Shown: positions 1 to 64,000 of the stretch, one piece after another
Position numbering within the stretch: position 1 is the first letter of the stretch
Layout of the letters: every line of letters begins with the position of its first letter
Source of the DNA: Gammaproteobacteria bacterium
GTDB lineage: Bacteria; Pseudomonadota; Gammaproteobacteria; GCA-2400775
Reading direction: 5' to 3'
Assembly (NCBI GenBank): GCA_013151045.1
Contig: JAADIY010000028.1
Coordinates: forward strand, 8,335 to 72,334
Length of the DNA stretch: 64,000 nucleotides
Program-made: the position numbers and the translations under genes
Notes under the pieces: generated by a model
What the model was told of the DNA's origin: nothing
Seen by the model: the letters and a program-made list of their open reading frames with translations, nothing else
Databases searched by the model: none

Positions 1-105
1 AGGAGAGCCGCCGGTATTACCATCGAACTGGGCCGTCAACCGCGCTAAAATAGCCGGTCAAGTTAGTTATCAACTGGCACAGCGCCACGATTAATAAGAA
101 ACACT

Positions 106-585
106 ATGAATAAAATAGCAATTTACCCGGGCACATTTGACCCAATCACCCATGGCCACCGCGACATCGTGATGCGCGCCAGCCAACTGTTTGATCGCGT
201 CATTATCGCTGTATCAGAAAATACGCATAAAAATCCTGCATTTGAATTTGACGAACGAATTGCGCTAGCGAAAGAAGTATTAGCCGAATACAAGCACGCT
301 GAAGTAATAGGCTTTAATAACTTACTCGTCGATTTCGCGCGCGAACAAAATGCCAATACTATTATTCGTGGCTTGCGCGCCGTATCGGATTTGGAATATG
401 AATTTCAACTCGCTAGTATGAACCGCAAATTATCGCCAAACATCGAAACCATTTTTTTGATGCCCGATGAACAATACACTTATTTGTCATCAAGCATCGT
501 ACGCCAAGTTGCCGAGCTCAAAGGCGATATTAGTAATTTTGTCCATCCTAGCGTTGCCAAAGCGTTAACCGGCAAACACAGTTAG
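106..585 (+). CDS. coaD: phosphopantetheine adenylyltransferase
   Basis: 159 aa; N-terminal nucleotidyltransferase motif ([19 protein letters not shown]) typical of CoaD/PPAT. Confidence 0.9.
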
Positions 586-2551
<1,966 letters not shown>

Positions 2552-2698
2552 CAAACCTATTTGATTAAATTAACGAGCAAACCTGTCCTAGCTCTCAAGT
2601 TATAAATCGCAATTGGTCTGTTAACCTTAGGTGATGAATCTCGCCTATCGTTTCGCTGATGATACTATATCAATATCTACGGAAGCCTTAAAACCATC

Positions 2699-3340
2699 AT
2701 GTATTTGATACCTAGCCGGTCTACACAACTCGCTCGCTTGTTTTCACTCTTGTCTCAAGGGGAGCGCATCGCTCATATCAGTGCAGCCCAACAAAGCCAA
2801 TTGATGACTCAACATGGCAATACCGCACATGCAAAATTTTTCAAACAACAATCGCGGCAAGAGCGTTTTCACGCTCGTGTTTTTAGTAGCGCAGCATTAT
2901 GGATAGGCAGCGGAAAAACTAACACTTGCTGCAAGCATCTTAAACTGTTTGAGAAAAGTATAGAAAATGCTTTGCATAGAAGAGACATGACAGAGTCGAT
3001 ATTAGCTGTACAAGTCATATTAGAAAGCATAGGTAAAATCATACTAGAAGGTATTGACGCGCGGATGGAACGACAGCGTTATGGTTTTAAAAAAATTAGA
3101 GCCATTATCCTTGCGCAAGAAGCTGAACACCATGAATTTGGTCAAAACCAATTGCTACACTTAACGCAAAACACTAATGCCAAACTATCCGACATGCAAC
3201 AGCAGTCTCAGCACTATCAAGAGTTAGCTAATAATATATTTGACGAACTCGCGCCACTTTTTGATCACCTTGGTGCCGATATCAATCGTTATAAATCTGA
3301 ATTAAATAACGAAATTCCCGATCACTTAAAAACACATTGA
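2699..3340 (+). CDS. hypothetical protein, possibly ferritin-like
   Basis: 213 aa ORF with good coding look; 9 bp upstream of a GT2 gene, so probably co-transcribed; no firm family assignment. Confidence 0.4.
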   Translation: MYLIPSRSTQLARLFSLLSQGERIAHISAAQQSQLMTQHGNTAHAKFFKQQSRQERFHARVFSSAALWIGSGKTNTCCKHLKLFEKSIENALHRRDMTESILAVQVILESIGKIILEGIDARMERQRYGFKKIRAIILAQEAEHHEFGQNQLLHLTQNTNAKLSDMQQQSQHYQELANNIFDELAPLFDHLGADINRYKSELNNEIPDHLKTH

Positions 3341-3349
3341 TTAACCAAT

Positions 3350-4045
3350 ATGATTAGCATAATCATCCCTGTACTTAACGAACAAAAAGCACTGCCACAA
3401 ACATTAACCTCTATACTTAAACAAAAACATCTGACCCAACGGCTAAACGAAATCATTATCGTCGACGGTGGCAGCGATGATGATAGCGTGCTTATCGCGC
3501 AAGAATTTTCTAACACTCTTCCTATAAAAATCATCTCCGCCAAACAAGGGCGCGCCTCACAAATGAACGCCGGCGCGAAAATATCGCCTGCACCATGGCT
3601 ACTATTTTTACACGCCGACACACAGTTACCACTTGATGGTCTTGAAAGACTTTATCAGAGCACAAAAAAAACTGGCGTATTGGCCGTTTGTTTTAAACAA
3701 ACGTTTTCAGGAAATCATTTAGGGCTAAAATTTATTTCTTGGTTGCATAACTTACGCTTTCATCAGACTAAAATTATCTACGGTGATCAAGCAATGATGG
3801 TTAAGCGTGATACTTTCTTTAAAGTGGCTGGGTTTCCAGAACAAAAGACTGAAGACGTTTTATTTAGCAGGAAACTATTCGCTCTCTGCACACCTATCAT
3901 GCTCAATGCTCATGTCGTTACCGATTCGCGAAAATTTGAGCAAATAGGTATGTGGCGTGCGCTAATGCATGTTATTGGTATCCAGTTTCAACTTCGGCAC
4001 GGCCACACAGTGACACATCAAAAATTTTTTCAAAACTACCGCTGA
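3350..4045 (+). CDS. family 2 glycosyltransferase
   Basis: 231 aa; N-terminal GT2 signature IIIPVLNE ... IIVDGGSDDDS ... DxD-like region. Confidence 0.7.
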   Translation: MISIIIPVLNEQKALPQTLTSILKQKHLTQRLNEIIIVDGGSDDDSVLIAQEFSNTLPIKIISAKQGRASQMNAGAKISPAPWLLFLHADTQLPLDGLERLYQSTKKTGVLAVCFKQTFSGNHLGLKFISWLHNLRFHQTKIIYGDQAMMVKRDTFFKVAGFPEQKTEDVLFSRKLFALCTPIMLNAHVVTDSRKFEQIGMWRALMHVIGIQFQLRHGHTVTHQKFFQNYR

Positions 4046-4216
4046 TTTCAATTTGCCTGCTTACAACTAACGTCGCTACGCCTTATCACCTGGTTTTCGT
4101 ATAAAATAATCTCAAAAAAATATTAAAAAGTCGCATCACTAAAACTGTGCGCTACGCTTACTGGGTGAATCAAAGGATATTTTGTTGCGCTCTTCCGCGG
4201 AAAAATAATTGTAAAA

Positions 4217-5425
4217 ATGAGATTTTGCACTATAAGCGTATTCGTACTATTGACGAATATCACCTTTGCGCAAAGTTATAACTACCCACCCAAAAATTCC
4301 TATTTTGCTACGGCTATTAGCACACCCAGTGAGCTAAAATATCCGGCCAAATGAAATTAGCTATCCCAATATCAAAAAACTCCAGCTCTATCCTGACAGA
4401 AAAGTCTCACCTATATTTTGGCATGGCAATAAACATCGTGTAGGCATGAACACCCAAGGTTGGAAAAAACCTGTGCCATTAATTTTTTTGCTATCTGGTA
4501 CCGGTTCAAACTTTGAATCAGACAAAACTCATTTTCTACGCAATCTCTTTTATCAATCAGGCTTTCATGTCATCAGCCTATCCTCGCCAACAAGCGATGA
4601 ATTTGTTACCTCTGCTTCTCGCTCATCGAGGCCTGGTTTTGTCAGCGATGATGCAGAAGCATCTATATCACTTTATGCAGCAGGCCTATGCCAGCGTTGA
4701 AAACAAAATTAGCGTCAGTGAGTTCTATATTGCCGGTTTCAGCATAGGTGCTATGCCTGCCGCCTTTCTCGACGAACTCGATTCTCGCCGACAGCAATTT
4801 TGCTTTAACAAAATAATGATGATTAATCCGCCTGTACGACTTTATGATTCTGCGCAGCGGATTAACCAGTTTTTGGAACGCAATCTTTCCAATGGAATCG
4901 AAAATGTAGGCGTTTTTGCTGAAAGCATTTTTAATCGCTACCCCCCTATTTTTAACCAAAGTTGGTGGCAACGAAATTGACAGTGAGTTTCTGTTTACGC
5001 TGGAGAAACGTTTATTACTGACCGCTGAAGAACTAGAAATTATCATTGGCTTAGCCTTTCGTCTGACGGCTAGCAGTATGACCTTCGCTTTGGATACAAT
5101 GAATCGCTCTGGTTATGTCGTTCACCCAGGTGAGTGATTAACAACTGGCAATACATTAACCGGCCACTTCAAACAATCTCTACATTGGGGCTTTACTGAT
5201 CACTTCGATCGCATATTGTCCCCCTATGTTCAGCAATCAGATCCCAGTATAACTATTGACTCACTTAAGCAACCACTCAGCTTGGAGTCGATTAAAAACT
5301 ATTTAGCCTCGACTAAAACCATTGCTGCCATGACAAACTCTGATGACTTCATTATCAATCAAGCAGATTTGAAGTTTCTTACCAATACGCTTAACGGTTT
5401 ACCCATATGGCGGGCATGGCGGTAA
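4217..5425 (+). pseudogene. alpha/beta-hydrolase-like lipoprotein/secreted protein, disrupted
   Basis: Signal-peptide ORF (MRFCTISVFVLLTNITFAQS) stops at 4352. The reading continues in other frames (4353-4700, 4513-4980, 4916-5137, 5138-5425) and includes a GFSIG nucleophile-elbow motif. There are at least 3 frame changes near short homopolymers (4349, about 4635, the CCCCCCC run at 4945) plus an in-frame TGA at 5135-5137. Confidence 0.5.
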
Positions 5426-5484
5426 TTTTACTTACCGAGATACGTTAAATATTTTTTCAAATTTTTTGGCGCTGAGCCTGCGCC

Positions 5485-6142
5485 ATGAGCGCTAACATCA
5501 CTGCTAAAGCTCGATCACTATTGACGCTGCCTACACTAGTCTCTTTTTTACTGCTACTGACGGCGTGTGCATCAACACCAAAAGCTGCTGAACTCGAAGG
5601 CCCCCGAATTAAGAAGCGAACAGTTTAGCGAAGAATTTAATTTCCTCAATAGCTATGATCCGCTGGAATCATTTAATCGCCACATCTATAAATTCAATGC
5701 TAAATTTGATGAATATATTTTTCTTCCTATTCTTCGTACCTACCACTCGTTAACACCGCGCTTTGTCCGCAGCGGTGCTAGAAACTTTTTTGCTAACCTC
5801 GGTGAAATACCGGTGCTACTCAACTCAGCCTTACAAATAAAACCACAAAGCACACTCGTTACCGCTAGCAGGTTCATTATTAATGTCACAATTGGTGTCG
5901 GCGGGTTGTGGGATCCGGCAAGCAAGCTCGGGCTTAAAAAGCGCAATGAAGACCTCGGCCAAATCTTAGGGCATTACGGCATCGGCCCCTACCGCGTCCT
6001 GCCAATACTCGGCCCATCAAGTCTACGAGATAGTACAGCCGATATTACCGACCGCTTAGTCCAATCAGACATCAATTTTATTGGATTAGAGGAAGCTCTC
6101 AACGACGAACCCCTGCTATTTGGCCTAGAAGCCGTTAATTAA
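5485..6142 (+). CDS. mlaA: MlaA/VacJ lipoprotein, apparent frameshift between signal peptide and mature domain
   Basis: Lipoprotein signal (MSANITAKARSLLTLPTLVSFLLLLTAC) in frame 1 ends at TAG 5626. The MlaA body (DPLESFNR ... GPYRVLPILGPSSLRD) runs in frame 2 from 5567. The frames can be joined at the CCCCC run at 5601-5605. Confidence 0.7.
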
Positions 6143-6175
6143 CGCTATCTCAATCCTTTTCGCTATGGCGAATTT

Positions 6176-6215
6176 AACTCGCCATTTGGATGGCGAGTTA
6201 GTTCGTTATTTTTAT
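6176..6215 (+). terminator. rho-independent terminator after mlaA
   Basis: Perfect 10-bp stem aactcgccat / atggcgagtt with loop ttgg, followed by a T-rich tract (ttatttttat). Confidence 0.55.
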
Positions 6216-6310
6216 CTAAAACAAAGAAAAATTCTTATAGATCAATAACTTAATAAGAATTATACAGCCGAAAAGTAATCTCTAAAAATATAAAATACAC
6301 CTCGATTGAC

Positions 6311-6339
6311 TTGTCTGAAGACCAAGAACAATCTATAAT
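6311..6339 (+). promoter_or_regulatory. sigma70-like promoter
   Basis: TTGTCT (6311-6316), 17-bp spacer, TATAAT (6334-6339); about 40 bp upstream of a small ORF with a GAGG RBS. Confidence 0.4.
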
Positions 6340-6381
6340 CAGCAGCTAGATTTTATTGGTACTAGTTCTGAGGAATTCACC

Positions 6382-6504
6382 ATGTACAATATATTTCCAT
6401 TAATTTTGATCCCGGTCTTCATCTTCTTTGGTTTGGCTGTGTTTTTAGCTGGCTCTATGTCTGAAGCCGCAATTAGTTCATCACTCGCTAATAAAGACAA
6501 ATAA
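6382..6504 (+). CDS. small single-TM membrane peptide (40 aa), below ORF-track cutoff
   Basis: GAGG RBS 8 nt upstream of the ATG; MYNIFPLILIPVFIFFGLAVFLAGSMSEAAISSSLANKDK; shares a PLIL(L)IP...F core with the 38-aa peptide at 16131-16247. Confidence 0.5.
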   Translation: MYNIFPLILIPVFIFFGLAVFLAGSMSEAAISSSLANKDK

Positions 6505-6554
6505 GTAATCCGCGCGGCAATTGACCTTAATTGCCCGTCTGAACTTTTTCTAGT

Positions 6555-6582
6555 GCTGATAACCTAAGTTTAGGTTATCAGC
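6555..6582. promoter_or_regulatory. perfect 13-bp palindrome (candidate operator)
   Basis: gctgataacctaa-gt-ttaggttatcagc, 18 bp upstream of the 6600 start codon; no T-run follows, so it is unlikely to be a terminator. Confidence 0.3.
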
Positions 6583-6599
6583 CTTAAGTATCCCACCTA

Positions 6600-7115
6600 A
6601 TGTCTTCTACTGATCATGATCGGCGCCTTATTGCTTTTCTATTAGGCTCAGCATTCTTTTTGTTTATTGGCACAACCCATGGTGTCGTCCAAGTATTGCC
6701 TGGCATACGTGACTGGTTAGTATCAGTTGGAACGCCGGTCAGCGGGCCCGGCCATATGATTGATCCACTTGCGCATGCGCATATCAACTTAGTCGGTGGC
6801 ATGGTGCTGATAAGCATGGCAATGACCTATTATCTATTCCCGCGTATTGCTGGCTGCCAAATTTGGTCTGGTAAATTAATTAGTCATTCTTTTTGGTGGA
6901 CTGCAGCTGGAGTTGTCGGCTTTTACACAACACTCATGGTATTTGGCATCACTGAAGGCCGCTTGATGCGTGCTGGTGAGCTAGAACAACAAGCCGCCGT
7001 GCATACCTACTACGGCATGACCATTAGCGTGCCAGCAACCATTATGGCCATTGGTTTTTGGATGTTTTTTATTAACATCTTCGCAACCGCACGTATTTAT
7101 TTTAAGAACCGCTAA
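6600..7115 (+). CDS. membrane protein resembling the C-terminal helices of heme-copper oxidase subunit I (CcoN-like fragment paralog)
   Basis: 171 aa, 4-5 TM; HAHINLVGG ... YYLFPR motif parallels the HAHLALLGF ... YYGL heme-ligand region of the full CcoN-like gene at 17939-19345; paralog at 21321-21860. Confidence 0.5.
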   Translation: MSSTDHDRRLIAFLLGSAFFLFIGTTHGVVQVLPGIRDWLVSVGTPVSGPGHMIDPLAHAHINLVGGMVLISMAMTYYLFPRIAGCQIWSGKLISHSFWWTAAGVVGFYTTLMVFGITEGRLMRAGELEQQAAVHTYYGMTISVPATIMAIGFWMFFINIFATARIYFKNR

Positions 7116-7128
7116 TCACTTCAATATC

Positions 7129-7647
7129 ATGACCTTAGAGTGTGGTTGTCCAGAACATTACCCAAATGAATGGGATGGGCAAGACATCGATCTTAGTGGG
7201 CACTGTGTTCACTCTCACTCTATACCCACGTTCTTACATATGCCGATTAACTATGCCGGTCATATGATGCGTCAGGCAGCTTCAGTTAATGCCTTAGAAC
7301 TAAAAGAACGCTGGCCAGGTTTTACCCTAACGAGGACGGGCATGCTTGGTGGAGAAATTTTACGTCTTATCGAAGACACAGATTCGCCTTCAAGACTAGT
7401 CAAATATCTACCTATCAACTTCGACGTTCGCTGTGTCATTCATCAAGGCACCATGAAGACATTACGTGACAGTGCACGTGTGGTACAACAAGCTTTATTT
7501 GATGAAGGCAAATTACCCAAAGAAATGTACCTGTGCCATCTTACTTGCCCACGCTGTGCAGAGGAAAGAGGGGGTGACAAAATCTTATTATTACGTCGTT
7601 GGCAAGCCAGTACAACTTTGCAGACGCGTCTAAATAATCGAAAATAA
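7129..7647 (+). CDS. Cys/His-rich hypothetical protein, possible metal binding
   Basis: About 172 aa from an internal ATG (the longer ORF overlaps the previous gene); CGCPEH, HCVHSH and CHLTCPRC motifs. Confidence 0.4.
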   Translation: MTLECGCPEHYPNEWDGQDIDLSGHCVHSHSIPTFLHMPINYAGHMMRQAASVNALELKERWPGFTLTRTGMLGGEILRLIEDTDSPSRLVKYLPINFDVRCVIHQGTMKTLRDSARVVQQALFDEGKLPKEMYLCHLTCPRCAEERGGDKILLLRRWQASTTLQTRLNNRK

Positions 7648-7648
7648 T

Positions 7649-8029
7649 TTATTGCTCTTGAGGCCAAGGCAATTCAAAGTGCAATACTGTCTCTTCTGCA
7701 CCCCGTTTAAGTTTGACATAAAGATACTCGTCGCCTTCTTCAATTTTTACTGCGCGACGAAACACACCGATATGACCATCTTGAACCGATTGCACCCATT
7801 TAGCCGACTCATTTGAACGCAGCCAAACAATTAGGCTCGAAGCAGGAGCACCTTTTTTCTTAGTCGATTTCAGCCAAATTTCATTAAAACCAACCTTAAC
7901 TGGATAAGGGTGCGTCTCTATCTTAAATATGATGTCATTCCATAACTGCGCGGGAACACGTGCCTGGTCCCCTTTACTGCATGCAACCATAGATAATGAT
8001 AATAAAAGAATAGCGATAAGCTGACGCAT
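7649..8029 (-). CDS. lipoprotein, hypothetical
   Basis: 126 aa; lipobox LSMVAC; last gene of the tightly packed minus-strand operon. Confidence 0.45.
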   Translation of the reverse strand: MRQLIAILLLSLSMVACSKGDQARVPAQLWNDIIFKIETHPYPVKVGFNEIWLKSTKKKGAPASSLIVWLRSNESAKWVQSVQDGHIGVFRRAVKIEEGDEYLYVKLKRGAEETVLHFELPWPQEQ

Positions 8030-8034
8030 ATTAC

Positions 8035-8346
8035 TTATTGTTCCTTTGAGTGTTTCATTAAATATTCGATCACTTCATTAATTTCTAGTTCGGTAAGAAC
8101 TGGCATCGCTTGTTGCGAGCGGTGCACTTGCATACGCAATACTACTGCACGCCAATCTTTAGCAGCTTTGGTTTCCGGCTTGGGTGCAACATGACAACTA
8201 CCACAATATTCCACTAATGCAATTTGATTTTCAGAACCTGATGAAAGAGCCCTGTTTTCAATAGTATCCTCTTCAACACTACAACTCGCGCTAAGCATCA
8301 ATACTATAAAGAAAACTAATCTATTTACCTTTGCTCTGGTCACCAT
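8035..8346 (-). CDS. mono-heme c-type cytochrome (lipoprotein)
   Basis: 103 aa; signal/lipobox LSASCS; single CGSCH heme-binding motif. Confidence 0.6.
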   Translation of the reverse strand: MVTRAKVNRLVFFIVLMLSASCSVEEDTIENRALSSGSENQIALVEYCGSCHVAPKPETKAAKDWRAVVLRMQVHRSQQAMPVLTELEINEVIEYLMKHSKEQ

Positions 8347-8791
8347 CGCTATCTTTGCTTACTTTTGAGCTCTCATCAGCATCAGTCTTACTAGAGTTCA
8401 TACCAAACATACTGATCATGGCATAGATAAAACCACCTGAGATAGCGATATATACCAAAGCTAATCCAAAACCCCAATTAAACCATTCTCTTTCGAAACC
8501 TTCACGATCACCCCAGAATGGAAAGCTTAAGAATATCGCGAACAACAATACAGCAATAATCACCGCTACAAACCATTTTGGTATAGCAACTTGAGACTCG
8601 GAAACCTTATCAACCATTTCCCAGTCTTCTAAACCACGCTTAGCCAAACGCTCCTCTTCTGAAGCGTAGCCATAAAAATCATCTGATTTCTTACCCCACT
8701 CTTGCTCAATCGACTCTAAAGGCACCTGTTTGCCCGCTGATTCATCTGGTTCAGCAGACTCGACATTGCTCTCTTGCTTATTAGTAACCAT
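8321..8791 (-). CDS. membrane protein, FixH-like by position (downstream of FixG-like gene)
   Basis: 156 aa with 2 TM and acidic termini; start overlaps the FixG-like stop. Confidence 0.4.
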   Translation of the reverse strand: MVTNKQESNVESAEPDESAGKQVPLESIEQEWGKKSDDFYGYASEEERLAKRGLEDWEMVDKVSESQVAIPKWFVAVIIAVLLFAIFLSFPFWGDREGFEREWFNWGFGLALVYIAISGGFIYAMISMFGMNSSKTDADESSKVSKDSDGDQSKGK

Positions 8792-10101
8792 TATTTTTCC
8801 ACCGCTACGTGATGAACCCGAAAACTACGTCGCCAGCCATCTGTTGATTCTACTTTAACTAAAAATGGATATAAACCAGGTTCTAAATCATGACTGATAT
8901 TGAATTTGACATATTTTCTCTCAGCCGTATCAAATGACGCTATCGTTGACTGAAAACGGTATGCATCTTCATCCAAGCCCTCTATAGAGACTGAAACCTC
9001 AGCGGGCTGATAAAGCTTATGTGAAAGCGAAACACGAAATTCATTTTCATTTCGCCCTTGCGCTGTCTGTGTATCATAAACCGAGAACCGGTAAGGCTCA
9101 TAGTTGACCATGCCCCAACTAAACATACCAACACCTAGTGTTACCAATGGAAGGATCCAAAAGAAACGTGACCGTAGCGCCATCATCGCATTGCGTGGTT
9201 GTTCTTTTTTAACCTGACGTTCTCCCATCGCAAAACTCAACAAACTAGCCCCCATTTTACGTGACCCGCGAATGCTCTCACATGCTGTAATGCATTCGCC
9301 ACAATTAATACATGCATCATAAGTCTGCGTCTTTCGTGGGTCTATCTCAACAAAGCAAGACGTCTGACAAAAATTACAGCGCGCGCACTCATCAGCAGCC
9401 GATGTATCGTGAACAATATGTAATGTCTCTTTGGTCTTAAATGAATGCTGCCATACTTTATATACGCACATAAAACGACAAAAAAAATGTCGTAGGTAGG
9501 CAACATCAACAAATATAATTAATACACAAATACCATAAATATAATATTCCGAACCGTTCATTCCATCAGCTGATTGAAATGTAACAAAATCAAAAAGAGT
9601 ATCTAGTGGATAAAAATAAAGCATCGGGATAAAACCAGCCACCATAGAGAAACCTAGCAATATCGCACCCAAACCCAACCAGTTTACGATTTTATTTTTA
9701 CCTGACGATACTTTCATTGGCGCACCATCAAGCATCACCTCTGAATTCTTACCAAGCAGACGCCGATGCCAATAGTTAGCCCATTCAGACATAGTATTTT
9801 GTGGGCAAGACCATCCGCAAAATGCCGTCCCTAAAGCTGAATACGTAATAATTAAAGCGCTCGACACCATCAACCAAAAACCCATGATAATGAAAAAGTC
9901 ACCAAAATCAATTTGCCGATCTAGCACCACAAAGGCACCCGCTAAGATATCGATACGGAAAAAGCCTAAAACAGGAATCAATATTGCCACCAACACAGTA
10001 ATTGCTTGCAACAGTCTCCTGCGTCGGTGTATTTTTTGTCCTGGGCTATTACTATTGACAGCAATAATTGGGATATCAGAAAGAGAAGATGACTGACTCA
10101 T
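8791..10101 (-). CDS. ccoG: FixG/CcoG-like membrane-bound 4Fe-4S ferredoxin (cbb3 oxidase assembly / cupric reductase family)
   Basis: 436 aa; N-terminal TM helices; two CxxCxxCxxxC motifs (CARCNFCQTSC, CINCGECITAC); C-terminal Ig-like periplasmic domain. Confidence 0.75.
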   Translation of the reverse strand: MSQSSSLSDIPIIAVNSNSPGQKIHRRRRLLQAITVLVAILIPVLGFFRIDILAGAFVVLDRQIDFGDFFIIMGFWLMVSSALIITYSALGTAFCGWSCPQNTMSEWANYWHRRLLGKNSEVMLDGAPMKVSSGKNKIVNWLGLGAILLGFSMVAGFIPMLYFYPLDTLFDFVTFQSADGMNGSEYYIYGICVLIIFVDVAYLRHFFCRFMCVYKVWQHSFKTKETLHIVHDTSAADECARCNFCQTSCFVEIDPRKTQTYDACINCGECITACESIRGSRKMGASLLSFAMGERQVKKEQPRNAMMALRSRFFWILPLVTLGVGMFSWGMVNYEPYRFSVYDTQTAQGRNENEFRVSLSHKLYQPAEVSVSIEGLDEDAYRFQSTIASFDTAERKYVKFNISHDLEPGLYPFLVKVESTDGWRRSFRVHHVAVEK

Positions 10102-12737
10102 AACTGTTGCACTCGCTCATTAAGCAATAAATTGGTAATAGGTCGCGCCTGATAAAGTGGACTAACACTTTTTAACTTGGCAATATATTTTTTAATAGCC
10201 TCATCATCATTATTTTTCTGAGCGATACCTAACAGAGCTTCTAAGGTTAATAGGTGATCAGGCTTAATCAATAAAATTTTCTCTAAGCTAGCTTGTTTAA
10301 CTTTTGGCGTAATACCCACACGAGACAAAGATGCCAACATCTTGTCTGCAAGAGTTCCGCTAATCCATTGATCCTTCGGGTTGCCTCTGTAAGCAAATTG
10401 TAGGAAACGCTGCGCTCGGGCCTCATCACCACTTAGTTGAGCCAACCAACTACGCATCGATGCATCGGCAGCAATATAGGCTCGCTCAAAAAGCTCTGCT
10501 TCATTCTTATTCACCTGCAAATGTTGAGCTGCGAGTTCTGCGCTAGGCCTTTGTTTGATTAACCACTCTAGCACTTCTTGAAAATTTATTTCCCCAGCGT
10601 AGCGTACGCGAGGGAGGTGATATTCTATCTGTGGCCGCCATTCATCTTCAATTAATTTGGCGGGGCTTTTAATACGACCAATATAACGACCTAACCAAGT
10701 CCATACACCCTCACCTCCTGTTTGTTTCGCATTAGATTCTAGCACTTTGATATTTTTCAATAGTCGACCAGCATCAACGGTAACACCAGGGCTACCCACC
10801 ATCGCCAACCTAAAACCATCAACAAATAATGCGGCACCAGGGAAGCTATGCTCAAACGTGTTCAATACAATTTGCAAAGCAGTTAAATCAAATTGATTAA
10901 GAGCCAACCATTGCACATAAAGACCATCTTGATTTAAGCGTGATTTAACACGATCAAATTGTTGTTGCGATAACAAACGACTACGACCAACTAAATCGGG
11001 ATGGAATAGATCCCCGACAATGACATCGTAATATTCATTAGAACGCATTAAATAACGGCGCGCGTCATCATTAATAATAGTAATCTTATTACTAATATCT
11101 CTATTGCTTTGAGCAAACCATTTATCAGCAGACTCTATTGCGCCTTTTGATATTTCAACAGCAGTAATATCCACATCAAAGTCTAAGGCTGCTGATGCTG
11201 AAATTCCAGTGCCCAAACCAAGAAACAATACTTTTTCTGCATCGGGGTTTAATAACAAGGGTAAGCGTGCTTGGTTCTTCTGAGCGACAACTGCCGTGGG
11301 CTCAGTTGAAGCGTCCATACGTTGCAGGTCTGATAACAGTAAACGCTGCCCCCGCTGCGTTTCGACAACATGGGTAGTCGCTATTGCATCTTCGTGTAGC
11401 GACAATACAGATTGGCTATTGGCATGAGCGACAGGAAGCAGCTCTGTAACCGTTGGCAGGTCCGGCAAGAAAAAAAGAGTGCTTGCGAGTATGGGTGATA
11501 CTAGCCAAAATAACCTCGCTTTACACCAGCGCATACCGGCAACAAATAAGATGATTGCTGCTATTAATATAGTTAGCGGGGTACCGACTGTAGGCATTAA
11601 TACAAATCCTGCCAACAAAGCACCAAAGCCAGCACCAATGGCATTAACACCGTAGAACCAAGCGCCTGCACTACTGGGGTCTTCATAACCTCGAACGAGT
11701 AAAGGCAACCATGCGCCTAAGCAAAAGGTCACGACAACCGTCACCATAGCTAAAGCAACACCCTGCTTTATTAGCGCGTTGATTAAAGAGCTGTACTCAA
11801 TTGTTTCGGCCCATGCCGATACGGATGCCAAGCTAATCAAAGAAATTATCGCTGCTAACGCTGCCGTGACAGGCAACAGATTCAACCAGAGTCGTCTCGC
11901 CCCCCATTGTGATAAAACACTGCCACATGCTGTGCCGGCCAGGAATATCGCTATTATTATAGCTAGTACATATTCGGTACGAAGTAAGGCCATACCGTAG
12001 AGTCTAGCCCATGCGACTTGTAGCATCAGTGCGGCTGCACCGATCAAGGCATAGCTTAGTAAATCTAAGACAGCCGGTTTTACTGAAAAGTTCCTACTAA
12101 CACTCTGCTTTAGGGGTGATTTTATGGCGATCAAAAAAAATAAAAGGCCTGTTATCGCACCTAATAGTGCAATGGTATATAAACTATTCGCCCAACCTAA
12201 TACTGGCAACAACAATACCGGCACTAACGCACCAAATGCTGCGCCCAAGGTATTGGCCGCATAGAGATGGGAAACCGTAAGCTGTGTGTCTTTTATCGCG
12301 GCAAGAACAAGTGGAAAGCCTAAGCCCATCGCCGTCGCTGGCAATAACATAAAAAATAGTGCCGCAACGAGCTCAATGCTATGCCATGCTGACAACTGGA
12401 TATCACTAGTCGCCGTGATTAAAAATTCTGACCAATATTGATTTATCGAAGGTAGCCCTACAGCATAAAGCGCTACCAATATTTCAATTAAGGCTAGGAC
12501 CATCAAAGGTCTCGCTAGGTGTAATAAATACCGTTTACCAAGAATACTACCTAGGCCTAGACCAAACATGAAAGCGCTAACTGTAATGACGACGCCAAAG
12601 TTACTGACGCCAAACTGTAGACTTAACATGCGCATCCATAGCACTTCGTAGGCTAGTGCTACGAGGCCAGAAATACCGTAGAGGATGAGCAATAGAAAGA
12701 TGAGAGGTGTTTTATCTGACCTTATCATGGTCATCAA
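10098..12737 (-). CDS. fused MFS-type membrane domain / spermidine-synthase-like (SAM-dependent aminopropyltransferase fold) / TPR protein
   Basis: 879 aa; about 12 TM N-terminal; central domain with GLGTGISA and VIVGDLFHPD spermidine-synthase motifs; C-terminal TPR-like repeats. Confidence 0.7.
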   Translation of the reverse strand: MMTMIRSDKTPLIFLLLILYGISGLVALAYEVLWMRMLSLQFGVSNFGVVITVSAFMFGLGLGSILGKRYLLHLARPLMVLALIEILVALYAVGLPSINQYWSEFLITATSDIQLSAWHSIELVAALFFMLLPATAMGLGFPLVLAAIKDTQLTVSHLYAANTLGAAFGALVPVLLLPVLGWANSLYTIALLGAITGLLFFLIAIKSPLKQSVSRNFSVKPAVLDLLSYALIGAAALMLQVAWARLYGMALLRTEYVLAIIIAIFLAGTACGSVLSQWGARRLWLNLLPVTAALAAIISLISLASVSAWAETIEYSSLINALIKQGVALAMVTVVVTFCLGAWLPLLVRGYEDPSSAGAWFYGVNAIGAGFGALLAGFVLMPTVGTPLTILIAAIILFVAGMRWCKARLFWLVSPILASTLFFLPDLPTVTELLPVAHANSQSVLSLHEDAIATTHVVETQRGQRLLLSDLQRMDASTEPTAVVAQKNQARLPLLLNPDAEKVLFLGLGTGISASAALDFDVDITAVEISKGAIESADKWFAQSNRDISNKITIINDDARRYLMRSNEYYDVIVGDLFHPDLVGRSRLLSQQQFDRVKSRLNQDGLYVQWLALNQFDLTALQIVLNTFEHSFPGAALFVDGFRLAMVGSPGVTVDAGRLLKNIKVLESNAKQTGGEGVWTWLGRYIGRIKSPAKLIEDEWRPQIEYHLPRVRYAGEINFQEVLEWLIKQRPSAELAAQHLQVNKNEAELFERAYIAADASMRSWLAQLSGDEARAQRFLQFAYRGNPKDQWISGTLADKMLASLSRVGITPKVKQASLEKILLIKPDHLLTLEALLGIAQKNNDDEAIKKYIAKLKSVSPLYQARPITNLLLNERVQQL

Positions 12738-12743
12738 CCATGC

Positions 12744-13106
12744 CTAAAACGGAAAAAACCAGACTACCGCAGCTACGCCATGAGCTAGCGCTAAAGTAAC
12801 TGTTAAACCCGCACTAATCATATGCCACATAAAAACTTGCTTACCATAAATCGCCATACTGATACCTAATATGGCAGTGGTCAGCACTAACACTAATAAC
12901 GTACTTCCCATAATAAAGAGAATGGTATGCTTTTCTTCTGTACTAATCGCGCGCGGTCCAAGATCAATTTCTTTATCCGTAAATTCAGTGATCACATCCA
13001 TAGCATTATCAGCTGACGCCGCGGTATCCGCTGATGCAAAAACAATATTACTCAACAGCAATGTGACAAGAACAATCGCAACAAGATAATAAGAGCGCAA
13101 TAACAT
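12744..13106 (-). CDS. small membrane protein
   Basis: 120 aa, 3 TM; operon-packed. Confidence 0.4.
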   Translation of the reverse strand: MLLRSYYLVAIVLVTLLLSNIVFASADTAASADNAMDVITEFTDKEIDLGPRAISTEEKHTILFIMGSTLLVLVLTTAILGISMAIYGKQVFMWHMISAGLTVTLALAHGVAAVVWFFPF

Positions 13107-13111
13107 AATAT

Positions 13112-13351
13112 TTATTCTGATTCTGATTCAGCTACTGTTTTATTTTTTTGCTTATAACGCTGCAGCGCAAAATACCAATACAGTATAGCCATGACAACAA
13201 ACGGCGCCAGCACCAAAAAACAAAGGAAAATAAAAATTGCCCACGGCGTTTCTATAGTGACATGAAAAAAACTGTAGCTATCAAGACCCGCTTGTGCGGA
13301 TAACGGCAACAGCAATAAAAGATATACATAAATAGTTCTAAAATAAAACAT
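13112..13351 (-). CDS. small membrane protein
   Basis: 79 aa, 2 TM; start 3 bp from the upstream stop. Confidence 0.4.
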   Translation of the reverse strand: MFYFRTIYVYLLLLLPLSAQAGLDSYSFFHVTIETPWAIFIFLCFLVLAPFVVMAILYWYFALQRYKQKNKTVAESESE

Positions 13352-13353
13352 AA

Positions 13354-14424
13354 CTAACCTTTTTCATCGGCAATATTTTTACTACAACGAAACCCGTAAA
13401 AATCAGACGCATAATGTGGAAAGGAATAATTTCGGTGATAAGCGGACGTTGCAAACGGATCGCTTTTAAATGATCCACCGCGCATCACAACATAAGTTGC
13501 TTCAACTTCAACTAAGTCGACCACTTTCAAAGATTTATCTAATGTTGTTGTCGCTCTACCTACTTTCGGTATAAACAACTCAGCCTGCGCATCAGCACCT
13601 TGATATGCTACAAACTCATCTGCTGTCCATTCACTAACATTACCTGCCATATCATGAACACCATATGGGCTTTTACCCGTCGGATAACGAGTGACATCGG
13701 TTGCCGAACCAACACTATAGTAGGTATTAAGATTGTCAGCGTCCATCAAATTACCCCATGGCCAACGACGACCATCTTCACCCCGTGCAGCTTTTTCCCA
13801 TTCCGCCTCTCGCGGTAAGCGTGCATCGACCCACTGACAATATCCTGCTGCGTCATACCAGGAAACCATGGTAACCGGTGCCAATAAATCCCCCGGCCTC
13901 ATTCGCCCACCACTCCAGTGTAATGGCGGTCTATGTTTAGTATCCGCAACGAAACGCGCATATTCTGCATTAGTTACCGGATACTTTCTAATCTCATAGG
14001 CGTCAGTGCTAGCTCTATGTGCTGGCTTGTCTTGATCATTCGCTAGATGGCGATCAGTGCCCATTATAAACTCGCCTGCTGGAATTTCTATCCAAGCACC
14101 GAGCTCTGACCACATATCGGGGGTTAATAACTCTTCCGCCTGCTCAATACTATAAGTAGTTTGAACAGTTTTTAATGCCTCGTTATGTTGATGCCGAATA
14201 ATATCCTCACCCGCAGCTCGAATTCGAGACTCCATTTCAGAGATATCGTAAGTTGCACTCGCACGCATTTGATCGATACGACTGCCACCTAGCTGGACAA
14301 GATGATAAAACGCGAAAACAATTGCAGCGGCAGCACACGTCACCAGTGTTGCTGCTAAAAAAACCTTTCGCTTCGCGCGCTCCATGCCATCAATTTGAGG
14401 AGTTTGTGTAAACTTTTTGGCCAT
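13354..14424 (-). CDS. FGE-sulfatase family protein (formylglycine-generating-enzyme / SUMF1 / NirV-like), membrane anchored
   Basis: 356 aa; N-terminal TM; FGE motifs (YEIRKYPVTNAEYARF, GYCQWVDARLPREAEWEKAARG, RGGSF, HRNYSFP). Confidence 0.7.
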   Translation of the reverse strand: MAKKFTQTPQIDGMERAKRKVFLAATLVTCAAAAIVFAFYHLVQLGGSRIDQMRASATYDISEMESRIRAAGEDIIRHQHNEALKTVQTTYSIEQAEELLTPDMWSELGAWIEIPAGEFIMGTDRHLANDQDKPAHRASTDAYEIRKYPVTNAEYARFVADTKHRPPLHWSGGRMRPGDLLAPVTMVSWYDAAGYCQWVDARLPREAEWEKAARGEDGRRWPWGNLMDADNLNTYYSVGSATDVTRYPTGKSPYGVHDMAGNVSEWTADEFVAYQGADAQAELFIPKVGRATTTLDKSLKVVDLVEVEATYVVMRGGSFKSDPFATSAYHRNYSFPHYASDFYGFRCSKNIADEKG

Positions 14425-14429
14425 ACAAT

Positions 14430-14903
14430 CTAGCGGCCCAATTTAGACGGTGCTTTTTCGTCCTTGTGACCAGTGTGACGTGGCATACGACCGTAAGTTT
14501 TTTTCACCCACAATTCACCTAGTATTCCACCGACAGCTGATGCTTCAATTGCGACAATAATGATGAAACCCATATAACCTATCGGCAGCAAACGCATATC
14601 TTCTGGCATCACACTTACCCCAGTAGAGGTGCTAAAATATTGAAACAGATAAACCATTAGCGCAGGAAAATAACAAAGAACCTTGCCACCGAGACCATAA
14701 ATTAACGATACGGTAACACCGCCAATAAATGGCGTTAACACCAAACCGATAAATAAACTTGGGTGAAAATAAGAAGTTAAATCTTGAAACAACTCAAGAC
14801 GCACGCCAAACAGCAGATTGAGTGTATACATTACAACTGCACCAGATAAGATCGCAAATAAGGCCCACTTTAGCGCCTCTAGCTTATTGCTGATCTTTAT
14901 CAT
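14430..14903 (-). CDS. polytopic membrane protein, hypothetical
   Basis: 157 aa, 4 TM. Confidence 0.45.
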   Translation of the reverse strand: MIKISNKLEALKWALFAILSGAVVMYTLNLLFGVRLELFQDLTSYFHPSLFIGLVLTPFIGGVTVSLIYGLGGKVLCYFPALMVYLFQYFSTSTGVSVMPEDMRLLPIGYMGFIIIVAIEASAVGGILGELWVKKTYGRMPRHTGHKDEKAPSKLGR

Positions 14904-15393
14904 CTGATTCAGGCCACTTATTACCGGTTAATTTTTTATATTCCAGTTTCTTAAGGTCTTCTAAATACCAATCTTCCACTTTTAGGCTAGCCATATACGC
15001 AGCTAGGGTCCTTCTATCTTCTTCAGGGAGATGCGCGTAAGACGGCATACTCCATTCCGCTTTCAAACGCCCTTTCAATATCTGCTGAGGGTCTTCAGAA
15101 GAAAAATAATCAAATAACCAATCTTCTGACCGTAATGATCCAATTCCATCTAATATTGGAGCCGGAACCGTAGCCATAATATTTTTAATTGTCCAAAGCG
15201 AATGACACTTCTTACAATTTTGTTCTTTGTAAATGACATCACTCGCTATAGTCAGCTCTTTTGTAGCAGTACTATAAAATGGAATCGACTTCTCTTGATC
15301 TGGTGTCTGAGAAAAACCTATATAATTACGCACCATTAGGCCAACTATGAGAAGCCCCATACCACCTAATATCAACTTTTCCCCGGTACGCAT
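14884..15393 (-). CDS. mono-heme c-type cytochrome, membrane anchored
   Basis: 169 aa; N-terminal TM; CKKCH motif. Confidence 0.6.
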   Translation of the reverse strand: MRTGEKLILGGMGLLIVGLMVRNYIGFSQTPDQEKSIPFYSTATKELTIASDVIYKEQNCKKCHSLWTIKNIMATVPAPILDGIGSLRSEDWLFDYFSSEDPQQILKGRLKAEWSMPSYAHLPEEDRRTLAAYMASLKVEDWYLEDLKKLEYKKLTGNKWPESDDKDQQ

Positions 15394-15405
15394 GCAGCTC
15401 TACCC

Positions 15406-15690
15406 TTATGCGCTTTCTTGAGCTTGGCGCGCTTTAGCTTTTTCAGCTAACAACTCTGCACGGCGCGATTCTTGCGCAGCATTAACTTCTTGAAACTTGG
15501 CAAACTCTTCTGGGCTCATTTTATCTTTGTCATTTTCGTCAAAGACCAAGTATTTTATATCTTCATCAAACTGCTCATTCTTATACGCCCAGCGTATACC
15601 GATTATCGCTGCGATAATAATTCCGCCTGCTGCGACCATCCACAAATATATTGTCCAACCATCAGGTAGGGATTGCATAAATTCAGTCAT
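15406..15690 (-). CDS. small single-TM protein with charged C-terminal tail (CcoQ/FixQ-like by architecture only)
   Basis: 94 aa. Confidence 0.35.
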   Translation of the reverse strand: MTEFMQSLPDGWTIYLWMVAAGGIIIAAIIGIRWAYKNEQFDEDIKYLVFDENDKDKMSPEEFAKFQEVNAAQESRRAELLAEKAKARQAQESA

Positions 15691-15699
15691 CGTACTCTC

Positions 15700-16002
15700 C
15701 TAAATAAGCTGTCCAAACAGTAATTGTGCTGCACCATAAATTACCGCACAAATCAGCCCAAAAATCAGCCAAGCAAATAATACCACTTCGCCCTTACGCA
15801 TGCCTTTTTCGCCCTTACGCTTGCCATCTTTATAAGCGTCGCGTGCAAATTTATAAACCACCACTGTAAATAAAATAATAATACCGGCCATCATAAAGAA
15901 AAAGATGCCGATGCTATATTCCTGTGATTTAAGTCCCTCGATGGTGAACTGATCCAGCTCTTCATCTGAGAGAATTATGGCGTTGTTATCGGTATTATTC
16001 AT
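15700..16002 (-). CDS. small 2-TM membrane protein
   Basis: 100 aa. Confidence 0.4.
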   Translation of the reverse strand: MNNTDNNAIILSDEELDQFTIEGLKSQEYSIGIFFFMMAGIIILFTVVVYKFARDAYKDGKRKGEKGMRKGEVVLFAWLIFGLICAVIYGAAQLLFGQLI

Positions 16003-16060
16003 TCTGGTCTACGAACACTAACACAGATATAGACCATGCTAGGTAGGGAAAGGTTTAACA

Positions 16061-16104
16061 TTTTTGAGAAAAAATGCCGCTCAAGAGAGCGGCATTTTAT
16101 TTCC
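16061..16104. terminator. bidirectional rho-independent terminator splitting the cluster into two operons
   Basis: 12-bp perfect stem aaaatgccgctc / gagcggcatttt with loop aaga; A-run on one side and T-run on the other. Confidence 0.55.
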
Positions 16105-16130
16105 ATAAATACGCCGTATGGCGATTTACT

Positions 16131-16247
16131 TCATTGCTTATCTGACTTATCGAAATTATCAATCATAAAGCTGTAAATGTAAGGTGCTACAAATACAACC
16201 AAAATAGGTATAAGCAGTATTAATGGTGGATTATCTAATTCAATCAT
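16131..16247 (-). CDS. small single-TM membrane peptide (38 aa), below ORF-track cutoff
   Basis: MIELDNPPLILLIPILVVFVAPYIYSFMIDNFDKSDKQ; AGGTGA-like RBS; similar to the 6382-6504 peptide; followed by the terminator. Confidence 0.45.
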   Translation of the reverse strand: MIELDNPPLILLIPILVVFVAPYIYSFMIDNFDKSDKQ

Positions 16248-16272
16248 TTTATTTCACCTATATTGGATCAGC

Positions 16273-16917
16273 TTAGTGGCCAATTGAATGGTCTGGTTCC
16301 CAATCTGAAGGGGGCAAACGCTTCACTGTAATCATAACAGCAATACAAAAGTAAATAACGTAGAAAATATCGATGGTATAGCCAATATCCCACGAAGGTT
16401 GAACCCGAATTTTCACACCATCATCACGGTATTCGCCTTCAAAGTTAGCTAACGCTACATCTTTACCAACAATCGTGTAGTAGTCCATATCAGCATTTTC
16501 GCGCTGTAATTCAACAATTTGATCTTTGACAAGACGCAAATCATTCATTGTTAAAGGATGACGATCCTGATGGCCTGCCCAATCAGAGCCTTGAGACTTA
16601 ACTGTGTCAACAATATAAGCCATCTTATCTTCATCGTTATCAAGTGCTGCAACTTCTGGAGTATCCATCAGAGCAATATACTCTTCATAGATAATAGCCA
16701 TAGGGCGTTGACCCCACAAAGGTGCTGTTACCAAAAACGCTGTAATAATTGTCAGCATCAACAACCACACCACTGCCTGTGGCAAGCGATTATTGTCTTC
16801 CATAATGCCACCCAGACTCTCGTGCTCCCAAACATGTCTTGCATGCTCGTTCTGATCGCTGGTTGCTAACGTATATAGTGGTTTATCGTATTTCCAAGCC
16901 ATTTGGCTATCCTCCAA
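16273..16917 (-). CDS. 2-TM membrane protein with acidic periplasmic/cytoplasmic domain, hypothetical (occupies the CcoP position but has no heme motif)
   Basis: 214 aa. Confidence 0.45.
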   Translation of the reverse strand: MEDSQMAWKYDKPLYTLATSDQNEHARHVWEHESLGGIMEDNNRLPQAVVWLLMLTIITAFLVTAPLWGQRPMAIIYEEYIALMDTPEVAALDNDEDKMAYIVDTVKSQGSDWAGHQDRHPLTMNDLRLVKDQIVELQRENADMDYYTIVGKDVALANFEGEYRDDGVKIRVQPSWDIGYTIDIFYVIYFCIAVMITVKRLPPSDWEPDHSIGH

Positions 16918-16928
16918 GGAAAACTAAA

Positions 16929-17877
16929 TTACTTCAAACTCAAGACATAATCCATCAAGTAACGGATTTCGCTGTTAGGCGCATAATCAGGTACCAATGG
17001 TGGATAAAGACTCTTGCCTGCAGCGTACTCTTTATAATCAGCACGCCATTGATCAAAGTCAATCTCGTTACCGTTAGCATCAACTTCGCCCCATAAATAA
17101 TCGAAGCGAGGCATAATTGAATGCGGCTGAACTAATCTTGGATTGAAAAAATGCATCATCATCCATTCTTTCGATGAGTTACGCGAACCAACATGCAATA
17201 AATCAGGAGCCTTACGATCAGAACCAAACGCGGTTGGAGCCTCACCATTAAAATCACCTAGACGCGGCGGCAAACCAAAATATTGCCAATCCTGAGTTTG
17301 CTCAGGAAGCAGCGTATGACACCTCGCAGCCTTCACGTACGAACATCGTTTTACCGCTACCAACGTGACGCTTATCAGTATCCGCGGCTGAGGCTAATAC
17401 TGCCGCAGCAGTCCAATCACGAGTCGCGCTAGCATTTTCAATATAGGGGAAGGTTTCACCTTCGTAATCACCACGCGACACCAAGAATACTGCGCCTTCA
17501 TCTGAAGTCGCAACACCAACTTGACCATCATCAGCACTTAATGCTGCGACCTCAGTACCAAGGATACCCGGATTACGAACCGCACTAGGAAACGGGGTTC
17601 CCGGCACATAGACATAAGCGTCAACCGGATCAATATCAGCACCTGTGACAGGATCTTTCTTGATAGTAACAGTTAAAGGCTTACCTTTCCCTTGTAGGAA
17701 CGGATCCTCGTAGGAAAAACCTGAGTTATGGCCATAAGACAAACCTTTAACCAAACCTGTTTCAGTCACGCCAACACTATAAATAGTTAAGCTAGGCATA
17801 TATAAGGTGATCATCATTGAACCACCTAATGCGATACCAAACATGCGGGTACCAATTTTATACTCTCTAAAAGCCAT
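16929..17877 (-). CDS. CcoO/FixO-like (NorC-like) mono-heme subunit with long N-terminal insertion; frame break inside the heme-binding motif
   Basis: Upstream frame ends ...TMFVREGC EVSYAAS*; the downstream frame continues ARCHTLLPEQ ... APDLLHVGSRNSSKEWMMMHFFNPRLVQPHSIMPRFDYLW, colinear with the CcoO stretches REGCYNCHSQMIRPF and [38 protein letters not shown]. Only 4 nt lie between the two Cys codons. Confidence 0.55.
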
Positions 17878-17938
17878 TCTTCTTTACTCCGCTAAAGGTT
17901 AACGCTATTCGTTTTTTGTTATGAACTACGAATAACGA

Positions 17939-19345
17939 TTAACGTTCGTATGCGATCTCATGTGGCAAACGACCTACTGGCACTGGCGTACCTGCACGTG
18001 CTGTCATCCACATGTTATAGAGCCAAACAACGTTACCAGTAAATACCATCGTACCGCCGACCCAACGAGCAATCATATAAGGATGCTCTGCAATAACCAC
18101 GTCGATATAAGGCACTTCGTAGATCTTCGCCGCACCCTGAATCAAACCAGCAATAGTGATTGAGATCCAGTAGGTTGCAAAACCAATCAATAAGAACCAG
18201 AAGTGGAAATTAGCTAGCGCCAATGAGTACAGCTTACGACGCAAGATCGTTTGTAGGCCGTAGTACACAGCAGCAGCTTCTAGGAAAGTAGAGAAACCTA
18301 GCAAGGCCAAATGAGCATGAGCCACAATCCAACCAGTACCATGTACATACCAGTTAATGGCACGCGTTTGCTGGAAACCACCCTGCATATTTAGCGGGAT
18401 AGCTAACATAACACCCGTAATGGTAAAACGAATTTCGATGTTATCAACAAAGTAATGCCATTTACCGGTCATGGTAAGGAGCAGGTTAGATACAAACGCA
18501 ATCGCTGGCACCAAAATCAACACACCCTCAACAGAGGCGAAAGATTTTAGCCACTCAGGCAATGGTGATGACATCAAATGATGCGCTGCTGGTGTTGAGT
18601 AAAATACAACCACTGACCAGAAATGCAAGTGACCAATACGATGAGAGTACAGTGGATTACCGGTAATCTTCGGCACCGTATAATAGGCAATCGCCGCTGC
18701 CACCGGGGTAATCCACAAGCCAAGAATGTTATGGGCGTGCCACCAGGTCAAATAGGCTTCTGTCAAACCGGTCAGAGAAAAGTACTCCGGCAGGTTACCG
18801 ACCAGCACCACAATCATCAACATGAATATGGCCGAACCAAAAAACCAGTTGGTGGTGTAAATACCCTGCGTCTTACGATGAACGATGGTCATCCAGACAT
18901 TGATCCCCAATGGCAACAGCACTGCGAACAGGATAATCAGATCAATAGGCCATGGAAAGTCAGTGTACTCACGTCCGGAAGTAATACCGGCCCACATCAG
19001 GCACAAGGCAACAGAGAGACCAGCGTTCCAGTTAAAACAGGTCCAGATACCAAGCTTTTCAGACCAAAGTTTGGTATTACCCAAAGCAGGCGTGATGTAC
19101 ATAAAGGCCATGGCAAAGGCCATTGAGATCCAGCCGAAGATAACGGCCATGACGTGAACTTGGCGCATATGACCAAAGGCAAACATATAGCTACCGGTTA
19201 CAAAATCCGGGAAAGCGAGTTTTGCAGCATTAAAAGAACCCAAGGCAGTCCCAATAATAAACCAGATGATGGACGAAAACCCAAAAAAGACAGCCGCTGA
19301 ACCTGCGGGTATATCTTCGTTCTTCGCAAAAAGATACTTGAACAT
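17939..19345 (-). CDS. cbb3-type (C-family) heme-copper oxidase subunit I, CcoN-like, divergent
   Basis: 468 aa, 12 TM; conserved His ligand pattern (FGHMRQVH; WWHAHNILG; PAAHHLM; VAHAHLALLG) matches CcoN, not the NorB HLWVEG pattern. Confidence 0.8.
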   Translation of the reverse strand: MFKYLFAKNEDIPAGSAAVFFGFSSIIWFIIGTALGSFNAAKLAFPDFVTGSYMFAFGHMRQVHVMAVIFGWISMAFAMAFMYITPALGNTKLWSEKLGIWTCFNWNAGLSVALCLMWAGITSGREYTDFPWPIDLIILFAVLLPLGINVWMTIVHRKTQGIYTTNWFFGSAIFMLMIVVLVGNLPEYFSLTGLTEAYLTWWHAHNILGLWITPVAAAIAYYTVPKITGNPLYSHRIGHLHFWSVVVFYSTPAAHHLMSSPLPEWLKSFASVEGVLILVPAIAFVSNLLLTMTGKWHYFVDNIEIRFTITGVMLAIPLNMQGGFQQTRAINWYVHGTGWIVAHAHLALLGFSTFLEAAAVYYGLQTILRRKLYSLALANFHFWFLLIGFATYWISITIAGLIQGAAKIYEVPYIDVVIAEHPYMIARWVGGTMVFTGNVVWLYNMWMTARAGTPVPVGRLPHEIAYER

Positions 19346-19444
19346 GGGAACTGTGCTCCGTTTAAGACGTAAAACTTAATATTAAAATTATAAAATGCTT
19401 TTTTTGAATACGACCACATTACGCAGTCATAACTCGAACCTTTT

Positions 19445-19537
19445 TTAGTGCTTACCCGGCATCATCAGATACCAAGCGAACCACATACTTGAGAAGGCCA
19501 AAACAATACAAAATACAGTTGCGACAATAGTTATCAT
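19445..19537 (-). CDS. tiny membrane peptide (30 aa), possible
   Basis: MITIVATVFCIVLAFSSMWFAWYLMMPGKH with a GAGGGGAG RBS, immediately upstream of the CcoN-like gene. Confidence 0.3.
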   Translation of the reverse strand: MITIVATVFCIVLAFSSMWFAWYLMMPGKH

Positions 19538-19557
19538 CGTTATCTCCCCTCTTTCAT

Positions 19558-19845
19558 TTAGGCTGCTGCGCGAGCTTGAGCTTCTAACGCACCGTGGCGT
19601 GAAGCAGAAACCATCATGATAGCCATGAATGCAACACCAAACACGAGCATACACCACGTCATGAAACCCATAAAGGTAGTGGGGTCATAGACTTGACCAC
19701 CCCAACCGCCCCAATCGTCAAAACGACCGCGGCCCAGCGCACACATCAATGCAGCGCCAAATACGCTACCGTTGCCCATTCCTGTAGTAACACCAGCAAC
19801 CAAGCTCACCCAAAAAGTCTTTGAATATGGCAACAAATTGTCCAT
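19558..19845 (-). CDS. small 2-TM membrane protein
   Basis: 95 aa. Confidence 0.4.
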   Translation of the reverse strand: MDNLLPYSKTFWVSLVAGVTTGMGNGSVFGAALMCALGRGRFDDWGGWGGQVYDPTTFMGFMTWCMLVFGVAFMAIMMVSASRHGALEAQARAAA

Positions 19846-20077
19846 ACAAGCTCCTCATTATGCGCACCTTAAGCAGCAGGGCCGCGTAGCGCGATCTAAT
19901 ATTAAATTACAAGCAGCGGACACTGAAACAGCCCGCCTCGCAAAAAAGTCGGGGAATATTCACATAATGGCCGTTTTGAGTCAAGCCCTGAAAACACTTG
20001 AACAGCAAATGAATAAAGTGTTTTGTTACAAAAAAATCGTTTAAAATACAGCTAATTCAATTAATTAGTGACCGACA

Positions 20078-20299
20078 ATGTCTTATCAAACCTGGATATC
20101 ACGAAAAGAAATTTTTATCTACCTTATCGCTATTTTCACCGGCTTATTCATCTGCGGATATTCGATTCACATGCTGATAGGTGGGCTAGTAAGCGGAACG
20201 ACAGAGCGCATCATCATCGGCGCTGTATGCAGCCTAATGTTTATCGTTATTGGACTTATGGCCTATGACGTTAAGAAACAGCGCCAAGAACAGGCCTGA
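20078..20299 (+). CDS. small 2-TM membrane protein, possible
   Basis: 73 aa; the only plus-strand ORF inside the minus-strand cluster. Confidence 0.3.
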   Translation: MSYQTWISRKEIFIYLIAIFTGLFICGYSIHMLIGGLVSGTTERIIIGAVCSLMFIVIGLMAYDVKKQRQEQA

Positions 20300-20315
20300 G
20301 ATACCCTAGAAACGA

Positions 20316-20768
20316 TTATTTATAAATACGCAGGCTCGCCATTGCATCGTCATAAACCGTGGCAGACTCAAACTGACCGCGGTGAAACACATACTGACGT
20401 TTTTTACCTGACATATCCAAACCAGTAAGCCCAAACGACTTTCCGGCGTAGTCAGAAAAAAAGCGCACCTCTTTAACCAGAGACACGTGATCGTTGCTAC
20501 GCAGCCTGAGCGTGACATGCTGCTTACTCACACTTAGCGCAACGGGCGCACTAGGCAGCAGCATCAAGCGTCCAGACAATATTCGATTAGCACCGATAAA
20601 ACCCATAAAACAGGCAAGAAACATTAGCAAATAAGCTAAGGGTTGATTGCCTTGGTACCATAACACTAAGGCATAGGCACCAAGCAGTATCACTACTGGC
20701 AGATAAAGCAGTGCATCCCAAGCCGCGCCACGACGATCGGGCGCCAAACTATAATCTTGTTTCGCCAC
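20316..20768 (-). CDS. membrane protein, hypothetical
   Basis: 150 aa, 2 N-terminal TM plus soluble domain. Confidence 0.45.
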   Translation of the reverse strand: MAKQDYSLAPDRRGAAWDALLYLPVVILLGAYALVLWYQGNQPLAYLLMFLACFMGFIGANRILSGRLMLLPSAPVALSVSKQHVTLRLRSNDHVSLVKEVRFFSDYAGKSFGLTGLDMSGKKRQYVFHRGQFESATVYDDAMASLRIYK

Positions 20769-20771
20769 TAC

Positions 20772-21290
20772 TTAACCTGCTTCAGGGTTTAGCTTCGCAG
20801 CCAGTGTCTCAGATATGATGGCATCCATTTCACCGTACAACATACGGCCTGGTCGCTTAAACTTCACCTGCTTATCCGCGCCAATAACGAATGTCCAAGG
20901 ATCACCTTGAACGCCAAAGGCGGTGAACGCTTCTGGGTTTTGATACTGATCCATATGCAAAAACAACACATCGTCTTCATATTTATTCAATATCGCTTTA
21001 AGCATCTGTAATTGTTTATCACATACTGTGCAATGCCCTGGGGTAGCAAACTCTAGCAATATTGTTTTATTCTGCGCCAAGGCCTCATCAATCGACAATT
21101 GATACATACGCGCATCTGGCTGGCGGTACGTCGTGATACGACTAAAATCACCACTAACATCTGCTAATGTCTTGGTCTTCAATGACGGCGCATACTCACC
21201 TACACGTAACTGGCCTTCAGGCGTAATGTCACACGCACTCAGCATCATTGTTAACGCTGCAGCCGTCAGCAAACTCGCATATGATTTCAT
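20772..21290 (-). CDS. thioredoxin-fold lipoprotein (TlpA/ResA/Sco-like thiol-disulfide oxidoreductase)
   Basis: 172 aa; lipobox MLSAC; FATPGHCTVCD CxxC motif. Confidence 0.55.
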   Translation of the reverse strand: MKSYASLLTAAALTMMLSACDITPEGQLRVGEYAPSLKTKTLADVSGDFSRITTYRQPDARMYQLSIDEALAQNKTILLEFATPGHCTVCDKQLQMLKAILNKYEDDVLFLHMDQYQNPEAFTAFGVQGDPWTFVIGADKQVKFKRPGRMLYGEMDAIISETLAAKLNPEAG

Positions 21291-21320
21291 TTCACTAACC
21301 TCAAGTTAAGCATTCAGCAA

Positions 21321-21860
21321 TTAAGCGCTGCTAGGAACATCTTTTTCCCAACCAACACAGCTGCGAAAAACGTTATAACCCCAGATACAATTTGCCAATA
21401 GCACCATAGAACCAAAAATTCCCATAGCCGCGAGCCAGGGCTTAATAACCGCTTCCACCTCACTAGGAGGCAAACTCACGCTAGCAGTTCCACCCAATAT
21501 GCCGGCAATGGTAAATAAACTCACCATACCGATCAAACCAATATTGTGTATCCAGAAATGCACTTTAACCAGCTTCAAACTATAAATCGGTCGTTTCACC
21601 AAACGCGGCACAAAATAATAGACCGCAGCAAAAATCGCCATTTCCACCCAACCCAATAAATTAACATGGGTATGAGCACGCACTATCAACTGACCATGAG
21701 CACGGTGATCGACAAAGTGGCGTAGCTCGGCGATGCCGCCCATCAAAGCACCCCAAGAAAAGCCAATGATGCTATAAATGATACAAGCGTAGAGAAACAA
21801 TAAGGTATAGCGTGTGTACTCTACGTCGTCCTCCCAAGGAGCATTGTTCGAAACACTCAT
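21321..21860 (-). CDS. membrane protein resembling the C-terminal helices of heme-copper oxidase subunit I (paralog of 6600-7115)
   Basis: 179 aa; RAHTHVNLLGWVEMAIFAAVYYFVPR motif; start ATG overlaps the stop of the upstream cytochrome c (ATGA). Confidence 0.5.
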   Translation of the reverse strand: MSVSNNAPWEDDVEYTRYTLLFLYACIIYSIIGFSWGALMGGIAELRHFVDHRAHGQLIVRAHTHVNLLGWVEMAIFAAVYYFVPRLVKRPIYSLKLVKVHFWIHNIGLIGMVSLFTIAGILGGTASVSLPPSEVEAVIKPWLAAMGIFGSMVLLANCIWGYNVFRSCVGWEKDVPSSA

Positions 21861-22497
21861 TGCTCAGCATCCGGACCTTGGCCAACACCACCTGTAGGCG
21901 CAGAGGTATCACCACTAAAATCTTTGGTACGGATATCTTGATACTTATCCTTCCAGCTTTCGGGCGCCCAAATGCTCAACATACTGTCGATGAAAACCGA
22001 TTCCCCTTTAGGCGGAATAGGTGAAGTCGAAGCACCCTGCTGAGAACGCAGCTCTGATAAGAACGTTGCAACGGCATAGAGCTTATCTTCGCCAAGCTCA
22101 GCAACATAAGCCGCTTCTTTACCTAAACCATGATCAATCGTCGCCGCATGATAAGTTTCTTTATAAATTGGCTCGGGATCGCTTAAAAAGCTCCCCAGCC
22201 ATTCATGACTACGGCGCGAACCAATCCAATACCATCAAGCGTTGTTTGACCGCCCATACTCGTGCCCGACAAAAAAGCACGATGACAAGAACTACATCCA
22301 TTACCCTTAAAAATTCGATGGCCTAAGTTACCATTTTCAGATAGGTCAAAACTCGTTAGATTCGAAAAAATCTGTTTCTTAGTAGTCAATCGATAACCTT
22401 CAAGCGCCACATAGCCTACTAATGCAACCACTATAAAAATCCCGGCGATGCCAAATAATACTTTTTCGCCACGCTTTAGACTAGATTTTGCCGCCAT
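21857..22497 (-). CDS. membrane-anchored mono-heme c-type cytochrome, two apparent homopolymer frameshifts
   Basis: N-terminal TM plus CSSCH in the 22183-22497 ORF; the sequence continues in two other frames (DPEPIYKETYHAATIDHGLGKEAAYVAELG ... then ESVFIDSMLSIWAPESWKDKYQDIRTKDF ... DAEQ*); shifts sit at the A5/C4 runs at 22185-22197 and the C5 run at 22003-22007. Confidence 0.5.
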
Positions 22498-22601
22498 GAC
22501 AACCTCAACAAATAAAACAGATAAAAGAAAAGGGTGGACAAGCCACCCTTTACCAAGTTCAAGCTTGCACCAAACTAATGGCGCAACATCAACATGCCAG
22601 C

Positions 22602-23366
22602 TTAGTGCTTATAGGGCACATGACGCGCAGGTAAGCGCGAGTTACCCAAGCTATATGGAGAAGCTTCTTTGGTTGATAAATAAGCAGCAACATTATTAAT
22701 GTCTTCATCAGACATATTTTTAGCCACATTACGCATGACTGCTTGTGGATCGTTCGCACGCGAACCATCACGCCATTTCTTCATCTGCGCAACAAGGTAA
22801 GTATATTTTTGCTGGCCAATCATTGGGAACATTGGCTCCACACCACGACCGTTATAGTCATGGCAAGAACGGCATGCTGCAACGCTTTTTTCGCCGATAC
22901 CGTGATTAACAATCGACTTACCAAGATATGTTTCACCCACCTCAACACCATTCGCTCTCAAAGTGTTCAAATCAGAAACAGACTTATCAACAGTTTCACG
23001 ATCATGCTGCCATTCAGCAATATAAGCAGAGACATCCAAACGCTCTTGAGCTGTTAAGCCCTTAGCATTTGAGTTCATGATGTACATAGTCGTGTCTTCA
23101 CGCTTGTCATCTGCATAGTCTTGCAGCTGCTTAGCGATAAACTGGAAAATTTGGCCCGCTAAACGAGGAGTACCTAAATCGTCGCTACCCATACCATCAG
23201 GCATATGGCAACCGGAACATGCTGGAACGCCAGTGTCTTCCTTGCCGTTGTTATAAATATTTTCACCATTTGCCAAATCAACGGTAAGACCGCCAGCGGA
23301 CGCAGAACTTACTGCAAACGCAAAAGCAAAAAGCGAACCCACTGCAAACTTAGTTGAGTAACGCAT
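22602..23366 (-). CDS. di-heme cytochrome c4-like protein
   Basis: Signal peptide MRYSTKFAVGSLFAFAFAVSSASA with a GGAGGG RBS; two CxxCH motifs (CSGCH, CRSCH). Confidence 0.7.
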   Translation of the reverse strand: MRYSTKFAVGSLFAFAFAVSSASAGGLTVDLANGENIYNNGKEDTGVPACSGCHMPDGMGSDDLGTPRLAGQIFQFIAKQLQDYADDKREDTTMYIMNSNAKGLTAQERLDVSAYIAEWQHDRETVDKSVSDLNTLRANGVEVGETYLGKSIVNHGIGEKSVAACRSCHDYNGRGVEPMFPMIGQQKYTYLVAQMKKWRDGSRANDPQAVMRNVAKNMSDEDINNVAAYLSTKEASPYSLGNSRLPARHVPYKH

Positions 23367-23888
23367 TACAACACCCTCCAAAAAAACTGTGTCGAGGCCG
23401 TGACCGACCTTTTATTAACTTCATGACTACCGCATTCAACGAACATTTCGCTGCAGCAATCTATAATTCAAATTTGGGAAGCTTCAAGCCTACCAAATAA
23501 CGGTTCGCTTAAGAGCTTTTCTTCAGCAAAAACCAAGCAAATCCCCAAGCTAGTGGGAACCAAATCGCGTAAAGTATGACTACGTCTGCAGTCTCTAGCA
23601 TGGCTAACCTCTGATTATCTTAATGATTCATAAAATGAATAAAACGGGCGACTGTATACCATGAAAACAGCACTCAGCGCAAGCTCAGTTATGCCATTAT
23701 AGCGTCAATATTGGCACTGTTTTTAACCCAAACCACCCTTCTAATAGATTGATTTTTAACGAAAATTAAGCTGTCAATGAAAAACAAAAACAGCACAGCA
23801 AAAAATTTTAGCCCAACTGCATTAGATGACCACAGACAGAGTTTCCGGTATGCTCCGCAGCCATCTCCAACGGCGGCAATTCTAAGCC

Positions 23889-25280
23889 ATGATTAATGAC
23901 AAAATCAAACAGCGCGGACTCATTCTAATCACCCTACTGGTTTGGGGTGGGCTCATTCTGTGGTTCAAATTGGTGCAATTTAGCCCTTACGGTATTGAAG
24001 AAGGGGCCTCGCGTGCGCTGTTACTCATGTGGTCATTGGCTGAACGCGTTAACACAACTGCGGTTTTATTAACGCATGACTTTCGCACACTAATTTTTGT
24101 TCCGCTAGCACTGTATTGGAGTGGCAGCCTAGTCGCAGCCAAAGTGTTCACTCTACTCGCATTTTTTGCCGGCACGCTGTTTTTTTACCGCTGGGCAGTG
24201 AAACACCTTGACGGCGAAGTCGCTTTAATTGCAAGTGGACTACTGCTGATAGCGCCATTAAGTTTGCAACAAATTGATGCCATGGGCGCAGGCGTCTACT
24301 TGCTGCTTACATTCGGCCTAGGCAGCTGGCTCGACCAACGTATTCGCGACCAAGAAAAGTTGCTATCAGCTTGGTACTTCATCCATATGGTCGTTATTGC
24401 AGCGATCATCAGCATGCACCCTATCGGCTTAGGCTATGCTTTAGGCATATTGTGGAGCTGGCAACGCAAGCCTATCAACAACAAATTACAGAAGCAGATA
24501 TTGATCGGTGTTGGCGTTAGCGCAATCATCATCGGCTTACTGCAAGCGGGCTGGATACACATCGAATGGTTTAATAACCCCATCACAACACTAGGTAGCG
24601 CAATATTCAAAATTGACGATGCCAATAGTGGTGCAGCTTGGTTTGCTGGCGCGCTGGTACTTACTCTGTTCGCCATTGCCGCCATTCGCTCACGTCAATT
24701 TATAGTCGGTAACAGCCTAGCAAGCAGCCTCCTACTCGCCAGCCTGATTGGTCTGCTGTGTGCTGACAAAGTCTGGGCGCTACTACTGCTCACATTGCTG
24801 CTATACCTTGGCACACAGCAGCTTATCCACGCGCAAAAATTTGGCATGCGCGGATTCATGGCGCAACGAGGCCTAGCATTAATGCTGCTCTTTATTATTG
24901 CTTTTGTCTTCATGCAAGGTGATAAAGCGCACTACAACACCTTGGCGCGCGGTGATTTTGGTGAAAATGATCGTCTTATTGCAACGCTGGTCGCCTCGAT
25001 CAAAGACGATAAACAAAAACTCCAAATTAGCAGTCAATGGCCTGGGCGCACTATGCTAGCGATCAAACAAGCTACTTTACCGCTACCACCGGTTAGTGAC
25101 GACGATGCGTATTTTATCGAGATTACCAAAGGCTTTACCCACATTATTTTTGATCATACCGACCCTAAAAACACCGCCTTAGCACGACAAATTGCTCGCT
25201 TAAGCGGCAACATGTCGACCTTAACGCGGGAACCTGGTGGGGTGATTATCGAAGTCCAAGCAAAGGATAAGACGCCCTAG
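23889..25280 (+). CDS. polytopic inner-membrane protein, hypothetical (GT-C/ArnT-like topology, unconfirmed)
   Basis: 463 aa, about 11 TM. Confidence 0.45.
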   Translation: MINDKIKQRGLILITLLVWGGLILWFKLVQFSPYGIEEGASRALLLMWSLAERVNTTAVLLTHDFRTLIFVPLALYWSGSLVAAKVFTLLAFFAGTLFFYRWAVKHLDGEVALIASGLLLIAPLSLQQIDAMGAGVYLLLTFGLGSWLDQRIRDQEKLLSAWYFIHMVVIAAIISMHPIGLGYALGILWSWQRKPINNKLQKQILIGVGVSAIIIGLLQAGWIHIEWFNNPITTLGSAIFKIDDANSGAAWFAGALVLTLFAIAAIRSRQFIVGNSLASSLLLASLIGLLCADKVWALLLLTLLLYLGTQQLIHAQKFGMRGFMAQRGLALMLLFIIAFVFMQGDKAHYNTLARGDFGENDRLIATLVASIKDDKQKLQISSQWPGRTMLAIKQATLPLPPVSDDDAYFIEITKGFTHIIFDHTDPKNTALARQIARLSGNMSTLTREPGGVIIEVQAKDKTP

Positions 25281-25320
25281 CGTTTATCTGCCTCTTAGCT
25301 GCTATGGCGTTAAAGCGCGG

Positions 25321-26141
25321 CTAGCGCTGACACTGACCACAATAAACCGTCGCACGCTGACCTAAACGTACCAACTTGAGTGTTGCACCGCAAGACTGAC
25401 AAGGCTGTCCGTCACGACCGTAGACTTTGTGCTCAAAAGCAAAATAACCTGGCTTACCATCGCTGTTAACAAAATCACGTAATGTCGAGCCACCACTCTC
25501 GATTGCCGCCTGTAACACACGTTTTATTTCAACCGCCAAAACGTCATAACGCTTTAATGAAATGCGCCCTGCTGCACGCAGAGGATGAATGCCTGCCATA
25601 AATAACGCTTCATTGGCATAAATATTACCAACCCCTGCCACAACACCCCTATCCATAATTACATTCTTCACCTCACAGCCGTATTGCGACCGCGCGAACG
25701 ATGGTGCAAATGATACCCATCAAACTCGTCTGATAAAGGTTCTGGACCGATTTTTTTAAGCAAAGCATGCTCAGGTTCATCACTGCGTAACCACAACACA
25801 CTGCCAAAACGCCGCGGATCGTGCAGCCTTAAACAACCACCGTTTTTTAATAACACATCAACATGATCATGTTTATTCGGCGATTTCGTTTCATTCAGAT
25901 AACGTAAACTCCCTGACATGCCAAGATGAATCATCATCGACCCGACGGTACTTTGCAGGAGCAAATATTTTCCTCGACGCACAACCTCGTCAATAGTTTG
26001 CCCAGCAAACTCAAGCTCCAAACTTTTAGGCACACCATAGCGAAGCTTATAATTACGCACAACAACCTCAGCCACACGCTGACCTTGAATATGTGGCGCA
26101 ATACCACGTCGTGTCGTCTCAACTTCAGGCAACTCTGGCAT
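25321..26141 (-). CDS. mutM: formamidopyrimidine-DNA glycosylase, apparent single-base frameshift
   Basis: N-terminal [12 protein letters not shown] in ORF 25668-26141; C-terminal zinc finger (CQSCG ... CGQCQ) and H2TH domain in ORF 25321-25671; the junction near 25668-25676 is repaired by one extra G. Confidence 0.75.
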
Positions 26142-26186
26142 ACATCGGCTCTTTTAATAAAAACAGTAATCAATCAGCAACTGTAG

Positions 26187-27566
26187 CTACACTGATATAC
26201 GGCGGCGGCGCCACCAAATAATGATCCCACTCAGCATTAATAAAGCGGGTATGACTATCAAAAAACCAATAGCAATTAACTGAGATTGAAACAGTGTCAG
26301 CGTTAACTCTCTATCACCGCGTTCAATGACAGGAATAGCAATCAGATTATCATCTGCACTTAACCAATTTATCAAACGCAAACCGAGACTAAGATTGCCT
26401 GCATTACCAACATATTGATTGGAAATAAAATCGCCATCACCCAGCACAATAATACGTTGCGCCTTATCTTGATAACTATCAGCGCTAACTTGACGCCGAA
26501 TAGACAAAGCAACAGAGACAGGACCCGGCACATCATCGTCACCTAATCTAACATTGCCGGAGAGATCGCCACGCTCAAGCCAACTTTGCTCACCGCTTTG
26601 CAATACCGTCTCATGCTGCCAATCTTTACTCTCGTCATTAGCCATCACCGCAGTGATTTGCGGAAACAGGGTCGTCGCTTCAAATTTTTGCCACAAGGGG
26701 TGGTTCGGATAATTGGCAATAATAGAAAAAGTTGGATTATCAATACCTACCAAACGTGCTAAAGGATCAACCACCGTTGCCTTATCAACTGTGATGGCCA
26801 GGTGATCTGCCAAAGGCGTTAAACCGACCTCCTCATCAGGATCTGTTAGCCACAATAAATTACCGCCGCCATCGATATACCTCAGCAAGTGATCTATCTC
26901 ACCGGGCAACCAATTAAGTTGTGAACTGGCTATGATCAAGGTCGCCACATTATTCGGCACCCCGCCGCTCTCAGAGAGGTTAACGTTAGCAATGTTAAAT
27001 CCCTGCGTCTTGAGCTCATCAACCCAGGTTGATAAGTCATGGTTTGCTTTGCCCTCAGATTTGCGCTCACCATGCCCCACAACGAAAGCCAGCCATCGCT
27101 CGCCTTGGCGTAACAAACGTTGCAGACCGCTACTAAATGCTTGCTCACGTAAGCTTTTAATATGCTCGGTTGCGCCACTATCAGAACCGGTCATGGTCAA
27201 AACCATTTCACCATCAACTTCAATATTAAGATCACGTATCAGTTGTGGCTCTGCACCAGGGTCGACAAATGACAAGTCAATATCTGCTTTGTAACGACGG
27301 TAGCGGTCAACCAATTGCATAATTGCTTTACGCACTAGCGGACTGCTTTCACGTGCGTAGGCGGTGACCGTTAACGATGGTTTCACTTCGGCGAGCACGG
27401 CAATACTCTTCTCTGATAAAGTATTGCGCTCTGTTTGCGTCCAATCAAATTGCTTATTTGCTTGCAATAGCAACCAATACGCGGCGAATGCCAGCAGCAT
27501 GACAATTAGAAAAAATAGAATAGAATTAATACGCCGGATGACTTGATTGTTAGTGCTAGCCATCAA
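26187..27566 (-). CDS. GldG-like ABC-transporter-associated periplasmic protein
   Basis: 459 aa; N- and C-terminal TM; co-oriented with an ABC-2 permease and ATPase. Confidence 0.5.
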   Translation of the reverse strand: MMASTNNQVIRRINSILFFLIVMLLAFAAYWLLLQANKQFDWTQTERNTLSEKSIAVLAEVKPSLTVTAYARESSPLVRKAIMQLVDRYRRYKADIDLSFVDPGAEPQLIRDLNIEVDGEMVLTMTGSDSGATEHIKSLREQAFSSGLQRLLRQGERWLAFVVGHGERKSEGKANHDLSTWVDELKTQGFNIANVNLSESGGVPNNVATLIIASSQLNWLPGEIDHLLRYIDGGGNLLWLTDPDEEVGLTPLADHLAITVDKATVVDPLARLVGIDNPTFSIIANYPNHPLWQKFEATTLFPQITAVMANDESKDWQHETVLQSGEQSWLERGDLSGNVRLGDDDVPGPVSVALSIRRQVSADSYQDKAQRIIVLGDGDFISNQYVGNAGNLSLGLRLINWLSADDNLIAIPVIERGDRELTLTLFQSQLIAIGFLIVIPALLMLSGIIIWWRRRRISV

Positions 27567-28305
27567 CCCTCTCCCTATGTAAATGACGTATCGTCAAGAT
27601 AAGAAAAGCGCTAGCGATCAATAAAAAATAACTCACGCTAGCAATGTCGACCAAACCACTGAGCAAAGACTGATAGTGAAAACTCATTGAAAAATGATTA
27701 AGCGAACTCTCTTCACCACTCAGGCTAGCGCCACTATCAACAATCCATAACAACAATACCAAAGCAAACGTCGCTATTGCCGCAATCGCCGAATGCACGG
27801 TTAGTGACGACATATATAGGCCTATTGCAGCAATAGCTGCAATTAATAAAAAGATCGCCATTAATGCCGCGACAATGTGTCCTAAATCAAGCTGCGTGCC
27901 CAAACCAAGCGATACCGCCATCAAACACACCAGCAGCCAAGTGACAGCAAAAAAAACGAGCACTGAAAAATATTTTCCTAACACAATCGCGCGAATTGAA
28001 ATCGGCGAACTCGATAATAATACCCATGTATGTAAACGCTTTTCATCGCTTAACAAACGCATGGTAATTAATGGAATAACGGCCATTAACATCGTTGGCA
28101 CGTTGCCCAAGGTTTTTAATACAACCAGTACCGTTGCACCGGGTGATTCCGTAGCTAAGGCCAACTCATCTTGTTGCGCGATGAATGCATCAATATTTAA
28201 CAAAAAGATATACGCTAGTAACAGTTGCACTAGCGCCAACACCACCCACGCCAAGGGTGATAAAAATAAGTTACGTAACTCATGGCGCAGTACATGCAAT
28301 ATCAC
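27556..28305 (-). CDS. ABC-2 family permease (GldF-like)
   Basis: 249 aa, 6 TM. Confidence 0.6.
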   Translation of the reverse strand: MILHVLRHELRNLFLSPLAWVVLALVQLLLAYIFLLNIDAFIAQQDELALATESPGATVLVVLKTLGNVPTMLMAVIPLITMRLLSDEKRLHTWVLLSSSPISIRAIVLGKYFSVLVFFAVTWLLVCLMAVSLGLGTQLDLGHIVAALMAIFLLIAAIAAIGLYMSSLTVHSAIAAIATFALVLLLWIVDSGASLSGEESSLNHFSMSFHYQSLLSGLVDIASVSYFLLIASAFLILTIRHLHRERVDG

Positions 28306-29249
28306 CGTCTCACCTCATCCGTAGTGATATCTACAAATACCTGTTCAAGATCCATTTGCTGCGGACTCAACTCATATAGACCCAAGCCCTGCGATACCGC
28401 ATATTCGGCCACTCGCTCAGCTGGATGATTGCTCTCATCAATATCGATAAGAAAACGCAAATCGCCAATTTCTTTAATCGCCAACACCCCGGGTATCGCT
28501 AGCAATGCTGCATGATCTGGCGGTTGGCGAAGCGATAGCAGTAAATTCTTAGCCGCCATCTTTGCCGACAGCGCGGCAATGTCATCGGCGAATACGATGC
28601 GGCCGTGATTGAGAATTTGCACGCGATCACACACAGCCTCTACTTCAGGCAAGATATGTGTAGATAAAATGACGCCGTGGTCTTGCGCCAACTCGCGAAT
28701 TAATGTGCGAATTGCTCGAACCTGCACTGGATCAAGGCCAACAGTCGGTTCATCCAATACAATTAACGCTGGCAAATGCACTATCGCTTGCGCAATACCC
28801 ACACGCTGCTGATAACCCTTGGATAATTGGCCTATAATGCGGCGTCCGACCTCACTTAAACCACAACGCTGTTTTGTTTCGTTAATGCGCTGGCTTCGTT
28901 GCGCCTTGGCTATGCCACGTAAACCAGCACAATAATCCAGATACTCATCTACCGTTAAATCACGGTATAGCGGCGGCTGTTCTGGCAAATAACCGAGCTG
29001 ACGTTTCGCATTGATAGGGTCTTTGACAACATCATAGCCGGCAACAGTGATTGCTCCACGCGTCGGTGCTAATACACCACATAGCATATTCATCGTCGTC
29101 GATTTGCCCGCACCATTAGCACCCAAAAACCCGAGTACTTCACCTTTTTTTAGATAAAAACTGACCTCATGTACCGCTATTAACTCACCATAATGCTTGC
29201 CAACAGCATCAACACTAACCAATATTTGCTTATCCAATGTTGGCACCAA
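28302..29249 (-). CDS. ABC transporter ATP-binding protein
   Basis: Walker A GANGAGKST, signature LSKGYQQRV, Walker B LDEPTVGLD. Confidence 0.85.
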   Translation of the reverse strand: MVPTLDKQILVSVDAVGKHYGELIAVHEVSFYLKKGEVLGFLGANGAGKSTTMNMLCGVLAPTRGAITVAGYDVVKDPINAKRQLGYLPEQPPLYRDLTVDEYLDYCAGLRGIAKAQRSQRINETKQRCGLSEVGRRIIGQLSKGYQQRVGIAQAIVHLPALIVLDEPTVGLDPVQVRAIRTLIRELAQDHGVILSTHILPEVEAVCDRVQILNHGRIVFADDIAALSAKMAAKNLLLSLRQPPDHAALLAIPGVLAIKEIGDLRFLIDIDESNHPAERVAEYAVSQGLGLYELSPQQMDLEQVFVDITTDEVRR

Positions 29250-29319
29250 ACATGACAGCTATAACCTTTACCGTTATCATTATTGTTTTAAAAATGATCA
29301 TTAACTGTAGAAACTAACA

Positions 29320-31284
29320 TTGCCAGGGCAAAACATCCATATCATTGGCATCGACAGCGGCGGCACCTTTACCGATTTCATCTATTACAATGGTAAAACA
29401 TTATGCAGCTGCAAGGTACTCTCAACGCCACAGTCACCAGAACTGGCCATTATCAAAGGTTTAGAACAGCTTAATGCGCCATTAGATCAATGCACAATCG
29501 TTCACGGCTCAACGGTAGCAACCAATGCCGTACTCGAAGGCAAAGGCGCGCGCACTGCCTTCATTACTAATCGTGGCTTTGCTGACATGCTCACTATTGG
29601 CCGCCAGACACGCAGTGAACTCTATGCACTAGAGCCAAAATCACCACCTATACCCGTCGCACCAGAGCTGTGTTTTGAAATTGATGTGCGTATTGATAGT
29701 CATGGCTCTATCATCACTAATTTGGATCAAGCAAAGCTGTCAACACTTAAGCAACAAGTTAACGATGCGCAAGTTGAATCCGTAGCAATAAATCTATTAT
29801 TTTCATTTGTCGACAGTCGCCACGAACAGCTCATCGCCAACGCGCTACCCGATAATATTTTTGTCTCATGTTCGTCTACTGTATTAGCTGAATACAAAGA
29901 ATATGAGCGCGGTATCAGTACCTGGCTCAACGCTTTTGTTGGACCTGTGATAAAACGCTATTTAACACGGCTTGGTGAACACCTACCAACGAGCAAAATT
30001 AGCATTATGCAAAGCACTGGCGGCACTGCTGCCATTGATCATTGTGCTGATCACGGCGCTAAACTATTACTGTCTGGCCCTGCCGGTGGCCTTGCCGCAG
30101 CACGACATATTGCCAAGCAGTGTGGCATCACGCAGTTATTAAGCTTAGATATGGGCGGCACATCAACCGATGTGGCGTTAATTGACCATGACTTACAACT
30201 AACAACCGAAGGGCGTATTGGCGACTATCCTGTCGCCATTGCCATGGTCGATATTCACACCATCGGTGCTGGCGGCGGCTCTATCGCCTGGATAGACGAT
30301 GGCGGCCTGCTACAAGTCGGCCCACAGTCCGCTGGCGCGACACCAGGGCCTGCGTGCTACGGCAATAATAGTCAGTTAGCAACGATTACCGATGCCAACC
30401 TCATTCTGGGTAAATTACCGCGCTCAACCAAACTCGCTGGCGAATTAAGCTTAGATTATTCTGCTGCACAAAGCGCAATCAGTACGCTTGCTGAAAAATT
30501 GAGATTGAGTATCGCAGAGACCGCATCAGGGATTATCGCTATCGCTGAAGAAAATATGGCTAATGCACTGCGACGAATATCGATCCAACGCGGCCACGAT
30601 ACACGCCTCTTTGCACTTAGCTCCTTTGGCGGGTCCGGTGGGCTACACGTTTGCGCCATCGCCGATATGCTTGGCATTCAACACGCCATCATCCCGCGAT
30701 ATGCTGGTGTTCTCTCTGCCTTCGGCATGCTGATAGCACCACGTAAACAACTCTTATCTAGAACCATCATAGGCACTGGCATTGCGACTGACGGCGACAT
30801 CAATAGTGCATTTCAAGACCTGAGCGATCAAGCCACCCTTGATTTAGTCGCGCAAGAGCTAGACGTTCACGACATAAGTCATCAGCTATCCGTCGATATG
30901 CGCTATCAAGGACAGTCATTTACGCTCAATGTCCCTTGGCATAGCTTGCTACAATCCGCTCTACTTTTTGCAGAAAAACATTTACAACGTTATGGCCACA
31001 CACTTGATCATCCAGTGGAATTAGTCACCATACGTCTTAGCGCAAGCGGCCCCGAACCACTCATCAATGCCATGCCCTCAGGCATCAACGCTTCTGCCGC
31101 AACACCCACCACAAGCGAAGACAACACTCCCATCTACCAACGACACGATATTGCACCTGACGCTATAGTCACCGGGCCAGCTATTATTTGTGAGGAAATC
31201 ACGACAAGCTATATCGCAGAAAACTGGCAAGCTCAAATTGATCAATACCATAATTTGCGCCTTGAACGACTTGCTCTAAATTAA
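29320..31284 (+). CDS. hydantoinase/oxoprolinase A-family protein
   Basis: 654 aa; N-terminal IGIDSGGTFTD; probable TTG start. Confidence 0.7.
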   Translation: MPGQNIHIIGIDSGGTFTDFIYYNGKTLCSCKVLSTPQSPELAIIKGLEQLNAPLDQCTIVHGSTVATNAVLEGKGARTAFITNRGFADMLTIGRQTRSELYALEPKSPPIPVAPELCFEIDVRIDSHGSIITNLDQAKLSTLKQQVNDAQVESVAINLLFSFVDSRHEQLIANALPDNIFVSCSSTVLAEYKEYERGISTWLNAFVGPVIKRYLTRLGEHLPTSKISIMQSTGGTAAIDHCADHGAKLLLSGPAGGLAAARHIAKQCGITQLLSLDMGGTSTDVALIDHDLQLTTEGRIGDYPVAIAMVDIHTIGAGGGSIAWIDDGGLLQVGPQSAGATPGPACYGNNSQLATITDANLILGKLPRSTKLAGELSLDYSAAQSAISTLAEKLRLSIAETASGIIAIAEENMANALRRISIQRGHDTRLFALSSFGGSGGLHVCAIADMLGIQHAIIPRYAGVLSAFGMLIAPRKQLLSRTIIGTGIATDGDINSAFQDLSDQATLDLVAQELDVHDISHQLSVDMRYQGQSFTLNVPWHSLLQSALLFAEKHLQRYGHTLDHPVELVTIRLSASGPEPLINAMPSGINASAATPTTSEDNTPIYQRHDIAPDAIVTGPAIICEEITTSYIAENWQAQIDQYHNLRLERLALN

Positions 31285-31296
31285 GGATGGCGGCGT

Positions 31297-33924
31297 TTAG
31301 TTTGCCGCTCTAGCATCTGGCAATTTAAGTGGTACTAGACTACTCGAACCTATAGCACTGCCCAAACTTGTTGCTGATGCTGTCGCAGCAAAGTTAAAAC
31401 TTGCGATAAAACCGTCTAACTCTATTTGGTCACCCTCATTGACCACCAAGGCCAATAGCTCATCTACGCTGCCAAACGCGCCACAGGCTTCACCGGCATC
31501 ACAAACCCTACCGTCATTGTCATGATCACTAGTCGTAATGATAAAGTATCGACCTGGCTCTACACTATCAAATCTAAACTGGTAGCCACCCGCATCAACA
31601 TCTAAGCTAACAACTTGCTCTATGACTAATGTGCTATCTGCGTTGATAGAGACCAACAAAACATGTTGCCGGCCTACGTCTGCCGTTGCCGATTGACCAG
31701 TTTGTAGCACTTGCAAACTAACAGGGAGATCAACATTGCCTGCGTTAGAAGTTAAAGAAATTATTGCTGAATAACTACCCGGCTCAGCAATTAGAGCATG
31801 ATTACGATCAACTGTTACGGTATAAACACCTTCACCGCTACCGCCCGGGGCACTGATACTTAACCATCCTCCCGAATTTTCGCTAGGTGTATCAACACTT
31901 AAATTGCCACCGCCGACATTAATCACATCAAATCGCAATTGATCAGCATTTAAGCCAAAGCTCAGTCCACTAGGCGCTGCTGATAATAACGGCGTGGTCA
32001 GCGACATACCCTGCGCCGCCAATACAGCACGGTTAGCATTGATCAACCCATTACCAAAACGGTCATCGCGGCCCACTGCACCTAGATCATCACTTAACTG
32101 CCCAGCGCTTAATAAGGCATCAAACTGATTTGGCGTTAAGCTTGGCGCAACAGATTTCATCAAAGCCGCCACAGCAGAAACATGAGGCGTTGCCATTGAC
32201 GTTCCGATTAAATAACCAAAGGTATTCGTTATCGTTCCTGATTCGTTATTACCGACTGTGCTAAATACACCATCTATAATACCGTCACCATCATCGTCAC
32301 TCGCCTCACCACCCGGCGCCGCAACATCGATCGTATTACCAAAATTGGAATAACTAGCCAGGTCTCTAGTCAGGCCTACCGCGCTGACAGAGACAACGCC
32401 ATTATTTGCCGCGGGAAATGTCGGCGCTGCGCTTGCGCCATTACCCGCAGCAGCAACCACTATTGCGCCTTGCGCTCTTGCATCATCAGTACAGTCTTGT
32501 AAAAACTGTGAAAATGTTGAGCCACCCAAACTCATATTAATGACATCGGCACTATTCGCTGGCAAAGTATTAGACACATTAGGTAAGCGAACTGCGAAAC
32601 GTAAACCTTCACATATATCAACGAGCGACCCTCCGCCAACACCTAACACTCTAACGGGCATTGCTTGTATATTTGAGAAAAATGCGGCGCCAGCAACCCC
32701 CTCATTATTATTACTCACCGCTGCTACAGTGCCGAGCACATGGCTACCATGAAAAGTGCTTGGTCTGTTAGGGTTGTCGCCAGGATCACTGGGATCAGCA
32801 TCAATACCATCATCATCTCGGGCACTGTCTTGATTCGATATAAAATCAAAACCAGGCAATAAATTAGCGCTAAGATCAGGATGATCAAGGAGAACACCTG
32901 TATCTAACACGGCGACAATAGCGCCACTACCACCCACCGCCTGATCAAGCGCTGATGGCAGACTTATTAATGAATAGTGCCATTGACGATTAAAGAAGGG
33001 GTCATTCGGTATCGCAAAATGCGTATAATTGTAGTTAGGCTCTGCCAAAACAACAGCATCATGATTTTGCATCGCCGCTATCATTGCTAATGTCATGGCG
33101 CTGTCATACATCGATTCATCGATATGCGTAGCATCCATAGCAGAAATCGACATCGCCTCAGCGGCTTTAGCCATATCATCGATCACTACGCGTGCGTAGT
33201 TATCATGCGCCATTGTCGCCATAGTCATGCCCATACTGCCCATTTCACTCGACATCGCTGAATACGACTTCTTGCTTGTATCAAGCTGAATAAGCATCTC
33301 AGATGCTGCAAAATCACTTTTCAAACGCAAACTGCTTGATGACAATATTACTGAGCAAGGCAATGATGTCACTGACAAAGTATAGTTGGCTGCGCCTTGC
33401 AGAATATTGGCACGAACAAAATGTTTGCCCGCACTATTATTTTCAACGCACTCGACTCCTCCTACAGACAGTGACTGATCGACTATCATTTGATTTTCAT
33501 CAAATAAAGTGAGGTCGATATTTGTCATAACGGCAAGAGATGCTTGAACGAGATTAATGCTTTGACCTGGCTGCAAATCGATCTCATAAAAGTCCTGATC
33601 ATCACCTGCACTAAACGAGCGGCCAAATCGACCTTGCCCCGCTTGGTTTAAATAACCACCCAGCGTCGTCAAATTACTCATTAACTGCGCATTTACGAAA
33701 TCATCATTACTAGAAAAAAATGCGGAAGGGTCATTAACATCGCTATCGCTGGCAGAATTAATCGCTGCTAAAATGACTCCACTAACACTACTATTTTGAA
33801 TAACTACTGGCGCTGAGATGCTTTGACTACTACTGCCACCACCGCCGCCACAAGCAAATAGCGATGCACTTATTGCCGCAAGCAATAAAAACTTTAGTTT
33901 CGTTTGTATAAAAAGGCGCACCAA
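31297..33924 (-). CDS. secreted subtilisin-like serine protease (peptidase S8) lipoprotein with C-terminal pre-peptidase domains
   Basis: 875 aa; lipobox LFACGG; S8 triad regions (VLDTGV; HGSHVLGTVAA; GTSMATPHVSAVAAL). Confidence 0.8.
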   Translation of the reverse strand: MVRLFIQTKLKFLLLAAISASLFACGGGGGSSSQSISAPVVIQNSSVSGVILAAINSASDSDVNDPSAFFSSNDDFVNAQLMSNLTTLGGYLNQAGQGRFGRSFSAGDDQDFYEIDLQPGQSINLVQASLAVMTNIDLTLFDENQMIVDQSLSVGGVECVENNSAGKHFVRANILQGAANYTLSVTSLPCSVILSSSSLRLKSDFAASEMLIQLDTSKKSYSAMSSEMGSMGMTMATMAHDNYARVVIDDMAKAAEAMSISAMDATHIDESMYDSAMTLAMIAAMQNHDAVVLAEPNYNYTHFAIPNDPFFNRQWHYSLISLPSALDQAVGGSGAIVAVLDTGVLLDHPDLSANLLPGFDFISNQDSARDDDGIDADPSDPGDNPNRPSTFHGSHVLGTVAAVSNNNEGVAGAAFFSNIQAMPVRVLGVGGGSLVDICEGLRFAVRLPNVSNTLPANSADVINMSLGGSTFSQFLQDCTDDARAQGAIVVAAAGNGASAAPTFPAANNGVVSVSAVGLTRDLASYSNFGNTIDVAAPGGEASDDDGDGIIDGVFSTVGNNESGTITNTFGYLIGTSMATPHVSAVAALMKSVAPSLTPNQFDALLSAGQLSDDLGAVGRDDRFGNGLINANRAVLAAQGMSLTTPLLSAAPSGLSFGLNADQLRFDVINVGGGNLSVDTPSENSGGWLSISAPGGSGEGVYTVTVDRNHALIAEPGSYSAIISLTSNAGNVDLPVSLQVLQTGQSATADVGRQHVLLVSINADSTLVIEQVVSLDVDAGGYQFRFDSVEPGRYFIITTSDHDNDGRVCDAGEACGAFGSVDELLALVVNEGDQIELDGFIASFNFAATASATSLGSAIGSSSLVPLKLPDARAAN

Positions 33925-34688
33925 TCTTCCTTAAGTCATTATTTGCGATGATTACAAGTTCATCGCCATCAAAAATATAACGCCACTAGCCATCGAAACA
34001 GTGGAGCTGTGCTCTTCTTTATAACACTTAATACTTAAAAAGTTATAACAACCATTATTTACTTTTAAATTATTAAAAATCGCTTAGCGAAAAAATCGTT
34101 GTCTATGGTGTGCACCGCAGAGGACGCTTAAGCTGACAAACACTTGACGGCGGCATCATCGACATTACTCAACAATACAGAAGGCCGAAACCTGCCATCT
34201 ACGATTAGTCTTGACGTAGTTGAAGATGCTCACCGCCAATTCACAACTGAGACACGTGAATTCCAATCTAATGGCGCACCACCTGCTTTCCCTACCCTAC
34301 AATCAGGTTCTGTAAAGAATTTTGGCTAGCTAACTCTCTCGAAGCCACGTATCGACTTGCTCGTTTAACGAAGACGAAATAGCCCTATTAGAACTCGTTG
34401 CCGCACAAGGCACCGGCGCAACTAGTGCCTATCCCACCACTACATGGTGAAACCGATGGCTTCATCGACTTGTCGCGCAGTGACAATGGCGAATACCTCT
34501 ATCCACTACTAGGATTAAGCGGCAGTCTTAACGTTTACAAAACCAGCGATAATGATGCCCTTGAACTAATTCAAGAAGTACGCGGCAATCTGCCCGAACA
34601 AGATACGCAAGGCATTGCCGCTTTTTAAGTTCTATTTATACTGGAGACAGTACGGATCACCACAAGCGTCCCGTACCTAATTTAATCG

Positions 34689-36041
34689 CTACAGCAAAAA
34701 GGCGGTAGCCAACCCAAGAAAAACTAGAAAACCGATAATATCGGTGACCGTAGTCAGCAATACGCTACCACCCAAAGCGGGGTCACTACCGACTCGACGC
34801 ATGAGCAAAGGTATAGCAACTCCGGCAAAGGCTGCGACAATGAGATTGATAACCAAAGCAATAGCGATGATTATGCCGATTTGATAATCATCAAACCAAA
34901 ACAGCACAATTACAGTAACAACCGCTGCCCAGAGCAAACCATTAAGCACACCAACTGCCATTTCCTTGCGCAATAATCGCCAGGAGTTAGTCGAACCCAC
35001 TTGGTCTAGTGCTAGCCCCCTAATGACTAAGGTCAAAGTCTGGCTACCAGCAATACCACCCATACTGGCAACAATTGGCATTAATACCGCCAGCGCGACT
35101 ATTTTTTCGATGGTGCCATCGAACACGGCAATCACCGCTGATGCAGCAAAAGCTGTAACAAGATTGGCGCCAAGCCACACTGCGCGGCGACCAGCACTTG
35201 TCCATATTGGCGAAAACAAATCTTCTTCTTCGTGCAGACCGGCCATACTCGTTAACGATTGACCACCTTGCTCACGAATGACATCAACGATATCATCAAT
35301 AGTGATGCGACCTAATAGTCGATTGTGATCATCAACAACTGGCGCCGACAAAATATCATGGCGCGCAAAAAGGTTGGCAATATCGCTTTCTGGCATGGCA
35401 ACATTAATAGCATCAAAATCACTAATCATCGCCTCAGCAACCGTGGTGTCAGCACGCAGTGTGACAATATCGGCAATGCGCAATACACCTAAATAAGTGT
35501 CATCGCGATCGACAACAAAAAGCTTATCAGTAGACTCTGGTAATTCGCCACGTAAACGCAAATAACGTAACACGACATCAAGACTGACATCTGGACGCAC
35601 GGTAATGGCGTCCGTATTCATCAAACCGCCAGCAGTGTCTTCTGGGTAAGACATTACCTGTTCAACACGCTCGCGGTCTTGTCGATCCATGGTCTCAAGA
35701 ATCTCGCGACTATCTTGATCAGACAAACTTTGTAAGATGTCTGCAATATCGTCAGTGTCGAGACCTTCTGTCGCCGATATTAGCTGAGGCAAACCCATTC
35801 GACGTATCAGACTGGTGCGCACATCATCATGCAAATGTGACAACACCGCACCACGTATATCAGCCGCTGGCCACTGCCAAACAATTTCTCTATCGCCACT
35901 CGGCAAACTTTCTATGACATGGGCAATTTCAGCAGGATGCAAATCAGCCAGCACTGCGCGCGCTTGATCATGAGCATCATTTTGCAGATAGCCCATAAAC
36001 TCTTGTAGTTGTTCTTTAAATTCCTGTTTTTCGCCTGACAT
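34689..36041 (-). CDS. mgtE: magnesium transporter
   Basis: 450 aa; MgtE N-domain, tandem CBS, 5 C-terminal TM. Confidence 0.85.
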   Translation of the reverse strand: MSGEKQEFKEQLQEFMGYLQNDAHDQARAVLADLHPAEIAHVIESLPSGDREIVWQWPAADIRGAVLSHLHDDVRTSLIRRMGLPQLISATEGLDTDDIADILQSLSDQDSREILETMDRQDRERVEQVMSYPEDTAGGLMNTDAITVRPDVSLDVVLRYLRLRGELPESTDKLFVVDRDDTYLGVLRIADIVTLRADTTVAEAMISDFDAINVAMPESDIANLFARHDILSAPVVDDHNRLLGRITIDDIVDVIREQGGQSLTSMAGLHEEEDLFSPIWTSAGRRAVWLGANLVTAFAASAVIAVFDGTIEKIVALAVLMPIVASMGGIAGSQTLTLVIRGLALDQVGSTNSWRLLRKEMAVGVLNGLLWAAVVTVIVLFWFDDYQIGIIIAIALVINLIVAAFAGVAIPLLMRRVGSDPALGGSVLLTTVTDIIGFLVFLGLATAFLL

Positions 36042-36203
36042 CAGTCATCGTGCCACAAATCGGATAAATCTTTCTGAGTGTAGGCAATATTTGTGAAGAA
36101 AAAAACCCTAATCCGAAAATGATTCCTAGCAACGATGCTCGGAAACGATTAAAGGTAACGTCACATTAAATGACACAAACAAGCCGATTAACAATCATGC
36201 TAG

Positions 36204-37946
36204 CTAGATATCTTGATTGATACGGTCTAATAATTCTTCTATTTCATTACTGGTGCCCGCACGATGCACACTATGCATGAGTGCTGAAAGCTCAGAGACC
36301 GAGCTATTGACGATAACACGACGCACATCCAAGCAAGCACGTGGATTCATGCTAAATATACGCAAACCCATACCTAACAATAAGCGCACATAACGCACAT
36401 CACCGGCCATTTCGCCACACATGGTTACCGGTATTCCTGCGCTAAAGCCAGCCTTAATAGTCATGCCAATAAGCTTGAGTACAGCAGGATGTGCGGGTTT
36501 ATAGAGGTGGTTAACGTCTTCGTCGAGGCGATCAGCGGCTAGGGTATATTGAATCAGGTCATTGGTACCAATCGACAAAAAATCAAGGTGGCGGGCAAAG
36601 GCATCGGCATCTAAGGCTGCTGCGGGCACCTCTATCATTCCACCTATAGGAATATCGTCGTCGAAAGGAACATTTGCTTGCCTTAATTCTCGTTTAACAT
36701 CTTCGATAAATTGCATCGCCTGATGAAATTCTTCAACGTTGGTCAACATCGGCAACATGATACGAAGCTTACCGTATACCGACGCGCGCATAATCGCTCG
36801 TAACTGTGGGTAGAATAAAGACGGATCTTGCAAACACAAACGTATTGCCCGCAAACCTAAGGCTGGATTCGTTGCAATAGCACCGCCACGGCCGACACCA
36901 TCTACTTGCTTATCGGCACCAAGATCAAGTGTTCTTATTGTTACTGGCGTTCCTTTCGCGCATTCAACAATACGCCGATAGGCCTGATACTGCGCTTCTT
37001 CAGTAGGTACGCCATTATTCATCATGAACAACATTTCGGTACGATAAAGGCCAATACCATCACTGCCCGCCGCATGCATTAAGTCTATATCTTCACTAGT
37101 CTCGACATTAGCTAATAACTCAATATTGACACCATCTAATGTCACGGCTGAACGATCTTTTAAAGCATCCAGACGAGCTCGCTGCCTTAAAGAAATTTGT
37201 TGACGTCTTTCAATGTGTTGTAACAAAGCCTCGTCACAGTCCGCCAAAACCATGCCGCGCTCACTATCTAAGGCCACCGTTTCGTTATGGTAGATATAAC
37301 GACGCAAACGATGCACACCCACTACCGCAGGGATACCTAAACTTCGCGCCAAAATTGCAGTATGTGAGTTAACACCGCCGTGCTCACTAACGAACCCAGC
37401 CACACCCTGAGATTTAAATAATATAATTTCAGCGGGTGTCACATCTTCGGCAATGACGACTCGACCAGCTAATGATACTTCTTCACTCTCCAAGCACTTC
37501 GCTTGCGGATCACTTAATAATCTTTGTACGCGATTCACAACATGATCAACATCATCGCGGCGAGTGCGTAGATAAGGATCATCCATCTCTTCAAATACTG
37601 TCACCAATGCATCGCGTTGATACTTTAGAGACCATTCGGCATTCCATTGGTGTTCGCGAATATAATCTATCGGCACCTTAGATAAGGCGCTGTCTTCTAA
37701 CATGAGCAAATGCGTTTCTATAAAAGCTGAAATTTCTGAAGGCGCTGATGCAGGAATATGCTCTCTTACCGTATCAAGCTGTTTCTTCGCACTGGCAAGC
37801 GCAAGCTCATAACGCGCCACTTCATCTTCGATATATTGCTGAGGAATATTGTACTCCACCACTTCTGGCTGAATACTATGAAATATATGCGCACGGCCAA
37901 TGACCAAACCACGGGTAACACCTATTCCTGTTAAAGCCGTTGTCAT
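36204..37946 (-). CDS. ptsI: phosphoenolpyruvate-protein phosphotransferase (PTS enzyme I; no GAF domain)
   Basis: 580 aa; EI N-terminal, PEP-utilizing and TIM-barrel motifs. Confidence 0.8.
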   Translation of the reverse strand: MTTALTGIGVTRGLVIGRAHIFHSIQPEVVEYNIPQQYIEDEVARYELALASAKKQLDTVREHIPASAPSEISAFIETHLLMLEDSALSKVPIDYIREHQWNAEWSLKYQRDALVTVFEEMDDPYLRTRRDDVDHVVNRVQRLLSDPQAKCLESEEVSLAGRVVIAEDVTPAEIILFKSQGVAGFVSEHGGVNSHTAILARSLGIPAVVGVHRLRRYIYHNETVALDSERGMVLADCDEALLQHIERRQQISLRQRARLDALKDRSAVTLDGVNIELLANVETSEDIDLMHAAGSDGIGLYRTEMLFMMNNGVPTEEAQYQAYRRIVECAKGTPVTIRTLDLGADKQVDGVGRGGAIATNPALGLRAIRLCLQDPSLFYPQLRAIMRASVYGKLRIMLPMLTNVEEFHQAMQFIEDVKRELRQANVPFDDDIPIGGMIEVPAAALDADAFARHLDFLSIGTNDLIQYTLAADRLDEDVNHLYKPAHPAVLKLIGMTIKAGFSAGIPVTMCGEMAGDVRYVRLLLGMGLRIFSMNPRACLDVRRVIVNSSVSELSALMHSVHRAGTSNEIEELLDRINQDI

Positions 37947-37983
37947 TGTAGGCTCAAACTAAAATAGTTTGCCCACGACAACA

Positions 37984-38262
37984 TCATAATAAGCCTTCTT
38001 CAAAACCTGACCCAAAAAACTCAACCAAGCTCTCCAATGCTTGCTCTTCATCTTCACCATCTGCCACTAATTCAAGTATGGTTCCCTTACTCGCAGCAAG
38101 CATCATGACGCCCATAATACTCTTACCATTAACACAATGAGAATCGCGCACAAGTTGAATTGTACATTGAAAACTCGAAGCTAACTTCACTAGCTTAGCC
38201 GCAGCACGCGCATGCAACCCTAATTTGTTGACCACCAATACTTCCTTATTTTGCATGACCAT
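37984..38262 (-). CDS. HPr/NPr phosphocarrier protein
   Basis: About 92 aa from MVMQNKEV; His15 context GLHARAAA, Ser46 context GKSIMGVM. Confidence 0.7.
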   Translation of the reverse strand: MVMQNKEVLVVNKLGLHARAAAKLVKLASSFQCTIQLVRDSHCVNGKSIMGVMMLAASKGTILELVADGEDEEQALESLVEFFGSGFEEGLL

Positions 38263-38662
38263 CTTCCTTAATATTCGGCGGATAAGAGAACACACCATCA
38301 CGCCCACCCGCTATCGCTTTAGCAGCGACTTTTTGCAAATCATCTTTAGGATAATTGAATACCCTTATCAACATAGGCAAATTAACGCCAAACACCACTG
38401 AAACTTTGTTTGGCTCGTAAAGCTGGGTAGCAATATTACTCGGCGTGCTGCCATAAAGATCACTTAACACCAAGACACCCGAGCCTTGATCTAATTCGCC
38501 AATTTTTATTTTTATCTCATCAATTAATTGCAAAGGCACTGTATCGTGTTTAACAGAGACTTCTTCTATGCTGCCCGCGTAGTCACCACAAATAGACCTT
38601 GCCGCGGCGAGCAAACCACTACCGACATACTCATGGTTAATTAACAATACGCCGACGCTCAC
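38246..38662 (-). CDS. PTS EIIA, mannose/fructose family
   Basis: 138 aa; EIIA-Man fold motifs. Confidence 0.6.
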   Translation of the reverse strand: MSVGVLLINHEYVGSGLLAAARSICGDYAGSIEEVSVKHDTVPLQLIDEIKIKIGELDQGSGVLVLSDLYGSTPSNIATQLYEPNKVSVVFGVNLPMLIRVFNYPKDDLQKVAAKAIAGGRDGVFSYPPNIKEDGHAK

Positions 38663-39519
38663 ATTAACTCCCTATGCCTAAGCAATAAACTAGGGTAATC
38701 TTGTTTTAGGCTTTGTGCTATTTGCTCTACCAAGTAAACAGATCGATGCTGACCACCAGTACAACCAATCGCAACAGTTAAATAGCTGCGATTTTCCATC
38801 TCATAACGTGGCAACCATGTTGTCAAATATTGCTTAATATCATTAAGCATAGCGACGACGTCATCTTGTCTTGATAAAAATAGCTGCACATCTTCATCTT
38901 GACCAGTTTGGCTACGCAATTGCGGATCCCAATGTGGGTTAGGCAAGCATCGTACGTCAAAGACAAAATTGGCATCAACTGGCACACCATTTTTAAAACC
39001 AAAGGATGTCAATAAAATGGACAAACCATCGCTGCTTTTTTTGCCCATTCTCTGCGCCAGCAATTCACGTAACTGATGAACGTTTGAATGCGTGGTATCG
39101 ATACGCAGGCCGGCAAATTCCGAGATCAACGCGAGCAGTGATGCCTCTTCATCAATCGCCTCGGCCAGCGAAGTGTTTTCATTAGTTAAGGGGTGTTTGC
39201 GACGCGTCTCACTAAAGCGTTTAATCAGCGTTTCTTTTTTTGCATCAAGAAACAAAATTTCAACAGGCACCCCAAGCTCACGGATTCTTTCTAATACATT
39301 TGAAAAATCACGAATATCTTGCACCATATTACGCGCATCAATAGCCACTGCACTTAATCGATTATTTGCACCCTTACTCGCACGCAACATCTGTTTTGCA
39401 AAATCGGGCAGCAATCCAGCTGGCAAATTATCAATACAATAATACCCAAGATCCTCGAAAGTACCCAGCGCTACACTTTTTCCTGAACCGGAAAGACCAC
39501 TGACAATAATAAGTTTCAT
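38659..39519 (-). CDS. rapZ: RNase adapter protein RapZ
   Basis: 286 aa; Walker A GLSGSGKS; YhbJ family. Confidence 0.85.
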   Translation of the reverse strand: MKLIIVSGLSGSGKSVALGTFEDLGYYCIDNLPAGLLPDFAKQMLRASKGANNRLSAVAIDARNMVQDIRDFSNVLERIRELGVPVEILFLDAKKETLIKRFSETRRKHPLTNENTSLAEAIDEEASLLALISEFAGLRIDTTHSNVHQLRELLAQRMGKKSSDGLSILLTSFGFKNGVPVDANFVFDVRCLPNPHWDPQLRSQTGQDEDVQLFLSRQDDVVAMLNDIKQYLTTWLPRYEMENRSYLTVAIGCTGGQHRSVYLVEQIAQSLKQDYPSLLLRHRELM

Positions 39520-40472
39520 TCTTTATCTTGTATGTTAAGTTCTGCACCATACTTACCAACAAAGTCATCTGCAGCGTTATAACCTCTGTAAACTAAAACA
39601 TGATTTCTAACCGCCGCTTCCACTAAAACAGCAAGGTTACGACCCGCGGCAACAGGCAATATTATTTGCTCCATTTCAATGTTCAAAATATCGATGGTCT
39701 GATGACTACCATGCAAACGATCCACATTAGCTAACCGCTCATCATCAAAATTTTCAATATGAATCACTAAACGTAGCTGCTTAGTTTTTTTAACAGCACT
39801 ATCACCAAACATAGCGCGAATATTAAGCACACCCAAACCACGCACTTCAATAAAATCTCGCAACGGTGGCGGACAACTACCCTTGATCATATTGAGGCCT
39901 GACCTCATGAATAATGGCGCATCATCTGCAACTAGGCGATGCCCTCTGCTAACCAACTCAAGCGCCAGTTCACTTTTCCCTATACCGCTGGGCCCGGTCA
40001 ACAATACACCGATGCCTAAAACTTCCATGAATACGCCGTGCATGACCACATGCTCAGAAACCAACTGGGTTAAATAATAACGCAGGTGATCAACAACTCT
40101 ATGACTACCTGCGCTAGACCTAAATAATGGTGTTTGAGTATTCCGTGCTCGCATCTCCAATACATCGGGGCAATCGATACCTTCTGCTAAAATAATCGCT
40201 GCCGGCTGAATCGAAAAGAGTCTCGCCATGGTGTCAGAATAAGAATTTTTGCCTAAACTCTCGAGAAACTCTACCTCACTTGCACCAATCACTTGCACGC
40301 GGTTAGGTTTGATAACATTTAAAAAGCCAACCAATGGCAGCACATTGTCATCATCCATAACGGCATCTTGAAGAATGGCATGGTCAGCACCCTCCTCACC
40401 AGTCACCCAAGACAACATTAACGTTTTTTTATGCTGCCTAAAAAGTGTACCGACTGTGATCGGGCTGGTCAT
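39516..40472 (-). CDS. hprK: HPr kinase/phosphorylase
   Basis: 318 aa; GPSGIGKSELALELVSRGHRLVADD. Confidence 0.8.
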   Translation of the reverse strand: MTSPITVGTLFRQHKKTLMLSWVTGEEGADHAILQDAVMDDDNVLPLVGFLNVIKPNRVQVIGASEVEFLESLGKNSYSDTMARLFSIQPAAIILAEGIDCPDVLEMRARNTQTPLFRSSAGSHRVVDHLRYYLTQLVSEHVVMHGVFMEVLGIGVLLTGPSGIGKSELALELVSRGHRLVADDAPLFMRSGLNMIKGSCPPPLRDFIEVRGLGVLNIRAMFGDSAVKKTKQLRLVIHIENFDDERLANVDRLHGSHQTIDILNIEMEQIILPVAAGRNLAVLVEAAVRNHVLVYRGYNAADDFVGKYGAELNIQDKE

Positions 40473-40474
40473 AT

Positions 40475-40954
40475 TTATTCTATGACTGCAGAATCATCTT
40501 TCTTGGTTTGAGACAAAAGCTCATAAAGCTCTTCACTGCTAGAGGCGAGCCGTAAACGTTCACGCATTGCCGGGTTACTAAACATTTTAGCTAATTGCGC
40601 TAAGAGTTGAAGATGATCGTCATTCGAATCTTTCGGTACGAGCAAGGCAAACATATAAGCAACCGGCTCGTTATCAATAGCATCAAAATCAACGCCTTTT
40701 TCAAGGCGCATAAATGCTGACACAGCATGATCTAATTTACCCAAACGGCCATGGGGTATTGCTACGCCATGGCCTATACCGGTACTACCCAGCCGCTCAC
40801 GCGCAACAAGGCTATCAAACACCTCAGTGGCTACCAGCTTATCTTCATTGCTAGCAACAAGACTACTGAGCCGTTCTAACGCGCACTTTTTACTGGTCGC
40901 CTGCGCATTAGAAACGATGCGCTCTGGCGAAATGGTATCAGCAATATGGATCAC
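40475..40954 (-). CDS. ptsN: PTS EIIA-Ntr
   Basis: 159 aa; GIGHGVAIPHGR. Confidence 0.8.
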   Translation of the reverse strand: MIHIADTISPERIVSNAQATSKKCALERLSSLVASNEDKLVATEVFDSLVARERLGSTGIGHGVAIPHGRLGKLDHAVSAFMRLEKGVDFDAIDNEPVAYMFALLVPKDSNDDHLQLLAQLAKMFSNPAMRERLRLASSSEELYELLSQTKKDDSAVIE

Positions 40955-40983
40955 TGTTTGGACTCCAACCTACTCTATTTTAG

Positions 40984-41280
40984 TTAATGTGGATGATGGT
41001 TCGACTGCTTTTCTTTGAATTTTATCACCTGACGATCTAATTTATCGATCAAACCATCAATTGCAGCATACATATCTTCTTCAGTAGAATCTGCATGAAG
41101 ATTGCCGCCACTGACATGAACGGTTGCCTCAGCTTTTTGTCCCGGCTTCTCCACCGTAAGTGTGACATGAACACTCCCTACTTGATCAAAGTGCCTCTCA
41201 AGACGCTCAAATTTGGTGTTCACGTAGTCTTTCAAAGCCGGGGTAATATCGACATGATGTCCGCTTAGGGTTAATTTCAT
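40984..41280 (-). CDS. hpf: ribosome hibernation promoting factor
   Basis: 98 aa; MKLTLSGHHVDITPALKDYV. Confidence 0.85.
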   Translation of the reverse strand: MKLTLSGHHVDITPALKDYVNTKFERLERHFDQVGSVHVTLTVEKPGQKAEATVHVSGGNLHADSTEEDMYAAIDGLIDKLDRQVIKFKEKQSNHHPH

Positions 41281-41318
41281 AGTATCTCCTTCACTGGCTT
41301 TTCGTTTTTATACCCACC

Positions 41319-42803
41319 TTAGGCCAAGCGCTTACGCTCGTTCGAAGGCGGGATCATCATCGCTTCACGGTACTTAGCGATAGTGCGACGCGCCACATTA
41401 ATACCTTGATCTTCCAATAAGTTGGCTATCTTGCTGTCGCTCAACGGTTTGGTTACGTTTTCAGCTGCAACAAGTTTTTTGATTAAGGCACGTATTGCCG
41501 TCGCGGAACATTCACCACCACTAGTGGTGCTGACATGACTAGAAAAAAAATATTTAAGCTCAAACACACCGCGCGGTGTGCGCATGTATTTTCGTGTGGT
41601 CACACGCGAAATCGTCGATTCATGCATTTCAACCGCTTCGGCAATATCATGCAACACCAACGGCTTCATCGCTTCTTCACCATACTCGAGAAAACCGCGT
41701 TGATGCTCAACAATACAACTCGCCACTTTTAACAAAGTCTCATGGCGACTTTGCAAACTTTTAATAAACCAGCGCGCTTCCTTCATTTGATTTTTCAGGT
41801 AAGTCGTATCATCATTACGGCCACCATCTTTAGCCATACGCGCATAGTGCTGATTAATAGAAACCTTAGGTAGAGAATCGGTGTTTAATTCAACCTTCCA
41901 CTTGCCCTTATCTTTTTTCACCATAACATCAGGCACGATATATTCGGACTGACTTTCATTGATGGTGGCGCCAGGGCGCGGATTTAATTGCTGAATTAGC
42001 TCTACAACCAGCTGTAGGTCTTCACGCGATAATTTCATTTTTCGCGTTAGCTGCGCAAAATCACGGCTACCCAATAGATGTATATACTCTTCTAATAGCA
42101 GCTTAGCCTCGGCATACCATTCAACCGTTTTATCGTATTGGTTAAACTGAACCAACAAGGTCTCTTGTAAATTTCTACCGGCAACGCCAAGCGGATCAAA
42201 ATGCTGAACACGGCGTAATACGGCCTCAACCTCATCCAACTCAACGTCTGCAAAGCCCTCGATAACGCTTTTTTGCAAATCTTCTAAGCTCGTTTGCAAA
42301 TAACCATCTTCACCGAGGCTATCAATAATTGCTTCAGCAATGGCTACATCAGAGTCACTGAACGGCGTCATCATCATTTGCCACTTCAGATGCTCCTGCA
42401 ATGAAGGTTCAGCACTATCAGCCTGCTCAAAATCACGTTCTGGCGTAGCAGGCGCAGACATCGCTGTTGGCGCATAGTCATAGACGTCATCCCAAGCACT
42501 ATCAACGGGAAGATCATCAGGAATACTGTCGTTGTTTTGTAGATTAATATCGGCATCAGTAGCGTCTTGAGTTGCCGGAGTATTCTCTACAACATTTTCC
42601 TGCGTACTGGTACCTGAATCAGCGTCCGCACGCTCGTTCTGCGCAGCCTCTTCGGCCATTTCGAGCAATGGGTTTGTATCAAGTGCTTCTTGAACTTCTG
42701 CTTGTAATTCAAGTGCTGACAACTGTAACAAGCGTATCGCCTGTTGCAGCTGCGGCGTCATCGTAAGATGTTGCCCCAGGCGGAGCTGAAGACTTTGTTT
42801 CAT
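41319..42803 (-). CDS. rpoN: RNA polymerase sigma-54 factor
   Basis: 494 aa; RpoN box ARRTIAKYRE; region III HTH. Confidence 0.9.
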   Translation of the reverse strand: MKQSLQLRLGQHLTMTPQLQQAIRLLQLSALELQAEVQEALDTNPLLEMAEEAAQNERADADSGTSTQENVVENTPATQDATDADINLQNNDSIPDDLPVDSAWDDVYDYAPTAMSAPATPERDFEQADSAEPSLQEHLKWQMMMTPFSDSDVAIAEAIIDSLGEDGYLQTSLEDLQKSVIEGFADVELDEVEAVLRRVQHFDPLGVAGRNLQETLLVQFNQYDKTVEWYAEAKLLLEEYIHLLGSRDFAQLTRKMKLSREDLQLVVELIQQLNPRPGATINESQSEYIVPDVMVKKDKGKWKVELNTDSLPKVSINQHYARMAKDGGRNDDTTYLKNQMKEARWFIKSLQSRHETLLKVASCIVEHQRGFLEYGEEAMKPLVLHDIAEAVEMHESTISRVTTRKYMRTPRGVFELKYFFSSHVSTTSGGECSATAIRALIKKLVAAENVTKPLSDSKIANLLEDQGINVARRTIAKYREAMMIPPSNERKRLA

Positions 42804-42888
42804 TAACGTTTACTACACACGGAGGTAATGCACCTTTCGCTCTGTTTTGACTCTATTCTAGCGCAAATAACATGCCAGCACAGTGTTT

Positions 42889-43614
42889 TCATATTTTAAA
42901 TTCTTTCCCTAAATACACTTGTCTAACTTGCTCATTTGCCAGCACATCATCGGGTGCACCCGCAGCGATAACCGAGCCACTATTAACAATATAGGCACGC
43001 TGGCAAATTGATAAAGTTTCTCTCACATTGTGATCAGTAATCAGCACGCCAATATTACGTTCGCTTAAGTTCCTTATTATTCTTTGTATATCGACCACTG
43101 AAATCGGATCAACACCCGCAAATGGCTCATCGAGCAAAATAAACCCTGGATCACTGGCCAAGGCGCGAGCAATTTCGAGTCTCCGCCGCTCACCGCCAGA
43201 CAGCGACATACCCAAAGACTGAGCCAAATGTGCCAGACTAAATTCATCCAACAATTGTTGCAAACGCTGATCACGTGCGTCATCAGATAATTGATTTTGG
43301 GTTTCAAGCACGGCGTAAATATTGTCAGCAACACTCAACTTACGAAACACAGATGCTTCCTGCGCCAGATAACCCAAGCCTAGTTTTGCCCGTGCATGAA
43401 TAGGCAGACGCGTCACATCAGTGTCATCGATCAAAATTCTCCCCGCGTCTGCTGCAACAAGACCAACAATCATATAAAAACATGTTGTCTTGCCCGCCCC
43501 ATTGGGACCCAGTAAGCCGACCACTTCACCGCGTGCCAGCTCAATGGAAACGTCATGAACAACCTGTCGTGAACGATAACTTTTAGCAAGCCCTAATGCG
43601 CGTAGTGTACCCAT
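42889..43614 (-). CDS. lptB: LPS export ABC transporter ATP-binding protein
   Basis: [29 protein letters not shown]; start taken at [13 protein letters not shown]. Confidence 0.9.
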
Positions 43615-43654
43615 CAAATATTCACTCACTCATCATCCGCATATCGCTCAATGA

Positions 43655-44197
43655 TTACTGAGCAGGCTCACTTTTATTAAGCGTCTCAGGCCGAATAATA
43701 ATCTTGATACGCTCGCTACCATCTTCAGCACGCCTAGCCTTAACTTTCTCATTAACGGTGTCATAACGTAGATAATTACCGGTGAAAATATCACCATCAC
43801 GCGTCAATTTAGCTTCTTTGCGCAAGGTTAATATGCCATCAACTACGCTATAGTGAATATGCTTAGCATCACCAAAGACTGGGCTCTGGTTTAATTCAAG
43901 TTGCTGTTGAAACTTAGCCGGCATACCAACAGAAGTGAGTGAACTAAATTTACGATCTTTTGTTTTGATCGTGACTTCATCACCACGAATTTCCATAGTC
44001 CCTTGCTTGATCAACACATCACCGCGATAGATACCAATTCCACTTACCTCATCAAGATCAGCCGTATCTGCTTCGACATACACTTCCTGCTGTCTATCAC
44101 TTTGCAAAGCATAGGCAGGCACTATCAATATCAAACATAGCGATGCCGCACTAAGTGCTCTATTAAGAACCAGGTACAGCATAATGTCCTCGCACAC
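43655..44197 (-). CDS. lptA: LPS transport periplasmic protein LptA
   Basis: OstA-like beta-jellyroll with signal peptide, between lptC and lptB. Confidence 0.75.
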   Translation of the reverse strand: MCEDIMLYLVLNRALSAASLCLILIVPAYALQSDRQQEVYVEADTADLDEVSGIGIYRGDVLIKQGTMEIRGDEVTIKTKDRKFSSLTSVGMPAKFQQQLELNQSPVFGDAKHIHYSVVDGILTLRKEAKLTRDGDIFTGNYLRYDTVNEKVKARRAEDGSERIKIIIRPETLNKSEPAQ

Positions 44198-44750
44198 GAT
44201 TTTTTAGAAATAAACGGTTCTTGGCAAAATGCGCACGCATGCCAACAGACTCAGTCACGCCACTGTCAGCAATAATCAAGGCATACTCATCTGTGACAGC
44301 GGTATCCGTCAATAGATCAACATCAACATTACTAGTATCAATGTTGATACCTTCATAGGCATCGTTGCGTTCTCGTACGGCAACCACCTTATCCAATAAC
44401 TGTAGCGTATTACCGTCGGCAGACAACCATCCGCGCTCTGCATCAACCTGCCATGGCGGTGTCTCTGCGTTATAAATCACCAAATGCGGCTTATCTACCG
44501 TTGCTGTTTGGTCATCAGCATAGTGCAATAATTTTGGCGCACGCATACTTTGCCGTAGCTGACCATTTACATCCATGGCAACGGCATCGAATTCTTCAAT
44601 GGTAAAATCAGGGATATGCGGAACAGCAACGGCTTTTACAATAATGGGGGCGGGATCACGTGCTTGACCACGCAGCCAAAGGCTAGCCAATGCCAGCAAT
44701 AGCACGACTATAAAAATTAACACATTGCCTCGATTAATAAAGCGCGTCAT
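44163..44750 (-). CDS. lptC: LPS export protein LptC
   Basis: 195 aa; N-terminal TM; position upstream of lptA. Confidence 0.7.
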   Translation of the reverse strand: MTRFINRGNVLIFIVVLLLALASLWLRGQARDPAPIIVKAVAVPHIPDFTIEEFDAVAMDVNGQLRQSMRAPKLLHYADDQTATVDKPHLVIYNAETPPWQVDAERGWLSADGNTLQLLDKVVAVRERNDAYEGINIDTSNVDVDLLTDTAVTDEYALIIADSGVTESVGMRAHFAKNRLFLKNRVRGHYAVPGS

Positions 44751-44777
44751 AGCTCTAGCTTAACCCTTATCAGCATC

Positions 44778-45374
44778 TCATACCAAATAAGACTGCAGCA
44801 TAGATTCAAGCTTACCTTGAGCATGCAGCAACATTTCACAAGCTTCCCGCGCTGCGCCCTCACCACCATTCTTTGCTGTTGCCCAATGCGCCCGCTCCAA
44901 CACCAGAGAATGCGCGTCAGCAGTAGCAATGGCTAAACCAACTTGGTTCATCACTGGCAAATCAACGACATCATCACCCATATAGGCAACTTGATCTGCT
45001 GATAAACTCAACTGTTCTAGCAATGACTTATAAGCGGGACGCTTATCACGCTGACCTTGATGAACCAAGGAGATCCCTAAATTCTCCATGCGGTATTTAA
45101 CGGTATTAGATTGACGACCGGTAATAATGGCCATCTCAACACCACCGTCACGCAACATCTTAATACCGTGACCATCACGCGAATGAAATGCCTTTGACTC
45201 AACTCCGTTATCATCAAAATATAAACGACCATCCGTCAGCACACCATCTACATCAAAAATGAGTAATCGAATTTTTTCCGCGCGTCGTGCAACTTCATCA
45301 GAAAGCATCAATGTAACCGTCTCCATTAAACAAAAAAGAGCAATGAAAGATTTTACTTTTGGAGCAAGGCGCAT
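44778..45374 (-). CDS. kdsC: KDO 8-phosphate phosphatase (start probably an internal Met near 45308-45326)
   Basis: HAD motif LLIFDVDGVLTDG ... GDDVVDLPV. Confidence 0.8.
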   Translation of the reverse strand: MRLAPKVKSFIALFCLMETVTLMLSDEVARRAEKIRLLIFDVDGVLTDGRLYFDDNGVESKAFHSRDGHGIKMLRDGGVEMAIITGRQSNTVKYRMENLGISLVHQGQRDKRPAYKSLLEQLSLSADQVAYMGDDVVDLPVMNQVGLAIATADAHSLVLERAHWATAKNGGEGAAREACEMLLHAQGKLESMLQSYLV

Positions 45375-45417
45375 CGAAGCAATGCTGCACCAGAAGCAAA
45401 AGATTCATTTTTACTCC

Positions 45418-46389
45418 TTAAACGACACCGGCTTTCAACAGATCATGCATATTAAAAGCACCCACAACATTATTGTCTACATCAACAACCGGGAAAGAAT
45501 TAACTTTATACTCTTCCATTATGCGTAAGGCTTCAGCCGCCAGAATCGTTGCTGGAACAGTTTTACACTTAGCCGTCATCACGTCTTTAACATTAGCATC
45601 GCGCATGTCGGTCTCGCCATCAAATAAGCGCCTAAGATCACCATCCGTAATCAAGCCAGCAACTTTATTGTTGTCATCAACAATAATCGTCATACCCAAG
45701 CCTTTTTTGGTCATCTCTAACAGGGCTTCATGAAAGCTGGCTTCTTCGCTAGTTGTGGGTATAGCACTACCGACACGCATGACATCAGCAACGTGTAAAA
45801 GTAAACGACGCCCCAAACGTCCACCAGGATGTGAGCGGGCAAAATCATCAGCGGTAAAACCACGCGCCTCGAGCAAGGCTACTGCCAGCGCATCACCCAT
45901 CACCAATGTTGCTGTCGTACTCGATGTTGGCGCCAAGCCAAGTGGGCAAGCTTCTTCTTCTATCCCTATATTAAGTTGTACGTCTGCCGATTCTGCAATG
46001 GTTGAGGTTTGCTTACCCGTCATCGCAATCAATGGCACATGCAAGCGCTTGATGATTGGCAGTATTGTAATAATCTCGTCGGTTTCACCGGAATTTGAAA
46101 TTGCCAACACGACATCGTTAGCGGTAATCATCCCTAGATCACCGTGACTTGCCTCACCGGGGTGGACAAAAAATGCCGGAGAACCGGTGCTCGCTAACGT
46201 TGCGGCGATCTTGTTACCAATATGACCCGACTTTCCCATACCCAAAACAATAATACGGCCCTTGCAATCTAGCATCAGCTCACATGCGCGAACAAAATCA
46301 TCATCTATACGCGCTTTCAATAAGGCGATTGAGCGTATTTCCGTTTCAATAACGGCACTCGCCAACTGCTTAAGCTTCGTTTTATCCAT
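45418..46389 (-). CDS. kdsD: arabinose 5-phosphate isomerase
   Basis: SIS domain plus tandem CBS; 323 aa. Confidence 0.85.
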   Translation of the reverse strand: MDKTKLKQLASAVIETEIRSIALLKARIDDDFVRACELMLDCKGRIIVLGMGKSGHIGNKIAATLASTGSPAFFVHPGEASHGDLGMITANDVVLAISNSGETDEIITILPIIKRLHVPLIAMTGKQTSTIAESADVQLNIGIEEEACPLGLAPTSSTTATLVMGDALAVALLEARGFTADDFARSHPGGRLGRRLLLHVADVMRVGSAIPTTSEEASFHEALLEMTKKGLGMTIIVDDNNKVAGLITDGDLRRLFDGETDMRDANVKDVMTAKCKTVPATILAAEALRIMEEYKVNSFPVVDVDNNVVGAFNMHDLLKAGVV

Positions 46390-46406
46390 TTATTTTCATT
46401 TATTTG

Positions 46407-47396
46407 TTAGGCCGACGGTACTGACAAAGATTGGTAGTAAATGAATACCATATAGGCAATGAAGCTGAGAAACAATATCGCTCCTTCCCAGCGCATAATA
46501 TAACCGGCTTTACGAAAGCCCATTGCCATAAGGAATAACGCCACTGTCAATGACAAAGCAATCACCGCATCACGGTAAAGCACTTCTGGCGCAAAGGGCC
46601 CTGGCGCAAATAAAGCAGGCATTGCCAAAACCAGTAAAAAATTAAAAATATTCGACCCGACAATATTACCAATCGCCAAATCATGTTCGCCTTTTAGCGC
46701 ACCCGTCACCGACGCTGCCAATTCAGGCAAGCTAGTTCCAATCGCCACAATAGACAAACCAATAATCAAATCACTAACGCCCATCGCATGGGCAATATTA
46801 ACCGCACCCCAAACTAATAATTTGGCACTCGCCACCAATATAACCAAACCAATTATCAGCCACATCAGCGCTTTGGCTATCGAGCCCTGTTCTTTTAGTT
46901 CCTCATCAAATTCACTTTTAATTGGATCGTCTACACCGACACCTCGTGACAAACGTATCAATATAGTCATAACAACAAACATTGCTATCAGCAGTAATAT
47001 CCCGTCTATTTGACTCAGCACGCCGTCAAACATTAACGCCATCACTGCAACATTAATAATCAACAATATAGGCAGTTCACGTCGCAAGGTTTCAGATCGA
47101 ATAGCCAGCGGGGTGACTAACGCCGTCACTCCAAGTACTAAAGCAATATTGGCAATATTTGACCCGTATACATTACCAATCGCCAAGCCAGGGTTGCCCT
47201 GCAGGGCTGCCGACAACGAGACCAAAGCTTCAGGAGCAGAGGTGCCTATGCTAACTATCGTTAGTCCGATCAATATCGGCGGCACTTTAAAATGTACCGC
47301 AGTTTGTGCAGCGCCAAAAATAAAGCGGTCAGCACTCCAAACCAAAAATACTAAGCCGGTAATTACGGCCAAAATAGACATCATCATTACACTCAT
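46407..47396 (-). CDS. yrbG: CaCA-family sodium/calcium antiporter (YrbG-like)
   Basis: 329 aa; duplicated alpha-repeat GTSxPE motifs. Confidence 0.75.
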   Translation of the reverse strand: MSVMMMSILAVITGLVFLVWSADRFIFGAAQTAVHFKVPPILIGLTIVSIGTSAPEALVSLSAALQGNPGLAIGNVYGSNIANIALVLGVTALVTPLAIRSETLRRELPILLIINVAVMALMFDGVLSQIDGILLLIAMFVVMTILIRLSRGVGVDDPIKSEFDEELKEQGSIAKALMWLIIGLVILVASAKLLVWGAVNIAHAMGVSDLIIGLSIVAIGTSLPELAASVTGALKGEHDLAIGNIVGSNIFNFLLVLAMPALFAPGPFAPEVLYRDAVIALSLTVALFLMAMGFRKAGYIMRWEGAILFLSFIAYMVFIYYQSLSVPSA

Positions 47397-48256
47397 GATT
47401 GTCTAAACCCAAAATCCAAAAAAATACCCACAAATATAACCAACCCAAACCAATTATTATTTAAAAATGCTTGAAAGCAACGCGCCTTCTCCCTAGTACG
47501 TACCAACCATTGCTGGTATATAGCCAACGCTGCGGCGACAAGTATACCGATATAATAAAGCATACCCGCATCTATTAACTGCCCAACCAAAAACAATAGC
47601 AATATCACCAAGCCATGCAATACAAATACAATAAACCGATCATAAGTACCAAACAGTATCGCCGTTGACTTAACGCCTATTCGCAAATCATCGTCACGAT
47701 CAACCATGGCATAAAACGTATCGTAAGCAACTGCCCAGGCCAAGGTCGCAACAAATAGCATCCAGGCTATCAAAGAAATTTCACCTGCTATGGCTGCAAA
47801 CGCCATTGGTATTGCCCAAGCAAATGCAGCGCCGAGCACGACTTGTGGAATTTGAATATATCGCTTGGTAAACGGATAAATAATCGCTAATAACAAAGCC
47901 ACTACAGACAATGCAATCGTAAAACCGTCCAAGGTCAACACTAACAAAAATGCGGCGACCACCAATACCGCAAATAGTATCAATGCCTCTTTACTGCTTA
48001 CTGTGCCACTGACCAAAGGTCTTGCTTGTGTCCGCGCCACACGACCATCAAAATCCCTATCTGCATAGTCATTAATAATGCAGCCAGCAGAACGCATCAA
48101 CAGCACACCCAAAACAAAAACAAATAATATATGCCACGAAGGTGCGCCTTCAGCAGCAATCCACAAGCCCCATAACGTCGGCCACAGCAGTAGCAAAATA
48201 CCAATCGGTTTATCGAGCCGCATTAACTGTGCGTAACTAACCCAACGATTAATCAT
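47393..48256 (-). CDS. ubiA: 4-hydroxybenzoate octaprenyltransferase
   Basis: 287 aa; NDYADRDFD motif. Confidence 0.85.
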   Translation of the reverse strand: MINRWVSYAQLMRLDKPIGILLLLWPTLWGLWIAAEGAPSWHILFVFVLGVLLMRSAGCIINDYADRDFDGRVARTQARPLVSGTVSSKEALILFAVLVVAAFLLVLTLDGFTIALSVVALLLAIIYPFTKRYIQIPQVVLGAAFAWAIPMAFAAIAGEISLIAWMLFVATLAWAVAYDTFYAMVDRDDDLRIGVKSTAILFGTYDRFIVFVLHGLVILLLFLVGQLIDAGMLYYIGILVAAALAIYQQWLVRTREKARCFQAFLNNNWFGLVIFVGIFLDFGFRQS

Positions 48257-48258
48257 TC

Positions 48259-48840
48259 TTATAAATTTCTTATCGCCGGCAAGAATATCTCGCTGACCAG
48301 TAAAGGTTCATCTGCATAAAAAAAGATACTACGACGCCCCCAAACATCCTGCTTATTAGTTTTTGCTTTAGTTTTAACTTTTACGCTATCAAATAAAGCA
48401 TTCTTAGCATCCATGCAAGTGACTTGCAGATCACTACGCAAAACAGAATGATCACGAAACAGCAAATCGCCTAATGGCTTGCGGCCTAAACGAGCCAAGC
48501 GCAAACCTGCACCACGTAGTGTCGTACCAGGAATAATAGTGCGCGCAAAAATCAACGGCGTCGCATCACAACACAACACAACTTCACGGCGCAGTGCCGT
48601 CTCGGTATCTGACATCATTAACAAACGACGTTCATTCAACTGTGGCCGCACCCGACCATGCTGGATTATTTCTAGGTGAAAACGGCCTTTACAGCGTGAT
48701 ATGACTTTTTGAGTAAGCGAGCCTTTGGTTAGCAACCATTCCTGCAGATCAGCGGGGATTACGTCGACACGACCTAAATCAAACCAGTGTGGCTCATGTT
48801 TATGACTACCCCAACGTACTCGCCTATTAAATATCTGCAC
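48259..48840 (-). CDS. ubiC: chorismate pyruvate-lyase
   Basis: 193 aa; immediately upstream of ubiA. Confidence 0.7.
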   Translation of the reverse strand: MQIFNRRVRWGSHKHEPHWFDLGRVDVIPADLQEWLLTKGSLTQKVISRCKGRFHLEIIQHGRVRPQLNERRLLMMSDTETALRREVVLCCDATPLIFARTIIPGTTLRGAGLRLARLGRKPLGDLLFRDHSVLRSDLQVTCMDAKNALFDSVKVKTKAKTNKQDVWGRRSIFFYADEPLLVSEIFLPAIRNL

Positions 48841-48865
48841 AGCTGACCTTCAAACCTTATTCAAT

Positions 48866-50953
48866 TTATACCGTGGCAAAATCTTGCGCTCTGCCCAGCC
48901 AACGCTGCAATAATTGCGCAACGATTTCTGGACTATTCGACAACAAATCATCTGCAACCACACGAATATCATCCAGCATCGCCTCGCCCTCATCAAGCCG
49001 TGCGATACGCAATCGCATATCACCTGTTTGACGAACACCCAATAGCTCACCCGGACCACGCAGTTCGAGATCCTTATGCGCTATAGCAAAACCATCATTA
49101 GTCTCGCGCATAATCGACAAACGCGAACGCGCATTTTGCGAAAGCCTGCCATGATACATCAACAAACAGTGGCTTTTCTTATCACCACGGCCCACTCTGC
49201 CACGTAACTGATGCAATTGAGACAGACCTAAACGCTCAGCATTTTCAATCACCATTAAGCTGGCATTAGGCACATCTACGCCAACCTCTATCACCGTCGT
49301 TGCCACCAAGACGTCAATCTGCCCTGATTTAAATGCAGCCATCTGCTCTGCTTTTTCATCACCCTTCATACGGCCGTGCACCAAACCCACCCGAGCACTC
49401 GATAATTGCTCAGTCAACTCTTCTGCAGTATCTGTAGCGGCCTGACTAACGATTACTTCCGATTCATCAATTAAGGTGCATACCCAATAAACCTGACGCC
49501 CTTCTAAACATGCATGACGTATGCGTTCAACCACCTCATTGCGGCGCTGACCTGAAATCACAGTTGTAGTAATCACCTGGCGGCCTGGCGGCAACTCATC
49601 AATAACTGATAAATCTAGATCGGCATAAAACGTCATCGCCAACGATCTCGGTATTGGCGTCGCTGTCATAATCAGTTGATGTGGTCGTGATTGATCACGC
49701 TCACCCTTGCGCTGTAGTGCTAAGCGTTGCGGCACTCCAAAACGATGCTGCTCATCAATTATGATTAGTCCTAATTTTTTATATTCGACCTCATCTTGAA
49801 ACACCGCATGCGTGCCAACCAAAATACTGATATCACCGTTAACCAGAGCTGCTAATAATTTATTACGCTGCGCACCTTTTACCCGCCCGTGAAGCCAAGC
49901 GACTGTAATACCCAGCGGTTCAAACCAGTTAATCAAACAACGGTAGTGCTGCTCAGACAAAATTTCTGTTGGCACCATCAATACACATTGTTCGTTTGCT
50001 GCTACAGCATTAGCAATCGCGGCGGCGGCAACAACTGTCTTACCCGAACCGACGTCACCTTGCAGCAGACGCTGCATCGGTAAAACCGATGAGCAATCAT
50101 TAGCAATTTCATTAATTACCCGTTGCTGCGCTGCGGTTAATGAAAAAGGCAATGCGGCAACCATATCTTGATAAAGTTTTGACTTCGGCTTTATCTGTGG
50201 TGCTTGATACCCTTCACGTACTTTTCGTCGTTGACGTAAACTCAAATGATGTGCAAGTAACTCTTCAAAAACGAGTCGTTGCAACATCGGGTGATCACCT
50301 TCAATCAACTTAGCCAAATTGGCATCGGCAGGCGGGCGATGAATATAGTTAATTGCCTCAATCATGGAGACAGAAGTAAATTGAAAATGCTGACTCACTG
50401 CTTCCGGCAACAGTTCGAGCAAACCACCATCATTATTTAGAGTGTTCAGCGCAGCCGTACTTATCTGGCGCAATAGATGTTGACCGACACCTTCAGTCGC
50501 GGGATAGACCGCGGTTAAACCGGCTTCGCTTTGCAAGGTCCCCGGCTCGGAAATCAATTGATATTCGGGATGCACCATTTCAATATGACCAGGCTTCCCT
50601 GCCCGCGCATTACCATAGCAACGCAACCAATGTGCACGCTGTAATAATTGCTGCTGCTTCTTACTGAAATGAAAAAACCGTAATACGGCAGTCGCGCTAT
50701 CGTCTTCAATCGTGCATAGCAAAGCACGACGTCGACCAAAGGCAATGCGAATATCAATAACCTGCCCTTCTATTTGGGCATCAACCCCGTGAATAAGCTG
50801 AGCAATGGGAGTAATACGAGTGCGGTCTTCATAACGCAAAGGCAGATGGAATAACACATCCGTCAGCGTCTTAATATCAAGTTTAGCTAAGGCTTCAGCT
50901 TTTTTCGGACCGACCCCCGATAGCGTGCTCACCGCAGCATTCAAGCCACTCAC
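48866..50953 (-). CDS. recG: ATP-dependent DNA helicase RecG
   Basis: 695 aa; wedge domain plus DEQH helicase motifs. Confidence 0.9.
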   Translation of the reverse strand: MSGLNAAVSTLSGVGPKKAEALAKLDIKTLTDVLFHLPLRYEDRTRITPIAQLIHGVDAQIEGQVIDIRIAFGRRRALLCTIEDDSATAVLRFFHFSKKQQQLLQRAHWLRCYGNARAGKPGHIEMVHPEYQLISEPGTLQSEAGLTAVYPATEGVGQHLLRQISTAALNTLNNDGGLLELLPEAVSQHFQFTSVSMIEAINYIHRPPADANLAKLIEGDHPMLQRLVFEELLAHHLSLRQRRKVREGYQAPQIKPKSKLYQDMVAALPFSLTAAQQRVINEIANDCSSVLPMQRLLQGDVGSGKTVVAAAAIANAVAANEQCVLMVPTEILSEQHYRCLINWFEPLGITVAWLHGRVKGAQRNKLLAALVNGDISILVGTHAVFQDEVEYKKLGLIIIDEQHRFGVPQRLALQRKGERDQSRPHQLIMTATPIPRSLAMTFYADLDLSVIDELPPGRQVITTTVISGQRRNEVVERIRHACLEGRQVYWVCTLIDESEVIVSQAATDTAEELTEQLSSARVGLVHGRMKGDEKAEQMAAFKSGQIDVLVATTVIEVGVDVPNASLMVIENAERLGLSQLHQLRGRVGRGDKKSHCLLMYHGRLSQNARSRLSIMRETNDGFAIAHKDLELRGPGELLGVRQTGDMRLRIARLDEGEAMLDDIRVVADDLLSNSPEIVAQLLQRWLGRAQDFATV

Positions 50954-50968
50954 TGCGGCATATTCCCT

Positions 50969-51361
50969 TTAGCTTTCGTTACGAATGTGCAATACCGCAT
51001 CCATTTCAACGCCAGCGTCTTTAGGCAATGCCGCAACACCAATCGCCGCGCGAGCAGGATAAGGCTGATGAAAATAACGCGCCATCACTTCATTGACGAC
51101 GGGAAAATTTGCCAAGTCAGTTAAAAACACATTGAGCTTAACAACGTCAACAAGGTCGCCGCCAGCAGCTTGAGCAACCGCTTTGAGGTTTTCAAACACT
51201 TGCGTAATCTGCGCCTCGATATCGCCATCCACCATTTCCATGGTTTCAGGTATCAACGGTATTTGCCCAGACATATAAACATCATCACCGACACGAACCG
51301 CTTGCGAGTAGGTACCAATAGCGGCTGGCGCCTTATCTGTAGCGATAATTTGGCGTTCCAT
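50969..51361 (-). CDS. ridA: RidA/YjgF-family reactive-intermediate deaminase
   Basis: 130 aa. Confidence 0.8.
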
Positions 51362-51447
51362 AATTCTCTCCTAAAAAGGCCTTACAATAGCTATTATTTT
51401 TATTTTCTTAAGCGGTGACTATCAGCAATAGTTTGCTTCACACCAAA

Positions 51448-53724
51448 CTAAGCGTGCTTATCACGCTGTATTTTTGCCACCGACTCAACTCTCTTAACTT
51501 TACGCATAATCTTAGCAAGATGACTGCGATCTTCTACATCGACTGTCACATGTAGCACACTATATTTTCCATCGCGGTCTTCAACAGCAATATTATCAAT
51601 ATTAGCGCCCATATCAGAAAATACCGCTGCCACCTTGGCTAACACACCGCGACGATTACGTGCATGGATCGCCACTTCTACTGGAAACACCGAACCGGCC
51701 TCATGCTGCCATTGCACGTCTAATAACTTTTCTGGTGACTTACTTGCGGCGACCGCATTTTTACAAGCCCCTTGATGAACGACGATACCGCGGCCTGAGG
51801 TTAATATTGCACATATCCTATCACCAGGTATGGGGCGACAACATTTACCGTAATTGACCACCATACCTTCGGTGCCTTTAATTGACAGCGGTGCACCCGC
51901 TGAACGTTCTCGTTTCAACCAGTTCGGCACATAGCGGCGCCATCGTTTTGTTTGCTTGCCACCGATTATTAACTGATCACGTATACGTTTTGCCACCAAA
52001 GCAGGCGGCCGGTTTCCTAAGCCAACTTCAGCATAGAGAGATTCCAACGATTCTAAATTAAAATCTGTTAGCAACGCCGCCATCTCGCCGTCTTCTATAT
52101 CTTCGACTTTGATAGAGAAGACATCCAACGTTTTGGTTAACAAACGACGGCCCAATGCCACCGATTCATCTCCACGTAAATTCTTCAAATAATGACGTAT
52201 CTTGCTACGTGCTTTCGCAGTTACAACAAAATTAAGCCAAGCTGCATTCGGGTGAGCGCTCGGCGCAGTAATGATTTCTACTGTCTGGCCATTAACGAGA
52301 GGCGTACTCAAAGGCATTAAGCGACGATCAAGTTTGGCGGCAACACACATTGCGCCGACATCACTGTGCACGGAATAAGCGAAATCCACCGCTGTAGAAC
52401 CACGCGGCAAACGCATGATTTTGCCTTTAGGACTAAAAACATAAACTTCATCGGGAAACAGATCAATCTTAACGTTTTCTAAAAACTCAACCGAATCGCC
52501 GGCTTGTTGCTGCATTTCTAGCAAGCCACTCATCCATTCATGAATATTGGCTGTTGTACCGCTCGATTTTAAATCAGACGTTTTATATATCCAATGCGCA
52601 GCAACACCTGCTTCAGCAACTTTATTCATGTCATGCGTGCGAATCTGCATTTCTACTGGCACCCCGTACGGACCAAACAATATCGTATGCAAGGACTGAT
52701 AACCGTTGGCTTTTGGAATCGCAATATAATCTTTAAATCGGCCATTCACTGGCTTATATAAATGATGCATAACACCCAAAGCGCGGTAACAACTATCAAC
52801 CGTGTCGACCATGACTCGAAAAGCATAGACATCAAACACTTCAGAAAACGATAAATGTTTCTCTTTCATTTTTTGATAAATGCTATAGAGATGTTTCTCG
52901 CGACCTTCGACTTTGGCTTGCAAACCTTCTTGCCATAAGCGTTGTTCTAGTGAGATATCTATTTTTTCAATGACTTCTTTTCGGTTGCCACGCGCGCGCT
53001 TAATCGCCGCATCCAGAATACGATAACGCTGAGGATATAAGGCTTGAAAACCGAGATCTTGCAGCTCGACACGAAATTCATTCATCCCTAAACGATTAGC
53101 CATCGGCGCATAAATTTCTAAGGTTTCTTTGGCAATACGCCGGCGCTTATGACTGGCCAAAGCACCGAGTGTGCGCATATTGTGCAAACGATCAGCTAAC
53201 TTAATAATGATGACACGAATATCGCGCACCATTGCTAGCATCATTTTACGAAAATTTTCTGCTTCAGCTTCGAGCTTATTTTCAAATTCAATCTGGGTAA
53301 GCTTAGTCACGCCATCAACTAGCTCGGCAATCTCATTACCAAACTCAGCTTCAATTTCTTCTTTTTCTACCGATGTGTCTTCAATGACATCGTGCAAAAT
53401 AGCAGCAGTAATAGTGCAGTGATCCAGACGCATTTTGGCAAGAATGCGGGCAACCGCTAATGGGTGGTGAATATAAGGCTCGCCCGATGCACGGTGTTGG
53501 TCACGATGAACGCGCGCGCCAAACTGGTAGGCGCGATAAACCACCGCAACCTGTTCTTCAGGAAGATACTCTTTTAGTAAGGCTTGTAAAGCATCGAGAA
53601 GGTGGCCACCGTCTGGCGTTTCCACCAAAACCGATGACGTCGGAATAGATGATGTTTTAGAGACTCTTGGAGAACTTGCCTCTATGGCCTTAGTCGCTCC
53701 GCTCTCCATCCTGATCGATCTCAA
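51448..53724 (-). CDS. spoT: bifunctional (p)ppGpp synthetase/hydrolase
   Basis: HD motif HHP ... HDVIEDT retained; synthetase, TGS and ACT regions; real start may be a downstream Met. Confidence 0.85.
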   Translation of the reverse strand: MRSIRMESGATKAIEASSPRVSKTSSIPTSSVLVETPDGGHLLDALQALLKEYLPEEQVAVVYRAYQFGARVHRDQHRASGEPYIHHPLAVARILAKMRLDHCTITAAILHDVIEDTSVEKEEIEAEFGNEIAELVDGVTKLTQIEFENKLEAEAENFRKMMLAMVRDIRVIIIKLADRLHNMRTLGALASHKRRRIAKETLEIYAPMANRLGMNEFRVELQDLGFQALYPQRYRILDAAIKRARGNRKEVIEKIDISLEQRLWQEGLQAKVEGREKHLYSIYQKMKEKHLSFSEVFDVYAFRVMVDTVDSCYRALGVMHHLYKPVNGRFKDYIAIPKANGYQSLHTILFGPYGVPVEMQIRTHDMNKVAEAGVAAHWIYKTSDLKSSGTTANIHEWMSGLLEMQQQAGDSVEFLENVKIDLFPDEVYVFSPKGKIMRLPRGSTAVDFAYSVHSDVGAMCVAAKLDRRLMPLSTPLVNGQTVEIITAPSAHPNAAWLNFVVTAKARSKIRHYLKNLRGDESVALGRRLLTKTLDVFSIKVEDIEDGEMAALLTDFNLESLESLYAEVGLGNRPPALVAKRIRDQLIIGGKQTKRWRRYVPNWLKRERSAGAPLSIKGTEGMVVNYGKCCRPIPGDRICAILTSGRGIVVHQGACKNAVAASKSPEKLLDVQWQHEAGSVFPVEVAIHARNRRGVLAKVAAVFSDMGANIDNIAVEDRDGKYSVLHVTVDVEDRSHLAKIMRKVKRVESVAKIQRDKHA

Positions 53725-53744
53725 TCACCGTATTTAAGGGGTGA

Positions 53745-54011
53745 TTATTGTAGCGCGCCGTCCAAATCTGCCTCGCTAATTTCAACTGCTAGCTCAGGCT
53801 CGACCGGCTTAGCGACCTCAGTCAAAATAGAAGCATTGGTCAAACCCTCTGCGATTTCACGTAAAGCAACCACGGTAGGTTTATCGTTTTCCCAAGCGAT
53901 CTTAGGGTCTTGGCCCATCTCAAACTGACGAGCGCGCTTAGTGGCAACCAACACAAGCTCAAAACGGTTGTCGACGTTCTCAAGGCAGTCTTCTACGGTA
54001 ACGCGGGCCAT
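53745..54011 (-). CDS. rpoZ: RNA polymerase omega subunit
   Basis: [29 protein letters not shown]. Confidence 0.9.
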
Positions 54012-54091
54012 AATATCTCCTAAACACCAAATTCTAATCGGCGAATTATACCATAGTTAAGTATTACGCCTAGTAAAACGCCTTAAAAGCG

Positions 54092-54721
54092 CTAATCCAA
54101 GCCAAACAGCCGGCCATATTGCTCAAGCTGCTTGTCGCGGTGTAAATCCGTGACATGAAAAATCGTCTTCATATCCGTAATTGCCGCATCAAAGTCATCG
54201 TTCATCACGATATAATCGAAGTTTTTACACTGCGCGATATCCGTCAAGGCATCGCGCAAACGTCGCTCAATACTCTCATCACTGTCCTGATTACGGCGAC
54301 GTAAACGCTGCTCTAATACCTCCAAAGACGGCGGCAATATAAAGATACTGACGGCGTTTGGCTTATTAAGCTTAACTTGAGCGGCACCCTGCCAGTCAAT
54401 CTCAAGCATGACATTACCGGCATTCCTCAGCCCATCTTCTACAAATTTCCGCGAAGTTCCGTAAAAATTGTCGAAAACACTGGCATTCTCCAAAAACCCA
54501 CCGCCAGCCTCAATTTCTTTAAATTCTTCTTTCGAGACAAAATGGTAATCGACACCATCAACCTCACCCGGACGCATTTTGCGTGTAGTGTGAGAAATCG
54601 AAACATTCAGGTTAGGACGGCTATCGATAAGCGCCTTCACCAAAGAAGTCTTACCCGCACCTGACGGAGCTGATACGACAAATAAAGTCCCCGTCGTTTC
54701 ACTGGGCGTTGCTGCGCTCAT
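54092..54721 (-). CDS. gmk: guanylate kinase
   Basis: GPSGAGKTS P-loop; 209 aa. Confidence 0.9.
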   Translation of the reverse strand: MSAATPSETTGTLFVVSAPSGAGKTSLVKALIDSRPNLNVSISHTTRKMRPGEVDGVDYHFVSKEEFKEIEAGGGFLENASVFDNFYGTSRKFVEDGLRNAGNVMLEIDWQGAAQVKLNKPNAVSIFILPPSLEVLEQRLRRRNQDSDESIERRLRDALTDIAQCKNFDYIVMNDDFDAAITDMKTIFHVTDLHRDKQLEQYGRLFGLD

Positions 54722-54742
54722 TCGAGCCCTCCAAAATAGGTA

Positions 54743-55609
54743 TTATTCAATATTCTGCACTTGTTCGCGCATTTGCTCTATTAGCACCTTCATATCAACG
54801 GTCAGCTGCGTTACCGCGCTATCGACCGATTTTGAAGATAAAGTATTGGTCTCACGATTCAACTCTTGCATGAGAAAATCGAGTCGACGACCAATACTCT
54901 TATCGCTATCGAGCGTATTACGCACTTCTTGAATATGCATGGTCAAACGATCTAATTCTTCTGCAACATCCATTTTTTGCGCAGCGAACAGCAATTCTTG
55001 CTCAACACGAGCAGGGTCTACCTCAACATCTAATTCTTCAATACGAGCAATCAATCGATTACGCCAATGTTCACGTACTTGCGGCAGCTTTTCAGCAACA
55101 TCAGCTGCTGCGGCTTCCAAAGCATCACAGCGTGACAAAATGACAACTTTTAAACTTGCACCTTCACGCAAACGTGAATCGACCAACTGACTCAGCGCCT
55201 CATCCAAAGCTTCCAGCGCAGCCACTTTCAAGGATTCAGGGTCATCGGTATCACTTGCCAGCACACCGCCCCAGTTCAACACATCCAAGGCATTGGCCTG
55301 TGACAAACCATGAATTTCTTGCTGCACCGCATCCATCGCCTCACCCAGCTGCGCCAATACTGCTGTATCAACACGCAATGATGCTGAACCATCGGTCGCT
55401 CGTTCAAACTTGAGATTGCAATCGACTTTACCCCTGCTCAGCTTAGCGCTAACACGCTCGCGCAATACTGGCTCAACCGCATTCCAATCACGCGGTAGGC
55501 GCGGGCTAATTTCAAGGTAACGGTGATTAACCGTCTTAATCTCCCAAGCCAGCTCAGTATCGCCAAAACGACGCCTAACACTAGCAAAACCGGTCATACT
55601 TCGTATCAT
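54743..55609 (-). CDS. yicC: YicC-family stress-induced protein
   Basis: Starts MIRSMTGFA; YicC N- and C-terminal domains. Confidence 0.8.
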   Translation of the reverse strand: MIRSMTGFASVRRRFGDTELAWEIKTVNHRYLEISPRLPRDWNAVEPVLRERVSAKLSRGKVDCNLKFERATDGSASLRVDTAVLAQLGEAMDAVQQEIHGLSQANALDVLNWGGVLASDTDDPESLKVAALEALDEALSQLVDSRLREGASLKVVILSRCDALEAAAADVAEKLPQVREHWRNRLIARIEELDVEVDPARVEQELLFAAQKMDVAEELDRLTMHIQEVRNTLDSDKSIGRRLDFLMQELNRETNTLSSKSVDSAVTQLTVDMKVLIEQMREQVQNIE

Positions 55610-55751
55610 CTTTATCCTCAATAGCTATGCTGACACTTGCACTGATATTTACATTGGCTACCATCCGCTAACATCAGCGTAATACCAATCGGACAGCGCC
55701 GTGCACGAACGTTATAATCCGTCGCTTTTAGCGAATCAATCAGGTTAAATT

Positions 55752-56468
55752 ATGAGCACCACTACCCGACCAAGCGGCCGAGCCCCCGATCAACTGCGCA
55801 CCGTCAAACTTACGCGCAACTATACCAAGCATGCAGAAGGTTCTGTACTAGTAGAGTTCGGCGACACTAAAGTTATTTGCACCGCTTCGGTTGAAACACG
55901 GGTTCCTGGCTTTTTAAAAGGAACTGGCCAAGGTTGGGTTACCGCTGAATACGGCATGCTGCCACGTTCAACCGGCTCACGTATGCGGCGCGAAGCCAAC
56001 GCTGGCAAACAAGGTGGCCGCACCTTAGAAATCCAACGTTTAATTGGTCGCTCCTTACGCGCGGCCATTGACCTCAATGCGCTGGGCGAAAACAGTATCA
56101 GCATCGATTGTGATGTGATCCAAGCCGATGGCGGCACACGTACCGCATCCATCACTGGCGCCTATGTCGCACTCATCGATGCTGTGACATCTATGAAACT
56201 AAAGAAAAACCCGATTCACGGTAGCGTTGCTTCCGTATCCGTCGGCATCTATCAAGGTACACCTGTGCTTGATCTCGATTACGCCGAAGACTCAAACGCC
56301 GAAACCGATATGAACGTCGTCATGAACGAAGCCGGCGCCTTTATCGAAGTACAAGGCACCGCCGAAGGTCATGCTTTTCGCAAAGACGAACTCGACGCCA
56401 TGCTCGCACTAGCAGAAAAAGGCATCGCCGAATTAGTCATACTGCAACAAGAGACCCTGGCCAACTAA
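55752..56468 (+). CDS. rph: ribonuclease PH
   Basis: 238 aa; [24 protein letters not shown]. Confidence 0.9.
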
Positions 56469-56484
56469 CTGGGCCCGACTAACC

Positions 56485-57096
56485 ATGGCAGAAAAACGAT
56501 TGGTGTTGGCCAGCAATAACAAAAAGAAGATTGCCGAAATACAAAGCATTCTCACCAGCACCGATGCCGATATTAAAATTGTCACACAAGCCAGCGTCGG
56601 CGTTGAAGAAGTACCAGAAGACGGGCTCAGTTTTGTCGAAAACGCATTAATCAAAGCACGTAATGCCAGTAAAGTCTCAGGCCTACCGGCCATCGCCGAT
56701 GATTCTGGCCTAGAAGTCGACGCTCTCAACAGCGCACCTGGTATTTATTCGGCACGCTATGCTGGCGAAAATGCCAGTGATAATGACAACAATCAAAAAC
56801 TATTAGCAGCACTTAGCAATAAAGCAAGTGAAGAACGCACCGCACGTTTTTATTGCGCCATCGTTTATCTACGTCACGAGCTAGACCCCACACCATTGAT
56901 TTGTAGCGCCGCATGGGAAGGTCATATTCTCAAAACAGCGCAGGGCGAAAACGGCTTTGGTTACGACACACTGTTTTATGTGCCGACACACGATTGCAGC
57001 TCAGCACAACTCGCACCCGAGACCAAATCACAAATCAGTCATCGTGGCCAAGCATTGCGCTTATTTGCCGAGCGCTATCAGGCGCTACAACCATAA
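56485..57096 (+). CDS. rdgB: dITP/XTP pyrophosphatase
   Basis: 203 aa; Ham1 family motifs. Confidence 0.85.
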   Translation: MAEKRLVLASNNKKKIAEIQSILTSTDADIKIVTQASVGVEEVPEDGLSFVENALIKARNASKVSGLPAIADDSGLEVDALNSAPGIYSARYAGENASDNDNNQKLLAALSNKASEERTARFYCAIVYLRHELDPTPLICSAAWEGHILKTAQGENGFGYDTLFYVPTHDCSSAQLAPETKSQISHRGQALRLFAERYQALQP

Positions 57097-57097
57097 G

Positions 57098-58285
57098 GTG
57101 TATCAATTCACCGCACCACCACCGCTAGCTTTATATATCCATCTACCATGGTGCGTAAAAAAGTGTCCCTATTGTGATTTCAATTCACACGGCCTCAAAG
57201 ACGACCTACCCGAACAACAATACATCGATGCCCTATTCGGCGATCTCGAAAACGAACTGCCTTTAGTCTGGGGCAGATCGATATCAAGCATCTTCCTCGG
57301 CGGCGGCACACCCAGTTTATTTAGCGCGAAATCTATAGATCAATTGCTCGCCGGCATACGCGCGCGCTTACCACTACGCGGCGATTGCGAAATCACCATG
57401 GAAGCCAATCCCGGCACAGTCGAACAAGAACGTTTTGCCACCTATCGACAATCAGGCATAAACCGATTATCCATAGGCATACAAAGTTTTAATGATGCAC
57501 ACCTACAAGCACTAGGGCGCATACACGATAGCGATCAGGCCAAGCGCGCCATCGACACTGCAAAACAAGCCGGCTTCGAACGCATCAATCTAGACTTAAT
57601 GTATGGCCTACCCAATCAAACGATTGAACAAGCACTCGATGATTTAAACACAGCCATCAGCTTCGAGTCCGAGCACCTTTCGCATTACCAACTAACCATT
57701 GAACCCGATACCGCATTTGCCAAACAACCGCCAAGCTTACCGACCGACGATGATCGCTGGACAATGCAAGACCAATGTCAGCAACAACTCGCCGACGCCG
57801 GCTATGAACAATATGAAGTGTCTGCCTATGCGCAAAATAACAACGGACATAAAAAACGCAGCCGCCACAATATGAATTATTGGACACACGGTGATTACCT
57901 TGGCATCGGTGCAGGCGCCCACGGCAAAATTACCATCGGCCCCGAACAACGTATCGAACGACGCTCAAAACTGCGTAACCCACTACGTTATATAGAAGCT
58001 GCGAAAACCAACACCTTTATTGAAGAAAGCCATGATGTTGACGCCGATAATACTATTTTCGAATTTATGCTCAATGGCCTACGCTTAGTCGACGGCATTA
58101 GTCTAGAAACCTTCAGCCTACATACCGGCCTCGACAACAGTCTAATTAAAGATAAAATGGAACTAGCACAGGAACGCGGCTTGTTAGAAAACAATGCAAC
58201 ACATTTACAACCTAGCGAACAAGGGCGACGTTTTTTAAACGACTTAACCGAATTGTTTTTACCTCAATCTTCATCTCAACAATAG
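57098..58285 (+). CDS. hemW: radical SAM heme chaperone HemW (YggW)
   Basis: CVKKCPYCDFNS radical-SAM motif; GTG start just after the rdgB stop (the longer ORF-track start overlaps rdgB). Confidence 0.8.
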   Translation: MYQFTAPPPLALYIHLPWCVKKCPYCDFNSHGLKDDLPEQQYIDALFGDLENELPLVWGRSISSIFLGGGTPSLFSAKSIDQLLAGIRARLPLRGDCEITMEANPGTVEQERFATYRQSGINRLSIGIQSFNDAHLQALGRIHDSDQAKRAIDTAKQAGFERINLDLMYGLPNQTIEQALDDLNTAISFESEHLSHYQLTIEPDTAFAKQPPSLPTDDDRWTMQDQCQQQLADAGYEQYEVSAYAQNNNGHKKRSRHNMNYWTHGDYLGIGAGAHGKITIGPEQRIERRSKLRNPLRYIEAAKTNTFIEESHDVDADNTIFEFMLNGLRLVDGISLETFSLHTGLDNSLIKDKMELAQERGLLENNATHLQPSEQGRRFLNDLTELFLPQSSSQQ

Positions 58286-58297
58286 GCACAAGAAAAA

Positions 58298-59152
58298 ATG
58301 AGTACACACCCCATTATCATCAGCGGCAATCTAAACGATTCCACTCTAGAAACAATCAAACAAAAAATTGGTGGTGTAATACAAGAACAGAAAGACTTGC
58401 TTATTATAAATGTCGATACTTCGATACCGAAGCAAAAGCTAATCGAACTACGCAACACGTTAAGCGAAGAATACCAAATTGATATCAACCAACTCCCTGA
58501 GACATTCGACCCAAGCAAAATAGGGCTGGTGCTCAGCGATATGGACTCCACTTTTATCGCCATAGAGTGCATCGATGAAATCGCTGACTTCGCCAACATC
58601 AAACCACAAATTTCCGAAATCACCGAATTAGCCATGCACGGCGAAATCGATTTCGAAACCTCACTTAAAAAACGCGTCGGCCTACTCGCCAACCTCGACA
58701 CCAGCGCACTCGAACGTGTTTACAAAGAACGCCTAAAACTCAACCCAGGTGCCGCAGACCTAGTCAAAGGCCTACACGAAAATTCGATCCCCTTCGCATT
58801 AGTCTCCGGTGGCTTCACCTACTTCACCGAGAAACTCAAAGCCGAATACCAACTCGACTTCATTAAAGCCAACACTTTAGAAGTCATCGACAACAAACTC
58901 AGTGGCAAAGTATTAGGCGAAATCGTCGACGCACAAACCAAAGCCCATTATTTAGAAGAACTCTGCCAAACTCTCGGCATACAAACTAACCAAGTTATTT
59001 GCATGGGTGATGGTGCGAACGACTTATTGATGATGGAGAAAGCAGGCTTAAGTGTTGGCTATTGCGCGAAGCCGATTGTTCAGGAAAAGGCCGATATTGT
59101 AATTAATCATTCCGGATTAAACGTATTATTGGATCTAGCAATAGCACCCTAA
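58298..59152 (+). CDS. serB: phosphoserine phosphatase
   Basis: HAD motif LSDMDSTFI plus GDGANDL. Confidence 0.85.
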   Translation: MSTHPIIISGNLNDSTLETIKQKIGGVIQEQKDLLIINVDTSIPKQKLIELRNTLSEEYQIDINQLPETFDPSKIGLVLSDMDSTFIAIECIDEIADFANIKPQISEITELAMHGEIDFETSLKKRVGLLANLDTSALERVYKERLKLNPGAADLVKGLHENSIPFALVSGGFTYFTEKLKAEYQLDFIKANTLEVIDNKLSGKVLGEIVDAQTKAHYLEELCQTLGIQTNQVICMGDGANDLLMMEKAGLSVGYCAKPIVQEKADIVINHSGLNVLLDLAIAP

Positions 59153-59676
59153 GCCTTATTGATTCCTTTTAAGTAGAAGTGTCTGCCCTAGCGCCCTAAA
59201 GACATCTCATTAAGTCCATATTATAAAAAACTCGTATATAGTCTTCTAAATTAGCCGACACTTTACTGTGTTAAGGTATTTATTTTTAATAGCCACACTG
59301 GCATATTTAGTATCTTGGTTTTCTGTATTAGCGATTGCTTATCAATTGCTATAAAACATTCTCTGAATATCTGATCCCTTAATTATGATTATCGTGAATT
59401 TAAAGGGATAAGTTCTTTTGAATACTTGAGTGTAGGACGCTATGCGAAGTCAACTTCTCAAGGAACTGGAGGATACTCTAACCAAGTATTTCGAGTTAGG
59501 TTTGGTATTGGACTGAATTTTATTTTTCTAGTTTTTCTTTATTATTGTTTTCCGCCTTCTTGGCGAGTTATTTTTTTTACGCAAAAAGTAACCAAAAGTC
59601 TTACTCCCACACAGAAGCCGCTGAAAAGGTCGCGAAAAACCAAAGAGTACTAAAGTTCTAATACCCTAAAAATCAA

Positions 59677-60255
59677 TCAATCCATCCAATTGAAGAACAC
59701 ATCGAATATGCGAAATGGGTTTTCCCCAAGATTTGTTTCAATTTGCGTTTCAAATGTTAACTTTCTTTTTGCTACAGCTTCGGGAAGAACATAAAAACCT
59801 GCATTTTTTAATGCATTCAAAATATGAGTTTCACCATTCTCCACCAAAATACGCGGCAACTTATATAGACTGGCCGGATGGAGAAAGCCACTCGAACCGG
59901 AACTACCTTTCTTCGTTTTTTTTGTGGCTCCATATATAGCCAGCGGCGCTGAATATGATAACCAAAGACTTACACCGCTAATTTCTTGCCCAACCTGCTT
60001 CTTTGTTACAATCGTTGATCCATTACTTGGGTAAATAAATAAATCAAGATATGACACCCAACCACTACCATATGAATCTATCAACTCTACTGTTAGTGAT
60101 TGTCTCTCCTTAAGATAATTGGCAACCTCATATAGTCTAGCTCTTCCTGTCGGAGCAAACTTTTCTCTCCATGGTGGCTTATCACCAATCGACTTACCAT
60201 CTATTACTCGACGTAAGTTTTGTTCTGTAATAAGTTGTTCAATCAAGTCCGTCAT
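59677..60255 (-). CDS. hypothetical protein in AT-rich islet
   Basis: 192 aa ORF with no recognised domain; flanked by AT-rich non-coding DNA and repeats. Confidence 0.4.
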   Translation of the reverse strand: MTDLIEQLITEQNLRRVIDGKSIGDKPPWREKFAPTGRARLYEVANYLKERQSLTVELIDSYGSGWVSYLDLFIYPSNGSTIVTKKQVGQEISGVSLWLSYSAPLAIYGATKKTKKGSSGSSGFLHPASLYKLPRILVENGETHILNALKNAGFYVLPEAVAKRKLTFETQIETNLGENPFRIFDVFFNWMD

Positions 60256-60350
60256 ACTTTCTACTTTTGTATATTAAAATTTCTACTGGCAAAGAATATT
60301 AACACCTCAAAGCATTCTCGAGTTTTTTGGTTTCGCGACCCTCTCAGCAG

Positions 60351-60446
60351 CCTCTATATCCTATTCAATATGCGATTAGAGTGAGGGCTGTCTGAACGAA
60401 TAAAATGAGTGAGTTCCGCAGCTCCGCATATTGAATAGGATATAGA
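60351..60446. repeat. 23-bp perfect inverted repeat with 50-nt spacer
   Basis: ctctatatcctattcaatatgcg (60351-60373) and its exact reverse complement (60424-60446); extra complementary outer bases (cagcagc / gctgctg). Confidence 0.6.
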
Positions 60447-60874
60447 GGTTACGCCTGGAAGGCGGCTGCTGTGTGTGGGAGCTGGGGTTTTGGTTACTTT
60501 TGACCCCAAAAGTAACTCGTCCAAAAAGGACGAAAAACAATGCAAAAAATATCACACTAAACCAGCAATTAACACTCGCTCCCCCTCAACCCACTTAACC
60601 CCAACCCTCTCACCCCCCTCAACCAAGCCAAGCACCGGCGCAGCCTCCTCCCCACATAAACCCCGCCAAAACCAACTCATTCCCCTCAGCACCATGACTC
60701 CACAATAAATCCAAACGCGCTATATCAACGACATACTCATCGTCATGAATATCAGACTGCGAAGTTAAGTAATCTGGAAAGGACCGAGAGATATCAATAA
60801 TATTGGGTGAGGTAAGAGCCTAACCTAACAATGATTCACAACCAAAAAATCGAAAAATCTTTTCACCTAGCTTG

Positions 60875-62572
60875 CTAAGTTGCTGCCCTGCTTGGATACA
60901 GCGGCGCCAAGCCAGCGTGTTTTTTATTATTTTTGGTTTTATTCATGCGCTCTACCACTTTTACTAACTCCTCACCCTGCCATGCAGAATTAGCACTATT
61001 ACCATAGAGACAATCATTGAGATGATTGATTTGCGTATGCAGGTCTTCATCATCTAATTGCAGCGCTTTATCACTGATTGTTCCCTTAGCTAACTCAGGA
61101 AAACGTATGGACAACCATTGCTCTAGCGCTTGCTTTGCCAATCGAGCGTCATTGGCTAAACACTGATTTTTAAGCTGGTGATAAGCATGTCGTAGTGTTG
61201 GATTGTCTACTGGCTTTTGTAGTGATTTCGATGGTTGCTGGCTCTGATTGCGTGTTGACCATAGATACACCAAGGTTAGCGCCCAGGCGAAGGTCGAAAA
61301 CAATGCTAAATATTGCCACCATGATTGCACACCATTAGTATCGCTTTGTATTGGTGCATTAGTATTATTTAAAGCGGCTTGCTCATTGCCAAAAGAGAAA
61401 CCATCTACTAAACTCGTAATATCCAGCGCCGGTAATATTATTAATGTCTTTTCTGGTAACACGGCTGTTTGAAAGCGTTTGTTTTGAGTATCCCACCACT
61501 TGATAGATAACTTGGGAACGATATAGCTCCCTTCTTGCGTGGGAATGAACGCTAAGGTCTCGGTACGCTGACCGATCACGCCCTGGTCTGTTGTTTCATT
61601 TTTGAGTTCTGGTTTTTCTGGATAAATATTAAGGCCATCAATATCGGCCATGCTAATTTCTGGCAACCGTGCTGACGATAGACCTTCTGCCGTGAGCTGT
61701 ATTTTTCTTAATAAAGGCTCACCCACTCGCACACTACTTGGATCCGCACCCCAGCTTTCGCTAAGGGTCAAACGTTTAGCTGGCAACCAATCTGCTATGA
61801 TTTGCCCTTGAGGGATAGGCTTGACGACAATCCTCTGCTCATCAGAAGCAATGCGTATTTGTTGACTACGTTGACCAAAGCGATCTATACCAAAACCAAA
61901 GCGACTGCCGCCACCGACGACCGCATGCAGTTCTTGTTGCGGTATGACTAACTCACCTTCTTTATTGGCAAAGATGGCATAGCGACGCTCCACTACATTG
62001 TAGCGACGGCCATCGATACTGCGTTGATATCGTTGCTCAGGTATTTCTTCAACCTCTACACCCGTCAGCTCTAAAGGCTGTAAGCTTGCGTTAGATAAGT
62101 CCGTTGCGTACAAAACACGTAACGTATAGAGCAATTGCTCACCAACAATAATTTCTTTTTTATCAACATCAACCTCTAAAAGCACATTACGGTCTTGGCT
62201 TATATTGTCTATTTGCTTTGGCTCTGTCACAAAAACTGTTTTAGCGAGAGAAACTTTCCCCTTCAGTTCAAATGCTGGAATCAGCAGACTGCCTACTCGC
62301 CGTGGTTTTAACTGTAGAGTAAGCGTGGTACTAGATTTCGATTCGCCATTCGTGATGTTAAAACTACTTTGCGTTGAGCGACTGGTGATTTCAAAATCTT
62401 TACGTAATTGCATCAAATCAATATCGGACAAGTCTTGTCGACTATCGCTTTGTATTTGCAACGTTAATGTTTCATTTTGTGCCAGCGAACTACGATCTAC
62501 TTTTGCTGTTAAAGCAAATGTCGCATTACTCAATATCATCAAAACTATAAAAGCTACACTTCGTATCACCAT
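60875..62572 (-). CDS. BatD-like (aerotolerance-operon-type) secreted/membrane protein
   Basis: 565 aa; signal peptide; C-terminal TM; follows a BatB-like gene. Confidence 0.55.
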   Translation of the reverse strand: MVIRSVAFIVLMILSNATFALTAKVDRSSLAQNETLTLQIQSDSRQDLSDIDLMQLRKDFEITSRSTQSSFNITNGESKSSTTLTLQLKPRRVGSLLIPAFELKGKVSLAKTVFVTEPKQIDNISQDRNVLLEVDVDKKEIIVGEQLLYTLRVLYATDLSNASLQPLELTGVEVEEIPEQRYQRSIDGRRYNVVERRYAIFANKEGELVIPQQELHAVVGGGSRFGFGIDRFGQRSQQIRIASDEQRIVVKPIPQGQIIADWLPAKRLTLSESWGADPSSVRVGEPLLRKIQLTAEGLSSARLPEISMADIDGLNIYPEKPELKNETTDQGVIGQRTETLAFIPTQEGSYIVPKLSIKWWDTQNKRFQTAVLPEKTLIILPALDITSLVDGFSFGNEQAALNNTNAPIQSDTNGVQSWWQYLALFSTFAWALTLVYLWSTRNQSQQPSKSLQKPVDNPTLRHAYHQLKNQCLANDARLAKQALEQWLSIRFPELAKGTISDKALQLDDEDLHTQINHLNDCLYGNSANSAWQGEELVKVVERMNKTKNNKKHAGLAPLYPSRAAT

Positions 62573-64000
62573 ATTTGGCCATCTTCCTCAGCTTCTACTA
62601 CAGTGCCTTCGCGCTGCTTAAGCTGTCTTTCGTATTGGAATTTTCTTCGTAACAAGCCTGCCGGATCATCAGGGATTTGTCGCAACCATTGTTGCAAAGC
62701 TTGGCTTTGCTCTGCACTTAATTGTTCTGCCTCACTTAGCTGCGATGGTGGCGGCTCTGCGCTTTGCTCGTTCTCTTCTGCTGATTCGCTTTCGTTTTCT
62801 GATTGCGCTAATGATTCTTGCTCTTCACTATTTTCTTCATCGCTTTGGCCGGCTTGGTTTTTCTCGCTTTCTTCAGACTTTTGCTCTGATGATTCACCTT
62901 GTTCTTCGCCTTCTTGGTTTTGATCTGAAGAACTATCAGAGTTGGAACCCTCTTGCTGTGAGCCTTGCGACTGCTCAGATTCAGAGCCCTCTTTTTGTTC
63001 GTCGCTATCTTCGCCTTCGCCCTCTTGGCTTTGCTGCTGTTTTAGCATTTGTTCAATGATCGACTTTGAGGTTTTAGCATCTTTCATATTTGGATTCAGT
63101 TCTATTGCACTATCATAAGCGGCAATTGCGTCTTCTAGCTGACCATCATGCGCTAGCGCGTGGCCTCGGTTGTAATGCGCATCAGCTTCGTTTATACCCT
63201 CGAAGTTTTTTACAGCCTCTTTGTATTGCTCTGCAGAAAAATTTGCCGCGCCTTGCCATTGTCGGTTTTGAAATTTCGCTGCGGCTTGATCAACATCGCC
63301 GTTTTCAAGCAATTGTTTAGCCTGCTGGTCTTTTGTTAACCATAAGTCTTGCCATGTCGCTGCCCATGCTGACGGCTCATCGGCAGCATAACTGTCGTGC
63401 GGCGCTATCAGTACTGCAACACAAGCAATGCTTAATACCCAGCCACGGCGGAATGAAAATAACACGATAGGAATTAACAACAACGCTAACCATGCACCTT
63501 GGTCTTGCCAACGCTCTACCGTACGCTGACTACTATTATCATTGCTTAACTCGTCTTTATTATTAAATAAAGAACCTGACAGCGCATATTCTATATCGCT
63601 GTTATCGGAACGTAGATCGGTATAACGGCCACCTTGCTCTGCGACAAATCGTTGCAATTCATTGCGATTTAATTTTGCGGTAATAAGATTACCTTTATTG
63701 TCTTTAATAAACTTGCCATCGGGCAATTTTATTAAGCCTCCTCGCTCACTGCCTATCCCTAGAACCACGAGATCTATTGCATAGCGATTCAATAATGATT
63801 CAATGTGCGAGCGGTCTTTATTAAGTAGCTCATCGGTGAGCCATACCACCGTTGCATTAGCACCACCTGATGGCATTAACAATTCTGACGCCATATCAAA
63901 TGCAGCGCCGGCATTGCTACCTATACTTGGCATCACCTCCGGCGCTAAAGCGGGCACGAGTGCAGCAATCGTTCTACTGTCATCGGTTAATGGTGAAACA
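62566..64000 (-). CDS. BatB-like vWA/TM/TPR protein with long acidic low-complexity tail (5' end beyond window)
   Basis: vWA C-terminal part, 2 TM, one TPR unit (HYNRGHALAHDGQLEDAIAAYDSAIELNP), then about 100 aa of E/S/Q-rich sequence; the frame stays open to the window edge. Confidence 0.55.
   Translation of the reverse strand, partial: VSPLTDDSRTIAALVPALAPEVMPSIGSNAGAAFDMASELLMPSGGANATVVWLTDELLNKDRSHIESLLNRYAIDLVVLGIGSERGGLIKLPDGKFIKDNKGNLITAKLNRNELQRFVAEQGGRYTDLRSDNSDIEYALSGSLFNNKDELSNDNSSQRTVERWQDQGAWLALLLIPIVLFSFRRGWVLSIACVAVLIAPHDSYAADEPSAWAATWQDLWLTKDQQAKQLLENGDVDQAAAKFQNRQWQGAANFSAEQYKEAVKNFEGINEADAHYNRGHALAHDGQLEDAIAAYDSAIELNPNMKDAKTSKSIIEQMLKQQQSQEGEGEDSDEQKEGSESEQSQGSQQEGSNSDSSSDQNQEGEEQGESSEQKSEESEKNQAGQSDEENSEEQESLAQSENESESAEENEQSAEPPPSQLSEAEQLSAEQSQALQQWLRQIPDDPAGLLRRKFQYERQLKQREGTVVEAEEDGQIW

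Follow-up and report, generated by a model that had tools for sequence, protein, structure and literature searches.

The oxidase genes and their neighborhood

The window, by which we mean the whole 64-kb stretch of DNA that was analyzed, encodes a cbb3-like terminal oxidase in which the gene for the heme c subunit is split between two reading frames within its heme-attachment motif. The features on which the following description is built are listed here by window position.

16929-17877 (-), ccoO-like gene for the predicted subunit II of a divergent cbb3-type oxidase; would encode 316 aa when intact, here divided between two reading frames
17302-17877 (-), upstream ORF of 191 aa with an ATG start; transmembrane anchor, periplasmic insert of ~135 aa and first Cys of the heme motif
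16929-17321 (-), downstream frame, opening with tgt cat (C-H) at the second Cys; codes for the complete cytochrome c domain with GSDRKAPDL and SIMPRF
17322-17325 (-), lesion, the 4 nt gagg; 6 nt, TGGTGG (Trp-Trp), in all relatives according to DNA alignments
17939-19345 (-), intact gene for a ccoN-like catalytic subunit of 468 aa; Pfam COX1 248 bits and an alignment to 3MK7_A
13354-16917 (-), rest of the operon downstream, all intact; 209-aa FixP_N-like protein, small membrane proteins, 169-aa cytochrome c, 157-aa protein and FGE-sulfatase/EgtB-like protein

A preliminary description, made from the letters alone, had called the split gene a CcoO-like heme subunit, and profile searches bear this out. 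The C-terminal fragment matches Pfam FixO (PF02433) at 47.5 bits, and the repaired protein and its sister protein score 63.4 and 62.6 bits (gathering cutoff 29.6); the neighboring CcoN-like COX1 gene is co-oriented and lies 61 nt upstream. Scores against the NCBIfam equivalogs of the canonical subunits fell short of their cutoffs, at 61.4 bits for ccoO (TIGR00781, cutoff 200.65) and 225.4 bits for ccoN (TIGR00780, cutoff 583.15). The closest solved relative of the CcoN-like protein is the cbb3 CcoN of Pseudomonas stutzeri (3MK7_A, E 2e-64), and their alignment conserves the six His ligands of low-spin heme b, heme b3 and CuB together with the cross-link Tyr of helix VII, in segments that include HVMAVIF, WWHAHN, FYSTPAAHH (with the helix-VII Tyr) and AHAH. 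As judged from these profiles and alignments, the pair is a divergent C-family (cbb3) heme-copper oxidase that falls outside the canonical CcoO clade, and the CcoO-like protein in its intact form would be a mono-heme c subunit II, predicted to bind heme and to pass electrons to CcoN.

Compared with the CcoO/FixO family (PF02433; 3MK7 chain B, 6XKW chain o, 9G83 chain u), the protein shares an N-terminal membrane anchor (a modeled helix at residues 2-34), a single heme c domain and a gene position directly downstream of ccoN. Its heme domain aligns with the solved chains (9g83_u, 3mk7_B) over REGCxxCH, GSxRxxPDL...G.R and SIMP. It differs from the family in length, with 316 aa in the intact form against about 200-240, and in carrying an extra periplasmic domain of ~135 aa between the anchor and the heme domain (residues ~60-170; window ~17370-17700, -). 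This insert is modeled with four strands and helices at pLDDT 89-96, and a Foldseek search of the PDB returned no significant match to it (best E ~1). The aligned solved chains also have CYVCH at the heme site, whereas the clade of the window gene has an invariant CWWCH; in the window itself the motif is out of frame.

Homologs of the CcoO-like protein are found in Gallionella, Sideroxydans, Zetaproteobacteria, Ca. Tenderia metagenome-assembled genomes (MAGs) and many uncultured Gammaproteobacteria. The locus resembles the 'distal' cbb3 subtree, for which a passage of PMC8788666 on Sideroxydans lithotrophicus ES-1 cites Ducluzeau et al. 2008, in being a divergent ccoNO pair with a different subunit complement in place of canonical ccoP/ccoQ, in having a CcoN with all C-family ligands and the helix-VII Tyr, and in the occurrence of CcoO-like homologs in Sideroxydans, Gallionella and Zetaproteobacteria. 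Judging from this taxon distribution and the sub-threshold profile scores, the pair probably belongs to that subtree.

The remaining genes of the 12-gene operon are intact and colinear with three related loci (L001, L161 and L162). In the same three loci the neighborhood downstream of the oxidase (8791-14424, -) is syntenic; it includes the FGE-sulfatase/EgtB-like protein (356 aa), an 879-aa MFS/spermidine-synthase-like fusion and a CcoG-like 4Fe-4S protein, and a literature search on cbb3 oxidases with a co-clustered FGE-like gene found no relevant link. Stand-alone genes for proteins of 171 and 179 aa flank the oxidase cluster on either side (6600-7115, +, and 21321-21860, -). Their match to the COX1 profile is confined to its final ~125 positions (helices IX-XII, with an HxH); both are conserved among relatives, and NCBI labels them 'cbb3-type subunit I'. 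The stretch 18500-19500 inside ccoN is 90-92% identical to the sister population described below, against ~96% elsewhere, and its identity to L001, a more distant relative, is raised, at 89%; dS of ccoN is 0.35, against ~0.13 elsewhere. On these alignments, the stretch looks like a patch of recombination inside the catalytic subunit gene.

The frame break and its orthologs

Read on the minus strand from 17345 to 17300, the sequence is cgt gaa ggc tgc gag gtg tca tac gct gct tcc TGA. The upstream frame ends ...FVREGCEVSYAAS (also written ...KTMFVREGCEVSYAAS) at a stop at 17304-17302; past the first Cys it runs through six out-of-frame codons into the TGA, and the stop comes eight codons past that Cys. 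One base further on, the other frame reads agg tgt cat acg ctg ctt cct gag caa, or RCHTLLPEQ (RCHTLLPEQTQDW...), and stays open for a further 130 codons, up to a stop at 16929-16931. At the break, the minus strand has tgc (17328-17326), gagg (17325-17322), tgt (17321-19) and cat (17318-16). Only 4 nt thus separate the two Cys codons, which stand in different frames; no in-frame CxxCH is encoded, and the 191-aa product contains one Cys and no His. The 31-mer across the lesion is CGTGAAGGCTGCGAGGTGTCATACGCTGCTT, and the predicted intact 33-mer is CGTGAAGGCTGCTGGTGGTGTCATACGCTGCTT. In placing the break inside the CxxCH codons, with gagg between tgc and tgt cat, and outside any homopolymer, the preliminary description was exact.

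The break is already present in the public deposit: JGI/IMG called the 191-aa N-terminal fragment as a gene on this contig of 95,225 bp. The NCBI proteins flanking the gene are numbered consecutively (NOX27508 and NOX27509), with none issued for ccoO between them. Because the flanking accessions are consecutive, we infer that PGAP handled the ccoO-like gene as a pseudogene.

A search of 5.8 billion proteins recovered 852 homologs of the CcoO-like protein, nearly all exactly 316 aa long, as the product of the window gene would be with two codons between those for Cys. REGCWWCH is in frame in each of the 169 orthologous loci retrieved from genome and metagenome collections, CWWCH is present in 40/40 aligned proteins, and every relative writes the heme site as TGY TGG TGG TGY CAY. 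The sister protein (P0213; MBL1292948.1, from a 'Thiotrichales bacterium' MAG) is 99.0% identical in amino acid sequence to the repaired window protein. DNA of this sister population was available as eight loci from at least five independent assemblies, with 95.6% nucleotide identity over 20,951 nt. All eight read GAA GGC TGT TGG TGG TGT CAT, against GAA GGC TGC -- GAG G TGT CAT in the window, a difference that amounts to TGGT>GA, or two nucleotides lost and one T>A. A metagenome scan for contigs of the same population gave a best match of 71% identity. Since all sister loci are intact at this site, the window allele is derived and lineage-specific, and the change is complex. The two-nucleotide deletion proposed earlier stands as to the number of nucleotides missing relative to the intact state, but the change is not a clean deletion. 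In relatives L001, L002 and L161, whose first Cys codon is TGC, the intact TGC TGG TGG contains GCTGGTGG, the Chi octamer of E. coli, which is probably a coincidence.

Relative to the sister population, ccoO shows 38 synonymous and four non-synonymous differences (omega 0.027), comparable values being 0.013 for CcoN and 0.014 for the downstream 209-aa protein. Across 59 genes compared with the sister genome, omega was mostly ~0.03-0.2, and none of them (0/59) carried a premature stop. Each half of ccoO, compared with relatives at 84-90% amino acid identity, gave an omega of 0.03-0.06, and TGGT>GA is the sole lesion in the gene. An old pseudogene under relaxed selection is ruled out by the dN/dS ratio and the single lesion. 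Because purifying selection has been strong and the rest of the operon is intact, the lesion is either extremely young or not biological.

Companion lesions and a common 12-mer

To place the break in context, indels were surveyed over ~57 kb of the window aligned to contigs of the sister population (L172, L162, L170 and L174). Only three out-of-frame indels were found in coding sequence, namely -2 in ccoO, +5 in a cytochrome c gene and +5 in mutM; all others were intergenic or a multiple of three in length. The sequences at the three sites are as follows.

17320-17331 (-), 12-mer GGCTGCGAGGTG made by the ccoO lesion; elsewhere found only at the mutM lesion
22221-22230 (-), cytochrome c lesion; ATTGG stands twice in perfect tandem (ATTGG|ATTGG), and this 5-nt duplication shifts the frame of a 211-aa gene (21857-22497)
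25669-25680 (-), mutM lesion, a 5-nt insertion TGTGA at 25677-25673 that frameshifts mutM (25321-26141) and creates GGCTGTGAGGTG

All three lie between 17.3 and 25.7 kb, that is, within 8.4 kb, a clustering that is mildly non-random by our own estimate (p~0.06). None is in a homopolymer, which corrects the earlier impression that the other frame breaks of the window fell in homopolymer runs; those in mutM and the 211-aa cytochrome c gene are 5-nt insertions outside such runs. The cytochrome c gene, which has a CSSCH and an LDGIGSRRS motif and for which no NCBI protein was issued, is unbroken in L161 and the sister genomes. mutM, encoding formamidopyrimidine-DNA glycosylase, is an intact 271-aa gene in the sister genomes, with the reference sequence ACGGC|GGTGAAG, and its insertion forms an imperfect tandem repeat, TGTGA/GGTGA. 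With omega values of 0.027, 0.169 and 0.050, ccoO, the cytochrome c gene and mutM all fall among the values of the intact genes.

The ccoO and mutM lesions yield the same 12-mer, GGCTGYGAGGTG (GGCTG[C/T]GAGGTG). Allowing up to one mismatch, it occurs twice in the 64-kb window, at these two lesions, against 0.44 occurrences expected, and the sister loci lack it at both sites. In a permutation in which three positions were drawn at random, a common junction-spanning segment arose in 13 of 3000 trials (p~0.004). Both lesions follow GGC, and the hexamer GAGGTG at both breaks resembles a Shine-Dalgarno sequence. No direct or inverted repeat that could have acted as a local donor, as in quasi-palindrome correction, was found within +/-1.5 kb. 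Because both lesions generate GGCTGYGAGGTG, the common 12-mer points to a common cause for them, as opposed to two independent random mutations.

A chimeric-assembly breakpoint was rejected, as phylogenetic affinity does not switch at any of the three lesions. An in-frame TAA in MlaA was set aside as a further lesion; reading through it adds no Pfam score, and NCBI accepted the 191-aa protein. At 4217-5425 (+), a hydrolase-like lipoprotein gene is spread over at least four frames with an in-frame TGA and has no Pfam match. In sister contig L172 the 5' end of this gene seems to be out of frame as well, and the gene is probably an old pseudogene common to the sister. Between a HAD-hydrolase gene and batD, a strain-specific island of 1.75 kb (59113-60862) takes the place of ~135 nt of the sister genomes; a 192-aa ORF within it (59677-60255, -) has no Pfam match.

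Origin and consequences of the break

We somewhat favor a technical origin, in which the ccoO lesion is an assembly or consensus error of the MAG contig, or a non-representative read variant taken up by the assembler. TGGT would have become GA in one MAG contig, so that the frame is left after the first Cys and soon meets a stop, and the contig would differ from the actual ccoO gene of the organism. This reading is favored because the lesion is assembly-specific, is evolutionarily instantaneous and has two look-alike companions within 8.4 kb, and because the sister alleles are intact, omega is normal and two of the lesions share a 12-mer. Indels introduced by metagenome assemblers are documented; their rate depends on the assembler and increases with the complexity of the community (PMC5502489). 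The break also resembles the frameshifted pseudogenes that PGAP flags in MAGs, in which a single out-of-frame indel interrupts an otherwise conserved gene, no NCBI protein accession is issued and, without reads, the lesion is indistinguishable from a consensus error. It differs from them in being a complex non-homopolymer delins whose derived 12-mer recurs at a second lesion 8.3 kb away. Complex non-homopolymer indels and perfect 5-nt tandem duplications are classical products of replication slippage in vivo and are not typical of Illumina base-calling errors, and genes of the ccoO, cytochrome c and mutM type are dispensable in many bacteria. These slippage-like lesion types, the tolerance of real mutation expected of dispensable genes and a clustering that is only mildly non-random all speak against an artefact.

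It is quite conceivable, if somewhat short of an even chance, that the lesion is a genuine and very recent loss of function, and the preliminary description's view that a real deletion knocking out heme c attachment is plausible keeps that standing. It had also held that orthologs with a continuous REGCxxCH frame would mean an assembly error; such orthologs were found at every locus retrieved, but in a MAG they do not by themselves prove one. On the account of a real mutation, the delins, which is 2 nt shorter than the original, destroyed CWWCH and left ccoO a fresh pseudogene and the oxidase non-functional in this lineage, with mutM and the cytochrome c gene inactivated at about the same time. 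The lesion does stand in the deposited contig, from which no NCBI protein was issued; the tandem duplication and the delins resemble products of slippage or template switching and do not look like homopolymer miscalls; the three affected genes are potentially dispensable; and gene decay does occur in the lineage, as in the clearly old and multiply broken hydrolase-like pseudogene. A real mutation is, however, harder to square with the absence of relaxed selection in all three genes and of nonsense mutations in the 59 genes compared, with an untouched remainder of a tightly conserved operon, with the eight intact loci of the sister population and with the finding that two of three supposedly independent changes make the same 12-mer. 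The last point would be accommodated if the ccoO and mutM lesions were real and linked, a microhomology-mediated template switch or short templated insertion, anchored on GGC...GGTG, having written GGCTGYGAGGTG into genes 8.3 kb apart. We consider this improbable; if true, a natural population of the deep sea or subseafloor would have lost, at nearly the same time, a glycosylase of DNA repair and the subunit through which electrons enter a high-affinity oxidase.

Two readings would preserve a working heme protein from the sequence as deposited, and both have been rejected. Programmed recoding, by a -2 shift giving C-E-R-C-H or a +1 shift giving C-E-C-H, with GAGGTG as the stimulating element, would yield a full-length product; a -2 shift at gag formally restores CxxCH spacing, and the Shine-Dalgarno-like hexamer, which is likewise found at the mutM break, recalls the sites of prfB (+1) and dnaX (-1). 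Unlike those sites, ggc ugc gag gug uca contains no slippery heptamer (X XXY YYZ) or homopolymer, shuffled versions of the downstream RNA fold just as well (z = -0.08), Rfam gives no match in 15-27 kb, and the break is absent from all 169 orthologs, including the 95.6%-identical sister; the invariant Trp-Trp would also be replaced. We know of no natural case of -2 frameshifting in bacteria, and with no slippery site, stimulatory structure or conserved break, we regard recoding as very improbable. An unusual heme motif, which the preliminary description had offered as an alternative, is harder still to credit. It would be either CxCH after a 1-nt correction, which, as that description noted, is no known heme-attachment motif, or CX7CH (C-SYVKAAR-CH), which the downstream ORF does contain when read from a TTG at 17363. 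That ORF lacks a signal peptide, a transmembrane anchor and a Shine-Dalgarno sequence, however, and its upstream Cys is an out-of-frame by-product. CWWCH is invariant in the 169 loci and the 40 aligned proteins, and none of the 169 orthologs has the altered spacing; this invariance and the missing export signal dispose of both forms of the motif.

The ccoO feature is thus an ordinary frameshift in a MAG and represents no new heme motif; the 12-mer common to two lesions is its only unusual element. The pattern of three similar frameshifts outside homopolymers in a span of 8.4 kb, with one 12-mer common to two of them, could serve to flag suspicious regions of MAGs. Attachment of heme c needs CxxCH in an exported polypeptide. 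Should the lesion be real, the 191-aa product would keep the membrane anchor and the insert domain and be unable to bind heme c, and the cytochrome domain would have no start codon, export signal or membrane anchor of its own; CcoN would be left without its electron-entry subunit, and the oxidase would therefore be inactive. Taken at face value, the break would suggest an organism without a working cbb3-type oxidase, and caution is warranted in such metabolic inference. Because the gene is intact and strongly conserved in sister genomes, conclusions about the metabolism of this MAG should not rest on the break. As a by-product, the comparison revealed an invariant CWWCH at 169 loci and an insert domain of ~135 aa, and the insert marks a divergent CcoO clade that ranges across sulfur- and iron-oxidizer-like Gammaproteobacteria, Gallionellaceae and Zetaproteobacteria.

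Follow-up and report, generated by a model that had tools for sequence, protein, structure and literature searches.

A strongly constrained stand-alone copy of CcoN helices IX-XII is encoded beside an anchored cytochrome c in a divergent cbb3-type oxidase cluster

A single region of the 'Candidatus Tenderia electrophaga' genome carries both the Cyc1-type cytochrome and those oxidase genes that are transcribed most strongly (PMC5371394). Eddie et al. (2017) grouped two genes of that region, Tel_00410 (a cytochrome c) and Tel_00415 (a small protein), as 'Complex IV (1)'; their transcripts were reported at logCPM 9.3 and 8.7, those of Cyc1 (Tel_00405) at 12.4 and those of the full CcoN (Tel_00440) at 13.7 (PMC5371394 supplement). 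A preprint on the Tenderiales drew 26 conserved genes in exactly the order found here, labelled genes 4 and 26 'truncated CcoN' (Fig. 2B), and proposed the region as 'a sort of alternative complex IV' (10.1101/2022.05.06.490989). Sideroxydans lithotrophicus ES-1 likewise has a Cyc1 homologue linked to a cbb3 gene cluster, and expresses its 'distal' cbb3 at a high level (PMC8788666); according to Ducluzeau et al., as cited in that paper, the 'distal' enzymes differ in subunit composition. The small gene is not described in He et al. (2017) or in Emerson et al. (2013). The Ca. Tenderia and Sideroxydans findings place the region at the final steps of iron oxidation by neutrophiles and of autotrophy driven by a cathode.

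We analysed a window of 64,000 nucleotides (contig JAADIY010000028.1, positions 8,335 to 72,334, assembly GCA_013151045.1) from a gammaproteobacterial metagenome-assembled genome (MAG), in which an ATG-to-stop ORF on the minus strand (21321-21860) encodes a 179-aa inner-membrane protein containing ...RAHTHVNLLGW...YYFVPR... (Table 1). An exact-sequence look-up returned NOX27513.1, 'MAG: cbb3-type cytochrome c oxidase subunit I [Gammaproteobacteria bacterium]', from a 95,225-bp contig. The protein has the length of the 'truncated CcoN' products (about 170-180 aa) and is 70-91% identical to a set of proteins of 168-185 aa that includes those of Ca. Tenderia MAGs and Mariprofundus ferrooxydans PV-1; its gene likewise has an anchored monohaem cytochrome c on one side and a thioredoxin-like gene on the other, and precedes the genes for a 468-aa CcoN and a CcoO. 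From synteny, gene sizes and the loci of Ca. Tenderia sp. MAGs, we infer that it is the orthologue of Tel_00415/ALP51724.1. The feature is therefore not new, having already been drawn as 'truncated CcoN' with no function assigned (10.1101/2022.05.06.490989). An opposite-strand ORF at 21812-22024 (70 aa, GTG start) overlaps the start of the gene and is without support.

Table 1. Features of the window discussed in the text (positions are those of the window; position 1 is its first nucleotide).
Feature	Position	Strand	Evidence
171-aa paralogue (NOX27494.1), separate family, invariant GPGHMIDPLAHAH, position of ALP51744.1	6600..7115	+	BLASTP, hhalign, conservation
CcoO (FixO)-like monohaem subunit; frame broken inside CWWCH by loss of 2 bp at ~17325	16929..17877	-	ORFs, alignment
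Full-length 12-helix CcoN-type subunit I, 468 aa	17939..19345	-	COX1 3-436/436, E 2e-73
150-aa membrane protein, fourth module gene	20316..20768	-	80/84 loci
Thioredoxin-fold lipoprotein (CTVC), directly downstream of the 179-aa gene	20772..21290	-	Pfam Thioredoxin E 9e-7; 83/84 loci
CDS, four-helix 'truncated CcoN', 179 aa	21321..21860	-	ORF, COX1 match, AF2, exact look-up, dN/dS
Codons H63-T64-H65	21666..21674	-	Alignment to 3mk7_A residues 341-408; conservation table
ATGA start/stop overlap, cytochrome c frame / 179-aa gene	21857..21860	-	Sequence (caATGAgt)
Membrane-anchored monohaem class I cytochrome c (CSSCH), frameshifted; 211 aa when repaired	21857..22497	-	ORFs, alignment, repair
5-bp tandem duplication (ATTGG, ATTGG) breaking the cytochrome c frame	22221..22230	-	Alignment with L005, L006, L008
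Terminator-like hairpin between dihaem and monohaem cytochrome c	22529..22551	-	Consensus scan only
Dihaem cytochrome c, upstream, position of Cyc1 (Tel_00405)	22602..23381	-	Pfam Cytochrom_C, two stretches; gene order

A first-pass annotation made from the letters of the window had taken the product for a stand-alone paralogue of the C-terminal part of subunit I, which is borne out by BLASTP, COX1 and hhalign matches. In BLASTP, residues 39-168 aligned significantly with residues 320-449 of the 468-aa subunit I encoded in the same cluster (33% identity over 131 aa, E 3e-18), and Pfam COX1 (PF00115) scored 67.8 bits (gathering cut-off 34.8, E 1e-18) through profile positions 310-434 of 436 only. 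The AlphaFold2 (AF2) model (pLDDT 81, pTM 0.74) consists of four long helices, at residues 13-42, 58-87, 95-129 and 132-169, and Foldseek ranked cbb3-oxidase CcoN chains first among PDB structures (query-normalised TM 0.72-0.74). Based on the sequence, Pfam and AF2/Foldseek matches, we conclude that the protein is a free-standing copy of helices IX-XII, the last of the three four-helix repeats of a C-family CcoN. With 179 aa and four transmembrane (TM) helices in the model, it falls short of the twelve-helix core of a haem-copper oxidase subunit I, and a complete twelve-helix CcoN is encoded in the same cluster. The ccoN equivalog model of NCBIfam (TIGR00780) gave 59.2 bits, far below its cut-off of 583, hence the public name 'cbb3-type cytochrome c oxidase subunit I' is a misleading over-annotation. 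A weak match was also found to Pfam DUF2871 (PF11070), a family of small multi-helix membrane proteins (E 8e-5, positions 5-95 of 134; 23.3 bits, below the gathering cut-off of 27.4). PF11070 is also among the precomputed matches of a few orthologues, and the retrieved papers in which DUF2871 is mentioned assign it no function.

The gene is real and strongly constrained, and is no remnant. Its dN/dS (Nei-Gojobori) was 0.034 and 0.077 against two relatives with unsaturated dS, and the median over 333 unsaturated pairs was 0.11, which indicates purifying selection; in most pairs the synonymous sites were saturated, yet protein identity remained at 70% or above. A protein database contained 711 clusters related to the protein, of which the best 120 were all 168-185 aa long and 71-91% identical to it, while clustering at 50% reduced the entire orthologous family to one full-length representative. 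In a scan with one genome per species, 393 genomes carried a relative. The carriers include Gammaproteobacteria (MAGs labelled Thiotrichales, to which the nearest relatives belong, Ca. Tenderia, Chromatiaceae and Ectothiorhodospiraceae) and Zetaproteobacteria such as the cultured iron oxidiser M. ferrooxydans PV-1. Across hundreds of genomes of the two classes the orthologues are 168-185 aa long, 70-91% identical and flanked by the same neighbours. The first-pass view that the fragment is functional rather than a pseudogene remnant is upheld by these dN/dS values, by the hundreds of orthologues of the same length and by the kept neighbours. Measured as median identity to relatives less than 80% identical, conservation within the cluster was 83.5% for CcoN, 75% for the CcoO haem domain and for the 179-aa protein, 63% for the thioredoxin-like protein, 52% for the dihaem cytochrome c and 47-54% for the monohaem cytochrome c partner. 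The 179-aa protein is thus the third most conserved product of its cluster. Conservation at the level of the CcoO haem domain, and above that of the thioredoxin and the cytochrome c, looks like that of a cofactor-bearing core subunit rather than a chaperone.

The most conserved residues include a pair of histidines. In the alignment to CcoN of Pseudomonas stutzeri (3mk7_A), H63 and H65 match H345 and H347, which we take from the published structure to be the ligands of haem b3 and haem b, respectively. Both are invariant in 85 orthologues, as are 59 of the 179 positions in all, among them R47, R53, N67, W71, E73, Y81, R86, H101, H105, N106, E136, N157 and N163. TM2 is almost fully invariant in this set, and the variation in TM3 is confined to one side of the helix, the pattern that a single stripe facing the lipid would give. 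Among 16 diverse stand-alone relatives (29-48% identity), H65 is the sole invariant histidine. Of the six canonical metal-ligand histidines of subunit I (one each in helices II and VI, two each in VII and X), only the helix-X pair is kept; the segments that bear the other four are absent, and there is no CuB ligand. Lacking the CuB histidines and the helix-II histidine, the protein cannot act as an oxidase by itself and cannot reduce O2 alone. The TM2-TM3 loop is rich in lysine and arginine; if it is cytoplasmic, as this composition and the model suggest, the histidine pair would lie close to where TM2 meets the periplasm, on the membrane face that also bears the haem domain of the anchored cytochrome c.

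That cytochrome c is encoded directly upstream. As the first-pass annotation stated, the ATG of the 179-aa gene overlaps a TGA (ATGA). The coupling to a membrane-anchored cytochrome c that it also described is intact in relatives but not in the window, where the cytochrome c is frameshifted. As sequenced, the ORF with the anchor and CSSCH stops at 22183 after 104 aa, and the frame that enters the ATGA holds only a 41-aa ORF, with its ATG at 21982 and no earlier start. The 5-bp duplication is not present in three close relatives, and removal of one ATTGG gives a 211-aa cytochrome c identical to P0524 at 202 of 211 positions (96%). A JGI gene call on this very contig is the one record of the 104-aa fragment, whereas the cytochromes of close relatives are intact and 211 aa long. 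Two further uncompensated frameshifts occur in the contig, one in the CcoO-like gene near 17325 (relatives have a single FixO ORF of 291-318 aa) and one in fpg, which is split by a 5-bp near-duplication near 25668-25677. The three may be either assembly errors or real lesions, and the small gene is intact in the same contig.

In related loci the cytochrome c and the small gene were adjacent in 83 of 84 cases. The 4-nt overlap was found in 31 of 83 loci, and most of the others had spacings within about -20 to +40 nt, figures that follow heuristic start-codon calls. Each orthologue of the monohaem cytochrome has one CxxCH. When the profile of the partner was searched against the PDB, generic class I cytochromes ranked first (c555 and the cytochrome c domain in ActA of alternative complex III, ACIII), with NorC at E 0.011 and CcoO at E 0.21, so a truncated CcoO or NorC is unsupported as an identity for the partner. 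No conserved histidine was found in its anchor.

The cytochrome and the 179-aa gene belong to a four-gene module of fixed order, namely anchored monohaem cytochrome c, 179-aa gene, thioredoxin-like lipoprotein and 150-aa protein, the last of which has no Pfam or NCBIfam match. Shortly downstream of the module, in Gamma- and Zetaproteobacteria, comes a divergent cbb3-type CcoN/CcoO oxidase cluster of a kind typical of iron oxidisers and electroautotrophs. The gene order was kept in every sufficiently long locus (L001-L003 and the long ones among 84 fetched): the dihaem cytochrome c is followed by the four-gene module, small membrane ORFs, CcoN (468 aa), a long CcoO, a FixP N-terminal-like protein, a second anchored cytochrome c, an FGE-sulfatase-like protein and a fused membrane/spermidine-synthase-like protein. 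In the window, a FixG-like (CcoG-like) ferredoxin and more small cytochromes come next. The 468-aa CcoN is 75-97% identical across relatives; P0390 is a CcoN 100% identical to that of the window. The hairpin upstream of the module would fit the lower RNA level downstream of the Cyc1 gene, and an Rfam scan of 14000-24000 gave no RNA family. A betaproteobacterial MAG has an ACIII operon immediately before its CcoN orthologue, at the site that the module occupies in the Gamma- and Zetaproteobacteria, with a dihaem and a 193-aa cytochrome c beyond it that are transcribed divergently. The module is therefore separable from CcoN, and physical coupling of the two is not obligatory.

Another small protein of the window, the 171-aa product of 6600-7115, is a paralogue of the 179-aa protein, as had been proposed from the letters. 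BLASTP aligned residues 62-124 of the latter with it at 35% identity over 63 aa (E 7e-10), and hhalign aligned the two families with a probability of 97.8% (E 8e-13, 145 columns, 26% identity). Like the 179-aa family, the 171-aa family has four helices, an HxH at the start of TM2 and a match to COX1 profile positions 309-430. It comprises 586 clusters, 52-95% identical to the window copy, in which the loop GPGHMIDPLAHAH is invariant, and is less conserved than the 179-aa family (52-60% identity over a comparable span). Its fixed partner is no cytochrome c but a gene for a cytoplasmic PF20603 'Bact_hydrolase' (7051-7647 in the window); the two genes overlap by 4 nt in two other contigs, and at least one genome, represented by a 241-kb metagenome contig, has the pair surrounded by housekeeping genes and distant from any oxidase cluster. 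The 171-aa gene thus belongs to a separate unit, whose place next to the cluster in this MAG and in Ca. Tenderia is incidental. The proposal of two diverged copies inside one cluster holds in part only, the 171-aa copy forming its own two-gene unit with PF20603. An obligate heterodimer of the 179-aa and 171-aa proteins is weakened by this partnership and by the occurrence away from the oxidase cluster. A 157-aa membrane protein (14430-14903), which follows the second anchored cytochrome c, was also considered as a third copy and rejected, having no similarity and no Pfam match.

The relationship to subunit I extends beyond its C-terminus. With hhalign, the profile of the 179-aa family detected all three thirds of the neighbouring CcoN, residues 1-150 with a probability of 92% (E 6e-7), residues 151-310 with 87% (E 4e-6) and residues 311-468 with 98.5% (E 2.5e-15), and phmmer found several matched stretches, usually three, in full-length oxidases. 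H63 or H65 aligned with the helix-II histidine, the helix-VI histidine and the helix-X pair, with a register shift of 0-2 residues between alignments. Judged by alignment, the helix-II histidine corresponds to the other haem b ligand of CcoN, and by motif the helix-VI histidine corresponds to the CuB ligand; in P. stutzeri these are H60 and H207. The 179-aa protein is therefore one repeat, standing free, of the unit that subunit I contains three times. There are many further stand-alone families, with lengths of 145-190 aa. One distant stand-alone relative, P0333, is fused to two DUF1858 domains and weakly matches the C-terminus of NnrS. Literature on a pseudo-threefold or triplicated subunit I yielded nothing useful.

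Taking the histidine pair, the conservation and the gene pairing together, we tentatively propose (probability about 0.4) that the 179-aa protein binds haem b and, with no catalysis of its own, serves the anchored cytochrome c as a partner in electron relay. The histidine pair at the periplasmic end of the nearly invariant TM2 would hold a b-type haem at an interface; as one four-helix unit provides only one axial ligand per haem, the second would have to come from a partner, which could be another 179-aa copy or the helix by which the cytochrome c is anchored. The protein would form a roughly 1:1 complex with the cytochrome encoded upstream, resembling a CcoO/CcoN or NorC/NorB pair minus the catalytic centre, and this cytochrome b/c module could relay electrons along the periplasmic face, in the direction of the neighbouring cbb3-like oxidase or in parallel with it. 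Transcription of both genes in Ca. Tenderia, their grouping as 'Complex IV (1)' and the suggested 'alternative complex IV' speak for this reading. Against it stand the anchor with no conserved histidine, the generic class I character of the cytochrome, the betaproteobacterial locus and, in this contig, a frameshifted cytochrome c beside an intact small gene.

An assembly or cofactor-insertion scaffold is the first alternative, and in our judgement a rather unlikely one. Here the protein would mimic the C-terminus of CcoN and, together with the thioredoxin-like lipoprotein, transiently hold haem b/b3 or dock CcoO-type anchors. A TlpA/ResA-type thioredoxin-fold lipoprotein always adjoins the gene, the cluster holds other maturation-type genes (the FixG/CcoG-like ferredoxin and the FGE-sulfatase-like protein), and in Ca. 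Tenderia the full-length CcoN has a transcript level about 30-fold higher, which is what a sub-stoichiometric factor would lead one to expect (PMC5371394 supplement). However, the protein evolves as slowly as subunits of the catalytic complex and more slowly than the thioredoxin, and a scaffold leaves the pairing with a dedicated anchored cytochrome c unexplained. To our knowledge, moreover, no haem-copper oxidase assembly factor has such a fold.

A wider reading of the repeat relationship, which we consider unlikely as a whole, would place the 179-aa protein in a broad, undescribed superfamily of free-standing single oxidase repeats. It would work as an oligomer in which a bis-His haem b is gripped by the TM2 helices of two copies, much as helices II and X grip one in the full enzyme, would be a living model of the ancestor that, before triplication, gave rise to all respiratory oxidases and NO reductases, and with the cytochrome c would make a new minimal b/c membrane complex in iron and electrode oxidation.

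It is distinctly unlikely that the protein carries no cofactor and has a structural role, as an extra membrane subunit of the cbb3-like oxidase or of a supercomplex of oxidase and ACIII, with histidines that serve packing or proton handling. Conserved polar residues (E73, N67, H101, H105, N106, N157 and N163) do line its helices, the module travels with the oxidase cluster and, in a betaproteobacterium, with ACIII, and the difference in subunit composition of 'distal' cbb3 reported in the citation of Ducluzeau et al. (in PMC8788666) would agree with an additional subunit. Nevertheless, the invariance of H63 and H65 in the 85 orthologues, and of H65 in very distant relatives as well, is hard to explain without a metal or haem.

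Highly improbable is a gas- or redox-sensing haem protein, in which a five-coordinate haem on H63, as with haem b3, would bind O2 or NO to signal or protect. P0333 speaks for it through its weak match to the NnrS C-terminus and its DUF1858 domains, of a type found in NO-stress 'repair of iron centres' proteins, but its domain matches the 179-aa protein over the N-terminal part only (query residues 18-133 in the search with representatives), the 179-aa family is without an output domain, and the fixed partner is an electron carrier and no signalling protein. Finally, a fragment or pseudogene remnant of a duplicated ccoN, suggested by coverage of only the last third of the COX1 profile and by the other broken genes in the contig, is ruled out by dN/dS of 0.03-0.11 with saturated synonymous sites, by the uniform 168-185 aa in hundreds of genomes with conserved start, stop, neighbours and synteny, and by transcription of the Ca. 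Tenderia orthologue (PMC5371394 supplement).

The protein is among the three most conserved products of its region, yet it is named as subunit I, which it cannot be. If haem binding and the pairing with the cytochrome c are true, it would be a new component of the 'alternative complex IV' and would offer an experimental handle on how a twelve-helix core arose from a four-helix unit; should it turn out to be no more than an assembly factor or accessory subunit, the finding would be an ordinary one.

Compared with CcoN of P. stutzeri (PDB 3MK7 chain A), the 179-aa protein shares the fold and a match to residues 341-408 that includes H345-x-H347, but it has four of the twelve helices, no counterpart of H60, of H207/H257/H258 or of the cross-linked tyrosine, and is encoded by a separate gene with a full 468-aa CcoN nearby. 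In the CcoO/CcoN and NorC/NorB pairs, the gene of an N-terminally anchored monohaem cytochrome c likewise stands directly before, and often overlaps, that of a membrane partner of the haem-copper fold; unlike in those pairs, the 179-aa partner is without a catalytic binuclear centre and its cytochrome c is only marginally NorC/CcoO-like. The Ca. Tenderia region differs in that the host here is another gammaproteobacterial MAG with a frameshifted cytochrome c partner. It has the same order of dihaem cytochrome c, monohaem cytochrome c, truncated CcoN and thioredoxin, then CcoN and CcoO and finally a second truncated CcoN, with genes that match in size and MAG orthologues 76-78% identical to the 179-aa protein.

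We compared the profile of the 179-aa protein (21321-21860), a stand-alone copy of CcoN helices IX-XII, with the thirds of the 468-aa full-length CcoN (17939-19345), and hhalign gave 92%, 87% and 98.5%. That the profile of such a small protein matches every third of CcoN is a trace, at the level of sequence, of the 3 x 4-helix internal repeat in oxidase subunit I. A representative search also returned P0333 (311 aa), a distant stand-alone relative in which the oxidase-repeat domain is joined to two DUF1858 domains, and which weakly matches the C-terminus of NnrS. DUF1858 domains occur in proteins for the repair of iron centres under NO stress.

The gene of the 171-aa paralogue is overlapped and followed by a PF20603 'Bact_hydrolase' gene in each of three loci, namely the window and contigs L086 and L087. 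In the metagenome contig L087 the pair lies amid housekeeping genes, apart from oxidase clusters. The oxidase cluster itself has further conserved members (Table), among them a 73-aa membrane ORF whose position and orientation are kept in 72 of the 84 related loci. In a betaproteobacterial MAG (L085, 1960-9347), a whole alternative complex III operon lies directly upstream of the orthologous CcoN/CcoO genes. Beyond the operon come two divergently transcribed cytochrome c genes, one for a dihaem protein and one for a protein of 193 aa.

Table. Coordinates of features in the window and, where named, in other contigs
Feature	Position	Strand	Remark
171-aa paralogue/PF20603 pair, window	6600-7647	+	
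Same pair, L086	2591-3627		
Same pair, L087	10001-11055		
879-aa fused membrane/spermidine-synthase-like protein	10098-12737	minus	conserved oxidase-cluster member
FGE-sulfatase-like protein	13354-14424	minus	conserved oxidase-cluster member
Second anchored cytochrome c (monohaem, 169 aa) and 157-aa multi-helix membrane protein	14430-15393	minus	
2-bp deletion, CcoO-like gene (16929-17877)	~17325	minus	relative to close relatives L005 and L006
73-aa membrane ORF	20078-20299	+	opposite strand, within cluster
5-bp tandem duplication ATTGG-ATTGG	22221-22230		frameshifts the anchored monohaem cytochrome c
Terminator-like hairpin	22529-22551	minus	9-bp stem, then T-run; consensus match
Apparent 5-bp near-duplication GTGAG-GTGAA, fpg/mutM (25321-26141)	~25668-25677	minus	

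Removal of one ATTGG from the monohaem cytochrome c gene restored a protein of 211 aa with 96% identity to relatives. The 2-bp deletion falls exactly within the CWWCH haem-binding motif of the CcoO-like gene and breaks the gene into two ORFs, one of 191 aa and the other of 144 aa. FixO in relatives is a single ORF of 291-318 aa. Furthermore, fpg is split into two ORFs (157 and 116 aa), apparently by the near-duplication. With fpg, the uncompensated frameshifts in the window number three, so that the MAG either contains assembly errors or is undergoing gene decay.

The terminator-like hairpin separates the gene for the Cyc1-like dihaem cytochrome c from that for the monohaem one. In Ca. Tenderia, the transcript level of the downstream genes is roughly 8-fold lower (PMC5371394 supplement), a drop that the predicted hairpin would fit. 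The genes of the second anchored cytochrome c and the 157-aa membrane protein overlap by 20 nt. No match to the 157-aa protein was returned by the family search, and no similarity was found between it and the 179-aa protein; the layout of this pair is the same as that of the cytochrome c/179-aa protein pair.
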